Below are positions 1 through 47,822 of a stretch of DNA of 47,822 bases, piece after piece. The stretch lies in the IMG/VR virus record IMGVR_UViG_3300022745_000004, positions 1 through 47,822 of that record. One strand, written 5' to 3'. Origin of the DNA: a virus. The position numbers were made by a program, and so were the translations under genes. Positions within the stretch are counted from its first letter, which is position 1. Each line of letters opens with the position of its first letter. Below the pieces are notes generated by a model, which was not told the origin of the DNA, did no database searches, and saw only the letters and a list, made by a program, of their open reading frames with translations.

Positions 1-127
1 CGCCCGGCGCCGGCAGCGAGGGCCCCCGGGATCTGCGACGCCGACGGCGAGGTTGGTGTCAGTGCCTGGCGGATCGCGGCGCCCGCGGCGGCCAGCATCG
101 GGTCCTGCATCGGGGCCTCGGTCGCGC
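1..127. repeat. Terminal direct repeat, copy 1 (identical to 47696..47822); overlap of a circular or terminally redundant genome
   Basis: Bases 1-127 (cgcccggcgccggcagcgagg...cctcggtcgcgc) recur base for base at 47696-47822. A minus-strand reading frame runs in phase through the junction. Confidence 0.95.
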
Positions 128-1754
128 CGGCGCGGCCACCGCGGATCGGGTTGATGGCGCCCCTGGGGGCGAATGGTGCAGGCGCAGGAGCCTGCGGAGC
201 GGAGCGACCCGGCAGCCCGAGCATGCTCTGCGGCATCGTCGTCTGCGGGGTCGGTGGGGCCCCGCCGACGAGCGCCGACTGCCCGATCGGCGGCGCGCCC
301 GGACGTGCGGTGTTGACCTGTGGCGCCGCCTGCATCGCCTCGACCAGTTGGCGAAGGTCGGTGCCCACGCCGGCCTGCGAGGTCGGCTGGAACCCGCCGA
401 GCCCGGCTCGAGGAGCAGGGGGCGGCGGCATCACCGGGAACTTCGCGAAGTCGTCGTCGGCCATCTTGAACCTCTGCGCCTGATCTGCGGGCGCGGGCTG
501 CTCCCACGGCTGCCGGGCGGCGAGGCCGCTCGTGAACGCACCGAGGTCGAACTTCGGGGCCGAGAACACCCGCCCCATCGCCTTGAAGGACGCAGGGCTC
601 TCCTCGGCGAGATCCTGAGGCACGACACCGGTGTCCGTGGCCTTGCCCCGCATCGAGGCGCTGACGGCGCGGGCGCCGGGGTTGTCCGTCCCGACGACGG
701 GCTCGCCCATCTCAAACGTGGGCTCCTCGACGCCGCCCTCCTTGGCGGTCTCGGCCGGGCCCTCATCCTCGCCCTCGGCCTCGCCCCATCCGGGGCGCGC
801 GATCGAGGAGGGCACGCCACTGTCGGGCACCGCCGCCGCGGCCTTCGCGGCATCGAGGTGGGCCTGGAGCTCGGCGTCACCGATCTTGGACGGGTCCGTC
901 CCGGCGGGGCTGGTCGCGCGGGCTGGCGCTGCGCTGGGGGCTGCACCCCGGGGGCCACCGCCAGACCACATGGAGTCGATCGTGGCGCGCGCGTTCGCGG
1001 CCTCCTGTGGGGACAGCGCACCGGTGCGCTCGTGGTCGTCGATGAGGGACATCGCCACTTCGCGTGCGCGCGCATTGGCGGCGGCGTCATTGGCGGCGGC
1101 GGCCGTCGTCACGTCCTGGCCGTTGAGGGCGGCCTGCATGATCGCGTCGCTCGTGCTCTTGTGCTCGGCGTGCGCGGTCTGCATCGCCTGGTCGGCGATG
1201 TCGTAGATCGCGCCCTTTTTCCAGTCGCCCTTCTTCTCGGGCATGTTCGGATCGCGCTGCCACCCGCCGGGGAGCAGGTGGGGCAGGTTCGTCGTCGAGC
1301 GCTCCACCGGGCGACCGGCGGCCTTCGCTGCGACGATGCTGCCGATCCCGTGCGTGTCGACGGCGCCCTGCTCGGCGGGCGTGAGGGGGTTGGTGCTGGT
1401 GTCCCGGGTCTTCGCAGTGGCGCGCGCGTAGTCGGCGGCGACGCGCGCGGCGGCTTCATCCGGCGTCTCGGTGCGGGGGTCGACGAAGCGCAGGCCCTTC
1501 TCGGCGCCGCGCTCCTCGGCGTCGAAGCGCGCCTTCTTCGCATCGGCGCCCGCCTTGAACTGCTCGAGCGCCATGGCGTTGTCGGCCTTGAGCTTCTCCT
1601 CGTCGAGCTTTGCCTGGGCCGCGGCCTTCGCCGTGGCCTGCGCCTGCTTGCGCGCGAGGAGGTTGCCCGCAAAGTTGCTGAGCGCACCGGCGACGGCGCC
1701 CTGCCCCTGCACGATGCCGTTCGTCATGTCGGAGAAGCCAGAGAAGCCCGCCAT
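1..1754 (-). CDS. N-terminal part of an 835-aa wrap-around virion protein (continues 47695 -> 46942); Ala/Pro/Gly-rich, probable internal/ejection protein
   Basis: ATG at 1754-1752, 1 nt after the stop of the upstream gene (1756). My translation reads MAGFSGFSDMTNGIVQGQGAVAGALSNFAGNLLARKQAQATAKAAAQAKLDEEKLKADNAMALEQF... The frame stays open to base 1 with G/C-rich third positions. Through the 127-nt overlap it is in phase with ORF 46942..47805 (1627+881 nt = 836 codons). It is absent from the ORF track because it has no in-window stop. Confidence 0.8.
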   Translation of the reverse strand, partial: MAGFSGFSDMTNGIVQGQGAVAGALSNFAGNLLARKQAQATAKAAAQAKLDEEKLKADNAMALEQFKAGADAKKARFDAEERGAEKGLRFVDPRTETPDEAAARVAADYARATAKTRDTSTNPLTPAEQGAVDTHGIGSIVAAKAAGRPVERSTTNLPHLLPGGWQRDPNMPEKKGDWKKGAIYDIADQAMQTAHAEHKSTSDAIMQAALNGQDVTTAAAANDAAANARAREVAMSLIDDHERTGALSPQEAANARATIDSMWSGGGPRGAAPSAAPARATSPAGTDPSKIGDAELQAHLDAAKAAAAVPDSGVPSSIARPGWGEAEGEDEGPAETAKEGGVEEPTFEMGEPVVGTDNPGARAVSASMRGKATDTGVVPQDLAEESPASFKAMGRVFSAPKFDLGAFTSGLAARQPWEQPAPADQAQRFKMADDDFAKFPVMPPPPAPRAGLGGFQPTSQAGVGTDLRQLVEAMQAAPQVNTARPGAPPIGQSALVGGAPPTPQTTMPQSMLGLPGRSAPQAPAPAPFAPRGAINPIRGGRAGATEAPMQDPMLAAAGAAIRQALTPTSPSASQIPGALAAGAG

Positions 1755-1755
1755 C

Positions 1756-3204
1756 TCACACCCCCATCGGCGCGCCGGCCAGCATCCCAAGGAAGGGAAG
1801 CAGCGACGCGATGTTCCCCTGTGCGCCCCCGGCGACGCCGCCGAGGGCCTTCATGAGATCCTGTGCCATCGCAGCTCCGCTTGGGTGGTCCTCGCGGTAG
1901 TTGGACAGATCCTGCCCGGCGCCCATCGCGCCGATGTTCAGCAGGTTCCCGTAGCGCTGCAGATCCTGCCCGCGCTGCGTGTTGGCGTACGAGCCCGCCT
2001 GACCGATCGCGTTCATCTGGTTGGTGAGGGTGTCGTTGAAGATGTCGCGCTCGTTCTGCAGGCCGCGGTTCGCGAAGTCGTTGTACATCTGGCCCTGCAC
2101 GCCACCGGTGTTCGCGAAGCCCGTGCGGCCCGCCATGTCGGCGAGGCGACGTTCAGCCGTGTTGAGCGCGCCCGTGTTCGCGAAGTTCGCAGCGTCGAGC
2201 CGGTTGCGTGCCATCTGCTCCCACGCGGCGGGATCCATCATCTGCTGCATGTTCGCGCCGACGGCGTCGTTGAGGGACGACTCCTGCCACTGCGGCATGT
2301 TCTGGTTGAAGAAGTCGTTGAACCCCTTCTGTCCGCCGCCGCCGACAGCCTGATCCCAGCCGCCAGCGACGCCCGCGAAGGTCTGCCCGAGGGCATTCCC
2401 GACGTCGGCGCCGAGTTGGCCGCCGGCAGCGCCGAGGTCGGCGGCGGCCTGCTGCCCGTTGCCGTTGCCCGCGTCGATGCCAGCCTGCGCGGCGTCACCG
2501 GCGCCCGGGACCGCCCCGATCACTCCACGGATGATCGGACCGAAGGGGCCGTTGAGGATGGTGTTGTAGACGTCGTCGCCGGCACCCATGCCCTGCTTCA
2601 TTCCCGTCGGAGCCTGCGAGCGATCAGCCTGGAGTTGCCCCGGACCCGAGCTCGACCCGCCCCCCTGCTGCCCCCACGCGCCGCTGCCGGTCACGTTGAT
2701 CCCGCCGCCACCGCCGTTCGACATGCCCTGCATGCGCGAGCGCTGGGCGAGGGCCGCGTTGAGATCGACGCCAGCCTGTTGGCCAGCGTTCATCGGGAGC
2801 CCGTTCAACTGTGCACTGCCGGTGGCGAGTTGCAGGGGACCTCGAGCGTGTCGGTTGCCGCTGACGACGCCATTCAACTGCTGCCCGGCCTGCTGCCCGG
2901 GGCTCATCTGCGGCGGCGCGTTCAACTGCGCGCTGCCCGGCGCGAGCTGGGGCGGCGGCGCGTTCGTCCCGAAGGGCGGCGGCGTCTGCACCTTGGGCGG
3001 CAGCACGCCACCCTTCACCGGCGGGGCGGCGAAGAGCCCGTACTTGGTGACGGCGTTGCCGCCCGGCGACGCGTACTGCTGGCCGCCGACGGTTTGGTTG
3101 GTGCCGCCCTGCGCGTACGCGGGGTTCTGGCTCGTGAGCCCACCCGTGGGCGATCCTGCAGTCTGCTGCGCGGCGCCCGTCGTGCTGTTGGTGATGACGC
3201 CCAT
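1756..3204 (-). CDS. Gly/Gln/Asn-rich low-complexity virion protein (internal core/ejection protein candidate by position)
   Basis: 482-aa ORF in the late operon, 1 nt from the next start. Composition is non-shadow-like (Q, N, G, M rich, few R). It has GSAQLN-type internal repeats and a hydrophobic C-terminus (LLPFLGMLAGAPMGV). Confidence 0.75.
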   Translation of the reverse strand: MGVITNSTTGAAQQTAGSPTGGLTSQNPAYAQGGTNQTVGGQQYASPGGNAVTKYGLFAAPPVKGGVLPPKVQTPPPFGTNAPPPQLAPGSAQLNAPPQMSPGQQAGQQLNGVVSGNRHARGPLQLATGSAQLNGLPMNAGQQAGVDLNAALAQRSRMQGMSNGGGGGINVTGSGAWGQQGGGSSSGPGQLQADRSQAPTGMKQGMGAGDDVYNTILNGPFGPIIRGVIGAVPGAGDAAQAGIDAGNGNGQQAAADLGAAGGQLGADVGNALGQTFAGVAGGWDQAVGGGGQKGFNDFFNQNMPQWQESSLNDAVGANMQQMMDPAAWEQMARNRLDAANFANTGALNTAERRLADMAGRTGFANTGGVQGQMYNDFANRGLQNERDIFNDTLTNQMNAIGQAGSYANTQRGQDLQRYGNLLNIGAMGAGQDLSNYREDHPSGAAMAQDLMKALGGVAGGAQGNIASLLPFLGMLAGAPMGV

Positions 3205-3213
3205 CGCGGCCTC

Positions 3214-3831
3214 CTACTGCAGGTTGATCTTCTCGTAGACGACGACGTCGATGAAGTTCACGTCGGTGACGGTGCCGCTCACCTCGAGCGTGAGGTCTGT
3301 CGCGTTGCTCACGCTCGAGGCGAGCGCGAAGTCCGTCTGCGTCGTCGTGGTCGCCAGCCCGGAGAACGTCTTGATGGCGCTGCCGGCGGCCTTGAGCGTG
3401 ACGTTCACGCTCTGGCTCGAGCCGGTGCAGTCGCCCGGTGTGCCGGTGACGTCGTCAGGACAGCGCAGCGCGACGGTCATCCCGATCACAGTCCCCGAGA
3501 AGGGGATGCGCCACTTCCGCAGCGTCGTCGACAGGGGCCCGACCGACTCGCCGTCGTTGCCGTCGGCGTCCTCATCGAAGAGCGTGAACGACTGGCTTGC
3601 CACCGCGTTCTGCGTCGCGAGCTTCGACAGCGAGATGGCCGAGCTCGCGCTCAGGTTCGTGTTGTCGATGTTGCCGTTGATGCACGCTTCGGTCTGCCGG
3701 ATGCGCTGGTTCATGCGCTCGGCAGTGAGCGTGCCCGACGCCGGGTACTCGGTGATGTCGCACGTCGACGCGTCCGCCTGGGCGGCAGCGACGACGAGAA
3801 CGACGACGAGGAGGAGCTTCTTCAGGTTCAT
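3214..3831 (-). CDS. Secreted (Sec signal peptide) 4-Cys beta-rich protein, unknown function
   Basis: Internal ATG at 3831 gives MNLKKLLLVVVLVVAAAQADA|STCDITEY..., a classic n-h-c signal with an AxA site. It starts 2 nt after the stop of the upstream gene (3834). The upstream extension to 3867 overlaps that gene. Confidence 0.75.
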   Translation of the reverse strand: MNLKKLLLVVVLVVAAAQADASTCDITEYPASGTLTAERMNQRIRQTEACINGNIDNTNLSASSAISLSKLATQNAVASQSFTLFDEDADGNDGESVGPLSTTLRKWRIPFSGTVIGMTVALRCPDDVTGTPGDCTGSSQSVNVTLKAAGSAIKTFSGLATTTTQTDFALASSVSNATDLTLEVSGTVTDVNFIDVVVYEKINLQ

Positions 3832-3833
3832 GA

Positions 3834-4574
3834 TCAGCGCTCGTGGTAGATGATCTCGGGCTCCCACGTCGGCGCCGTCGTCGCGAGCGCGGTGCCGAAG
3901 AGGTAGATGAGCAGCGACTGCTGCGGCCCGAGGATGACGGCGGGGAGGTTCTTCGTGATGAGCGCGGCGGTCGCGACGGCGTAGTTCGGCACCTGAGCCG
4001 CAGCCTCGACGCCGCCGAACTTCAGGACGTGCTCGTCGAACGCCGGCGGCAGCACGGTGCGCAGCATGCCTCTGGCGACGATCTTCGGGTCAACGGCGGC
4101 CGGGGCCGTGAGGTTGCCGAAGTCGATGCGCGCGATCGATGCACGCGCGGAGTCGCCGTTCACGTTGGCGGGCGTGAGCGGGGTGCCGCCGGACGGGATG
4201 CGCAGGTTGTCGCGCACAGCGACGTACTGCCAGTTGGTCGCCGTGGCGCCGACGACGGAGCAGAGGGCCTTGATCTGGTCGATGTAGACGCGCTTGGCGG
4301 CGGGGTCGGAGGCCTTCTCGAGGTTGTGGATCGCGATGACCGGCGTCGTCGCCACGAACGCCGTGGTGATGCCCTGGGTGATGCCGGTTCCGGGCGTCGG
4401 GTTGAGCGCGACGAAGGTGCCACCCTCGTCGGCGAGCGCAAACGCGTTGCTGAAGACCGGCACCACATGCTGGTCACCGTAGAGCGAAGTGCGGAGCTCG
4501 GCGTTTTCACCCTCGGGGGTGCGCTGCGGGAGCACGCGCGAGGCGCGGCCGTAGTTATCGAGTTCGACACCCAT
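3834..4574 (-). CDS. Virion structural protein, unknown function (246 aa)
   Basis: ORF tightly packed in the late operon, with protein-like composition (MGVELDNYGRASRVLPQRTPEGENAELRTSLYGDQHVVPVF...). Confidence 0.7.
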   Translation of the reverse strand: MGVELDNYGRASRVLPQRTPEGENAELRTSLYGDQHVVPVFSNAFALADEGGTFVALNPTPGTGITQGITTAFVATTPVIAIHNLEKASDPAAKRVYIDQIKALCSVVGATATNWQYVAVRDNLRIPSGGTPLTPANVNGDSARASIARIDFGNLTAPAAVDPKIVARGMLRTVLPPAFDEHVLKFGGVEAAAQVPNYAVATAALITKNLPAVILGPQQSLLIYLFGTALATTAPTWEPEIIYHER

Positions 4575-4575
4575 C

Positions 4576-4803
4576 TCAGCCTCCGACTTTCTTCACAGCC
4601 TGCGCGATGGACTCGACGGCAAGCAACATGCGGAACTGTATCTCCTCGAGGTTCTTGAGGCGAGCCTCAAGAGCGGCGTCGACGACGGCGAGGCTGTAGA
4701 CCCCATCGGTCGTGAGCGTCACCTGCACCGGGTTCCCCAGCGCATCGTAGAGCGTCGCGACGCGTCCAGGGAGCGTGGATGCTGGGAGGGTGGCCGACGA
4801 CAT
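4576..4803 (-). CDS. Small structural-module protein (75 aa)
   Basis: ORF fills the gap exactly. Its start overlaps the upstream stop by 1 nt (TGATG), and its C-terminus looks coiled-coil-like. Confidence 0.6.
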   Translation of the reverse strand: MSSATLPASTLPGRVATLYDALGNPVQVTLTTDGVYSLAVVDAALEARLKNLEEIQFRMLLAVESIAQAVKKVGG

Positions 4804-5399
4804 CAGCCGATCTTACCCGTTCCGCGCAGGCGGGCACCAGCAAGGGTGAGCAGGCCGACGGCGGGCACCTTGCGGCTGAAGGTGAGGGAGCGGCTGTCGA
4901 TCTGCTGCAGGAGCCCGGCGCCAGGCATCTTCCAGCCCGCGAACGACGGCATCGTGTAGCTCTCACACCCGCGCACCGTCATCGTCGCAGTGCTCCCGAC
5001 GACGCCGACGATCCAGGCGGCGGCGATGCGGTCAATCTCCTTCGGCTGCGGGAGGGTACCCATGTACTCGTAGGGCGACGACGACGGCCTGATGACGGTG
5101 AACCCGGAGAGGCGCGCCGACCATCGCGTCGGGAGGACGTCCTGCTCGTCGACGCGGTAGAGCCCGAGACCGAGCACGCCCGCGCCGACGTCGGTGGCGA
5201 TCACGGACAGGCCTGCGAGGACGAACGGCATGTGTCCGACGTCGACGGCGGCGAGGGTGAGATCGGTCCCGATGACGAGGTCTTCGATGGGGATCGCCGA
5301 GCACACGCCCCGGTCGAGCCCGCGCGAGACGGGGATCTGGAGTTGGCGCCGGCGGTCTACCGGATCATCAGAGAGCCCTGTTCCGCCGCGGTCCCCCAT
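4803..5399 (-). CDS. Virion structural protein, unknown function (198 aa)
   Basis: ATG at 5399 abuts the stop of the 684-aa gene (5400). Composition is protein-like after the first ~30 aa. Confidence 0.6.
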   Translation of the reverse strand: MGDRGGTGLSDDPVDRRRQLQIPVSRGLDRGVCSAIPIEDLVIGTDLTLAAVDVGHMPFVLAGLSVIATDVGAGVLGLGLYRVDEQDVLPTRWSARLSGFTVIRPSSSPYEYMGTLPQPKEIDRIAAAWIVGVVGSTATMTVRGCESYTMPSFAGWKMPGAGLLQQIDSRSLTFSRKVPAVGLLTLAGARLRGTGKIG

Positions 5400-7454
5400 T
5401 CATCGGCCCTTCTCGTCGACGTTGAGCTCGACGGTGACACCGAGGAACCCGATCGGCTCGTAGTTGGGCGCGACCCCGGCGAGGCGCACGCGGTGGTTGC
5501 GGCCTGCCTTGCGGAAGCGAGCGCGGATCGGCGCGATGCTCGCGTCGAACTGGAGCGGCGTGATCGACCCCGCGAGCGAGGCCGAATCGATGGCGGCCGA
5601 CGTGTTGAGGCCGTCGCTCTCAACGCCGACGGTGCGGGTGTCGGCGCGCGCCTCGTCGCCGTCGGGCGTGACGCTCACGGCAAACGGGCGGAAGTGCTCA
5701 CGGACGACAGAGATCTCGACGCGCTCGAGCGTCGCGCGCTCGTCTTGTGCGATGCGCAGGTTGTGGCTCTCGACGTACCACCGGATCTTCGAACCGAGGT
5801 CATCCTGCCCAGAGTCCATCTCGAAGATGATGCCCTCAGGGTCGATCGCGACGATACAGCTGCGGGCCGGGTTCCATGCCATCGCCGTCGCACGGATGCC
5901 ACGCGCGCGCTGCCCGATCGGCCCCAGTGACGGCGTGATGATGCCCGTCTCGATGGCCTGAATCGGATCGGCGCCCCATACCCACAGGGTCTCATTGTCG
6001 AGGTCGATGACGATCTCAGTGTCGTTGTGAAGCGCGCCCGTCGTCGCATACGACATGCGGTACTGGTTCTCGATGGGGTGCCAGCACGCGTGGCACGTCG
6101 CCGGTCTCTTCACTGCGAACTGATCGCTCGAGTCGGGCCGGAAGATGGATGACGCGTCATCCATGATGAGCTTCGACCTCGTGCCGTTGAACGACCGGAC
6201 GCCGTCGGCAGAGAGGAAGATGACGGCATTCCCACCCACGGCCCGCACCGTCCGCCCCGCAAGGCATGGAACCTCCTCGACGAGATCGAGGAACAGGTTG
6301 CTTTCGTTTCCGGCAGTTGGGTCGCCGAGCACGGCACGGTAGATCGCGCGGGTCGTGAAGATGTAGAGCGTCTCATGTACCGGGATCATCGCGATGACCT
6401 GGCCGAGCTCGACGCGTGCCTGATTCACGCTGGGCCACGTCTGCCAAAAAGCACCGGGCGCGCTCCAGATGATCTTCGTCGGATCACCGGAGGGCCCGCC
6501 GATGAAGACGCGCTTGCCGAACATCGCCATGCACTTCGGCTTCGGCGGGAGATCCGTCTCGGTCCCGATGTCCGCGTACCGTTCGTCGGTCGACACGGGA
6601 ACAAGGCCCTGAGGTCCGTCGAGGGAGATGACCGTGTAGCCCTGCGACCCCAGGCTGGCTAGGATGGCGTCGCTGGCGGGGATGTACTGGGCGACTACGT
6701 CGTCGTCCGCGAATGCCTGGGGCACCCCGGCGCCAGAGAGGGGGATCGTCTGTGTTCGGCGGCCAACGTCGACGACCGACCACACGCGCGACGGCGTCGT
6801 GTATGAGGTGAACTGGAACGCGAATGGGCCCCGGCCTGCCCTTGTCGTCGGGGAGTAGACAAGGTTCGCGGGTGGCGCGTCGGACGTCTTGATCGCCTGC
6901 GGAACCAGTGGCTGGTCCATCGACGTCCCGAATGCGCCGGCCGTCGCTGCGCGCGTCATCCTGATCCAGTACGCGGAGCCGGCGCCGAAGGGGTCGGAGA
7001 GCCCCCACCCGAACGGGGCGATGAAGGTGAACTCGCTGTCGAGGCCAGCCCTGAAGAGCCATCCATCCGTCTGCGGATCTGGCGTCTTCATGACCTCGAG
7101 TGCGTGCCAGGCGCTGTCGACGCCAAAGAACTCCCACGTTGCGCCACCGTCGCAGAAGTCGTCGACGCCGCCGGTGATGCGGAACGCGATCACCGAGTCG
7201 GGCGTCGGCGTGTCGATGGGGTTCAGGCCCCACGCGCCAACCGTCGCCGCCGTCATATCGAGGGGGGAGCGGAACCCCCCGCTGGCGACGCCGGTGGGGA
7301 CCAGGCGCATGAGCGGCATGCCGCCGCGCCTCGTCATGCAGAGCCCGTTGCGGGGCTCCATGTTGAGCATCGAGATCATGCCCGTCGGCTTCCCCTCGGC
7401 AGGCTGCGTCTGCAGCCCGCCAAGGAGCGGCAGGGGGCCGATCCGACGCTTCAC
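5400..7454 (-). CDS. Large tail protein, nozzle/tail-tubular-B-like by size and position
   Basis: 684-aa ORF, beta-rich and W/F/Y-rich. It follows 233-aa and 190-aa proteins downstream of the capsid gene, as T7 gp11/gp12 do. No motif-level proof. Confidence 0.45.
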   Translation of the reverse strand: MKRRIGPLPLLGGLQTQPAEGKPTGMISMLNMEPRNGLCMTRRGGMPLMRLVPTGVASGGFRSPLDMTAATVGAWGLNPIDTPTPDSVIAFRITGGVDDFCDGGATWEFFGVDSAWHALEVMKTPDPQTDGWLFRAGLDSEFTFIAPFGWGLSDPFGAGSAYWIRMTRAATAGAFGTSMDQPLVPQAIKTSDAPPANLVYSPTTRAGRGPFAFQFTSYTTPSRVWSVVDVGRRTQTIPLSGAGVPQAFADDDVVAQYIPASDAILASLGSQGYTVISLDGPQGLVPVSTDERYADIGTETDLPPKPKCMAMFGKRVFIGGPSGDPTKIIWSAPGAFWQTWPSVNQARVELGQVIAMIPVHETLYIFTTRAIYRAVLGDPTAGNESNLFLDLVEEVPCLAGRTVRAVGGNAVIFLSADGVRSFNGTRSKLIMDDASSIFRPDSSDQFAVKRPATCHACWHPIENQYRMSYATTGALHNDTEIVIDLDNETLWVWGADPIQAIETGIITPSLGPIGQRARGIRATAMAWNPARSCIVAIDPEGIIFEMDSGQDDLGSKIRWYVESHNLRIAQDERATLERVEISVVREHFRPFAVSVTPDGDEARADTRTVGVESDGLNTSAAIDSASLAGSITPLQFDASIAPIRARFRKAGRNHRVRLAGVAPNYEPIGFLGVTVELNVDEKGR

Positions 7455-7457
7455 GGA

Positions 7458-8030
7458 TCAGCCCTCGGTCTTCGGGGCGTCGGTCTTCGCCGATGCCTTC
7501 TTCGCCGCGGCGGCCTCGAGCTTCTTGATCGTGATGTCGCGGTCGGCGATCTCACGCTTCTGCTGCTCGATGGTGGCGAGGAGGTCGACGACGCGGCGCT
7601 CCGACGCCTCCGCTCGACGCTGGTGCGCCTGGGCCTCGACGCGGGCGGCGTCGAGCTCGGTGGAGCGGGTGTCGCGCTCCTTCTCCACGGCGTTCTTCTG
7701 GGCGAGCACGATCGCGATGGCGTCGGCCTCGTCGGCCGCCTGGTCCGAGCTCACCTGGAAGAGACCGCCGAGGCCGCGGCCGGTGAGGGCGCGCAGCTCG
7801 TCGTCGGAGAGGACGCGCTTGCCGCCGATCCGGCAGAGGCGCGTGGCACCCCCGTACGTCCAGCGGACCGCGTTGGCGGCGGCCTTCGTCTCGACGGGGA
7901 CGACACCCTGCTCGGGGTCGACCTCGTTGATGTCGATGTCACGAGGGTCCTCGTTGCCCTTCGTCAGGAGCGCCACGAAGATGTTCTTCGTGGCTTCGGG
8001 GATGTTCGCGACGCAGATGACAGACGGCAT
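7458..8030 (-). CDS. Structural-module protein with C-terminal coiled coil (190 aa)
   Basis: ORF between the adaptor-like and nozzle-like genes. The C-terminal heptad-like region reads EKERDTRSTELDAARVEAQAHQRRAEASERRVVDLLATIEQQKREIADRDITIKKLEAAAAKK. Confidence 0.65.
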   Translation of the reverse strand: MPSVICVANIPEATKNIFVALLTKGNEDPRDIDINEVDPEQGVVPVETKAAANAVRWTYGGATRLCRIGGKRVLSDDELRALTGRGLGGLFQVSSDQAADEADAIAIVLAQKNAVEKERDTRSTELDAARVEAQAHQRRAEASERRVVDLLATIEQQKREIADRDITIKKLEAAAAKKASAKTDAPKTEG

Positions 8031-8037
8031 TGTGACC

Positions 8038-8739
8038 TCACACCTCGCGCACGGTGCGCGGGCCTTGCTTCGGGGAAACGGCGGCCCACTGGAGGAACTT
8101 CTGCCAGCGTCCGTTGAACTCTCTCTCGAGACTCGCAGGCGTGCCCGTCTCTCGCAAGAACCGCAGGGCCGTCTCGAGGGCGATCGTGCCGTGGTGCTCT
8201 TCGGGGATCAGGGTCGGCGAGTTGTTGTCGTCGGTCGTGTTGACGAGGTCGGCGAAGGCGGCGATGTACCTGATGCGCAGCGTGAGGCCGAACGTCGGTG
8301 TCGGCACGACGTAGATCGAGGACTGTCCCTCGATGTAGTAGCCGTAGCCGCTCCACGGGGCGTCGCTGTCGAGCACCGGGAGTTCACCGTAGCGGAGCGC
8401 CGCCTGGTTCTGTGACAGCGTCATCGCGCGCAGCGGGTCGTAGCGGAGCGGGGCGACGATGTTGACCTGGCGCTCCACCGTCGAGATGTCGCGGCCAATG
8501 ACGCCCGCCGGCAGCGCCATCGACTCAGCGTTCGCCGTGTACGTCATCGTCGTCGACGTGAGGATCTTCGCGTTGTCCAGACGGCTGATCTCGTCGAGCA
8601 TGTCGCGAATGACCTCGGACATGCGGTCGTAGATCGTCTGGCCCGAGATGGTCGAGCCCGTGCCGGGCGTCTCGGCGGCGCCCGCGTGGTACTCGGCCAT
8701 GCGCTCGATGACGCGCGATCGGATCGCCGAGTACTTCAA
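8038..8739 (-). CDS. Head-tail adaptor/gatekeeper-like protein (233 aa)
   Basis: TTG start at 8739 preceded by GAGGAGG, with a TTGA overlap on the upstream stop. The call rests on position and size only. Confidence 0.4.
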   Translation of the reverse strand: MKYSAIRSRVIERMAEYHAGAAETPGTGSTISGQTIYDRMSEVIRDMLDEISRLDNAKILTSTTMTYTANAESMALPAGVIGRDISTVERQVNIVAPLRYDPLRAMTLSQNQAALRYGELPVLDSDAPWSGYGYYIEGQSSIYVVPTPTFGLTLRIRYIAAFADLVNTTDDNNSPTLIPEEHHGTIALETALRFLRETGTPASLEREFNGRWQKFLQWAAVSPKQGPRTVREV

Positions 8740-9317
8740 CCGGCCTCCTCGCCTCGAGGAACCTGGTGGAACTCCTTGAAGCCGGTGCCGTCGGTGATCG
8801 CGGTGTGCGAGTAGCGCAGCGCCTTGGCCGCGCGCTTGTGGTCGCCCTCGTCGGTGCCGGCGAGCGCCTTCGTGAAGACGCCCGCGATGTGCTCGATCTG
8901 CCTGGCGTCCTCGGCCTGCTCGGCGACCGCTGCCGCGTACGCGGCGTCGGCCTCACGCATGAGCCGGTCCTTCTCGATGTCGCCGGTGTTGTAGCGGATC
9001 TCGAGGCAGACGTTGGCGAACTCGTCGATGATGCGCGTGTCGAGTGGCATGTACGGGTGCTCGTTCCCCTTGTGCGCCGTCATCTCGTCGTACGCCATGA
9101 ACACCGTCTGCCACTGCCCCGCGTCGTTGAGTGCCTGGATGCCCCAGCACTTGTACTTCTGCATCCAGTACGGGCGGTGCTTGCGGCCGACGCGGTTGCT
9201 GATGACGTCGAGGTGGTAGGTGAAGCCACGATCGACGGGCGGCGCGCACGTCGGGTTGGGCCCGGCGAGCTCGACGTTCTCCCAGCGCTTCGTCCTCGGG
9301 TTCTGGCGCAGGGGCAT
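8736..9317 (-). CDS. Structural-module protein, unknown function (193 aa)
   Basis: Internal ATG at 9317 (MPLRQNPRTKRWENVELAG...) lies 4 nt after the upstream stop at 9322. The listed 278-aa extension is Arg/Ser/Pro-rich shadow overlapping the 9322..9972 gene. Confidence 0.65.
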   Translation of the reverse strand: MPLRQNPRTKRWENVELAGPNPTCAPPVDRGFTYHLDVISNRVGRKHRPYWMQKYKCWGIQALNDAGQWQTVFMAYDEMTAHKGNEHPYMPLDTRIIDEFANVCLEIRYNTGDIEKDRLMREADAAYAAAVAEQAEDARQIEHIAGVFTKALAGTDEGDHKRAAKALRYSHTAITDGTGFKEFHQVPRGEEAG

Positions 9318-9321
9318 CAGA

Positions 9322-9972
9322 TCACCGCGCCGGGTAGTCGAGGTTGTCGGTCGACTTCTCGTCGACGATGTACGAGATGCCGACTCGGTCACCGGAGGCG
9401 ATCGCCGAACCGCTGAACGCGGCGGCGAGCACGGCATGGTTGGTCGTGTCGAAGCGCGTGCTGTCGAGGGGGGTGATCGCGGTGACCGTCGTGCCGTTCT
9501 CGAGCTGTGCCTGCTGGATCTCGTGGCAGTCAGCGGACAGCATGAACGGAAGACCGCACTTGTCGCCGTCACCGACGGAGACGGTGTCGATGCCGGCGTC
9601 GCCGACCGTGAGCGTCACCGGCGTGATGCCCTCGAGGCGCCCGAAGATCTTCGTGCCGACGATGCTTCCGGCGCCGGTCTGGGACCCGGAGGCGGGGAGC
9701 CGCTCCGTGATCGGGCGGCCGAACTGATCGAGGCCGCGCGCGATGAACGCGGAGACCGAGTTGTTGTTCGCGTCGACGAGCGTGAGGACGATGTTTCGGC
9801 CAGCCGGATTGATGATCGGCTTCGTCGTCATTGCCTTCTCGACGCCCACCGTGAGCGTCGAGAGCGCCGTCGCCGCGAGGTACCGCGTGGTGCTCTTGAT
9901 GGTGAGCGCAGGCGTGAGGTGGTGAAGCGTCCTCATCGTGGAACGCGGGTCGATCTTCTTGCGGTTGGTCAT
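9322..9972 (-). CDS. Capsid-associated protein candidate (decoration/head fibre?), 216 aa
   Basis: First gene after the capsid gene. AGGAG lies 8 nt upstream of the ATG at 9972. Composition is Thr/Ile/Gly beta-rich. Confidence 0.6.
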   Translation of the reverse strand: MTNRKKIDPRSTMRTLHHLTPALTIKSTTRYLAATALSTLTVGVEKAMTTKPIINPAGRNIVLTLVDANNNSVSAFIARGLDQFGRPITERLPASGSQTGAGSIVGTKIFGRLEGITPVTLTVGDAGIDTVSVGDGDKCGLPFMLSADCHEIQQAQLENGTTVTAITPLDSTRFDTTNHAVLAAAFSGSAIASGDRVGISYIVDEKSTDNLDYPAR

Positions 9973-9991
9973 GGCGGGGCTCCTGGTGTGA

Positions 9992-10018
9992 GAAGGGGGC
10001 CTGCGGACGGCCCCCTTC
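9992..10018 (-). terminator. GC-rich hairpin immediately downstream of the capsid gene (attenuator or mRNA-stabilising stem)
   Basis: gaagggggcc / ggcccccttc forms a 10-bp perfect stem with a 7-nt loop, in the 70-nt gap between 10043 and 9972. No T-run follows. Confidence 0.45.
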
Positions 10019-10042
10019 GTCTACGTCACGTTGCGGTCTGCG

Positions 10043-11494
10043 TCAGCCGGTGAAGGCAGAGGTGAGGCCCGAGAGGCGGCCGTCGAGCCACGGCTCGTCC
10101 TTCTTGAAGTTGCCCACGGCCTGGAGCGCCATGTAGTAGACGGGCTTGCCGGCGACCTGGCGCAACTGGAGACCGTCGGCCGACATCACGCTCGGCGGGA
10201 TGTCCCACATGACCTTGAGGTCTTTCTTGCGCATGAGCAGGGCGTGGCCGTACCACATCCAGTTCGTGCAGACCCAGGGGAGGAGCGTGTCGTTCCCGAG
10301 GAACGCCATCGTCACGTCCTTGAACCCGCCGACGAGCTTCTTCGCCTTGTCCTCCTGGACGTAGCGCTTGCCCGCCTCGCCCTCGGCGCCGGCGTAGTTG
10401 CTGCGCACGCCGCGCTCGGTGAGGAGCATGTACTCGTCCTCGATGTCCGAGTCGTCGGACCCGCGGCGGCGGTACAGCTTGTCGAACATCACCTGCAGGC
10501 GCTGCCAGGTGAGTTGGCGGCCCGTGGAGCTCAGGTCGGTCTGCGACTGGAGCTGCGGGTAGGTGGTCTTCGAGAGACCGTACAGCGTCGACGTCAGCGT
10601 GGTGTCGTCGATGAAGCTGAACAGGCCGTCGAAGCACTTCAGGGTCGCGAGCGCCTCGGAGGCCGCATTGCCGCCGCCGCTCGCCGTCGCGCGCGAGTTG
10701 CCCATCACGATGCCGTCGCCGGAACCGAGCGCGTTGCCCGCGCCCGAGGTAAGGTCGACGCCGAGGATGGTGATCGTCGGGGTCGCGCCGACGTCGTGGA
10801 TGTTGCTGACGGCTCCGACCTTGAAGACCGACACGCCGACGCCGCCGCTGCCGACGTTGCTGTTGATCTGCGCGGTGCGCAGGTTGCTCATGTGCGTCGC
10901 GCGGATGAAGCTGATCTTCATGTTCTTGTAGAGGCGCGCGTTGCCGTACACGCCGCGGACGCCGATCGTGCTCGCGGGCTGCAGCGTGATCGTGGTGTCC
11001 GTCGAGAACGAGGCCGACTGGATGACCCCGAGCAGGCCGGTGCGGTCACCGAGCAGCATGAGCTCGAGTTGCATCTTCATGTTGTCCTGCATCTCCTTCA
11101 CGTGGCGCGCGAAGCCCCAGCCCTTGAAGAATTCGAAATCCTTGTGCGCATCGGCCATCTGCTGCTCGGTGAACGCGACGTCGGCGTACGCGTAGGAGCG
11201 CGGGAGCGAGAACTCGTCGGTCGACACGCGATCGATGTCGTCATTGGTGCCCGCGGTCGTGGTGTCGAGGCCGGGCAGGAAGCCCGACTCGTCGCGCACG
11301 CCGAAGTTCATCGAGCGGTCGAGCACCGCCGGCCAGATCAGCGAACGGCCGCCGAGAGGCTTCCGAAAGCTCCGGTCCTCCTCGAGCATGTCGAGCAGGG
11401 CGCTCTCCTTGCGGATGAGCTCCTTGACCTCGTTGCTGTAGTGGTACTTGAAGCCCTTATCGAGGGCCGAGAGGGACATCGGATTGACGGTCAT
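10043..11494 (-). CDS. Major capsid protein
   Basis: 483-aa ORF directly after the portal and scaffold genes. Composition is low-Arg and protein-like (MTVNPMSLSALDKGFKYHYSNEVKELIRKESALLDMLEEDRSF...). Position and size fit an HK97-fold coat protein with an insertion. Confidence 0.7.
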   Translation of the reverse strand: MTVNPMSLSALDKGFKYHYSNEVKELIRKESALLDMLEEDRSFRKPLGGRSLIWPAVLDRSMNFGVRDESGFLPGLDTTTAGTNDDIDRVSTDEFSLPRSYAYADVAFTEQQMADAHKDFEFFKGWGFARHVKEMQDNMKMQLELMLLGDRTGLLGVIQSASFSTDTTITLQPASTIGVRGVYGNARLYKNMKISFIRATHMSNLRTAQINSNVGSGGVGVSVFKVGAVSNIHDVGATPTITILGVDLTSGAGNALGSGDGIVMGNSRATASGGGNAASEALATLKCFDGLFSFIDDTTLTSTLYGLSKTTYPQLQSQTDLSSTGRQLTWQRLQVMFDKLYRRRGSDDSDIEDEYMLLTERGVRSNYAGAEGEAGKRYVQEDKAKKLVGGFKDVTMAFLGNDTLLPWVCTNWMWYGHALLMRKKDLKVMWDIPPSVMSADGLQLRQVAGKPVYYMALQAVGNFKKDEPWLDGRLSGLTSAFTG

Positions 11495-11538
11495 GGCGGA
11501 ACCTTGCGCTCTCCCGACGCGTGGTCACACCCAAAGAA

Positions 11539-12540
11539 CTACCTGAGCGCGCGCTGCGCCTCCTCGAAGACGTTGGCCATCGCCGCATCGAAGCCCCGGG
11601 GCTTCGAGGCCTGCGGCTGCGGGGGCGTGCCCGGCACGGTGTTCTGGCCACCGCCGGCACTGATCGGGGGCGCGCCGCCGCCGGCGACGACGCTGAGCGC
11701 AGGGGCCGCACCAGCCTTGGGCGGCGGCGGGTGGAACGAGGCGAACTCCTTCGCCACGGCGGCCGTCGCCTGGCGCCACTCGCGCTCGCCCCATCCCTGC
11801 GTGATGCCCGCGGCATGCGCCGCGGACAGCGTGCGGTCGATGTACGCGCGAGCGAACTGCGCGCTCGGCGTCCCGGCCTGGTAGCCACCGCTCACGGCGG
11901 CCTCGTCGAGAAGCGACTCGTAGCGCCGGTTGGCCTCGGCGACCTGGCGCTCCTGGATGATCTGCTGCTGGACCCGCTGGGCCTCCTCGCGGGCGTAGCC
12001 GCGGGCCTCCTGCCGGGCGAACTCGCGCTGCTTCGCGAAGAGGTGATCCATCACCTCGGCCTGCACGCGACGGTCGTACGCGGCGGCGTCCTCGCCCTGT
12101 CGCTGCATCGGCACGCGGAAGTCGGCGAGGGCCTCGTCGACGGTCGGCGGCTTCGGCGGCGGCGGCGCCTCCACGCGCGGGCGCGAGGCCTCCTGCATCT
12201 GCGACCACATCTGCGCCTGCTGCGCCTGCGCGTGCGCGAGGCGCTCGAGCGCGAGCTCAAGCTTGCTCGGCTCGGCGGGAGCAGCAGGCGCAGTCGACAC
12301 GGGGGTCGGCACGGCGGGTGGCGTGGTGGATTGGGTCGGGGTGGGCGCGGACGCGAAGCGACCCTGCTCATCCCTTGAACGATCAACGCTGCTGGGTTCG
12401 GACTTTGCCGCCAGATCCGGCGGCGGTGTTGCCGCGGCCGGCGTGACAGGGGCGGCGGGCGTCTCGACGACGGGGGCGCTCGGGGCCAACTCGGTGTTGG
12501 CCGTGTCGAACACCTTCTTCATCGTGTCTTCGAAGCTCAC
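11539..12540 (-). CDS. Scaffolding protein
   Basis: GTG start with a GTGA overlap on the portal stop. It lies between portal and capsid genes. Pro/Ala-rich N-terminal half and Q/E/R helical C-terminal half. Confidence 0.55.
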   Translation of the reverse strand: MSFEDTMKKVFDTANTELAPSAPVVETPAAPVTPAAATPPPDLAAKSEPSSVDRSRDEQGRFASAPTPTQSTTPPAVPTPVSTAPAAPAEPSKLELALERLAHAQAQQAQMWSQMQEASRPRVEAPPPPKPPTVDEALADFRVPMQRQGEDAAAYDRRVQAEVMDHLFAKQREFARQEARGYAREEAQRVQQQIIQERQVAEANRRYESLLDEAAVSGGYQAGTPSAQFARAYIDRTLSAAHAAGITQGWGEREWRQATAAVAKEFASFHPPPPKAGAAPALSVVAGGGAPPISAGGGQNTVPGTPPQPQASKPRGFDAAMANVFEEAQRALR

Positions 12541-14693
12541 GCTTGTGCTCCCTGTGGCTGCATCTGCCCGTCACCATGATCGCCGCCAGGGCGGGCACTG
12601 TCAAACGGGACGTTCGCGGTACCCGGCGGCTGCGGCCCGGGAGAGCCCGGTGGCGACGACGGCGGGGGCTGCGGCGCCATCGCGAGCGCGTGTTGCAGGC
12701 ACGCCTGGTCGAGCTCCTCCGCGAGTTGCAGGTTGCCCATCAACTGCGCCTCGAGCGCGGCGCGGCGGTGGCAGCGGATGTGAACGGCGTGGTCGTGGCT
12801 CTGCTGCAACACGATGTGCTGCGCCAAGCCCCCCTGCATCGCGGCGTTCTCGGCGGCAGCGACGGACTCCTGGATGCGGTGGTCGTCGGCGCTGTCCTCG
12901 CCGAGGATGATGCCCCACTCCATCAACTGCATGCCGCGGTCGGGCGGGAGCATGCCGAGCTCGACGGCGCGGAACACCTGCTCCTGCCGAAGCGCGGGGC
13001 TGTGCGCGAGCGCAGACCCGATCTCACAGACAACGTCGACGGTGTCGAGGATGTCGCTCGACATGAGGGCCTGCACCTCGAGCTTCGTCGCGCCGCCAGC
13101 GACGCGCGTGATGCGGATGTCGGCGGGGTTGTAGTTCTGGATCGCGATGATGCACGCCGTGCGCGCGATCTCGCGCCAGTTCTCCTCGTCCTCGAGCATG
13201 ATGGGCCCGTGCACGGTCTCGGACTGCTCGGCGAGGAAGTGCAGCGCCTGGAAGGCCTCGACGTTCGGCGGTGCCTTGCCCTGATCGATCTCCTGCAGGC
13301 CGGCGAGCTTGGGGATGTTCTCCTCCTCCTGCTCGACGAGGCGCACGTAGAACTCGGGCATCGCGGCGGGCTGCTGCTGGCGCGGGGCCTCGGTGCCGGT
13401 GAACTCGATCACCTCGCCGACCTCGTCGGTGATGGCGTCCTTGTCGATGGTGCCCTTCTCGACGAGCCACTTCACGTACGCCATCGTCATCATGTGGCGG
13501 TGGAAGTTGTTGCGCGCGCGGTTGATGAAGTCGTTGCACGCGATCATGTCCATCGCGAGGCCAGCGCTCCAGAACTCCTCGGCGCACGGGCGCAGGCGGA
13601 AGTGGTGGATCGGGATGCGGCCGAGCTTCTCCTTCGTCTCGCCCCAGCCGCTCTCCCAACCAAGGGAGCCGGGCGCTGGGTACACGAGTTGGTTCCCCAC
13701 GACGATGGTGATGCGCGGCCGCTCACTGTTCGGGAGGGGCGGGAGCCACTTCTCGATCACCCACACCATGTCCTTGTTCACGTCGTCACTCGAGATGGTC
13801 TGCTGACGAGCGAACTTCGCGAACTGGCTCTCGCCCTCGCGCATCTCCGGGGTGCTCTTGAGCGTCTCCGGGTCGAGCTTGTACTGCGCGGCCGCGCTCT
13901 CCTTCGAGAGGCGGAAGGCGTGGAAGCAGCCGTCCTCGATCTTCTTCACGCCCTTCAGGGGCCAGATCTCCCACGGGGAGACGGGCTTCACCACGGCGTC
14001 GCCGAGGGGCTTGCGGCCCATGTTCTTCTGACCGGCGCCGTCGCAATCGGAGCACGGCACCGACGCGGGCTGCCCCATCATCATCATCTGCTGCCCGAGC
14101 TCGGGCGGCATCGGCATCTGGCCCGCGCCGGCGCACGTCGGGCACGGGCGAATGTCGTCGGTGAATGGCGGGATCGTCGCGTCGTAGTACTCCTTCACGA
14201 AGCCGTTCCCGGTGAGGGCGCGGTCGAGGAAGAGATCACGGCGCCTCGAGGTGAGCTTGCTCTGGAGCCAGATGTGGCGTGCGAGGTCGCGCATCGCTCG
14301 AGCAGCGAGTCGATCGTGCTCGTCCTGCGTCGCAGCTCGGGCGTCGAAGATGGGGCGCGCGCGCATGTGCTTCGCGACGACGAGGTCGATGGTGCGCCCG
14401 ATGAAGTTGATCGGGCGCGTGCGGCGGTGGCGACGGTTGTACGTCACCTGGTACACCTGCCCCTCGGCGCGCGTTGCGCTGGCGTCGAAGAAGACGGTGG
14501 TGTTGCCGTGGTACCACTGCCACGCGACCCACCACTCGTAGTCCTTCGGCAAGCGCAACGTGCGCGCCGCCGTGAACTCTGCGTGCACCTTCCCGACAAT
14601 GCCAGACGCGACGTCGTCGCTGGCGTCGTCGATGGTCAGTTCCGGCGAGCCGGAGCTCATCGACATCGCGTTCGGGATTGCAGCAGAGACCAC
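12537..14693 (-). CDS. Portal protein
   Basis: 718-aa ORF downstream of the large terminase and upstream of scaffold and capsid. The start is uncertain: GTG at 14693 after AGAGGTGA, or ATG at 14664 or 14658. Confidence 0.7.
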   Translation of the reverse strand: MVSAAIPNAMSMSSGSPELTIDDASDDVASGIVGKVHAEFTAARTLRLPKDYEWWVAWQWYHGNTTVFFDASATRAEGQVYQVTYNRRHRRTRPINFIGRTIDLVVAKHMRARPIFDARAATQDEHDRLAARAMRDLARHIWLQSKLTSRRRDLFLDRALTGNGFVKEYYDATIPPFTDDIRPCPTCAGAGQMPMPPELGQQMMMMGQPASVPCSDCDGAGQKNMGRKPLGDAVVKPVSPWEIWPLKGVKKIEDGCFHAFRLSKESAAAQYKLDPETLKSTPEMREGESQFAKFARQQTISSDDVNKDMVWVIEKWLPPLPNSERPRITIVVGNQLVYPAPGSLGWESGWGETKEKLGRIPIHHFRLRPCAEEFWSAGLAMDMIACNDFINRARNNFHRHMMTMAYVKWLVEKGTIDKDAITDEVGEVIEFTGTEAPRQQQPAAMPEFYVRLVEQEEENIPKLAGLQEIDQGKAPPNVEAFQALHFLAEQSETVHGPIMLEDEENWREIARTACIIAIQNYNPADIRITRVAGGATKLEVQALMSSDILDTVDVVCEIGSALAHSPALRQEQVFRAVELGMLPPDRGMQLMEWGIILGEDSADDHRIQESVAAAENAAMQGGLAQHIVLQQSHDHAVHIRCHRRAALEAQLMGNLQLAEELDQACLQHALAMAPQPPPSSPPGSPGPQPPGTANVPFDSARPGGDHGDGQMQPQGAQA

Positions 14694-14696
14694 GGA

Positions 14697-15146
14697 TCAC
14701 CTCTGAGGGGGCTGGAAGGCGGCTCCCGAGAAGGCGGCGCTGTCAGCGAGGATCTTCGTCACGTCGACTGCCTCCCGCTCCTCACCGTCGTCGTCGTGGA
14801 AGAAGAAGCTGGAACCAGGGCCCTCGCCGTCGGGAGAGACTTTGTGTGCCCCGGTGGGTGCCGGCGCTGCGCTGACTCTGGTTCCAGCGCGGTCGAGCGT
14901 AGCAGCAACCCGCAGCGCTTGTGGAGAGACGATTGCCATCTGCCGGTCGACGAGCTTCTCGAGCAATCGCGTGTTCGACTGCAGAGCACGCTCGAATGTC
15001 TGCTGCTGGTTGATGAGCGTCTGCAGCATCATCTTCGCCATCATCTCGTGCTGCTTCGTCATCTCACGGAGTGCGGCTCCGACATCACTTCCACTGCTCG
15101 CGTCCTCGGTGACTGCGCGCAGAAGCTCTCCCAACTTCTCGTTCAT
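14697..15146 (-). CDS. Hypothetical protein between terminase and portal (149 aa)
   Basis: ATG at 15146 (MNEKLGELLRAVTEDASSGSD...) has an ATGA overlap with the terminase stop. The listed 333-aa form has an Arg-rich shadow N-terminus lying inside the terminase gene. Confidence 0.65.
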   Translation of the reverse strand: MNEKLGELLRAVTEDASSGSDVGAALREMTKQHEMMAKMMLQTLINQQQTFERALQSNTRLLEKLVDRQMAIVSPQALRVAATLDRAGTRVSAAPAPTGAHKVSPDGEGPGSSFFFHDDDGEEREAVDVTKILADSAAFSGAAFQPPQR

Positions 15147-17233
15147 GGATCCTCCAATGCGTTGATGCGTTGCTCCAGCATGTCCTGCCGGGTGTCTTTC
15201 TTCGCGTTCTCCTCGATTGCGAGCGCCCACGCAACCGTGTCGCGCACGAGCGGGACCTCCTTCTTCTCCTCCTTGCCCCAGTACACCGGCGAGAACATCG
15301 CCGCGTAGACGTACATGCACGACGACATGAAGCGGTCCCGCCCCTGTGTGTCGACGTGGCCGCGGTCGTCGACGACGAGCGTGGCCACCTCGTCGAGATC
15401 GTCGGGGGTGAGTTGGATGTCGCCCTCGCGCGCGAGGGTCTTCCACGCCGACAGCATCACCGGCTTCGTCGACGAGTTCGTGCTGATGCCGAGGGAGTGC
15501 TCGGTCTTGAACCGCGGGTCGTCGACGACGTGGCGTCGGTACATGCGGCTGTTTGGGTACGCGTCGCTGCGATCGCCGGTGGCGCCGCGCTTGAGCCACT
15601 TTCCGAGCGCGCGCCCGGGCCCCGTCCGCTCCCAGACGAGCATCGCTGCCATGCGGTCCTTGCCCTTTCCGACGGAGAAGAACCACCCGAGGCGCCACAT
15701 CAGGTCAGCGAGCTCGTCCTCGCCGAGTTGCCCGTGGAACTCGGCGCAGATGCGGCCCTTGCGATCACCGTCGCGGCCACTGCCGATGCGCTGGTAGACC
15801 TTCACGCACGACGCGTCGCCGCCGGTGCCCTCGCTGACGTCGGCGACGACCATGTAGTCGTGGTGCCAGTCGGGGAGGCGGTAGAGGACGAAGTCGCCAG
15901 CGCGACGTCGACGAAGCCACTCGTTGGAGTCCTCGCCCTCCTTCAGGTACAGCAGGTCAGTGCCGAGTTCGCGCCGCGGGAAGATGTCGCCGACGAAGAT
16001 CGGGCGCAGTGTCCCATTCTCCATCTCGGCGTCGATGCGCTTGCGCAGGACGTCCATGAGCGCGGCCTCGATCCACTTGCCGAACGCGTGGAGCCACGCC
16101 TCGATCTGGTTGGCGGGGTGCTCCTGGCGGAACAGATCGACCTTGCGGCCACGCGACACCTCCGACGTCGCTGTCGCCTGCTTCTGGATCGTGCGGCGGC
16201 GCCACTCGAGTTGGTCGTTCGTCAGCCCGTAGCGGCGCTTCTCCTCGAGCTCGTTGCCGAACTCGCTCTCCGGGTCGCCGGACAACTGCATGTCGGGCGG
16301 CGCCTTGATCGCGTTTCGCTCGTCGAGGTACCAGGGTAGGAAGAGCGGCGTGTGCCCGTTCCATCCGGGCTTGCCCATGAGCAGGGCGGCCTTCCACTCG
16401 GCGTGCCAATAGGTGTTCGCACCGTGCGCCGTCGACTCGCGGAAGATGTACGTGCCGGGCAGCATCTGGATGGCGTTGACGACGGAGGTGTAGACGACCT
16501 CGGGGTCACACACCTCGTGCCACTTGCCGATCTCGCTGACATGCAGAACCTGCACCGGCTGGCCGGTACCGACGAAGTCGTTGCCGGCGGTCTGCACGTC
16601 GACGCTCGAGTCGAGGCCGAGGTTGCCCCTCTCGCGCTCGGCGCGCTTCTCGCGGAGCACGAGCTCGGTGCGCGTCGAGTACTCGGCCGCGGGCCGAAGC
16701 TCGCTCGGCAGCCATTCGTGGAGGTCACGCAGGTACCGGAAGACCTTCCTCGTCGTCTCCTTGTCCTGTGCAACCTGCAGTGCCGCCTGTCGCTCGTGGA
16801 AGCAGGTGATCCACCCGACGATCTGCGTGAGTTCCCACGAGAAGCCGCCCTGACGCTCCTTCAGGAGGTCGAGGCGAACGGGCTTCTTCTCGTGCACCAG
16901 GCGCATGAAGCGCCAGGCGAGGATGAGCTGCGACACCGTCGGCGTCGCCAGCAGCAGGCGCCGTGGCGGGTCGCGCTCCTTGTAGAAGCAGAGGTGCCAG
17001 AAGAAGGCGATGAAGTCCTTCTTGATGTGCGCGCGGACCTTCTCCCACGCGATCTTTTCGGGCTTCGGTCCCTCCTTGCGCATCCACGCGAAGGCGGCCT
17101 TCACCTCGTCATCGGGCTCGTAGAACCAGTGCGGGAGCGCGAGCACCTGCTCGCGCTTGTCGCGCCAACTGCTGTCCTCGATGATGATCGGCCGCGACGT
17201 GTCGAACAGCCACTGCAGGTCGGCACGCGCCAT
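15143..17233 (-). CDS. terL: Terminase large subunit
   Basis: 696 aa. Walker-B-like VLHVSEIGKW, and an RNaseH-type nuclease motif YMVVADVSEGTGGDASCVKVY in the C-terminal half. A small-terminase-like gene lies directly upstream. Confidence 0.8.
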   Translation of the reverse strand: MARADLQWLFDTSRPIIIEDSSWRDKREQVLALPHWFYEPDDEVKAAFAWMRKEGPKPEKIAWEKVRAHIKKDFIAFFWHLCFYKERDPPRRLLLATPTVSQLILAWRFMRLVHEKKPVRLDLLKERQGGFSWELTQIVGWITCFHERQAALQVAQDKETTRKVFRYLRDLHEWLPSELRPAAEYSTRTELVLREKRAERERGNLGLDSSVDVQTAGNDFVGTGQPVQVLHVSEIGKWHEVCDPEVVYTSVVNAIQMLPGTYIFRESTAHGANTYWHAEWKAALLMGKPGWNGHTPLFLPWYLDERNAIKAPPDMQLSGDPESEFGNELEEKRRYGLTNDQLEWRRRTIQKQATATSEVSRGRKVDLFRQEHPANQIEAWLHAFGKWIEAALMDVLRKRIDAEMENGTLRPIFVGDIFPRRELGTDLLYLKEGEDSNEWLRRRRAGDFVLYRLPDWHHDYMVVADVSEGTGGDASCVKVYQRIGSGRDGDRKGRICAEFHGQLGEDELADLMWRLGWFFSVGKGKDRMAAMLVWERTGPGRALGKWLKRGATGDRSDAYPNSRMYRRHVVDDPRFKTEHSLGISTNSSTKPVMLSAWKTLAREGDIQLTPDDLDEVATLVVDDRGHVDTQGRDRFMSSCMYVYAAMFSPVYWGKEEKKEVPLVRDTVAWALAIEENAKKDTRQDMLEQRINALEDP

Positions 17234-17236
17234 AGA

Positions 17237-17872
17237 TCACTCCACGACGGGAACGAGCTCGGCCGGCGCTGCCGTGTCGTGCATGCTCGGGGTCGGTTCC
17301 TCGACAGGTGCTGGCGGCGGCGGCGGCGCGGGCTCGTCGAGGACGGCCTTGCGGCGGGCGCCCGCCGTGGCGACCAGCACCGCGCGGATGATGTTCCCCT
17401 GCTGCGAGATGATCTTCGGGTCGTTGCTCTGCATGGTGAGCAGTTCGGCCGCGCGCGCGAGGGCGAGGTCGGCCACGCTGCCGAGCTTCGTCGTGCGCCG
17501 CTTCGGGTCGCGCGTCCAGTCGTCGAACGACGAGCTCTGCATCCACCCGTCGAGGATGACCCGGGAGACGCCGAGGATGTGCGCGGCGGCGGGGACGTTG
17601 AACGCGGTCGCCGCCCACGCGAGTTGGACGAAGCCGAAGATCTCGTCGCGGGCGCCGGGCGGCCAGAGGGCGGGCTGGTTCACGTCGATGCCGGCGGTCG
17701 ACAGGTCCGTCATCGTCGCCAGCAACTGCTCGCGGATATGGGCGTCGGAGAGGCGCTCGATGCCGGTCTTCGTCTCGGGGCGCGGCCCACGCTGGCGGGT
17801 CTTGGCGTCCACGAGGCGGTTGATGCGGGCGGCCACGGCGGGCAGCGAGGTCACGATGTCGTCGTCTTTCAT
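17237..17872 (-). CDS. terS: Terminase small subunit candidate
   Basis: 211-aa ORF immediately upstream of terL. It has an HTH-like segment (AAAHILGVSRVILDGWM) and a Pro-rich tail. The call is positional. Confidence 0.5.
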   Translation of the reverse strand: MKDDDIVTSLPAVAARINRLVDAKTRQRGPRPETKTGIERLSDAHIREQLLATMTDLSTAGIDVNQPALWPPGARDEIFGFVQLAWAATAFNVPAAAHILGVSRVILDGWMQSSSFDDWTRDPKRRTTKLGSVADLALARAAELLTMQSNDPKIISQQGNIIRAVLVATAGARRKAVLDEPAPPPPPAPVEEPTPSMHDTAAPAELVPVVE

Positions 17873-19311
17873 CTGGCCCTCTTCCTCTTCGCCCGAAGGT
17901 ACCAGCTGTCGTCGTACGGAGAGATCCCGTAGCGGTTCGTGTAGAGCTTGATGGCGACGGGCGTCATCATCTTACCCTTGATGGTGTGCCAGAAGCGCGA
18001 TCTCTCGGCGTCCTTCATCTTCTGGCTCGGCCCGGGCTCACCGACGAGCAGCACGAGTTCGCGGCTGGTGTCCACGGTCGGCGTCTTGCCGAACGAGAAG
18101 CCGCACTCGCACCCGTCGGCGCCGGGGGCACAGAGACGCAAGCACGCCTCACAGAGGCGGAAGTGCTCCGACTCCTTCGTGAGGCGCGCCTCGTTGACGC
18201 GCTTCTGCTTCGGGCGCCCGCCGGCGAGCGTCACCGGACGCAGGGCAAAGGGGTGCCCGTGGCGCAGCGCGTTGTTTCCGTGGTCGAGCACGATCGCGCG
18301 GTCCTTGCCCGGGGCGGCGCGGAGCCCGCGGCCGACGGCCTGCAGGTAGAGGCGCTCGCTCTTCGTGGCGCGCGCGAGCACGACGCACTCCACGACGGGG
18401 GCGTCGAAGCCCTCCGTGACGATGCCGACGTTGGAGACGACAAGGGTCTCGCCGGTGCGGAGCCGCTCGAAGATGGCGTCGCGCTCGTCATCACCCGTCT
18501 CGTCGTCGACGTGCTCGGCGGCCACGCCCGCGCGGCGCCACTGATCGACGAGTTCGAGGCTGTGCTTCTTGCTCACGGCGAAGCAGATCGTGCGCAGCCC
18601 GGGCGCCTTCTTCTTCCGTGTCTCGACGACGTCGGCGATCAGCGCCGTGGAGGCGAGGTCGAGCTCGGCCTGGTTGAAGTCGCCGACGCTGGTCCCGATC
18701 TTGTCGAGCGCCGGCGCCGGGCCGCAGTAGATCTCGGGCTCCACGAGCGGGAGCCCGGGGCCGACGAGAGAGCGGGCGGCGGGACCCTCGACGAGGGCGT
18801 CGAAGAACGGCAGCCCGGTACCAGTCTGGCCCCACGGCGTGGCCGACCAGCCGATCACGACGGCGTCGCCGAGGTAGTCCATCACGCGCTGCCACGTCGC
18901 AGCTGTGACGTGGTGGGCTTCGTCGACGAACGCGAGCCGCGGCGGCGGCGGGAGGTCGGCCTCGCTGTACACGCGCCCCTTCTCCTGCATGGATAGGCGG
19001 CGTGCGATGGTGTCCACGGACACGACCTGGCAGATCGCGTCGGGATCTGTGCTGGAGCCCGCGCGGAGGATCCCGGCGCGGACGCCCTGGCCGGCGAGGC
19101 GCGCGTGGGCCTGCTTCGCGAGCTCGGCGCGGTGCACGATCACCCACTGCGACGACGCCTTCGCCTGCGCGCGCTCCGAGAGCGCCGCGATGCAGGTCGT
19201 CTTGCCGTAGCCGGTCACAGCTCGGACGAGCGGGCGGCGCCGGCCGCCGCGCAGGACACCCTCGAGATCTGCGACCACCTTCGCCTGATCTGCCCGAAGC
19301 TCCTGCCTCAC
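17869..19311 (-). CDS. Superfamily-2 DEAH-box DNA helicase with C-terminal Cys cluster
   Basis: Motif I TGYGKT, motif II FVDEAHH, motif III SATP, motif VI QAVGRGLR, and a Cys cluster CEACLRLCAPGADGCECG. The likely start is GTG at 19311 (GTGA overlap with the endolysin stop). The 39 codons upstream are Arg/Gly-rich and lie inside the endolysin gene. Confidence 0.85.
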   Translation of the reverse strand: MRQELRADQAKVVADLEGVLRGGRRRPLVRAVTGYGKTTCIAALSERAQAKASSQWVIVHRAELAKQAHARLAGQGVRAGILRAGSSTDPDAICQVVSVDTIARRLSMQEKGRVYSEADLPPPPRLAFVDEAHHVTAATWQRVMDYLGDAVVIGWSATPWGQTGTGLPFFDALVEGPAARSLVGPGLPLVEPEIYCGPAPALDKIGTSVGDFNQAELDLASTALIADVVETRKKKAPGLRTICFAVSKKHSLELVDQWRRAGVAAEHVDDETGDDERDAIFERLRTGETLVVSNVGIVTEGFDAPVVECVVLARATKSERLYLQAVGRGLRAAPGKDRAIVLDHGNNALRHGHPFALRPVTLAGGRPKQKRVNEARLTKESEHFRLCEACLRLCAPGADGCECGFSFGKTPTVDTSRELVLLVGEPGPSQKMKDAERSRFWHTIKGKMMTPVAIKLYTNRYGISPYDDSWYLRAKRKRAR

Positions 19312-19778
19312 GAGCGCCCCACGAGGGCGCGCCACCCCGGCAGTTGGACGTGCGGCCAATCCCGCTCCGTGCCGATGTTCACGCGCTCGAGCGACAGGTC
19401 GCGGGCCGCCTGCTCGAGGTCCGCCCATGCCTCCGTCGCCGCGCGCGTGCGCCGCTCCCAGAGGTTCGGGATGCCGGGGTGGGCGTCGTCGGGGACGGTG
19501 TTGACCTCCACGAACCGGGGGTCGAGGACGAGGTCACAGGCGAGGGCGGGGTGGAAGTTGTGCGGGCTCTCGCCGAACTTCGCGAAGGACGCGCCGCGCT
19601 GGAGCGCCGCGGCCTGCTCGACCGGGCCACGGTACCCGCAGTATGGGGTGAGGCGGCCACCGGTCATCACGACGATCTGCTGGACCTTCGCCTGGAGGAT
19701 GGGGTGAAGCTCGGCCAGGACGCGCGGCTTCTTCAGGTCGAGGTCCCGACACGTCGCATCAAAGTGCAGTGGCTTCAC
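19308..19778 (-). CDS. Peptidase M15 (VanY/L-Ala-D-Glu peptidase-type) endolysin
   Basis: GYRGPVEQAAALQRG...ESPHNFHPALACD...RDWPHVQL matches the zinc-peptidase M15 pattern (His...Asp...His). GTG start at 19778 with GGAGG 6 nt upstream. Confidence 0.75.
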   Translation of the reverse strand: MKPLHFDATCRDLDLKKPRVLAELHPILQAKVQQIVVMTGGRLTPYCGYRGPVEQAAALQRGASFAKFGESPHNFHPALACDLVLDPRFVEVNTVPDDAHPGIPNLWERRTRAATEAWADLEQAARDLSLERVNIGTERDWPHVQLPGWRALVGRS

Positions 19779-19856
19779 GCCCGTCCTCCGTTGCGCGATG
19801 AGTCACGCATCTGTGCTTGTCTTTTCCCATGAGTAAGCGTAGAGGTCAACGCCCGC
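19779..19856. promoter_or_regulatory. 78-bp divergent control region between the late (minus) and early (plus) arms
   Basis: This is the only gap between the oppositely oriented genes at 19778 and 19857. It holds two copies of ATGAGTMA (19798 and 19829), 31 nt apart. Confidence 0.5.
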
Positions 19857-20933
19857 ATGGCGCGAAATGAGTGGACAAGCGCAGATCTTGGCATCGCGAT
19901 GGAGCGCGCAGTGCGCGCCAATGCAAAGAAGGTCCGTCAGATAGGCGACTGGATACATTGCAATGGGTTCTGGCGTGAGGGCCGAAAGCAGAATGTATCG
20001 ATCAACGTCGCTCATGGATCATTCAAAGACCACAAGACAGGCAAGTCGGGGGGTGCTGCAGTGTTCGCTCGTGAGGCGTTCGACATGGGGCTGCCTGAGT
20101 TCATGCGGCAGTTCGGTGCAGGTGTCACAGGTGTCGTCCTCCCTGAGCGCCCCCCTGATCCGGGGAGAGAAGACCTCCACATCGTGTGGGAGGACCTCGT
20201 TGCGCGCATGCCGCGCGACCGCGCCGACGCCGCCGCGCGGTGGCTGACGTCGAAGAGGCACTTCCCGCGCGAGGTCGGCCACATCGTCGACAGCGGCTTC
20301 GTCACGCTCAACGCCTCGACGCTGACGTCGTGGCCGATCGACATCCGGCCATGGATCGCCTGGCGGCTGCAGGAGTTCGGCACGACGATGGGCGTGCCGA
20401 TCCGCGACGCCGAGACCGGCCTCGTCTGCAACGTCCACCTGCGACCGATTCTGACGCACGGCGCTGACTCGCGACGCTTCATCCCGGGCTGCTGGGCGTG
20501 GTCTCCGACGAAGGCGCCGCGCGTCTACGGGCTGCCGGCGCGCGCGCTCGACGCGGACCTGCTCGTCGTGGTCGAGGGCGCCGTCGACCAGATGGCGGCC
20601 GAGTTGTGGGTGCGCGACACCCCGGGCGCCTCCGTGATCGGCTGCCTCCATGCGGCCCAGATGGCCGAGCTCGGGCGGTGGCTGCGCCGGCGCGCGCGCG
20701 GGCGCACCGTGATCGTGCCGCACCTCGACAGCAACAAGGAGGAGGCGGGCCCGCGGGCGGCGGCAAAGCTCATGTCCGAGTTGCGCGCTGCCGACATTCC
20801 GGCCACCTTCTTCGACTGGGATCGCTTCATGGGGGTGCTCGGCGTGACAGCGAAGGATCTCGGCGACGTCCTCCATGTTGGCTTCCACAAGGCGGGCTCC
20901 GCGTTCCGCGACGTCGTCGGGGCGGTGGCGTGA
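19857..20933 (+). CDS. Toprim-domain DNA primase with degenerate N-terminal zinc-binding region
   Basis: Toprim signature LLVVVEGAVDQ ... IVPHLDSNKEEAG. The N-terminus HCNGFWREGRKQNVSINVAHGSFKDHKTGKSGG resembles a CHC2 primase finger that has lost its Cys ligands. Confidence 0.7.
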   Translation: MARNEWTSADLGIAMERAVRANAKKVRQIGDWIHCNGFWREGRKQNVSINVAHGSFKDHKTGKSGGAAVFAREAFDMGLPEFMRQFGAGVTGVVLPERPPDPGREDLHIVWEDLVARMPRDRADAAARWLTSKRHFPREVGHIVDSGFVTLNASTLTSWPIDIRPWIAWRLQEFGTTMGVPIRDAETGLVCNVHLRPILTHGADSRRFIPGCWAWSPTKAPRVYGLPARALDADLLVVVEGAVDQMAAELWVRDTPGASVIGCLHAAQMAELGRWLRRRARGRTVIVPHLDSNKEEAGPRAAAKLMSELRAADIPATFFDWDRFMGVLGVTAKDLGDVLHVGFHKAGSAFRDVVGAVA

Positions 20934-22354
20934 GCGACTCCATCAACAAGGCGCTCGAGGCGAAGGTGCTCGAGCTGGCCTCCGTCGAGAAGCCGCCCGC
21001 CCGCGAGAAGACCTTTCAGCGTGGGGATGACGTCGAGATCGCTGCCGACGTCGTCGGCGTCCTGCAAAAGGACGCTCCCTGGGTGCACAGCGCCGAGCAG
21101 TTCTGGTCCTACGAGAACGACAGCGGCGCGTGGGAGCCGCAGCACACCGAGGACATCCGCGCCCTCGTCATGACCTACGCGGGACGCAAGGTCTTCGCCG
21201 GCAAGGACAAGGCGGGCGAGGACATCACGCGGGCGCTGAAGCTCAACAGCGGGCGCGTCGAGGGGACGGTGAGGTGCGCGCAGACCCTCCTTCACCAAGA
21301 GGGCTACTTCGACCAGGCGCCGCCGGGCATCGCGTTCAAGAACAGCTTCGTCAGCATCTCCGACGTCGGGGAGATCATCCAGATCGCCCACGGGCCCGAG
21401 AACCGCGCGCGCTTCTCGCTGCCCTATGCGTACCGCGAGCACGGCTGCCCGCAGTGGCGCGCGTTCCTCCGTGACCTCTTCATCGCCGACGAGGACATCC
21501 TCGAGAAGATCGAGTGCATCCGCGAGTTCGTCGGGCTCTGCCTGCTCGGGCGCATCGTCCCCTTCGAGAAGTCGCTCATCCTCTTCGGCGCCGGCAGCAA
21601 CGGGAAGAGCGTCCTGCTGCAGACCATCCTCGACATCTTCCCCCCGAAGGCGCGCAGCTCCGTGCCACCGCAGATGTGGATGGAGGACTACCACCTGGCA
21701 CGCCTCGACGGGTCCGCCATCAACGTCGTCTCCGAGCTTCCGCAGCGCGAACTGCTCGAGAGCAACAGCCTCAAGCAGGTGATCTCCGGGGACCTCGTGA
21801 CGGCGCGGCGTCCTCGAGAGAACCCCTTCGACTTCCGCCCGCGCGCGGGCCACATCTTCGCGAGCAATCCACCGCTCCCGCAGGTGAACGACTTCTCTCC
21901 GGGCTTCTGGCGACGATGGACGCTCATCGCCTTCAACCGCGCCTTCACTGGCGGCGAGGCCGAGGCGAAGGAGCGGCTGCTCGCGAAGCTCAAGGAGGAG
22001 ATCCCCGGGATCGTCTACTGGGCGATCGAGGGTGCGGGCCGGGCCATCCGACGTGGCTCACTGCAGACCGTGAAGTCGTCGACGGCCGCGCTCGATCGCT
22101 GGCGCAAGGGCAGCGACCAGGTGGCGACGTTCCTCGAGGAGGAGGTCGTCGAGAGCAAGGACGCCGAGTTCAGCGTCGACGACGTGTACCGCGGCTACCG
22201 CTCATGGTGCGCGCGGAGCGGCCACAAGATGATCGGGCGGACGCGCTTCCGCGAGCGCCTCGAGGCCCTCAACGTGAAGGCCTCGCAGGATGCCGCGGGG
22301 AGGTGGTTCGTTCCGGTGAGGGTGAGGCCGCAGGCCTACGGCAGCGACGACTGA
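20930..22354 (+). CDS. D5/P4-family SF3 replicative helicase
   Basis: GTG at 20930 with a GTGA overlap on the primase stop. Walker A LFGAGSNGKSV, then SELPQRE and a C-terminal YRGYRSWCARSGHKMIGRTRF DNA-binding tail typical of P4/D5 primase-helicases. Confidence 0.85.
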   Translation: MSDSINKALEAKVLELASVEKPPAREKTFQRGDDVEIAADVVGVLQKDAPWVHSAEQFWSYENDSGAWEPQHTEDIRALVMTYAGRKVFAGKDKAGEDITRALKLNSGRVEGTVRCAQTLLHQEGYFDQAPPGIAFKNSFVSISDVGEIIQIAHGPENRARFSLPYAYREHGCPQWRAFLRDLFIADEDILEKIECIREFVGLCLLGRIVPFEKSLILFGAGSNGKSVLLQTILDIFPPKARSSVPPQMWMEDYHLARLDGSAINVVSELPQRELLESNSLKQVISGDLVTARRPRENPFDFRPRAGHIFASNPPLPQVNDFSPGFWRRWTLIAFNRAFTGGEAEAKERLLAKLKEEIPGIVYWAIEGAGRAIRRGSLQTVKSSTAALDRWRKGSDQVATFLEEEVVESKDAEFSVDDVYRGYRSWCARSGHKMIGRTRFRERLEALNVKASQDAAGRWFVPVRVRPQAYGSDD

Positions 22355-22403
22355 GGCTGCCGCCTGGCTTGGGTGGTATTCGAATCCACTCGTCACAGAG
22401 GTG

Positions 22404-22423
22404 GTCCGGGTTAGCACCCGGAC
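22404..22423. terminator. Hairpin at the convergent junction (bidirectional terminator candidate)
   Basis: gtccgggt-tagc-acccggac forms an 8-bp perfect stem with a 4-nt loop, in the 154-nt gap between the converging genes ending at 22354 and 22509. No T-run. Confidence 0.45.
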
Positions 22424-22508
22424 TGGTCCACTGTTCCGGTTCCAGACTACGTCCTGCGCGGCCAAGCGCAGGCGCATCACGAGCTCCAGCGGCATCCCGT
22501 GTATAGCG

Positions 22509-23090
22509 TCAGTCGTCTCTCGAGCGCAAGACGGGCCCGCCGAACTCGCCGAGCTCGGCGAACGCGAGTTCTGCGTCATGGCGCTGCTTCCCCAGCAGCA
22601 TCAGGCGCGAACTCTCACGTGGGATCCTCAGGCGCTGCCTGTGCATGAGGATGAAGTCGATGGCCATGAAGGCTGCGTCCGTCTCCGGGATGAACCCATA
22701 GCGCATGGTTCCATCGCCCGCCATGACGAGGTCGCTCCTGACCGCATTTGCGAACCACCGTTCGACATCGCTCATACGGGCCACAGGATGTGGCCTCACG
22801 ACATCGCATACGAGTTTGATCTCCTCTGGCGACACGAGGAAGAGGAAGTCCCAGGTATTGGCGTACGCCTTCTGAGGTGCGTGCTCCTTCTCAAGGAGGT
22901 GACGTTCGACCCTCTTCGCGCCAGTGAACAGGTACTTGTTGAAGGTCTTCTTCTGCTTGCTGTTGTCGAGCACTTCCTGCGACGTCATCCACAGGAGCCT
23001 GCAGACGGAGCACCCGTGCTCCCTGAACACTGGCGCCATGCACGGTTCGCCGTCGGGCTTGATCTCACCGCAGTGCCGCCACTGCATCAC
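22509..23090 (-). CDS. Cassette gene G: unknown protein with N-terminal Cys/His knuckle (193 aa)
   Basis: MMQWRHCGEIKPDGEPCMAPVFREHGCSVCRLLW... The start (GTG 23090 or ATG 23087) overlaps the stop of gene F. Visibly lower G+C and K/F/N/Y-containing composition. No family recognised. Confidence 0.7.
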   Translation of the reverse strand: MMQWRHCGEIKPDGEPCMAPVFREHGCSVCRLLWMTSQEVLDNSKQKKTFNKYLFTGAKRVERHLLEKEHAPQKAYANTWDFLFLVSPEEIKLVCDVVRPHPVARMSDVERWFANAVRSDLVMAGDGTMRYGFIPETDAAFMAIDFILMHRQRLRIPRESSRLMLLGKQRHDAELAFAELGEFGGPVLRSRDD

Positions 23091-23563
23091 ACGTCCACAT
23101 GCTCATCGGGGCCGGACGCGATCTCGACGAGGTCGGCGGCCTCCTTCTGCAGCTTGGCGGCCTCCTCCTTCCATCCGGTGATCTGCACGTCCGTCACCGG
23201 CTGGCCGTCGTCGAGCTGGAGGTAGTCCTTCGCCATGCGCTCGAAGTGGGCCGATGCCGCAGCAAGGGCCTTGATGAACCCGATCACCGGGATCTTGCCG
23301 CCCTTCGTCACGTAGCCGTTCGAGCTCAGGACGTGCAGGACGTCCGTGGAGGCCTGGAGCATGAGGATGTCGTCCTCGCCGACCTCGTCCCCCATCAGAG
23401 CCCGGATGAAGGCGCCAGGCTGCTCGGGCTCCCGTGAGAGCGCGAGCGCGCGCACACGCTCCGAGGCGACGGCAAGCCCGGCCTTGGTGAGGTTGGCGGC
23501 CATGTTGTAGTAGGCCTTGTTCCGCTCGGCGAGCTGGCGCTCGTAGATGTCGCTGTTCTTCAT
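23087..23563 (-). CDS. Cassette gene F: unknown protein (158 aa)
   Basis: ATG at 23563 (MKNSDIYERQLAERNKAYYNMAANL...) has an ATGA overlap with the gene E stop, with GGAAGGGA upstream. An alternative ATG lies at 23578. Confidence 0.7.
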   Translation of the reverse strand: MKNSDIYERQLAERNKAYYNMAANLTKAGLAVASERVRALALSREPEQPGAFIRALMGDEVGEDDILMLQASTDVLHVLSSNGYVTKGGKIPVIGFIKALAAASAHFERMAKDYLQLDDGQPVTDVQITGWKEEAAKLQKEAADLVEIASGPDEHVDV

Positions 23564-23775
23564 CGTGGTCCCTTCCACCCTCTGTTGAGGGGCGTGAGTT
23601 TCTGTCGGCCGACGTATCCCGCGTCCTTTGGGCAGCCGTTTGGGCAGATGAGGAGCGGCTCAAGTTCGACCGAGTTGAGTCGTGAGGTATCTCCGATGTC
23701 GCGCCACTGCCCGCAGTGGTTGCACCGGATGATCATGATCCGTGGTTCCCAACTGCCCCAGTTGCCATCCGTCAC
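23560..23775 (-). CDS. Cassette gene E: 71-aa zinc-ribbon protein
   Basis: GTG at 23775 with a GTGA overlap on the gene D stop. Sequence (M/V)TDGNWGSWEPRIMIIRCNHCGQWRD...LLICPNGCPKD carries CxxC...CxxxC. The listed 160-aa form has a shadow N-terminus. Confidence 0.6.
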   Translation of the reverse strand: MTDGNWGSWEPRIMIIRCNHCGQWRDIGDTSRLNSVELEPLLICPNGCPKDAGYVGRQKLTPLNRGWKGPR

Positions 23776-24119
23776 GGCGCACCTCCATCGACGACCCGAG
23801 GCGCGAAGTTCATCGCATCCGTCTTCTCGACGCCGGGCAGGTTGGCTGCGATCCAGCCGTCCACCATCGTGTGATCGACGACTTGTGAGATCGCTTCGAG
23901 GAACGCGACCTTCCCTCCCGCGATGAGGTCGAACGAAAACGAGATACAGACGGGTCTTCGATCGAGGCTGCCAATCTGGATCCAGAAGCCGCCCGGCAGT
24001 TGCTCCCAGGGAATGCCCCTGGCCTCGTGAAACTCGCGCCATAGCGCGAGATGCTCGTAAGTGGTGGCTGTGACGACCCGCGACACACCCTTTAGGCTCA
24101 TGCCAACGTCGACGCTCAT
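23772..24119 (-). CDS. Cassette gene D: unknown protein (115 aa)
   Basis: ATG at 24119 (MSVDVGMSLKGVSRVVTATTYEHLALWREFHEARGIPWEQ...) has an ATGA overlap with the stop of the PAPS-reductase-like gene. Confidence 0.65.
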   Translation of the reverse strand: MSVDVGMSLKGVSRVVTATTYEHLALWREFHEARGIPWEQLPGGFWIQIGSLDRRPVCISFSFDLIAGGKVAFLEAISQVVDHTMVDGWIAANLPGVEKTDAMNFAPRVVDGGAP

Positions 24120-25075
24120 GGCTTCACCTTCAGCACGCGCTCGATGTCGGCATCCTCTGTCGGAGGTGCCTCGCATAGGCCCCACCGCATACACCCACCG
24201 CGCGGTGGGTCCTGCAGGATCGGGAACTGACGCCCGCCCTTGTCCGTCATCGCCCACGAAACGACATCGCGGATCTTGACGTAGCCGTCGCTGGCGCCGA
24301 CTCCCGCGCGCCCCTGGAAGAACGTCCCCTGTGGGTGCTTGTATCGGTCCTCGTCGTTGCCGGCCGCGCGGTGCTCAGCATTCCGGAGCGCGCGGTCATC
24401 AGTGACCGCGCGCTCCATCCCATCGATCTCGTCGATGCGTTCGGGCGAACGCATGGCGAGTAGTCGGATTTCCTCTTTGCGCGAGAATATGCACGGGTAG
24501 CATCCGACGCGGTCGAATCCCGCGTGATAGAGCGGGTTCATAGGCACGCCGTGGCGACGGTGGATCTCGATGACGTCAGCGACAGTCCAGTCGAGGATCG
24601 GACGCCACACGTAGCCGCCCCACCCGCGCTCGCCCTCCGAATCGCGCGCGGGCTCGTCGTCAAAGACTGCCATCTTCGAACGGGACGCGCTCTCCTCGGC
24701 GCGCACACCCATGGCACACACCGTCTCCCTGCCGGTGCGGTCCTCGTGTTCGTCGTGGTATGCGCGCAAAGGCATGATCTTGAGCTCCTGCGTGCACCAA
24801 CGCTGCATGCGCGCGGGGAACCCTGCACGATGCTTGATACTATCGCGCATGTCGCGTTTCGGTTTCACGACATCGATCGGCCCGATGAGTCTGCGCAGCG
24901 TATCGAGGTGTGCGTATGTCTCGGGTGCCTCCCATCCCGTGTCAGCGAACACCATACGGAATGGCACGTCGGCCTCACGAAGTGATAGCGCTAGCGCGGA
25001 GCTGTCCTTCCCGCCGCTCACGCTTGCGATGACGTCGCAGTCGGCCACTTCTGTGGGGACGATGATGCGCTTCAC
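24116..25075 (-). CDS. Cassette gene C: PP-loop ATP pyrophosphatase of the PAPS-reductase / DndC-like family
   Basis: SVSGGKDSSALAL (SGGKDS PP-loop), MGVRAEESASR (GxRxxES), and four Cys as GCYPC plus C-terminal GGCMRWGLCE. GTG start with a GTGA overlap on the gene B stop. Confidence 0.85.
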   Translation of the reverse strand: MKRIIVPTEVADCDVIASVSGGKDSSALALSLREADVPFRMVFADTGWEAPETYAHLDTLRRLIGPIDVVKPKRDMRDSIKHRAGFPARMQRWCTQELKIMPLRAYHDEHEDRTGRETVCAMGVRAEESASRSKMAVFDDEPARDSEGERGWGGYVWRPILDWTVADVIEIHRRHGVPMNPLYHAGFDRVGCYPCIFSRKEEIRLLAMRSPERIDEIDGMERAVTDDRALRNAEHRAAGNDEDRYKHPQGTFFQGRAGVGASDGYVKIRDVVSWAMTDKGGRQFPILQDPPRGGCMRWGLCEAPPTEDADIERVLKVKP

Positions 25076-25719
25076 TTCCCACCACCCTTCAGCACGCGCT
25101 CGATGTCGCGAATGGCGCTACGCAAGACGGATGCCTCGGCGTCGTTGTTCCCGGCGAGATGGGTCAGCCGACCATGCGTCAACTTGAGCGTCGTGCGCAT
25201 CTCCTCGTGCTCGCGGGCGTAGGCGGCGCCGACGTCGGTGGAGGCAAGGAGTGTACGCACCGTCACCGCATTCGGGCAGTCGCTGCCGTCGACGTCCTCG
25301 AAGACGCACGCATCTTCTTCGAGTTGCTCCCTCATCGCCGCCGCCGCAGCGGTTGCGCGGTCGCGCTCGGCGAGGAGTTCTGCGCACGACTTTGCCACCG
25401 CAAGGGAATCGCTCAACGCTGCATCCCTCTCCGCCGTCACGCGGGCGAGGTCGTCAGCCGCTGCGCGCATCTTCTCGTCAAGGAAAGACGCGGGGTCGTA
25501 GTCGCCCGCGAACGCCCTGTCCTCGACCCACCCGAGCTGAATCGCAAGCGCGTGAAGGCCCTGCGCCCACCCCGGCTTGTAGGTCTCCGTGATCTCCCGA
25601 AGATTGGCGCGAGCGCGGGCGAGGTCGGCGCGGAGCGCAGCGGCCTCGCAGCCGGAGCATATCGGAACTCCGTGTTTGCAGAACTTCGGTGGGATGGTGT
25701 CGTCGGTGGTGGTGGTCAT
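25072..25719 (-). CDS. Cassette gene B: unknown coiled-coil protein with N-terminal Cys cluster (215 aa)
   Basis: ATG at 25719 (MTTTTDDTIPPKFCKHGVPICSGCEAAALRADLARARANLREI...) has an ATGA overlap with the gene A stop. The 29 upstream codons of the listed ORF lie inside gene A. Confidence 0.7.
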   Translation of the reverse strand: MTTTTDDTIPPKFCKHGVPICSGCEAAALRADLARARANLREITETYKPGWAQGLHALAIQLGWVEDRAFAGDYDPASFLDEKMRAAADDLARVTAERDAALSDSLAVAKSCAELLAERDRATAAAAAMREQLEEDACVFEDVDGSDCPNAVTVRTLLASTDVGAAYAREHEEMRTTLKLTHGRLTHLAGNNDAEASVLRSAIRDIERVLKGGGK

Positions 25720-26171
25720 GGGATCATTCCCCTCGCGTTGAGGTACGTCCGTTTGAAGATGAGCGCGCCGGCGAGGCCATCCCCGACGGGCATCAGCTTG
25801 CCCCACACATCGGCGGCGCTCGCGCGAAGCTCTTTGCTGGGCTGAACCATGTATACGACCCCCTGACGAGTGTCGGTCTTATTGTTCACGCGGTGCTGCC
25901 GAAAAGCAACCCCCAATGCCCGCATATTCCGAACGAACGGGATCCCAGTCATCTGGGGGGTCTTTCCCTGGATGACGCACCACGCGCAATACCACGCGTA
26001 CAGCTCTCCGGCCCACGTCCCATCGGCCACAGCATCCACCACTTCGAGGTGCTCAAGGAGGAACTCCTTGGCATGCTCAGGGCTCTCATCGACATGCACC
26101 GGGATGAGGCGCGCCTCGAGCTCGGCGACCTTCTCCTCGAGTGCGGTCAGGCGCAGGGAAAACTCGTCCAT
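25716..26171 (-). CDS. Cassette gene A: coiled-coil plus winged-helix-like protein (151 aa); regulator/repressor candidate
   Basis: MDEFSLRLTALEEKVAELEARL... followed by ELYAWYCAWCVIQGKTPQMTGIPFVRNMRALGV. That segment parallels the C-terminal tail of the SF3 helicase in this window (VYRGYRSWCARSGHKMIGRTRFRERLEALNV). It is the first gene after the control region, with TTGAGGT upstream of the ATG. Confidence 0.7.
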   Translation of the reverse strand: MDEFSLRLTALEEKVAELEARLIPVHVDESPEHAKEFLLEHLEVVDAVADGTWAGELYAWYCAWCVIQGKTPQMTGIPFVRNMRALGVAFRQHRVNNKTDTRQGVVYMVQPSKELRASAADVWGKLMPVGDGLAGALIFKRTYLNARGMIP

Positions 26172-26208
26172 CGTTCATACCTCAAGTAAGGGATCACGGG
26201 GTGGGGGG

Positions 26209-26237
26209 GGTATAGGCTGTACTGCACTGGAAATCAA
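26209..26237 (-). promoter_or_regulatory. Candidate sigma70-type promoter for the antisense cassette
   Basis: On the minus strand: TTGATT (26237-26232), a 17-nt spacer, then TATACC (26214-26209). The predicted start falls in the C8 run about 35 nt upstream of the gene A ATG. The -10 lacks the final T, so this is tentative. Confidence 0.3.
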
Positions 26238-26705
26238 GCCCTCTTTGGAGGTTACCCCCCCCCGGTACCTTGATCTCATACCCCCCCATACTAACTCTAA
26301 TGTTTCTAGATACTTCCATCTACCTAGGGATTATACGGTATGCACCAGTCCGAACGGTTCGGTCACGGTATTTTCTGTGACGCACCGTTTCAGTGATCGA
26401 GTCGGTTTCCTATGCAGCAGCCGCTCCGAAAACGAGCCACTTTTCCGGGTTTGCACAGGGGAGGGAACCCATCCAGGCCGCCGGCGCATCGTTCCATTTG
26501 CCGGGGGGTGCATGCCCTCCGTTGCATGATGCGGCCTTGCTCTTGACGCCGCGTAGAGACCGGCCCTTGTCCGGCCAGTTATGTAGGTGCCTATTGCAAC
26601 AGGGGTGCACGCTCGTCGGCTGCGGCAAAACGCCGCACCACACCCACGTCCCCTCTTGCATCATTCCACGCGTGACATCCGTCATCCATTCTGCAGATCT
26701 CGGGA

Positions 26706-26733
26706 TTGACTCATGACCGGTCTCGGTTACACT
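26706..26733 (+). promoter_or_regulatory. Candidate sigma70-type promoter for the rightward early genes
   Basis: TTGACT (26706-26711), a 16-nt spacer, then TACACT (26728-26733). It sits about 36 nt upstream of the ATG at 26770, which is preceded by GAGGTG. Confidence 0.4.
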
Positions 26734-26769
26734 TGGGATGCGGCGCTTTTGCCGTCAATGAGGTGCAAC

Positions 26770-26979
26770 ATGTCCCGTCGATTCTGCAACCCTGCTATGA
26801 TCGCCCATGCCATGCGGCGTCCGCCTGCGGCGCGCGTCGGTTCGCGTGCGGCGGAATCTCTCATCGATCGCATCGAAGCTCGCGAGGCCATCGATGCGAT
26901 CGTGGATGCCCTCGACTATGTGGATCTGGAGGATATGTCTAGCCCGGCGGCATGGGCGTTTGATGGCGAGGTGCTCTAA
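26770..26979 (+). CDS. Small acidic early protein (69 aa)
   Basis: ATG at 26770 with GAGGTG upstream: MSRRFCNPAMIAHAMRRPPAARVGSRAAESLIDRIEAREAIDAIVDALDYVDLEDM... The listed start at 26713 would overlap the predicted promoter. Confidence 0.5.
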   Translation: MSRRFCNPAMIAHAMRRPPAARVGSRAAESLIDRIEAREAIDAIVDALDYVDLEDMSSPAAWAFDGEVL

Positions 26980-27079
26980 TGCGTGCCCCTGATTCTATCA
27001 CGATCAACGCGCGGCGATGGTTCGATGGGTGCGGCAAGGGAGGCGTTGCAGCTCGGCTGCACCATGGGAAGGTGGACGC

Positions 27080-27799
27080 ATGAAACCGTGGCAACCTATC
27101 ACCGCACCGTTGATCCTGTGGGAAGGTCCCTCGGAGATTGATGGCGCTCCCATCGTCGTGATCGCAACAGTCGACAGCGACAACCGTAAGACCGGTGACA
27201 TGATCCAAACGTGGATCATGCGTCGGGATGTCGCGCCGCACGTTGCAGTGCGGACTGGGGAGGATGTCTCGATCTGCGGTGATTGCCCACATCGTCGCCA
27301 GCCTAACGGCACCCGAACGTGCTATGTGACAGTCCACAATGCGCCGCGTTCGGTGTGGGCGAAATATCGTCGAGGGGGCTATAAGCGCGCGACCGGTTGG
27401 CAGCTTGCCGCGATGCAGAGCATGAAGGTGCGCGCCGGGTCGTATGGCGATCCGGGAGCTGTCCCAGGGCACGTGTGGGCCCGCATCCTCGGGAGAAGGC
27501 ACACCGGATACACTCACCAATGGCGACGTAGGCCGGACCTCATGGGGCTTGTCATGGCATCCGTTGACAGCCTCGAGGAGCACCACGACGCCACGCGCGC
27601 AGGCTGGCGCACGTTTCGGGTGACACCTCACGACGTGCTCAATCTTGAGGCGCGCGAGATTGAGTGTCTTGCGGAATCTCGCGGTCTCACGTGTGCGACG
27701 TGCAACGCATGCCATGGTGCGCGTAATGAGGCACCCTCGATCGCTATCCGCGCACATGGTGCTGCCAAGCGTTCGGTGGGCCTACCGATCATCCAGTAG
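27080..27799 (+). CDS. Conserved-looking Cys/His-rich early protein, unknown function (239 aa)
   Basis: ATG at 27080 after GGAAGGTGG. Motif-like blocks: TGDMIQTWI, ICGDCPHR...TRTCYV, GSYGDPGAVP, TGYTHQW, MASVDS, LTCATCNACHG. Confidence 0.7.
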   Translation: MKPWQPITAPLILWEGPSEIDGAPIVVIATVDSDNRKTGDMIQTWIMRRDVAPHVAVRTGEDVSICGDCPHRRQPNGTRTCYVTVHNAPRSVWAKYRRGGYKRATGWQLAAMQSMKVRAGSYGDPGAVPGHVWARILGRRHTGYTHQWRRRPDLMGLVMASVDSLEEHHDATRAGWRTFRVTPHDVLNLEAREIECLAESRGLTCATCNACHGARNEAPSIAIRAHGAAKRSVGLPIIQ

Positions 27800-27816
27800 C
27801 GGTTAGATGCTCGCCT

Positions 27817-27842
27817 GTAGCAGCGTGCCGCCATGCTGCTAC
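27817..27842 (+). terminator. Intergenic hairpin after 27799
   Basis: gtagcagc / gctgctac forms an 8-bp stem with a 10-nt loop, 18 nt after the TAG stop. No T-run. Confidence 0.35.
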
Positions 27843-27874
27843 CAGCGCGCACCCAAGCGCGATCGGAGGATAGA

Positions 27875-28384
27875 ATGGCACCTAAGAAGGCACCTGGCGA
27901 ACTTGCGCGCGGTCTCTTGCGCAAGGCTGGAGATATCACAACCGAACGTGGCGTCATTGCCGCAATGCAGGCCAACCATGACGAGAAAGCGCGCGCGAAA
28001 CGTGCCGATGCTGCAGAGCGGATCGGCGTGGTCATCATTGCCCGGTTCAAAGCTGAAGCCGCGTTGCAAGGCCTGCGGCAAAAGGCGCGCGATGCGCTGC
28101 CGTCTGAGGTGTGGTCATACGAGGATCAGATCACGCGGGCACGGGAGACGTGCGACTATCTGCAGCTCCAGATCGGGCGCGCGATCGACGGCACGCGTTA
28201 CCGCGCGGCCCTTGATCTGGGCGATGCTCCATGGAACCGCATCGCGGCATACGTGCTGCGGGACGTCGTCGAGGCCTACACCGGCCAACCGGCGGGCGTC
28301 GGGATGACGGTCCCGGGGTGGGAGTTGCGCGCGGCGGACCTCATCCGCGAGATCGAAAGTGCTCCGGGTATGGGCGTGCGATGA
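27875..28384 (+). CDS. Hypothetical early protein (169 aa)
   Basis: ATG at 27875 with GGAGGA 5 nt upstream: MAPKKAPGELARGLLRKAGDITTERGVIAAMQ... Confidence 0.65.
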   Translation: MAPKKAPGELARGLLRKAGDITTERGVIAAMQANHDEKARAKRADAAERIGVVIIARFKAEAALQGLRQKARDALPSEVWSYEDQITRARETCDYLQLQIGRAIDGTRYRAALDLGDAPWNRIAAYVLRDVVEAYTGQPAGVGMTVPGWELRAADLIREIESAPGMGVR

Positions 28385-28584
28385 CGATCACAGACCCGAG
28401 TCAAGAGGCACCGTGTGACGCGTGCGGTCGTATGATCCACGTAGGTCAAACCGTGCGGGTTTCTGTTGACAGCAGTGGCATCCATTGGCACTGTGCCGCG
28501 TGTGGGGCACGGGAGAGCAATGGAACGGGACATCAGCAGGTGCGAGACGTGCGATCGCGCGTGTACGGCAGCCGAGTGCGGTGA
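28381..28584 (+). CDS. Small zinc-ribbon protein (67 aa)
   Basis: ATGA overlap with the upstream stop. CDACGRMIH...HCAACG (CxxC...CxxC). Its tail overlaps the next ORF by 65 nt, so the end is uncertain. Confidence 0.4.
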   Translation: MTITDPSQEAPCDACGRMIHVGQTVRVSVDSSGIHWHCAACGARESNGTGHQQVRDVRSRVYGSRVR

Positions 28585-28816
28585 CTGCGCGCGCGATAGG
28601 AAGGCCAGGCCCGGGGTCTGCCACAACTGTGGCCTGACCTGCGGGCCTGGTCGCGTTTGTGCCTCCTGTGCCCTTGAGCTCGCACGGGAGAGCGCGGAGG
28701 AGGCCGCCGTCGAAGCCGGGATCCGCGAGTACCTGGCGGGCACGGGCGTGCACCCGGCCCCTGTGAGCTCGTGGCGGCCACGCCGGACCACGCGCGCGTT
28801 CTGGGAGGGCACGTGA
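28520..28816 (+). CDS. Cys-rich zinc-finger protein (98 aa)
   Basis: MERDISRCETCDRACTAAECGDCARDRKARPGVCHNCGLTCGPGRVCASCALE... with G/C-rich third codon positions. Confidence 0.6.
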   Translation: MERDISRCETCDRACTAAECGDCARDRKARPGVCHNCGLTCGPGRVCASCALELARESAEEAAVEAGIREYLAGTGVHPAPVSSWRPRRTTRAFWEGT

Positions 28817-29208
28817 AAGCCAACCCCCACCTCGACTTCGTGCTGTGCTCCATCCCCACCACCACGTTCGGGGGGCTTGAGCCGTACACCGCGCCCACCG
28901 CCGCACGGGCACCCGAGGACGCTGTCATGGCGTCGCAGGTGCCGGACCCTGAGCCCATCCGCGGGCGCGTCGCCGAGGCCCACCGCTACGTGGGCGAGGA
29001 GACCCTGGCGCTTGTCGCCGGCGAGCTGTGGGCCGCGGACTACCGCACGAGCATCAGTATCACGCGCGGCCTGCGGGCGAACGGGCACCAGATCACGCAC
29101 CGGCACGTCAACGCCGCGCTCGAGCGCCTGCGCGCCACGGGCAAGGCCACGCGCATCGTCAACAAAGACCGCCACCGCAACACGCGATGGCTCTGGAGGA
29201 AGAAGTGA
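28813..29208 (+). CDS. Hypothetical protein with winged-helix-like C-terminus (131 aa)
   Basis: GTG at 28813 with a GTGA overlap. ...ISITRGLRANGHQITHRHVNAALERLRATGKATRIV resembles a wHTH recognition region. The fold call is weak. Confidence 0.5.
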   Translation: MKANPHLDFVLCSIPTTTFGGLEPYTAPTAARAPEDAVMASQVPDPEPIRGRVAEAHRYVGEETLALVAGELWAADYRTSISITRGLRANGHQITHRHVNAALERLRATGKATRIVNKDRHRNTRWLWRKK

Positions 29209-29636
29209 GCGACCTGAGGGACATGGTGAGCCTGGCGACCCTGATGGAGGGCGGCATCGTCGAGCAGTTCGACGAGGCGCTGCGCCTAGCGGCCGAGAAC
29301 TGCCTCGACCCGAACACGGAGGCCACGGCCACGCGCACGGTGAGCCTCACCGTGAAGCTCAAGCCGAACGTGAACCGCGAGGTGGTGGACCTCGACTGCC
29401 AGGTGGTGGCGAAGCCCGCGCCGGACAAGCCCGTGTCGACGACGCTGTTCCTCGGCAAGACGAAGCAGAACCAGGCCGTCCTCGCCGAGAAGAACGCACG
29501 GCAGAACGACCTCTTCAACCGCAGCCCGCAGGAGATCGCGGCGGGCCTGCAGGAGGAGATGCGTCGCAAGGGGCACAACGTCGTCGTGCTCCCCGTGGTC
29601 GACATCGTCACCGAGGAGAACGCCGGGCACGGTTGA
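29187..29636 (+). CDS. Hypothetical early protein (149 aa; alternative GTG start at 29205)
   Basis: MALEEEVSDLRDMVSLATLMEGGIVEQFDEALRLAAENCLDPN... The GTG at 29205 would give a GTGA overlap with the upstream stop. Confidence 0.6.
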   Translation: MALEEEVSDLRDMVSLATLMEGGIVEQFDEALRLAAENCLDPNTEATATRTVSLTVKLKPNVNREVVDLDCQVVAKPAPDKPVSTTLFLGKTKQNQAVLAEKNARQNDLFNRSPQEIAAGLQEEMRRKGHNVVVLPVVDIVTEENAGHG

Positions 29637-29641
29637 AGCCC

Positions 29642-29663
29642 GCTCACGGCACGCGCCGTGAGC
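29642..29663 (+). terminator. Hairpin 6 nt after the stop at 29636
   Basis: gctcacggc-acgc-gccgtgagc forms a 9-bp perfect stem with a 4-nt loop. No T-run. Its 3' arm overlaps the 17-bp inverted repeat described below. Confidence 0.45.
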
Positions 29664-29733
29664 ATGCACCGAGGTGCCGAGCACCCGTCCCCCCGAGGTC
29701 CCCACCAACGCACGGGCCTCGGTGCATGCTCAC
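29658..29733 (+). promoter_or_regulatory. 17-bp perfect inverted repeat with a 42-nt spacer (large stem-loop / protein-binding palindrome)
   Basis: gtgagcatgcaccgagg (29658-29674) is the exact reverse complement of cctcggtgcatgctcac (29717-29733). It lies in the 125-nt gap before the gene at 29762. Confidence 0.7.
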
Positions 29734-29761
29734 CGCGCAGTGACGCGCGATGGAGGCCACG

Positions 29762-30526
29762 ATGATCAAAGAAGCCATCGAAACGATCCAGAAGCTCGCC
29801 GACAAGGGCCGCGCCCCGCCCGACATCAAGGTACTGGACGGCCGCACGCGCCAGTCCGTGGGTGGCGACGAGTACCTGCCGATCCCGACGACGCACGACG
29901 ACCCCCTGCAGGTGTCGACGCTGTCGGCGATCATCGACTACCTGGCGGACAACCGCGACGCGCTGACCCTCGAGGACGTGAGCGTGATCGTCACCCCGGG
30001 CTCGGTGTTCGCTGTGACGCCTCCCGAGAAGGACGGCCACCGCACGGTCCGCATCTCGGCAGCCCCCGCGCTCGGCGACGTCGTGCAGCCGCACCTCGGC
30101 AAGTTCCTCGATCAGGAGAGCCTGATCGTGTGGCTGCAGACCGCGTTCCTGCCGTCGCCGGATCGCGCCGACCTGCTCAAGATGGTGTCGAGCCTGCAGG
30201 CCGAGTCGGTGCGCGCCGTCGGCGACAGCGGCATCGCACAAGAGGTCGTCGTCAAGACGGGCTCGGTGCGTGTGGGCAGCGAGGTTATCAAGAGCCCGGT
30301 GATGCTCATCCCGCGCCGCACGTTCGGCGAGATCACCCTCGAGCCCGAGGCCTTCATCGTGCGTGCGAAGGCGCAGGGCGCCGGCGGGCTGCCCGGCGTG
30401 GCGCTGTTCGCGGCCGGCGGCGACGCCTGGAAGCTCGACGCCGTGGCGAAGATCGCCAGCTACCTCAAGAAGAACGCGCGCCCCGAGCAGGGCTCCGAGT
30501 TGGTGCAGTGGGGGGTGCTCGCGTGA
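29762..30526 (+). CDS. Hypothetical early protein (254 aa)
   Basis: ATG at 29762 preceded by GGAGG (ATGGAGGCCACGATG); the upstream ATG at 29750 is the alternative. MIKEAIETIQKLADKGRAPPDIKVLDGRTRQSVGG... Confidence 0.7.
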   Translation: MIKEAIETIQKLADKGRAPPDIKVLDGRTRQSVGGDEYLPIPTTHDDPLQVSTLSAIIDYLADNRDALTLEDVSVIVTPGSVFAVTPPEKDGHRTVRISAAPALGDVVQPHLGKFLDQESLIVWLQTAFLPSPDRADLLKMVSSLQAESVRAVGDSGIAQEVVVKTGSVRVGSEVIKSPVMLIPRRTFGEITLEPEAFIVRAKAQGAGGLPGVALFAAGGDAWKLDAVAKIASYLKKNARPEQGSELVQWGVLA

Positions 30527-31086
30527 CCGACAAGCCGAAGCACCCGCCGCTCGACGAGCCAGCGCGAGTGGAGCATGGCCAGGCCGCTGAGCGTTCATGG
30601 AGCGCGCTTGCCTCTCCGATCGCACCGTGGGAGCGGGCACCGACGAACCACCGCGGGCTCCTCGAGCGCGACATCGTTGCGCCGCTGCTCCTCAACGTGG
30701 AGAGCGGCCACCTGCTCGAGGCGGCGGCCCGGCGCCTCGCCGACGGCGCACACACGATCGAGGCGCTCCGTCGCGACGTTGCCTCGATGCGCGAGCACGC
30801 GGCGAACATGGAGCGGATGGCGCAGAACGAGCACGAGGCCGCGAGCAAGGCCGGGTTCGAACTGGACAAGATCCACACGCTCATCGACGGCCTTGTCGAG
30901 ACGGCAGACCTCGAGCCGGTCGCCCTCGTCGTCGCCCGCATCGTCAACAGGTTCAAGGAGATGAGCGCACTGCTCACAAAGAAGGAGCTCAAGATGAAGA
31001 AGATCAAGGTGCGGCGGGGTGACCCGCGCGCGGCGAAGCCCATGCCGAAGGTCAAGGCCGGGGCACCGAAGAAGAAGCGGAAGTAG
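30523..31086 (+). CDS. Hypothetical protein with Lys-rich C-terminal tail (187 aa)
   Basis: GTG at 30523 with a GTGA overlap. It ends ...KKELKMKKIKVRRGDPRAAKPMPKVKAGAPKKKRK. Confidence 0.6.
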   Translation: MTDKPKHPPLDEPARVEHGQAAERSWSALASPIAPWERAPTNHRGLLERDIVAPLLLNVESGHLLEAAARRLADGAHTIEALRRDVASMREHAANMERMAQNEHEAASKAGFELDKIHTLIDGLVETADLEPVALVVARIVNRFKEMSALLTKKELKMKKIKVRRGDPRAAKPMPKVKAGAPKKKRK

Positions 31087-31090
31087 GACC

Positions 31091-31109
31091 GCGCAGCTCG
31101 GCGCTGCGC
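31091..31109 (+). terminator. Hairpin 5 nt after the stop at 31086
   Basis: gcgcagc-tcggc-gctgcgc forms a 7-bp stem with a 5-nt loop. Confidence 0.4.
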
Positions 31110-31197
31110 CGACGCCGTGAGCATCAACCAACGCGCATCGACGAGACCCTGCGCGCGCTCACGACGTCGGCATCGCGCCGAAGCGATGGAGGAAACG

Positions 31198-31392
31198 ATG
31201 GAACCGATCATGCAGTTCTTCAAGTACGAGCACCTGAAGCCCGAGCTTCAGGAAGTGAGCAAGCCGTTCTGCCTGCTCGCCGAGCAGATCGTGAAGACGC
31301 TCCCGCGCAACGCGGAGCGCACGGTCGCCCTGCGGAAGCTGCTCGAGTGCAAGGACGCCGCCGTGCGCGCCTACATCGCGGAGATCGCGTGA
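31198..31392 (+). CDS. Small conserved-looking phage protein (64 aa)
   Basis: ATG at 31198 preceded by GGAGG (ATGGAGGAAACGATG). MEPIMQFFKYEHLKPELQEVSKPFCLLAEQIVKTLPRNAERTVALRKLLECKDAAVRAYI. The pattern looks familiar from other phage genomes, but I cannot name the family. Confidence 0.65.
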   Translation: MEPIMQFFKYEHLKPELQEVSKPFCLLAEQIVKTLPRNAERTVALRKLLECKDAAVRAYIAEIA

Positions 31393-31751
31393 GGGATCTC
31401 ATCCAGAAGAACCGCCGGCACCCGAGCCTGCGCGTCGTGCCGCAGGCGATCGAGAACGGCGTGGCCCCCGCGCTGTCGGGCTTCCCTGTGTTCGCCGTTG
31501 GCGACCGCATCATCGAGACCGTGGGCATGACGGCGTCCGATGTGGGCGACGTGATCGGCGACGGCGTCGAGCTGGCCTACGCCTCGGCGCAGTCCCTGCG
31601 GATGCTGAGCCTGCTCGAGGCACTCGTCGACTTCCTGGAGGAGGCTGGTCTGCAGTCGCTGGCCCACGACATCGGCGCGAAGAGCGGCGTGGCCCTCGAT
31701 GAGGCTGTCGCGAAGGCCCGCGACGTCATCAAGCAGGCGACCCCGCCGTGA
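31389..31751 (+). CDS. Hypothetical protein (120 aa)
   Basis: GTG at 31389 with a GTGA overlap on the upstream stop. Confidence 0.55.
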   Translation: MRDLIQKNRRHPSLRVVPQAIENGVAPALSGFPVFAVGDRIIETVGMTASDVGDVIGDGVELAYASAQSLRMLSLLEALVDFLEEAGLQSLAHDIGAKSGVALDEAVAKARDVIKQATPP

Positions 31752-32761
31752 TCACCATCGGGTCGACGTTCTCAGGGATCGGTGGCATCGAGCTCGCACT
31801 CGAGCGCGTCCTTGGGGCGTCGACCCGTTGGCAGGTCGAGATCGATCCCTTCTGCAGGCGAGTCCTCGAGAGGCATTGGCCCCATGCACGACGACACGAC
31901 GACATCCGCACCGCCGTCGACGCCGCCCTCGAGCCCGTCGACGTCATCTGCGGTGGCTTCCCCTGCCAGGACATCAGTGTCGCCGGGCGCGGGCTCGGCC
32001 TCGACGGGGAGCGAAGCGGGCTCTTCTACGACCTCATGGCGCTCGTTCGCCACCTTCGACCCCGCATCCTCCTGCTGGAGAATGTCGCAGCGCTCCTTGC
32101 TCGGGGACTCGGAGGCGTTCTCGTCGAGCTGGCCTCGTGCGGGTATGACGCGGAGTGGGACTGCGTACCAGCTGCCGCCGTCGGCGCCCCTCACCAGAGG
32201 GATCGCATCTGGATTGTTGCCCACACCCGCAGCGACGGAGGCGGGGTCCAACCAGAACGGCAGCAACAGCGACCGCCCAAGCGCGGGCACGCCGACGCTG
32301 TACACGCTCGCGAGACAGGGGCGCCTTCCGACTCCGACGTCAAGGCTGGGCGACCCGAAGCGCGGGATGCCGGCGACGGCGCGCTGGGCGAGCGGGCGCC
32401 GGAACCTCGACGACGCGATGATGCTCCCGACGCCGACGGCGAACCGATCGACGTGGCACAACTCGCACGGGAAAGAAGTCCCGACGCTGCATGCAGAAGC
32501 CGGCGCGCTCCCCACGCCGCACGCGCGCGATTGGAAGGGGGATGGCAAGGACTGCCTGCCCTCTGCGCTCGATGTTGGGGGGAGCCTCCATCCGCGATTC
32601 GTCGAATGGATGATGGGGTTCCCGCCGGGGTGGACCGACCTCGACGACGACGACCGGTGAACGACAAGCCGAGGCTGACGGCACTCGGCAACGCAGTGTG
32701 TGTCGACGCGGCGATGGTGCCCGCGATGCGCATCAAAGAGATCTTGGAGGGGCGACGATGA
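31748..32761 (+). CDS. DNA (cytosine-5)-methyltransferase whose conserved motifs are split over two reading frames (frame of 31748, then frame of 31782, then back)
   Basis: In the frame of 31748: FSGIGG (motif I), GFPCQDIS (IV), ENV (VI), QRDRIWIVA (VIII). The same frame near the end gives LTALGNAV (X). In the frame of 31782, from ~32211 to 32660: LLPTPAATEAGSNQNGS, RLPTPTS, MLPTPTANRS, ALPTPHARDWKGDGKD and FVEWMMGFPPGWT. Third-position G/C favours that frame for the middle segment. Confidence 0.8.
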   Translation: MITIGSTFSGIGGIELALERVLGASTRWQVEIDPFCRRVLERHWPHARRHDDIRTAVDAALEPVDVICGGFPCQDISVAGRGLGLDGERSGLFYDLMALVRHLRPRILLLENVAALLARGLGGVLVELASCGYDAEWDCVPAAAVGAPHQRDRIWIVAHTRSDGGGVQPERQQQRPPKRGHADAVHARETGAPSDSDVKAGRPEARDAGDGALGERAPEPRRRDDAPDADGEPIDVAQLARERSPDAACRSRRAPHAARARLEGGWQGLPALCARCWGEPPSAIRRMDDGVPAGVDRPRRRRPVNDKPRLTALGNAVCVDAAMVPAMRIKEILEGRR

Positions 32762-33255
32762 AGATCAGCGAGAAGGACATGAAGGACTGGCGCACCGGGC
32801 TTCACGCAGCGAACCCGGAGCAGGCGAAGGATCTCGTCGACATGCTGGACAAGGCGCGTCGGCAGCTCGAGCGCCTCTTCGGGGCCCTCGATGACGCCGA
32901 CCCGGTGTGCGAGTGCGGCCCCAGCGGCGTGATGGTGCTCCTCGAGACGACGCGTGACACACTGAGCCAGGTGACTCCCCGTGGCTTCGTGGTCCTCGGC
33001 GAGAACGTCTCGCTGCTGTGGCCCGTCCTCGCGTTCGCGTCCATGCTCCTCGTGGGGCTCGCCACGGTGCAGGAGGAGCGCGAGGCCGGGCGCGCGATGA
33101 AGCAGTGCCGCTCCGACCTCGTTGATGCCGCCAACCTCGCCGAGCACGCTCTCGACGCGCAGGCGCAGTGCGCGGGCGTGCTGATGAGTTGCGTCGAGGT
33201 CGTCGCCCAGTCGCAGGCCTGCACATGCTGGATCGATTCAGGGAGCGCCGAATGA
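32758..33255 (+). CDS. Hypothetical protein with one predicted transmembrane segment (165 aa)
   Basis: ATG at 32758 with an ATGA overlap. Hydrophobic stretch VSLLWPVLAFASMLLVGLATV. Confidence 0.6.
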   Translation: MKISEKDMKDWRTGLHAANPEQAKDLVDMLDKARRQLERLFGALDDADPVCECGPSGVMVLLETTRDTLSQVTPRGFVVLGENVSLLWPVLAFASMLLVGLATVQEEREAGRAMKQCRSDLVDAANLAEHALDAQAQCAGVLMSCVEVVAQSQACTCWIDSGSAE

Positions 33256-33530
33256 AGATCGGAATCGCCATCGACACCTGGAAGCTCACCATCTTCGAGG
33301 ACGCCCTGAAGGCCGCAGGATTCACCTGGGAGCGAAAGCCCGGCGTCACCGAGGACACCCTGCTGCTGACGGTCGAGGCCCCGAGCGCGGACCCGCTCTT
33401 CGCGCTCGTGAAGAAGGCGAACGCCGAGGCCGCCGTCGTCAAGGAGCAACTCCAGCGGATGATGGACAGCATGCGCAGGAAGCCTGACGACGGCTCGAAG
33501 ACCGACATCGACGACGACATGGTGAACTGA
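33252..33530 (+). CDS. Hypothetical protein (92 aa)
   Basis: ATG at 33252 with an ATGA overlap: MKIGIAIDTWKLTIFEDALKAAGFTWERKPGVTEDTLLLTVEAP... Confidence 0.6.
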   Translation: MKIGIAIDTWKLTIFEDALKAAGFTWERKPGVTEDTLLLTVEAPSADPLFALVKKANAEAAVVKEQLQRMMDSMRRKPDDGSKTDIDDDMVN

Positions 33531-34084
33531 TGGGGGACGCAGTCGACGCCAAGCTCGACCTCGCTCTTCCTGCGCGCGGCGACGGCAACCAGCGGTGGGC
33601 CACGCCCTGGCACATCGTCGAGGCTGCGCTGCCGCGCGGTGTCGGCAAGTTCGACCTCGACGCGTGCGCCGAGCGTTCGTCGGCGAAAGCCGACCGCTGG
33701 TACTCGCTGCTCGAGCGCGGCGAGGACGGGCTCGCGCTGCCGTGGGCCACACGCACCTGGTGCAACCCTCCGTACGAGGAACAGGCGCGCTGGCTCGCAC
33801 GCGGCGCGTACCTCGCCGAGACCGAGGGCGTGCTCTCGTGCCACCTCGTGATGGCGTCGACGTCGTCACAGTACTGGCGGCCGATGACATTCGAGCGGGG
33901 CACAGTGGACTTCTACGAGGGGCGCATCGCGTTCCTCGACGACCGCGGGCGCCCCGTGAAGGGCACCTCGTTCGCGTCGGCCCTCGTGACCTTCGGCCCC
34001 GGCGTGAAGGCGGGGCGCGTGCGATCACGCGACGCCACGACGGGAAAGCTGATCGGGCGCCAGCGCCAGTGGAGGCTGCTGTGA
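33530..34084 (+). CDS. dam: Phage Dam-family DNA N6-adenine methyltransferase
   Basis: WATPWHIVEAA...FDLDACA...ADRWYS...GLALPW...TWCNPPYEE. This has the WxTP and NPPY catalytic motifs in the order typical of the small phage Dam family. Confidence 0.8.
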   Translation: MGDAVDAKLDLALPARGDGNQRWATPWHIVEAALPRGVGKFDLDACAERSSAKADRWYSLLERGEDGLALPWATRTWCNPPYEEQARWLARGAYLAETEGVLSCHLVMASTSSQYWRPMTFERGTVDFYEGRIAFLDDRGRPVKGTSFASALVTFGPGVKAGRVRSRDATTGKLIGRQRQWRLL

Positions 34085-34293
34085 AGTGCCCTCTGTGCGG
34101 CATGGCCCTCGAGGTTGGGTACGGGCTCGCCGGCGGTGGCTTCGGTGCGTACTGGAGTTGTCGACGACAGAAGCCGAAGCCGTGCCCCTTCTTTCACAAG
34201 GACCGCGAGTGCCCGCACTGCGAGTGCATCCTCTCCTTCGACGGAACGTGCGTGAACCCGAAGTGCCCAGGAGACCAGCGTGTTGAAGGATAG
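34081..34293 (+). CDS. Zinc-ribbon protein (70 aa)
   Basis: GTG at 34081 with a GTGA overlap: VKCPLCGMALEVGYG...WSCRRQKPKPCPFFHKDRECPHCECILSFDGTCVNPKCPG. Confidence 0.55.
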   Translation: MKCPLCGMALEVGYGLAGGGFGAYWSCRRQKPKPCPFFHKDRECPHCECILSFDGTCVNPKCPGDQRVEG

Positions 34294-35329
34294 AAGGCGC
34301 CGCCCCGTCGTCACGCACCGCATCGCCTGCGGTCGCCCCGGATCGAACCGTCCCGAGAAGCTCGACTACCTCGAGATCACGACCTTCGAGCGTGCGAGCG
34401 CGCAGTCGGCGTACAACGTCGACAAGGCCGCGATGGACCGCCTGCGCTCGCCCGAGTTCGGGGAGCGCTACGGGGCGCCCGCCGACCCGGAGAAGCCAGT
34501 GAAGCCGCGGCGCATCCCGATCCGCGTCGACAGCGACGAGATCTCCGACTTCCTCACGCAGAGGTACGAGAGCACGGCGATGCTCCCGATCCTCGTCGAC
34601 GGCGCGCCGCTCACCGACAGCAACGGCAAGGTCGCGAAGCGCCCGACGGTGTGGTGCCACGGCGACGGCGAGATGGCGCAGCGCCTCGGCCGCGACATGA
34701 AGGTGTTCAACCAGATCCGCTGCTGCTCCTCGCCCGAGTACCCCGCGCGCACGCAGCGCGAGCTCGCGGAGGCGATCGAAGCCGGGGCGTCGAAGCACGA
34801 CCCGAACGACGGCAAGCGCTGCCCGTTCGCGCAGAACACCGACCCGATGCTCGGCGCCTGCTGCAAGCCGGTGACGACGCTGATCTGCCGCAGCGACGTG
34901 GTGGCGAACATGGGCGCGTTCTGCCGCTACCGCTCGCATGCGCACTCGAGCGCGGACTACGTCGTCGAGAGCCTCATGGAGATCAAGCGGCAGATGCCCG
35001 GCGGCATCCTGCGCAATGTCCCGCTCGACCTGGTGCTCGAGATGAAGCAGATCTCTCGGCCCGGCGGCAGGACCGCGCTGCAGCCCGTCTGCCACATCGA
35101 GCTGCGCCTCAACCCCGAGGACACCGTGCGCCTCATCGAGGCCAACCTGCAGCAGCAGATGCGCTCGCTCGGGGCCGTGGAGGAGAGCCGCCGCCTTCTC
35201 GCCGCGGCCCGCGTGGACGTGATCGATGAGCCCGACGACGGCGAGTTCGGTCGCCCGCAGCACCCCCTCGAGCGCGAGCAGGCCCCGGGCGGCGCCTTCG
35301 AGATCCTGCCGCCGAGTGCGAAGCCGTGA
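34280..35329 (+). CDS. Cys-containing replication/recombination-associated protein, tentatively phiC31 gp3-like (recombination-directionality-factor-like family)
   Basis: 349 aa. The pattern WCHGDGEMAQR ... C ... CPFAQ ... CKPVTTLICRSDVVANMGAFCRYRSHAHSSADYVVESLMEIK ... PLDLVLEMKQ resembles my memory of that family (CDG, paired Cys, beta-rich strand ending). No alignment was run. Confidence 0.35.
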   Translation: MLKDRRRRPVVTHRIACGRPGSNRPEKLDYLEITTFERASAQSAYNVDKAAMDRLRSPEFGERYGAPADPEKPVKPRRIPIRVDSDEISDFLTQRYESTAMLPILVDGAPLTDSNGKVAKRPTVWCHGDGEMAQRLGRDMKVFNQIRCCSSPEYPARTQRELAEAIEAGASKHDPNDGKRCPFAQNTDPMLGACCKPVTTLICRSDVVANMGAFCRYRSHAHSSADYVVESLMEIKRQMPGGILRNVPLDLVLEMKQISRPGGRTALQPVCHIELRLNPEDTVRLIEANLQQQMRSLGAVEESRRLLAAARVDVIDEPDDGEFGRPQHPLEREQAPGGAFEILPPSAKP

Positions 35330-35514
35330 GCGTGCCGTCATCGAGCCAGGTGGTGTTCGTCGTTGAGATCCGGCGCGGTGGCGACCAGTGGCACCGCGTC
35401 GCCATCTGCGCCACCCACGCCAGCGCGTGCGATCGTGCCAGTTGGTTTCTGGCGCTGTATGGGCTCCCGAACGACGGGAAGTGGCATAGCATCGACCCGG
35501 TGGTGCTCGAGTGA
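35326..35514 (+). CDS. Hypothetical small protein (62 aa)
   Basis: GTG at 35326 with a GTGA overlap. Confidence 0.5.
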   Translation: MSVPSSSQVVFVVEIRRGGDQWHRVAICATHASACDRASWFLALYGLPNDGKWHSIDPVVLE

Positions 35515-36026
35515 GTACGCCGTGGACGAAGACGACGCGGGCCGATGGACGCGTGCGCCTGATCGCTGACCGGCACTACAACCGGCAGTCGATCGGGAGC
35601 GCCCAGTTCGTCCCACCCGGCCGATGCCTTGTCCTCAGTGCTCCGCGCGCGTTCTGGGTGACGTCGTGGCCCTTCCCCCAGTTCGTGAAGCACGCATGGC
35701 CCGGTGCATGGATGTGCAGCGCGTTCAGACGGGAGCGACGACGAGGGCACCAGGCCTCGACGATGATCCGCTACGCGATCGCGCATACGCGGTTCTACAT
35801 GGGGGACCCGCCCGAGATGGGGATGGTGACTTTCGTCGACGCCGACAAGGTGAAGGCGAAGTCCAACCCCGGCGCGTGCTTCCTTGCAGCCGGATTCCGC
35901 CTCGTCGGCGAGACGAAGGCTGGCCTCCTGGCGTTCCAGATGCTGCCTGACGACATGCCCCCCCCCGAGCCCGCCGCGGGGGACCTCTTCGCAACCATTC
36001 TCCAACCGACAGATCTGGGTAGGTGA
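35511..36026 (+). CDS. Conserved-looking protein with RHY motif and C-terminal GxCFxAAGF...G.TK.G; possible GNAT/Mom-like acyltransferase fold
   Basis: 171 aa: LIADRHYNRQSIGSAQFVPPGRCLVL...WMCSAFRRE...ASTMIRYAI...MVTFVDADKVKAKSNPGACFLAAGFRLVGETKAGL. The block order resembles GNAT-like phage proteins. The fold assignment is from memory only. Confidence 0.3.
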   Translation: MSTPWTKTTRADGRVRLIADRHYNRQSIGSAQFVPPGRCLVLSAPRAFWVTSWPFPQFVKHAWPGAWMCSAFRRERRRGHQASTMIRYAIAHTRFYMGDPPEMGMVTFVDADKVKAKSNPGACFLAAGFRLVGETKAGLLAFQMLPDDMPPPEPAAGDLFATILQPTDLGR

Positions 36027-36029
36027 TCC

Positions 36030-37298
36030 ATGGGCCGCGTGTACTCCGACTCCACCCTCGACGCGTTCGCCGCCTGCCAGGCGAAGGGCCTCGACACCCT
36101 CAAGCCACGGCACTCGAAGGAAGGCGCGTCCCGTCAGGGGCAGGCGTGGCACAAGTGGAGCGAGCTCTACGTGCGCCACCTTCGGGTGACGCGCCAGGTG
36201 AGCGACCTCGAGGAGGGTCGGCGCATCTGGAACTCGGTGTCGGCGCGCCTCACCCCTGATGACGAGGACGGGATTGCGGCCGTGGTCGCCGAGCACCTCG
36301 ACCACAGCTTTGCCTGGTACCTGAACGGCACCGAGCAGGCCGAGGAGGAGAGCATCTTCGTCACCCTCGATCGGCAGCGCGTCCCGCCCGAGCGCGTGCA
36401 TGAGCTCACGGCGCCGGTGTTCCGGTTCACCGCGGATCTCCGGTGGCGAGGCGACGGCCCGCACCCCATCAGCTTCACGCAACTCGGTGGCGACGGTGTC
36501 GCGCACATCCTCGACTGGAAGACGCACCACCACGTCGAGCACGTCACGTCGCCGTCGAACAACCGCCAGCTTCGCCGCTACGCCGCCGCCCTCTACCCGA
36601 ACGACGACGCCGTCGTCGCGTGGCTCGCGTACCCTCGACGCGGCTACTTCGAGCACGCGGTCTTCTCGAAGTCCGATCTTGACGAGGCGTGGCAGACCCA
36701 CGTCGTCACGCCGATCAAGATGCTCGAGGCCCGCCTCGATGAGGCCGCAGCGCCGGGGGCGATTGCTCGAGTGCCCGAGCGCGTCGTTGGCGCCCACTGC
36801 CGGCACTGCGACCTGTTCAACGGTTGCGACGCCGCCCAGCGCTACCCGTACGAGATCCTGGCGCTCGAGCAGATGACGCCCGAGGAGAAGCTCGTGGCGA
36901 AGAAGCTCGCCGAGCGCATCGTCGAGGCCCTCGAGGAGAGCCTGCGCGGTGACCTAGCCGACCGCGGGGAGATCACCGACGGCGCGAGCGTGATGAAGTA
37001 CATCGAGAAGCGCGCCGTGAGCTACGACGCCGCCCGCGTCGTCGAGGTGCTCATCGAGCACATGACCGAGTCGCAGGTGCGGCGCGCGTTCGCGGTGACG
37101 AAGACCTCGATCGACAATGCGATGAAGGAGGCGGCCATCCCGGCGAAGACCCGGAAGGCGCTGCTCGAGGCCTGCGCCGCCGGCGCGCCCATCAAGATCT
37201 CGACGAGCCTGCACACGTCGAAGGTGAAGGAGGAGCGCGATGAAGGAGCCCTACGTCGTGGGAGTGGACCCGCCGAGAGCGTGGACAGCCTGGAGTAG
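36030..37298 (+). CDS. PD-(D/E)XK nuclease, Cas4/RecB-like with 4-Cys cluster
   Basis: HILDWKT (D-x-K core), an N-terminal Cys (FAACQAKG), and a C-terminal CRHCDLFNGC (C-x2-C-x5-C) as in Cas4/AddB-type Fe-S nucleases. Confidence 0.7.
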   Translation: MGRVYSDSTLDAFAACQAKGLDTLKPRHSKEGASRQGQAWHKWSELYVRHLRVTRQVSDLEEGRRIWNSVSARLTPDDEDGIAAVVAEHLDHSFAWYLNGTEQAEEESIFVTLDRQRVPPERVHELTAPVFRFTADLRWRGDGPHPISFTQLGGDGVAHILDWKTHHHVEHVTSPSNNRQLRRYAAALYPNDDAVVAWLAYPRRGYFEHAVFSKSDLDEAWQTHVVTPIKMLEARLDEAAAPGAIARVPERVVGAHCRHCDLFNGCDAAQRYPYEILALEQMTPEEKLVAKKLAERIVEALEESLRGDLADRGEITDGASVMKYIEKRAVSYDAARVVEVLIEHMTESQVRRAFAVTKTSIDNAMKEAAIPAKTRKALLEACAAGAPIKISTSLHTSKVKEERDEGALRRGSGPAESVDSLE

Positions 37299-37800
37299 CA
37301 AGGGCCCCCTGGCGTGGTGCCAGCACTCCGGGGACAGCCTCGGGGCGGCGCGGAAGGCCCTCGCCGAGCTCGACAACTTCATCACCCTCGCCGGCAAGCC
37401 GACCCACATCCGGGTGGAGCGGTGCTTCGGCACGCAGCGCGCCGAGGACGGGGCCCAGGGGACCGCCTCCATTCAGACGCAGCTCCTCTCGTCCGAGGTC
37501 GTCGGGTGGTGGCTCGCGCGCGCCGAGGACCGCGCGAGCTTCGCGGAGCGCGTCTACCCGGCCGAGTGGCGCGGGACGCTCGGGCTGCCGAGCGCAGACC
37601 GCGTGCGCCTCAAGCACCTGGCGGTCGCGCTGGCCGAGAAGGTGACCACCGAACTGGATCTGCAACCCATGATCGGACCACGCGGGGGAATCAAAGTTGA
37701 CGCCAGCGAGTCTATGTGTATATCTATGAGCGCATGGATATCGCACATCGGATGGTCCGGCGTGCTTCAAACGTGGCGCTCCACCGGGAGATTCAAATGA
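37240..37800 (+). CDS. RuvC-like Holliday-junction resolvase candidate
   Basis: AAGGAGGAG upstream of the ATG at 37240. Acidic residues are spaced VVGVDP ... SSEVVGWW ... KVDASESMCISMSAW, consistent with an RNaseH-fold resolvase. It overlaps the nuclease gene by 59 nt. Confidence 0.5.
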   Translation: MKEPYVVGVDPPRAWTAWSSKGPLAWCQHSGDSLGAARKALAELDNFITLAGKPTHIRVERCFGTQRAEDGAQGTASIQTQLLSSEVVGWWLARAEDRASFAERVYPAEWRGTLGLPSADRVRLKHLAVALAEKVTTELDLQPMIGPRGGIKVDASESMCISMSAWISHIGWSGVLQTWRSTGRFK

Positions 37801-38750
37801 GCAACTTCCCTGACGTAACTACGTGCTACAACTGGTGGTACAAGGAACGCTTCGATAAGCGCTCGTGGGGGCACGTCTACAGCAAGCGCTCCAACTACCC
37901 TCAGGATGTCGCGACGAGCTTCGAGATGCACATCCTCCCCGTGGTCGGGAAGGTCCCCATCGATCAGATCGAGGCGCACCATCTCGCCGCGATCGTGAAG
38001 AGCATGCAGTCGAAGTTCGGCGACCGCGCGCGCCGGAAGCCCCTGAGCGGCAAGACGATCATCGGTGTGGCCTCCACCTTCAAGATGTTCGTCGGGGAGA
38101 TCGCCGAGGTCGGCGCCCCGATGCCGGACGGGACGCATGCTCACCTGCCGCGGGTGCCCACGTTCCGCACGGTCACGCTCCCCCGTAGGTCGCCGCCGCC
38201 GACGGAGAGCGTGAGCCCGGCCGAGATGCCGTCGTTCCTCGCGGCCTGCACCATGAGCCCCCTCGGTGGCCCGATCGCGCTCATGGCGGTCCTCGGGCTG
38301 CGCCAGCAGGAAGCGGAGAGGCTGCGCTGGGAGCAACTCGTCCTCGACCCCGCCCGCTACGCGCCGGCGGCCGGCGTGCTGCGGTACCGCGCAGAGGACC
38401 GCAAGGAGAGACAGGACATCGAGGTCCCCTTCCCCCACGAGCTCCTGCGCTTCCTCCCGAAGCGCGGCGAGGACGAGATGATCTGGTCGGTGCCCGACGG
38501 CGCGATCGCGCGCGAGCTGGGGAAGATCCTCCAGGCCGCCGGCATCTTCCGCCACATCACGCCGCACCGCCTGCGGCACTCTGCCGCACGTCAGATGCAC
38601 GAGGTGGGCGTGTCCATCGAGGACATCCGGGCCGCCCTCGGCCACGCGAGCATCACCACCACGCAAGGGTACTTGCGGTCGGCCCACACCCTCGAGCGCA
38701 AGAGCCAGGTGGTGGCGGCCACGGCGGCCCGCGCGACGATGGGGCTGTGA
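37797..38750 (+). CDS. int: Tyrosine recombinase / phage integrase
   Basis: ATG at 37797 with an ATGA overlap. Box I LGLRQQEAERLRW, box II ITPHRLRHSAARQM, and the catalytic Tyr region LGHASITTTQGYL. Confidence 0.9.
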   Translation: MSNFPDVTTCYNWWYKERFDKRSWGHVYSKRSNYPQDVATSFEMHILPVVGKVPIDQIEAHHLAAIVKSMQSKFGDRARRKPLSGKTIIGVASTFKMFVGEIAEVGAPMPDGTHAHLPRVPTFRTVTLPRRSPPPTESVSPAEMPSFLAACTMSPLGGPIALMAVLGLRQQEAERLRWEQLVLDPARYAPAAGVLRYRAEDRKERQDIEVPFPHELLRFLPKRGEDEMIWSVPDGAIARELGKILQAAGIFRHITPHRLRHSAARQMHEVGVSIEDIRAALGHASITTTQGYLRSAHTLERKSQVVAATAARATMGL

Positions 38751-38752
38751 CC

Positions 38753-38944
38753 ATGGGCATCCACCAGGGCATCAACCTCGAGGACGCTCTCACGGTCGCC
38801 GCACTGTCCGGCTGCACGCTCGATCGCGACAGCGGCGAGATCGTCGTGCGCTTCCCCGGGCAGAAGACGGTGCGGTGCAACGCGCGCAAAAAAAGCGCCC
38901 CGAGGGCGCTTATCTGCCTGCTCCGAAGGATCGGTGCAGCGTGA
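38753..38944 (+). CDS. HicA-fold-like small protein lacking the catalytic His (63 aa)
   Basis: SGCTLDRDSGEIVVRFPGQKTVRCNARKKSAPRALICLLRRIGAA aligns by eye with E. coli HicA QGVDVANGSNHLKLRFHGRRSVMPRHPCDEIKEPLRKAILKQLGLS. The His of the GSxH motif is replaced by Glu. Third positions are G/C-rich. A GTG alternative start lies at 38747. Confidence 0.45.
   Translation: MGIHQGINLEDALTVAALSGCTLDRDSGEIVVRFPGQKTVRCNARKKSAPRALICLLRRIGAA
38888..38911 (-). terminator. Intrinsic (rho-independent) terminator of the minus-strand late arm
   Basis: The minus strand reads AAGCGCCC-TCG-GGGCGCTT followed by TTTTT, about 150 nt downstream of the last late-arm gene (stop at 39062). It is embedded in the HicA-like ORF. 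Confidence 0.7.
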
Positions 38945-39150
38945 CGGAGAACGACCCGCTCGGGGAAGTCCTGCTGGGGCTCGTGATGCTCGCGGTGTTC
39001 TCGTTCGCGCTAGCTCACGTCATCCATCAGAACGTCCTCGTGCTGCCGTTCCTGATCCCGCTTACGCGGAAGCGGTGGTGGCGGCAGCCTCGGGCTTCGC
39101 GGCGCGAGGGCGCTTCGGAGGCGGCGTCGTCGACAGGCGCACGACCTTGA
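38941..39150 (+). CDS. Small membrane protein candidate (69 aa)
   Basis: GTG at 38941 with a GTGA overlap: VTENDPLGEVLLGLVMLAVFSFALAHVIHQNVLVLPFLIPLTRKRWW... The tail overlaps the convergent gene 39062..39493 by 89 nt, so the C-terminus is doubtful. Confidence 0.35.
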   Translation: MTENDPLGEVLLGLVMLAVFSFALAHVIHQNVLVLPFLIPLTRKRWWRQPRASRREGASEAASSTGARP

Positions 39151-39493
39151 AGCCGTCCTCCTCCGCGAGCGGGGTGATCGAGTAGAGCGCGCGCTCGGCA
39201 CCCACCGCGAAGCGGATGAAGCACGGGCCCTTGTCGTTGTTGCGGTCGGCCACGATCGTGCGCTCGGAGTTGAGGTCGCGGACGCGGTGGAGCGCGAGCT
39301 TCGCGTACACGGCCTGCAGCTTGTCGCCATTGGCCTTCGACATCGACTTGATCGCCTGGCGCAGCACGTTGCGGGAGAGCTCACCCGCCTCGTACCACGC
39401 GATGATCTGATCCTCGCCCTTGTCGAGGAACGCCGCTGCGACCTCGAAGACCTTCTTGCCCTTGCGACGCCCTGCTGAATCCTTATCGGTCAT
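39062..39493 (-). CDS. Hypothetical protein, last gene of the late arm (143 aa)
   Basis: AGGAGG 6 nt upstream of the ATG at 39493. Lys-containing, non-shadow composition (MTDKDSAGRRKGKKVFEVAAAFLDKGEDQIIAWYEAGELSRNVLRQAIKSM...). Confidence 0.7.
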   Translation of the reverse strand: MTDKDSAGRRKGKKVFEVAAAFLDKGEDQIIAWYEAGELSRNVLRQAIKSMSKANGDKLQAVYAKLALHRVRDLNSERTIVADRNNDKGPCFIRFAVGAERALYSITPLAEEDGFKVVRLSTTPPPKRPRAAKPEAAATTASA

Positions 39494-39545
39494 TGTGACC
39501 CTCCTGGGGATTCATGGTGACGCCGCCGTGGGTCCTCCGCAAGTT

Positions 39546-39842
39546 CTACTTGGCGGTCCCGGCGCGCTTGGCGGCGATCTCCTTGATGGCGCTGAGAGCG
39601 GCCTGCTCGTCACCGCGGTCGTAGGCGTCCGCACCCTTGTGGGCGATCTCGCTGATCGCCTCCGCGATGCGGTCGTCCGCGGTGCCGGGCGTGAGCTTGG
39701 CCTTCGCCACCGCGGCATCGCCGAGGTTGCGGACCTGAGCGCTGATGAGCTTGCTGAGCCCCAGGGTGTGGAGCAGCTTGTCGATGGTGCTGGTGACGGT
39801 GAGGAGGGCGACGAGCGCCCCGAGGATTGCGGTGATGTCCAT
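39546..39842 (-). CDS. Holin-like small membrane protein (98 aa)
   Basis: ATG at 39842 with GGAGG upstream. MDITAILGALVALLTVTSTIDKLL is an N-terminal transmembrane helix, followed by a charged C-terminus. It sits at the end of the virion module. Confidence 0.45.
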   Translation of the reverse strand: MDITAILGALVALLTVTSTIDKLLHTLGLSKLISAQVRNLGDAAVAKAKLTPGTADDRIAEAISEIAHKGADAYDRGDEQAALSAIKEIAAKRAGTAK

Positions 39843-39867
39843 GGTGGGCCTCCAGTGAAGGCCCACC
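39843..39867 (-). promoter_or_regulatory. Hairpin sequestering the ribosome-binding site of the holin-like gene
   Basis: ggtgggcc / ggcccacc forms an 8-bp stem with a 9-nt loop. The GGAGG of the 39842 start spans the stem-loop boundary (39849-39853). Confidence 0.4.
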
Positions 39868-39877
39868 CTACCGCAGC

Positions 39878-40237
39878 TCAGTGCGGTCGGCGAGCCTGCT
39901 CGAGGGCGCGGATGCGGTCCTCGTGGTCGTCGATCCTCTTCACCACCTCGCCGTCGTGGCCGTCCCGCGCCTGCATCTGCGCCTGGATCTGGGTGAGCTT
40001 GAGCTCCATGGAGTCGAAGCGCGAGGTGAGGCGCTCGAGCGCGGCCGTGGCCTCGGGACCCCCGTGGCCGCTCCCGATGGAGAGCCCGCCGCCAACGACG
40101 CCGCCGCCAGCGAGGAATGCCAGGATGGCGAGGACGGTCTTCACGTTGATGGTGATGTCCCCTCCCTCGCGCGGCGAGGGGATGTGCATCTGAGGCTGCG
40201 CGTGCGAGCCGGACGGTTCGTCTGCGGATCCACTCAT
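39878..40237 (-). CDS. Membrane-anchored coiled-coil protein (spanin/holin-like), 119 aa
   Basis: ATG at 40237 with an ATGA overlap on the upstream stop. Transmembrane segment VLAILAFLAGGGVVGGGLSIG, followed by LERLTSRFDSMELKLTQIQAQMQARDGHDGEVVKRIDDHEDRIRALEQ. Confidence 0.5.
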   Translation of the reverse strand: MSGSADEPSGSHAQPQMHIPSPREGGDITINVKTVLAILAFLAGGGVVGGGLSIGSGHGGPEATAALERLTSRFDSMELKLTQIQAQMQARDGHDGEVVKRIDDHEDRIRALEQARRPH

Positions 40238-42444
40238 GATCTTGTCTCCGTCACGGTGAAGCGCGCGATCGCGCCGTTCATCTCGCTGATCGTGCTCGCA
40301 GGGCTGGCGCCGCTCGCGCGCCCGCCAAGGATTCCGTACGTGTCGCTCGTGTCGCCGGCGCACATCGTATGGGACGTATTACTCGCCCGCAACGTCGTCG
40401 CGTGACACGTCGACGCATTGGGGCAGGTGTCGAAAAAGATGAACTGATCGACGCGCGGCACGCCTGCCGTGGTCCCCGCTGGCACGATCTTCAACCGCGC
40501 GACGAGTTGCGTGCCGGCAGTGAACGACCCAAGCGTTCCCGAGCTCGTGATGTCGGTGCCCGAGTTGCCGAAGGCACCGCCGGGGCAGGTGCCCGCGTAG
40601 GCCGCGGAGCGCCAGCCGCTGCGAACGAACACGTCGGTAGCCGCGTGCCCATCCGAAGTGCCCGTCTGGAACATCAGGAGCTTGTGCTCAGCTGTGGCGC
40701 CGTCGCTCGTGTTGATGAGGTACTCGCCTGCGTTCGTGGGTGAACCCGGCATGTCGTAGTCGAGCGTGAAGACGATCTCGATGTTCACCGTCGACGATGC
40801 ACCGCTCGGCCACGAATGCACCTCGGCAAAGTTGATCCACGCGATGTCCGGGTTCGTCGTCACCGAGTCTGGGAGCGGGATGGGCACGCCGCCGTTCACG
40901 AGCGCGGTGCACGTTGGAGCCTCGACGATGATCGACCCCGTCTGTGCCGCGGTGTTGCCCACGAGCACCTGGCCGCGAACGAAGGTGGGCGCGCCGGTGA
41001 CGGCGAAGTCGCAGCGATAGAACTCGGGCGTGGCCGTCAGCGTCGTCACGCTCGCGCCATCGCGCACACGCTGCCACGTCGTGCAGGGCGACCCCACAGT
41101 GCCGTCGGTGCTGATGGCCAAGCGCATCTTGTCGGTCGTGACGCCGGTCGTGCCTGTGCGCGCGACAATGCCGACGGAGTAGGATCCGGCCGCGGCGCTG
41201 TCGCCGCAGTTGAGGGCGCCGGTCTTGCCTTCGTCGCCGGCCGCGTTGTCGTCCACGATCTCGTCCATTTCGAGGCCGGCGGTGTTGTTGGTGGCCCACG
41301 CACCAAAGTACCCCGCGGCCACGTTCTGGTTCACCGTTGGTGGGCTCACCGTGTCCGTCCACGTCGTCGCATTCAGGCCCGAGTGGGCGCCGCCCGTCGT
41401 CGCGTTGTCGAGAACCCAGCCCGTCCCTGCAGGGCGTGCGCCCTCGCTGCCGGGGTGAATCTCGAGGCCGCGTGACGTCACGATCGGAGTGCCGCGGGTG
41501 AAGGGCTCCGCGCGGTTGCCGGTGAGCCACGGAGGGGCCCACCCACGTGCGTCGCGGATGATGCGGACAGGGTTTGCGGCGTCGTCGGCCAGCGCGAACG
41601 CGTTGTAGCGCATGATGTTCATCTCGGCCGCGGTCTTCGCCGTCGAGTAGAGGATGAGCGCCGAGATGGAGCCCGATGCGATGTCGCCCGTCGCGCACGC
41701 GGGGACGCAGTCCTGCATGAACCGCATGACGCCGCCGGTGCCGCCAGTGATGTTGACGGCGGCGCTGTTGCTGTTGGTCTCGTCCTGGTTGTTGATGACG
41801 GTGCCCGCCAGCGCGCTGATGCTGTGACCGGCGAGGCCCCAGCCATGGATGAGACCACCCGCGCTCACCGTGGACACGTTCGTGCCCGAGGCGGTGTTGG
41901 CGTCGTTCTCGCCGCGCTGGTACTCGCCGGTGCCGCCCGTCGACGTCCACCGCCAATAGGGCTCCACGCCCGCCAGGCCCTCGGCGACGTTGTTCGCCTG
42001 GCCGACGGTGATGACGGTGTGAGGGCCATTGAAGGCCGCCAGAAGGCGCGCACTCGCGCTGTTGATGATCGGCAACTTCGCGTTGGTGAGCGTGTCGAGG
42101 GCGTTTCGGCCCATCGGGTCGGTGTAGTTCGTCGGCGACGTGCCCGCCGTGACGGTCTCGGTGGCGCCATCGCCCCAGACGCAACTCCACGTTGTCCCGG
42201 TGGGCTTGCACACCATGCACGCTGTGTCACCGCTTGCGCATGTCGGCAGGACCGCGGTCGATGTGGCCGACGCGCCGAGCCTGAAGTCTCGAGCAAAGAG
42301 GGTGACCGCCTGTGACCGCGGGGTCCCCCACGACCACCGCCCCCACCACGTTGATCGACCCCAGGACGGCCACCCGGCCTGCGCCGAGCTCGAAAGAATC
42401 GCGAACAGCGAGAGAATCAGCGATGCCCGGACGCGCCAACTCAT
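40234..42444 (-). CDS. 736-aa Sec-signal, Cys-rich secreted/surface protein at the tail-fibre position
   Basis: ATG at 42444 with an ATGA overlap on the upstream stop. MSWRVRASLILSLFAILSSSAQA|GWPSW... About 16 Cys, a Thr/Gly/Ala/Asn-rich beta-type composition, and lectin/glucanase-like regions. The listed 945-aa form adds an Arg-rich shadow N-terminus. Confidence 0.7.
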   Translation of the reverse strand: MSWRVRASLILSLFAILSSSAQAGWPSWGRSTWWGRWSWGTPRSQAVTLFARDFRLGASATSTAVLPTCASGDTACMVCKPTGTTWSCVWGDGATETVTAGTSPTNYTDPMGRNALDTLTNAKLPIINSASARLLAAFNGPHTVITVGQANNVAEGLAGVEPYWRWTSTGGTGEYQRGENDANTASGTNVSTVSAGGLIHGWGLAGHSISALAGTVINNQDETNSNSAAVNITGGTGGVMRFMQDCVPACATGDIASGSISALILYSTAKTAAEMNIMRYNAFALADDAANPVRIIRDARGWAPPWLTGNRAEPFTRGTPIVTSRGLEIHPGSEGARPAGTGWVLDNATTGGAHSGLNATTWTDTVSPPTVNQNVAAGYFGAWATNNTAGLEMDEIVDDNAAGDEGKTGALNCGDSAAAGSYSVGIVARTGTTGVTTDKMRLAISTDGTVGSPCTTWQRVRDGASVTTLTATPEFYRCDFAVTGAPTFVRGQVLVGNTAAQTGSIIVEAPTCTALVNGGVPIPLPDSVTTNPDIAWINFAEVHSWPSGASSTVNIEIVFTLDYDMPGSPTNAGEYLINTSDGATAEHKLLMFQTGTSDGHAATDVFVRSGWRSAAYAGTCPGGAFGNSGTDITSSGTLGSFTAGTQLVARLKIVPAGTTAGVPRVDQFIFFDTCPNASTCHATTLRASNTSHTMCAGDTSDTYGILGGRASGASPASTISEMNGAIARFTVTETRS

Positions 42445-42944
42445 CGATCCACCAGCGTGATCTGCGCTGCAGTGGAGGCTGCGCTGGCGGCCATGTAGAA
42501 GTCGACGTTGTCGGGGATATTCACCCACTCGGCCGCACCGCCACCGCCGACCATGATGCTTCCGTCGGTGGCGGTGCCATCGCCCACTGCCGTCAGCGAC
42601 GGGGCCGACGCCCCCTTCACGACGGTAGTGTAGGAGCAGTTTCGCCCCGAGGTGAGGCACACGATCTTCAGGCGGCGCACGCGCTGGCTGGCAGTCGCGT
42701 TCACCGCGCTCACGACCTTCGTCGCCGAGGTGGTGAGTGCCGCCGTGTTGACGATGCCGGTCGTCGTGATCGGGATCGTGTTCGTCGGCGTGCCGAGCGT
42801 GCCGAAGAGCGGCCCGAGCCCCGTGAGGATCGAGTCGTTGACCCCAGCCTCGGCGGGCATCTGCTGCGCGAGCTCGAGAGGCGGCGCCGCGTCCGCCGGG
42901 GCGACGGCGAGGGCGAGGAGGACTGCGAGGAACATCTTCTTCAT
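42441..42944 (-). CDS. 167-aa Sec-signal secreted protein
   Basis: ATG at 42944 after GGAG, with an ATGA overlap on the stop of the 1330-aa gene. MKKMFLAVLLALAVAPADA|APP... with 2 Cys (IVCLTSGRNCSY). Confidence 0.7.
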   Translation of the reverse strand: MKKMFLAVLLALAVAPADAAPPLELAQQMPAEAGVNDSILTGLGPLFGTLGTPTNTIPITTTGIVNTAALTTSATKVVSAVNATASQRVRRLKIVCLTSGRNCSYTTVVKGASAPSLTAVGDGTATDGSIMVGGGGAAEWVNIPDNVDFYMAASAASTAAQITLVDR

Positions 42945-45900
42945 CGGGATCTCCTGAATGCTTCGTCGAGAGGCTTTGGGCGCAGCAGGCGCGTCTTGCG
43001 TTCCTGCGTCGCGCCCTTCTCGAGGTCGAGCGACGCCTTCGATTGTGCACGCGCCTGGTCGGCCACGGCAACGGGGCTCGTCACCGACCACCGTGGACCG
43101 AGGATCGTCGAGATGGCTTTCGCGAGCAAGCGCCGGTCGCTGTCGACGCCGCTCATCTTCGCGCTCTGGTTCGCATACTCGGGGGCGAACTGCGGCAGCA
43201 GGACGTCGTTCGTCACCATGCCAGGCAGGCCGCCGACACTCCTGGCGACGTAGCCCGGGATGTTCTGCTCGCGCATGCCGAAGAGGTACTCGAGCGGAGA
43301 CGCCCGCACCGGATCGTAGTTGCGGTCGACCGGCTTGTCGCCGAATGCGGACTTGCCGGTGACGCGCTCGAGCGCCGCCTTCTCCACGGGCCCGAGCTGC
43401 GAGCCGAGACCCGCGATCGCCTCGGGGATCGACGAGCCCATCCACGACAACTGCGTCCCCGGGCGCTCCATCGCCGCCCAGTTCTGCTTCTCATCGTCGT
43501 CGGCCACGCCGGGGACGTGCACGGCGCCGGTCTCACCGAGGAACTTCGGGCGCATCCGCGGGTCGACGTTGCGATCCTCACCCGCCGCGGAGAACGCCTG
43601 GTAGAGGTGGTTGACGGCGGCGTACTTGCCGGGGTTCTTGAGCATCTGCTCGACGGTGAGGACCGTGGACTGCTTCACCCACGAGTAGAACGGGAAGATC
43701 TTCCGCAGCGTCTTCTCGACGCCGGACAGGCGCGAGCCGGTGTAGTCGAAGTGGAACTTGGCGACGACGTTCATTGCCTCGGCGGCGGTCGCGTGCTCGT
43801 TGAGGCGGTGGTTCAGGTACGTGAAGAGGCGCTGCGCGTTCTCCGCGGTGATCCCCTTGCCGGTCATGAGCTTGCCTGCACCGCGTGCGACGGTGGCCTT
43901 GAACAGCGGCTCGTCGGTGACGAGGCCACGGTCGGAGATCGGGCTCAGGCGCGACATGACCCGAGCGCCCTTCTCGTCCTTGTAGAAGAACTTCTGCGCA
44001 GCGTTGCGCTCGAGGTCCGCGTAGCGCCCGCCCTCGACGATGCCGTAGCGGCGAGCCTCGTCGACGAGGTCAGCGAGCTTCCAGTCGTGGCCACCCCAGT
44101 GGATGACGCCCTCGAGCGCCCTGTTGTGCTCGGCGGCGTCGCCGATGGCGCCGGCGAGCTTCCAGAGACTCGGGTCCGCGACGGCCGCCGCCTTGTTCGC
44201 AAGGAAGGTCTGGAACATGCCGAAGAACGCGTTGCGGGTGTGGAACCCGGGCGTGTTGAGGATGATCGGCGCCCACGCGTTCTTCACCCGCCCAGCGACG
44301 GACGCGTAGCGCTCGAAGGCGCCGGGGTGCATGCGCTGCGAGATCTTCATCAGGTCGGCGTGGATGGCCTCGGGGATCACCTTGTGCTTGAACGCGGGCA
44401 TCTCGGTGAAGAGCGGATCGCTCGGGTCGATGTACTTGAGGTGTGCCTGACCGAGGTAGTTCTTGATGTCGTCGGGGAGCTTCGCGACGGTGCCGCCGTT
44501 CCCCACCGGGGTCATCTGGAAGAACTGCCCCTCGAGGCGCTGCAGCACACCGTTCTTGTCGGCGCGGTAGCGCCTGCGCAGGATACCGGCGTCCGGTGCG
44601 CGGTCACGGGGACGCAGAAGGGCGTCGTCGAGGCTCTGCACGATGGGGCGGTGCTGGGCATCCACGATCGAGGCGACGCGCTGCCCGAGCTTCGCCTTCG
44701 CGATCCGCGCTTCTGCAGCCTGTCGGCTGATGGCGGCAGCGTCGTGCATGTCGCCGACGAAGCCCTTCACCCTCGTGTTCCGAGCTCCGACGAGGGCCTG
44801 GCGCTCGCTGAGCGTGCCCGTGGTGCGCGGGAGCGGGCGGCCCCACGCAGCCTCGACGGCGGTGCGCACCTGGTCGGTGATGGCGCGGTCGGACTGGATG
44901 GCAGGGTTGCGCGCGTACTCCTCGACGAGGGCGAGGTTCTTGTTGCCCTTGGTCGCGCCGCTGTCGACGAGGCTCTGCGCAGCTCGCCGCACGATGTCGG
45001 CGTCCTTGTTCAGCGCCATGGTGCGGCGCTTGAACGGGTCGTACCCCGGACGATCGCCGAAGGCGTCGAAGTGTCGCTCGAGGAAGCGAACACCCTCCTC
45101 GGGGACGCCGACCTTCAGGAGCTTCACCGCTTCGGCGCTGCGCGGCGGGCTCGCGAGGTGACCGGCGTTCTGCGTGAGCCCGCGGCCTAGGAGCCCCACG
45201 CGCTGTGCTGCCTGGCGCTCGATGCTGTTCTCGTGCACACGCGCTCGCGCGGCTTCGAGTTGACGGGCTTTCACCTCGTCACCGGCGAGGTGCTGCCACG
45301 GGTGGTCCCGCATCATCTTCTTGACGATGTCGGGGTCCAGCGACTTGAACTTCTGCGCGATCTCGTGTGTCGATAGGCGCAGGAGATCCGGCGCCGCCGC
45401 CAGCACCTCGTCGGCCGTCTTGCCAGCGCGCTTCGCCGCGATGACCGGGGCGAAGAGCGACTGCTCCTTGGTGGTGAGCGCGTTCCAGTGCTTCTCGGCG
45501 ACGTCAGCGAGGCGCGAGACCTGTTCGGCGGGGTGGGCGACGTCGACGATCGGAAGCCCGTCCGACCCCTGCACGAGGGCCTCGACCGTCGGGCGGTCGC
45601 CGATCTCCATCTTCGACTTCGCTGCACGCTCGCGGTCGATGAAGTCGGACTTCTGGATCGCAGTCTCGGCGCCGCCGATCTCCTTGTACTCGGTCATCTT
45701 CGACGCGATGACGTCGGCGTTCTTCGCGCTCTCGCCGGCATCGCGGAGGCCGGACACAATGGCGCGCTCGTCGCCGCTCTTCTTGAGGATCGACCCTGCC
45801 CGAGCGATGCCCTCACCGGCGGCGCGGGCGGCGTCGACGACGGCGGTGGGCAGCAACTTCGCCGCGGGCCTGAGCGCGCGTCCCGCAGCCTTGGCGCCGA

Positions 45901-46933
45901 TCCCGGCGATGTCGCCAACGGGGATGAAGTTCACCGGGTCGTCGACGATGCCGATCGCGTCGCCGATGAAGTCGAAGTTCGGGTCGTTCTTGTCCCACGA
46001 CGAGAGCTTGGTCTCCGGGCCGACCGGGTTCTCCTCGGGGAACGCCGATCCAGAGACGAGCTTGGTGAGGGCATCGGAGATGCGCGCGGCGCCGGTGCGG
46101 CCGATCTCTGGCGTCGCAAGGAGATCGGCGACGGTTGCGTTCGGGTTCTGCTCGAGGAGCATCTGAGCACGAGCACGCAGGAGGTCGCCGAAACCAGATC
46201 CACGCGATGTCACCGGCCCGCCCTCGGCGACGGTGTGCCCCTTCTTGTTCAGGAGAGCTTCGTCGAGGAGGCCTGGGACGTCGCCGATCTCGGGCGTTTT
46301 GCGGCCGCGGATGGCATCCGAGCCCATGTTGATCGCAGTTGTCGTCACGCGCGCGGGCGCACCGATGACGTTGAGGAACTTGCCGAGGATGGACGCACCA
46401 CCGTTGCTTCGGTCGGTGTTCCAGTGCGTCACGAGGTCGGGGTACTCGTCGCGAGTGGCGAGCGCGTTGCCTGCTTCGTCGGTGAGGAGCCGTTGGTCGC
46501 CCGCGACCTGCTCGATCGTCTTCAGGCCGCGGGCGTCGCGCGCTGCCCTCACCCCCTCGAGGTCGCGCGGGAGGTCCGCACCCTCGCGCCCCGCGGGGGT
46601 GAACGCACCCGTCGCCACGCCGCGGGCCTTGATGTCGGCGAGGTCCGCGGTGTCGGGCGTGACGAGCTTCTGCCCGGGCACGATCGCCTGGGCGAACGGA
46701 GACGGCGGGTTCTTCGCCATGCCCTCGCGCACGTTGATGTCGACGAGCGTCTTCGTGGGTTGCGACGCCGCGGTCTGCACACGCTGGGCGTTCTTGAGCG
46801 CGGTGTACTGCGAGGCCTGCTGCGCGCGCGCGTCAGCCTCGGCCTGGAGCGCGGCGACGTGCGCCTGGTACTCGGCCGGCGAGAGCTGCGCCGCGAGCGC
46901 GGCGTACTGCTTCTTGAGCTCTTCCGGGTCCAA
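42941..46933 (-). CDS. 1330-aa giant virion protein (internal/ejection protein by size and position)
   Basis: TTG start at 46933 with GAGGTGA 5 nt upstream, 8 nt after the preceding stop. Composition is protein-like throughout. Conserved-looking C-terminal blocks: FHTRNAFFGMFQ and FHFDYTGSRLSGVEKTLRKIFPFYSWVKQS. Confidence 0.75.
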   Translation of the reverse strand: MDPEELKKQYAALAAQLSPAEYQAHVAALQAEADARAQQASQYTALKNAQRVQTAASQPTKTLVDINVREGMAKNPPSPFAQAIVPGQKLVTPDTADLADIKARGVATGAFTPAGREGADLPRDLEGVRAARDARGLKTIEQVAGDQRLLTDEAGNALATRDEYPDLVTHWNTDRSNGGASILGKFLNVIGAPARVTTTAINMGSDAIRGRKTPEIGDVPGLLDEALLNKKGHTVAEGGPVTSRGSGFGDLLRARAQMLLEQNPNATVADLLATPEIGRTGAARISDALTKLVSGSAFPEENPVGPETKLSSWDKNDPNFDFIGDAIGIVDDPVNFIPVGDIAGIGAKAAGRALRPAAKLLPTAVVDAARAAGEGIARAGSILKKSGDERAIVSGLRDAGESAKNADVIASKMTEYKEIGGAETAIQKSDFIDRERAAKSKMEIGDRPTVEALVQGSDGLPIVDVAHPAEQVSRLADVAEKHWNALTTKEQSLFAPVIAAKRAGKTADEVLAAAPDLLRLSTHEIAQKFKSLDPDIVKKMMRDHPWQHLAGDEVKARQLEAARARVHENSIERQAAQRVGLLGRGLTQNAGHLASPPRSAEAVKLLKVGVPEEGVRFLERHFDAFGDRPGYDPFKRRTMALNKDADIVRRAAQSLVDSGATKGNKNLALVEEYARNPAIQSDRAITDQVRTAVEAAWGRPLPRTTGTLSERQALVGARNTRVKGFVGDMHDAAAISRQAAEARIAKAKLGQRVASIVDAQHRPIVQSLDDALLRPRDRAPDAGILRRRYRADKNGVLQRLEGQFFQMTPVGNGGTVAKLPDDIKNYLGQAHLKYIDPSDPLFTEMPAFKHKVIPEAIHADLMKISQRMHPGAFERYASVAGRVKNAWAPIILNTPGFHTRNAFFGMFQTFLANKAAAVADPSLWKLAGAIGDAAEHNRALEGVIHWGGHDWKLADLVDEARRYGIVEGGRYADLERNAAQKFFYKDEKGARVMSRLSPISDRGLVTDEPLFKATVARGAGKLMTGKGITAENAQRLFTYLNHRLNEHATAAEAMNVVAKFHFDYTGSRLSGVEKTLRKIFPFYSWVKQSTVLTVEQMLKNPGKYAAVNHLYQAFSAAGEDRNVDPRMRPKFLGETGAVHVPGVADDDEKQNWAAMERPGTQLSWMGSSIPEAIAGLGSQLGPVEKAALERVTGKSAFGDKPVDRNYDPVRASPLEYLFGMREQNIPGYVARSVGGLPGMVTNDVLLPQFAPEYANQSAKMSGVDSDRRLLAKAISTILGPRWSVTSPVAVADQARAQSKASLDLEKGATQERKTRLLRPKPLDEAFRRSR

Positions 46934-46941
46934 GCATCACC

Positions 46942-47822
46942 TCACCACTTCGCGCGGTATTCCCAGTGCACGGGGTCGCGGCCACCGAGCTTCCGACGCC
47001 ACCCCTTGGCCTCGAGGAGCTTCACGAGAGCGGGATCGGCCGCGATGCTCTCGGGGAGGTCGAGGCCCGTGCCTGCCAGGTGGCCGCTCTCGGGCGGCAC
47101 CGACCCTGCCTCGGGCGCGGGGACGAGGCTGCCGTCCTCGTTCCGCGCGAGCTTGTGCAGCGGGTCGCCGAGTTGGCGATCCCACGCGAGCATGTCCTGG
47201 TCGGCGGGCGAACGCGTCGAGCTCGCCACCTGCGACAGGATCTGTCGCTGCTGCGGGGTGAGCGACGGGTCGGAGAGCACGCCGCCGAAGGCCTGCGCGG
47301 CATCCGGCATGAGGCGAGCGGTGCGGCCCCCGGGCAACTGCATCGTCGTGAGCTCGTCGTCGCGCGGGAAGTGCTTCGGCTCCGCGACCGTGGTCTGGAA
47401 CGACGGGCGCACCGGCGGGGCGATCCCGGCCGCGGCACTGGGGTCCATCGAGGTGGGGTTGGACCCGAGCGCGCTGGTGATCCTCGACATGAACGACGGC
47501 GGCGGCCCCGAGCGCGGGGGCGGTCCACCAGGAGGCATGCTCGCACCGGGCAACTGAGGGCCGTACCCCATCGCCGCGATCTCCCGGGCATCGATCGGTG
47601 CGGGCTGCGGTCCGCTGCCACCACCCATCGTCGACATCCCCGGAGGAGGGGCCCCACGTGGCATCGCGAACGGCGCCGGGCCCATGCCGAGCTCGCGCCC
47701 GGCGCCGGCAGCGAGGGCCCCCGGGATCTGCGACGCCGACGGCGAGGTTGGTGTCAGTGCCTGGCGGATCGCGGCGCCCGCGGCGGCCAGCATCGGGTCC
47801 TGCATCGGGGCCTCGGTCGCGC
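46942..47822 (-). CDS. C-terminal part of the 835-aa wrap-around virion protein; ends in an M15-type peptidoglycan peptidase domain
   Basis: In phase with 1754..1 through the 127-nt overlap. The C-terminus ...ESGHLAGTGLDLPESIAADPALVKLLEAKGWRRKLGGRDPVHWEYRAKW shows the H-x6-D ... D-x2-H zinc-peptidase pattern. Gly/Pro/Met-rich linker upstream. Confidence 0.75.
   Translation of the reverse strand, partial: ATEAPMQDPMLAAAGAAIRQALTPTSPSASQIPGALAAGAGRELGMGPAPFAMPRGAPPPGMSTMGGGSGPQPAPIDAREIAAMGYGPQLPGASMPPGGPPPRSGPPPSFMSRITSALGSNPTSMDPSAAAGIAPPVRPSFQTTVAEPKHFPRDDELTTMQLPGGRTARLMPDAAQAFGGVLSDPSLTPQQRQILSQVASSTRSPADQDMLAWDRQLGDPLHKLARNEDGSLVPAPEAGSVPPESGHLAGTGLDLPESIAADPALVKLLEAKGWRRKLGGRDPVHWEYRAKW
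47696..47822. repeat. Terminal direct repeat, copy 2 (identical to 1..127)
   Basis: Same 127-nt string as the window start. Confidence 0.95.

What the first reader, a model, noticed from the sequence alone, without database searches (positions are those of the whole stretch)
22509..26171. Seven-gene, translationally coupled antisense cassette around a PP-loop PAPS-reductase/DndC-like enzyme: candidate new DNA-modification or prophage defence/anti-defence module
Seven consecutive minus-strand ORFs (A 151, B 215, C 319, D 115, E 71, F 158, G 193 aa) sit inside the otherwise plus-strand early arm.
- Every junction is a 4-nt ATGA or GTGA start/stop overlap (25716-19, 25072-75, 24116-19, 23772-75, 23560-63, 23087-90). 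This implies one operon with coupled translation.
- G+C and codon choice are visibly different from the flanking phage genes.
- Only C is recognisable: SGGKDS PP-loop, GVRAEES, and CYPC plus C-x5-C.
- Known contexts for this enzyme family are Dnd phosphorothioation, BREX type 4, and ParB-like/IbrAB-type pairs. I see none of their partner proteins here. Instead there are two Zn-knuckle proteins, a coiled-coil protein and three orphans.
- The cassette abuts the large control region and runs antisense to the lytic early genes. That is the position of cI-rexAB in lambda, so it may be expressed from the prophage.
Basis: partly seen in the sequence, partly recalled or inferred. Interest (0 to 1): 0.85.

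Follow-up and report, generated by a model that had tools for sequence, protein, structure and literature searches.

The report
Mosaic phage accessory operon, PAPS-reductase-like gene
The seven tightly packed genes are a real operon of a temperate phage, but they are a patchwork of swappable accessory genes around an already known type of phage "PAPS-reductase-like" enzyme, not a new seven-gene DNA-modification or defence system.

Summary
Seven minus-strand ORFs (22509-26171) carry coding-type GC3. Six have Shine-Dalgarno sequences and all six junctions are 4-nt ATGA/GTGA overlaps. The interpretation as one new functional module fails its own co-occurrence test.

- The four closest C homologues (55-61% id) have none of A, B, D, E, F or G within 10 kb. 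One sits in the classic MT-A70 methylase / ParB trio.
- Nine D-family loci have no PAPS reductase nearby.
- G returned only itself among 5.8 billion proteins. A did too, but has one homologue, found later in a fetched contig.
- A true sister phage (helicases and terminase 59-69% id) has the same operon layout. It shares only F and carries a DUF5131 enzyme in C's slot.
- A third contig keeps A and F but has no enzyme there.

So A and F are backbone and C, D, E and G are exchangeable cargo. Backbone gene F has normal G+C, while A, C, D, E and G are G+C-poor.

C is a full-length member of the widespread phage family phrog_424 (coliphage 186 orf84, phiE125 gp57). In phage 186 this gene also lies in a chain of 4-nt-overlapping non-essential early genes. 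A phage PAPS domain has been shown to counter Dnd. Verdict: new member of a known kind, low interest.

The parts
25716..26171 (-). Gene A (151 aa): first gene of the leftward operon. N-terminal coiled coil plus a C-terminal domain faintly like the C-terminal DNA-binding end of D5-type helicases. Conserved 'backbone' gene.
   Evidence: ORF, GAGG Shine-Dalgarno, GC3 0.78. It returned only itself in the 5.8e9-protein search. A homologue (29% id, E 1e-15) is the first gene of the equivalent operon in L031. The coiled coil matches designed coiled coils. Resemblance to the D5 C-terminus is weak: PHROG primase hits at E 0.025-0.03, BLASTP E 0.077, hhalign probability 14%.
25072..25719 (-). Gene B (215 aa): N-terminal C/H-rich knuckle (CKHGVPICSGC) followed by a long alanine-rich coiled coil. 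No relatives found.
   Evidence: Searches give no family. There is no IMG/VR relative. L031 has a non-homologous coiled-coil protein with a CxxC motif in a similar position.
24116..25075 (-). Gene C (319 aa): phage-type PAPS-reductase-like PP-loop ATPase. Carries SGGKDS and conserved cysteines C94, C191, C194, C289 and C295.
   Evidence: PF01507 at 2.7e-30, 106 bits against a cut-off of 22.5. phrog_424 at 3.2e-55. PADLOC SspD 2.3e-28, BrxP 5.2e-23, DndC 8e-11. It scores below every NCBIfam cut-off for CysH, APS reductase and DndC. It matches 107 phage records, including 186 orf84 and phiE125 gp57. Cysteines are conserved in the alignment.
23772..24119 (-). Gene D (115 aa): member of a widespread small phage protein family of unknown function (phrog_18096). 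Independent of C elsewhere.
   Evidence: phrog_18096 at 1.5e-26. It occurs in 22 phage records, mostly large lytic phages, in runs of small hypothetical genes. Nine D-family loci lack any C homologue. The AF2 model has pLDDT 66 with an alpha-beta4-alpha-alpha layout. It has no significant PDB match, and the BFVD matches are uncharacterised proteins of the same family.
23560..23775 (-). Gene E (71 aa): probable small zinc-ribbon protein (CxxC...CxxxC). Not called in the public gene calls.
   Evidence: GGAGG site upstream, GC3 0.72. Only weak zinc-ribbon Pfam hits at E 0.05-0.1 and phrog_20049 at E 0.029. No IMG/VR relative. Omitted by the gene callers.
23087..23563 (-). Gene F (158 aa): all-helical protein of unknown fold. 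It is the conserved 'backbone' gene of this operon in related phages and has genome-typical composition.
   Evidence: An exhaustive phmmer search of 1.84e9 representatives found 4 relatives at 29-50% id. Their contexts are L025, L026, L031 and L032. GC3 is 0.925. The AF2 model has pLDDT 85.7 with six helices, and the best PDB match is E 0.81.
22509..23090 (-). Gene G (193 aa): last gene, orphan with an N-terminal Cys cluster. Alternative ATG start at 23087 gives a 1-nt overlap.
   Evidence: It returned only itself among 5.8e9 proteins. No Pfam, PHROG, PADLOC, NCBIfam or PDB hit. The sister phage has an unrelated 167-aa gene in this position.
26172..26769 (.). Divergent intergenic region of about 600 bp with low G+C (~0.59). 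It lies between gene A (leftward) and the rightward early operon. Presumed promoter and control region; contains G8/C8 inverted repeats at 26186-26287.
   Evidence: Only one sigma-70-like match, no more than expected by chance. No Rfam or tRNA hit.
22355..22508 (.). Convergent 154-nt gap between gene G and the D5-type helicase gene, with strong GC-rich hairpins. Presumed bidirectional terminator.
   Evidence: Folding gives -81.3 kcal/mol, z = -4.0 against 200 shuffles. There is no T-tract, so the simple terminator scan did not report it.

Best explanation
The region is the leftward accessory operon of a roughly 47.8-kb temperate, podovirus-like phage genome recovered from metagenomes. It is transcribed from the divergent control region (26172-26769) and ends at the hairpins facing the D5-helicase gene.

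It is a mosaic, not a dedicated pathway. A (coiled-coil protein, possibly DNA-binding) and F (helical protein) are lineage-conserved backbone genes. C, D, E, G and probably B are individually exchangeable cargo.

The one recognisable cargo gene, C, is a stand-alone member of the phage PAPS-reductase-like family (phrog_424; coliphage 186 orf84, phiE125 gp57).

Inferred mechanism for C:
- It is an ATP-using PP-loop enzyme.
- It has a cysteine set typical of the Fe-S members of the superfamily and a conserved C-terminal ...GLCE tail.
- It acts alone, or with host sulfur-mobilising proteins, on DNA or on a nucleotide/sulfur intermediate during early infection.
- Its role is to blunt modification-dependent host defence of the Dnd/Ssp/BREX-4 (phosphorothioate) kind.

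What is shown: the gene order, the tight coupling, the family membership of C and D, and the mosaic turnover. What is inferred: the timing of expression, the chemistry of C, and any role of A, B, D, E, F and G.
For: Operon anatomy.

Phage context:
- Terminase, portal, SU10-type adaptor, tyrosine integrase, exonuclease and two DNA methyltransferases.
- The same contig was assembled twice, 47,836 and 47,725 bp, with different ends.

Mosaic turnover:
- C homologues at 55-61% id in four IMG/VR contigs have no A, B, D, E, F or G within +-10 kb. In L008 the neighbours are an MT-A70 methylase and a ParB_N protein.
- The D family occurs in 22 phages and 9 fetched loci without C.
- G returned only itself in the big protein search. 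So did A, whose one homologue was found later in L031.
- Sister phage L026 (D5 helicase 69%, ResIII helicase 66%, TerL 59% id) has the same convergent operon but shares only F. It has a DUF5131 enzyme where C sits.
- L031 keeps an A homologue and an F homologue with other genes between them and no PAPS reductase.

Composition agrees. F has genome-typical GC3 of 0.925, whereas A, C, D, E and G are G+C-poor.

Precedent:
- 186 orf84 is annotated 'not essential'. It lies in the early lytic operon in a chain of five 4-nt overlaps that includes a zinc-finger gene.
- Similar early-region contexts occur in phiE125, S1 and Parlo.

Function precedent:
- A phage PAPS domain fused to Dam conferred escape from Dnd in engineered Vibrio phages (preprint 10.1101/2021.05.05.442762).
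- PAPS reductases recur in Aca-regulated candidate anti-defence operons (PMC13551039).
Against: - Only one full sister genome and three short contigs could be found, so the backbone/cargo split rests on few genomes.
- The searches for A, B and E relatives were of limited sensitivity (word-indexed search or 8-mer pattern scans). Remote homologues or structural analogues in other cassettes cannot be excluded.
- The sister cassette has a similar gene count and a ~320-aa enzyme in third position. That could mean functional analogy of the whole cassette rather than random cargo.
- The anti-Dnd precedent concerns a PAPS-Dam fusion plus a second gene, not a stand-alone enzyme, and its mechanism is unknown.
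- No expression or biochemical data exist for this phage, and its host is unknown.
Confidence: 0.65

Rival explanations
1. One reading: the seven genes are one new, co-adapted DNA-modification or defence/anti-defence system. C is the catalytic core and the zinc-knuckle, coiled-coil and orphan proteins are its dedicated partners.
For: All six junctions are 4-nt overlaps, denser than the genome average of 14/43. The genes share one operon. None of the usual partners is adjacent. The sister phage also has seven genes with a ~320-aa enzyme in third position.
Against: No co-occurrence was found wherever it could be tested. The closest C homologues lack the other six. The D family is independent of C in nine loci. 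G returned only itself in the large search, and A's single homologue lies in a contig without C. The sister phage shares only F. Composition separates F from A, C, D, E and G. Phage 186 shows the same tight packing around a non-essential orf84 among functionally unrelated genes.
Confidence: 0.07
2. Lysogeny-side operon. A is the immunity repressor or another regulator transcribed leftward from the switch region. B-G are morons co-expressed in the prophage, as in lambda cI-rexAB, and protect the lysogen (superinfection exclusion or defence).
For: The phage has a tyrosine integrase. No other repressor candidate was recognised among the early genes. A is the first gene next to a 600-bp divergent intergenic region. 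It is conserved in that position in L031. It has a dimerising coiled coil and a faint likeness to a DNA-binding domain.
Against: A has no significant HTH or repressor family hit. The D5-C-terminus likeness is inconclusive (hhalign probability 14%). In 186, phiE125 and Parlo the homologous PAPS-reductase-like gene lies in the lytic early operon, downstream of Cro/Apl/CII-type genes. No operator-like repeats stood out.
Confidence: 0.2
3. C is an auxiliary metabolic gene: a true assimilatory PAPS/APS reductase (CysH) that boosts host sulfur assimilation during infection. The neighbours are unrelated.
For: The Pfam PAPS_reduct domain is present. The best PDB sequence matches are APS/PAPS reductases (E 5e-5 to 9e-3). 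Database annotations of homologues say 'phosphoadenosine phosphosulfate reductase'.
Against: Scores are far below the NCBIfam cut-offs for CysH and APS reductase (42-61 bits against 154-254). The ECGLH catalytic motif is absent from the sequence. A family-specific C-terminal domain ending in GLCE is conserved instead. SspD/BrxP profiles score better than DndC profiles, and the phage family phrog_424 scores best of all. The usual neighbours are DNA methylases and ParB, not sulfur-metabolism genes.
Confidence: 0.03

Closest known systems
Coliphage 186 orf84 (CP84) and the CP80-CP84 stretch of the early lytic operon; P2-like phages generally
   Same: orf84 is a homologue over 90% of C's length (29.7% id, E 4e-29), including the C-terminal domain. 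It sits in a chain of small genes joined by 4-nt overlaps, one of them a zinc-finger protein. It is translationally coupled to the next gene and annotated non-essential.
   Different: In 186 the chain runs into the replication gene A and lies on the lytic side of a well-mapped switch. Here the operon is separate from the replication genes, converges on the D5 helicase gene, and its timing is unknown. None of the accompanying small genes is homologous.
phiE125 gp56-gp57-gp58 type trio (DNA methyltransferase / PAPS-reductase-like / ParB-like); same trio in IMG/VR contig L008
   Same: Same enzyme family: phiE125 gp57 at 32% id, the L008 homologue at 55% id. Early-region location in temperate phages.
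   Different: No ParB-like gene was detected in the window. The two methyltransferase genes (31884-32660, 33530-34084) lie 6-9 kb away in the other operon.
Vibrio podovirus PAPS-Dam fusion that counters Dnd (Piel et al. 2022; preprint 10.1101/2021.05.05.442762)
   Same: A phage-borne PAPS-reductase domain in a variable region, with an experimentally supported counter-defence phenotype.
   Different: That protein is a fusion with a Dam methylase, and it was transferred together with a second gene. Its sequence relationship to C was not tested here. C is stand-alone.
DndC / SspD / BrxP sulfurtransferases of phosphorothioation systems
   Same: PP-loop domain and conserved cysteines. PADLOC profiles hit C: SspD 2.3e-28, BrxP 5.2e-23, DndC 8e-11.
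   Different: C is below the DndC equivalog cut-off (36 bits against 290). It covers only the PP-loop part of BrxP (profile positions 135-334 of 779). No DndA/D/E, SspB/C or PglZ/BrxC partner hit the other six cassette proteins or appeared in the Pfam and PHROG annotation obtained for the rest of the window.

Membership tests
PAPS-reductase / PP-loop ATP pyrophosphatase superfamily (Pfam PF01507) | Domain score above Pfam's gathering threshold | tested here: met
   106.1 bits against a cut-off of 22.5; residues 16-196 cover profile positions 3-173 of 175.
PAPS-reductase / PP-loop ATP pyrophosphatase superfamily (Pfam PF01507) | PP-loop nucleotide-binding motif SGGxDS | tested here: met
   SGGKDS at residues 20-25, invariant in five homologues.
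Phage PAPS-reductase-like family (phrog_424; 186 orf84, phiE125 gp57) | Strong profile match plus near full-length alignment to phage members, including the C-terminal Cys-containing tail | tested here: met
   phrog_424 at E 3.2e-55. tblastn covers 90% of C in 37 phage records. The RWCT, GCYPC and G(L/A)CE cysteines are conserved.
Assimilatory PAPS/APS reductase (CysH) | Score above the NCBIfam equivalog/subfamily cut-offs | tested here: not met
   PRK02090 61.5 bits against 154; TIGR00434 42 against 165; TIGR02055 46 against 235; TIGR02057 31 against 254.
Assimilatory PAPS/APS reductase (CysH) | C-terminal ECGLH catalytic cysteine motif (from established knowledge of CysH) | tested here: not met
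   No ECGLH in the sequence. The alignment to APS reductase 2goy ends at GCYPC, and the tail is ...GGCMRWGLCE instead.
DndC (Dnd phosphorothioation) | Equivalog score, and linked dndA/D/E genes | tested here: not met
   TIGR03183 36 bits against 290, and only residues 85-170 match. No PADLOC hit for the other six cassette proteins. No Dnd-like family in the Pfam and PHROG annotation obtained for the rest of the window.
SspD (Ssp phosphorothioation) | SspD-like protein encoded with SspB and SspC (and SspA) | tested here: not met
   The SspD profile matches C (2.3e-28, profile positions 3-205 of 277), but no SspA/B/C hit in the cassette.
BrxP (BREX type 4) | Long multidomain BrxP (PAPS reductase plus extra domains/DUF4007) with PglZ and BrxC | tested here: not met
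   C covers only profile positions 135-334 of 779. No PglZ or BrxC family was found in the window. The architecture is taken from PMC12839542.
IbrA/IbrB-type or methylase-PAPS reductase-ParB trio | Adjacent ParB-like (ParB_N) partner gene | tested here: not met
   B and D, which flank C, have no ParB_N hit. The trio is present around homologues in phiE125 and L008.
Conserved multigene module (any defence, anti-defence or modification system) | Component genes recur together in independent genomes | tested here: not met
   0 of 4 close C loci, 0 of 9 D loci and 0 of 4 F loci carry a second non-backbone cassette gene. Only A and F recur together, once.
Prophage-expressed immunity operon (lambda cI-rexAB type) | First gene is the immunity repressor, and the operon is transcribed in the lysogen | not testable with these tools
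   A has no significant repressor or HTH hit. No expression data exist.

The most novel reading that the evidence does not exclude
The operon is a 'hot-swap' counter-defence island. A lineage-conserved frame holds a slot in which unrelated cofactor-dependent enzymes are exchanged between sister phages. The frame is A, a possible autoregulator comparable in role to Aca proteins, and F. The exchanged enzymes are a PAPS-reductase-like PP-loop/Fe-S protein here and a DUF5131 radical-SAM-superfamily protein in L026/L025. Each enzyme may arrive with its own small zinc-binding helpers. If so, DUF5131 and the phage PAPS-reductase-like enzymes would be functional alternatives, for example different ways of marking phage DNA or disarming modification-dependent restriction.
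Probability: 0.2. Interest if true: 0.5.

Novelty: new member of a known kind. Interest (0 to 1): 0.2.

Why it matters
The finding adds one more divergent, stand-alone member to the large and still biochemically unexplained family of phage PAPS-reductase-like proteins. It also gives a clean natural example of cargo turnover at one locus between sister phages: a PAPS-reductase-like gene in one, DUF5131 in the other. That pairing is a modest lead for anyone studying what these two orphan phage enzyme families do. It does not open a new class of system. The tightly overlapped arrangement, the enzyme family and its probable counter-defence role are all precedented.

Tried and rejected
- Megablast of the cassette against 50,697 phage records: no match.
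- Pfam, PHROG, PADLOC and NCBIfam on all seven proteins: only C and D are assigned.
- GTDB genome scan with C: only two distant actinobacterial partial matches, not followed up.
- Word-indexed search of 5.8e9 proteins. G and A returned only themselves. D returned three relatives.
- IMG/VR pattern scans with A, B, E and F: nothing.
- D5 helicase as anchor to collect sister phages. The single sequence found nothing in IMG/VR or JGI metagenomes. The two-sequence profile found nothing in metagenomes and only a distant (36% id) relative in IMG/VR, with no cassette homologues.
- Structure route. F gave a confident model but no PDB fold match. D gave a moderate model, no PDB match, and only uncharacterised family members in BFVD.
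- A as a winged-helix or D5 C-terminal-like DNA binder: consistent across three weak signals but inconclusive. Not used as evidence.
- B against the L031 coiled-coil protein: not homologous.
- Promoter scan of the control region: one match, no more than expected by chance. The repeat scan showed no convincing operators. No Rfam or tRNA hits.
- One literature search (IbrA/IbrB) returned only unrelated retinal-barrier papers.
- A tblastx of L031/L032 against the window produced only high-GC noise and was ignored.

Full report
**1. What is in the sequence**

The window is a high-G+C (about 68%) phage genome.
- A: 25716-26171
- B: 25072-25719
- C: 24116-25075
- D: 23772-24119
- E: 23560-23775
- F: 23087-23563
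- G: 22509-23090

All six junctions read ATGA or GTGA. Each ORF has the composition of a real gene in a G+C-rich genome: GC3 of 0.72-0.92 and about 0.4-0.5 at codon position 2. Six of the seven starts have a purine-rich ribosome-binding site.

Two caveats apply. The public gene calls on this contig omit E. They also start G at the next codon, an ATG with a 1-nt overlap.

4-nt overlaps are the commonest junction type in this genome, at 14 of 43 other same-strand junctions. The cassette is therefore an unusually dense run of an ordinary feature.

**2. Genome context**

The exact C protein is encoded on two public assemblies: ENA ERZ27252001 (47,836 bp) and Logan SRR7613741 (47,725 bp). The two have different ends, which suggests a complete, circularly permuted genome.

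The gene map, from GC3 analysis, precomputed Pfam hits and my Pfam/PHROG scans:
- A minus-strand operon runs from 19778 down to 1 and wraps to 47822-39062. It holds a ResIII helicase, large terminase (15143-17233), portal (12537-14693), an SU10-type adaptor and large tail or internal proteins.
- Plus-strand primase (19857-20933) and D5-type helicase (20930-22354) follow.
- Then comes the minus-strand cassette.
- A roughly 600-bp, G+C-poor intergenic region lies at 26172-26769.
- A long plus-strand early operon (26770-39150) holds two DNA methyltransferases (31884-32660, 33530-34084), an exonuclease (36030-37298) and a tyrosine integrase (37797-38750).

The cassette is thus a leftward operon, divergent from the main early operon and convergent with the helicase gene. 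The 154-nt convergent gap folds into strong hairpins (z = -4.0).

**3. The proteins**

- **C.** This is a PAPS-reductase-superfamily PP-loop protein.
  - Family scores are PF01507 at 106 bits, phrog_424 at E 3e-55, and PADLOC SspD, then BrxP, then DndC.
  - It falls far below the curated cut-offs for CysH, APS reductase and DndC, and it lacks the ECGLH motif.
  - Alignment with homologues shows invariant SGGKDS, RWC, GCxPC and a C-terminal G(L/A)CE cysteine tail.
- **D.** It belongs to phrog_18096, a small phage protein family of unknown function.
- **A, B, E, F, G.** None has a significant family hit in Pfam, PHROGs, PADLOC, NCBIfam or PDB sequences.
- **F.** The model is confident (pLDDT 85.7) as a six-helix protein with no PDB fold match.
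- **D model.** It is moderate (pLDDT 66), with no PDB match and only uncharacterised relatives in BFVD.
- **A.** It has an N-terminal coiled coil. Its resemblance to the C-terminal end of D5-type helicases is repeated but weak, and I treat it as inconclusive.

**4. The decisive test: do the genes travel together?**

- The four closest C homologues in IMG/VR (55-61% id) have no detectable homologue of A, B, D, E, F or G within 10 kb. In L008 the neighbours are an MT-A70 methylase and a ParB_N protein, the same trio as in Burkholderia phage phiE125.
- D-family genes occur in 22 phage records, mostly large lytic phages, in strings of small hypothetical genes. None of nine fetched D loci contains a C homologue.
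- G and A each returned only themselves from 5.8 billion proteins.
- An exhaustive HMMER search with F found four relatives, and their contexts are the most informative.
  - L026 is a true sister phage: D5 helicase 69%, ResIII helicase 66%, terminase 59%, neighbouring 156-aa protein 62% identical.
  - L026 has the same operon converging on the helicase gene. Its genes are 203 aa, 119 aa, a DUF5131 enzyme (320 aa), 195 aa, 91 aa, the F homologue and 167 aa.
  - Only F is shared with the window. The short contig L025 repeats DUF5131 ... F.
  - L031 begins with an A homologue (E 1e-15) and has an F homologue five genes later. The genes between them are different and there is no PAPS reductase.

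The operon therefore has a conserved frame (A, F) and exchangeable cargo. Composition agrees: F has genome-typical GC3 (0.925), while A, C, D, E and G are G+C-poor by 1.3-2.7 sd.

**5. Comparison with what is known**

The C family is widespread in phages and archaeal viruses, with 107 records in the phage collection.

The clearest precedent is coliphage 186. Its orf84 aligns over 90% of C. It lies in the early lytic operon inside a chain of five 4-nt-overlapping genes that includes a DksA-like zinc-finger protein. It is annotated as non-essential and translationally coupled to the next gene. Parlo, S1 and phiE125 show similar early-region contexts, often with methylases.

On function, a Vibrio podovirus PAPS domain fused to Dam allowed escape from a host Dnd system when moved into a sensitive phage (preprint 10.1101/2021.05.05.442762). 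A 2026 survey notes PAPS reductases in Aca-regulated candidate anti-defence operons (PMC13551039).

The enzyme, its stand-alone occurrence, its tight packing among small early genes and its likely counter-defence role are all precedented.

**6. Most likely mechanism**

The operon is an accessory operon whose cargo genes act independently.

For C, the following is inferred, not shown. It is an ATP-dependent PP-loop enzyme with an Fe-S-type cysteine set and a mobile C-terminal cysteine. It acts on DNA or on a sulfur/nucleotide intermediate, and so protects the phage from phosphorothioate-linked or similar modification-dependent defences.

Whether the operon is lytic-early or prophage-expressed cannot be decided. 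A as a regulator is a reasonable but untested idea.

**7. Verdict**

The operon reading is supported. The 'new seven-gene module' reading is not.

This is a new member of a known kind. The only mildly interesting residue is the enzyme swap between PAPS-reductase-like and DUF5131 at one locus in sister phages.

Noticed in passing
window 27017-27799 (+) versus 26939-27757 (-): The public gene calls on this contig take the minus-strand ORF (272 aa). The plus-strand ORF (260 aa) matches phrog_2554 at E 6.8e-74 (unknown function; faint Pfam DUF7227 hit), and the minus ORF matches nothing. The public call is probably on the wrong strand. GC3 cannot discriminate here (0.64 against 0.66).
   Followed up: partly
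window 26172-28384: The G+C trough (0.59-0.62) extends from the cassette's upstream intergenic region through the first three plus-strand genes, which have the lowest GC3 in the genome (0.66-0.72). The whole switch-proximal region on both sides looks compositionally foreign, not just the cassette.
   Followed up: partly
window 26186-26287: G8/C8 runs form imperfect inverted repeats (GGGGGGGGTA ... TACCCCCCCC ... ATACCCCCCC) just upstream of gene A, inside a 600-bp non-coding stretch. Their function is unknown; operator, origin or attachment site are all possible. No Rfam or tRNA hit.
   Followed up: no
L026 1015-1977 and L025 91-1041: In the sister phage and a related fragment, a DUF5131 (PF07505, Gp37/Gp68; listed with the radical-SAM superfamily in PMC9477430) enzyme of ~320 aa occupies the position that the PAPS-reductase-like gene has in the window. 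The only paper found for DUF5131 (one full-text search, PMC9477430) merely lists it with the radical-SAM superfamily.
   Followed up: partly
L026 48-659 and 656-1015: The first two genes of the sister cassette are paralogous in their C-terminal ~60 residues (37% id, E 2e-9). This indicates a local duplication within the variable operon.
   Followed up: partly
window 1-1850 and 46942-47822: An 835-aa structural gene runs across the window ends. Two independent assemblies of the contig (47,836 and 47,725 bp) are permuted differently. The window is therefore probably a complete circularly permuted or terminally redundant phage genome.
   Followed up: partly
window 31884-32660 and 33530-34084: There are two DNA methyltransferase genes (phrog_1008, and phrog_111 / Pfam Dam) in the rightward early operon. 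The phage invests in DNA methylation separately from the PAPS-reductase-like gene, unlike phiE125 and L008, where a methylase, the PAPS-reductase-like gene and ParB are adjacent.
   Followed up: no
window 37240-37800: The publicly called 186-aa gene overlaps the preceding exonuclease gene by 59 nt, the only long overlap in the genome. Its start codon is probably mis-assigned.
   Followed up: no
L006 10783-11256; L008 11693-12556: Downstream of the closest C homologues lie other candidate nucleotide- or DNA-modifying genes, read by eye only. One is a 157-aa protein that looks like a nucleoside 2-deoxyribosyltransferase. The other is a 287-aa protein after ParB that might be a glycosyltransferase. 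Not tested with profiles.
   Followed up: no
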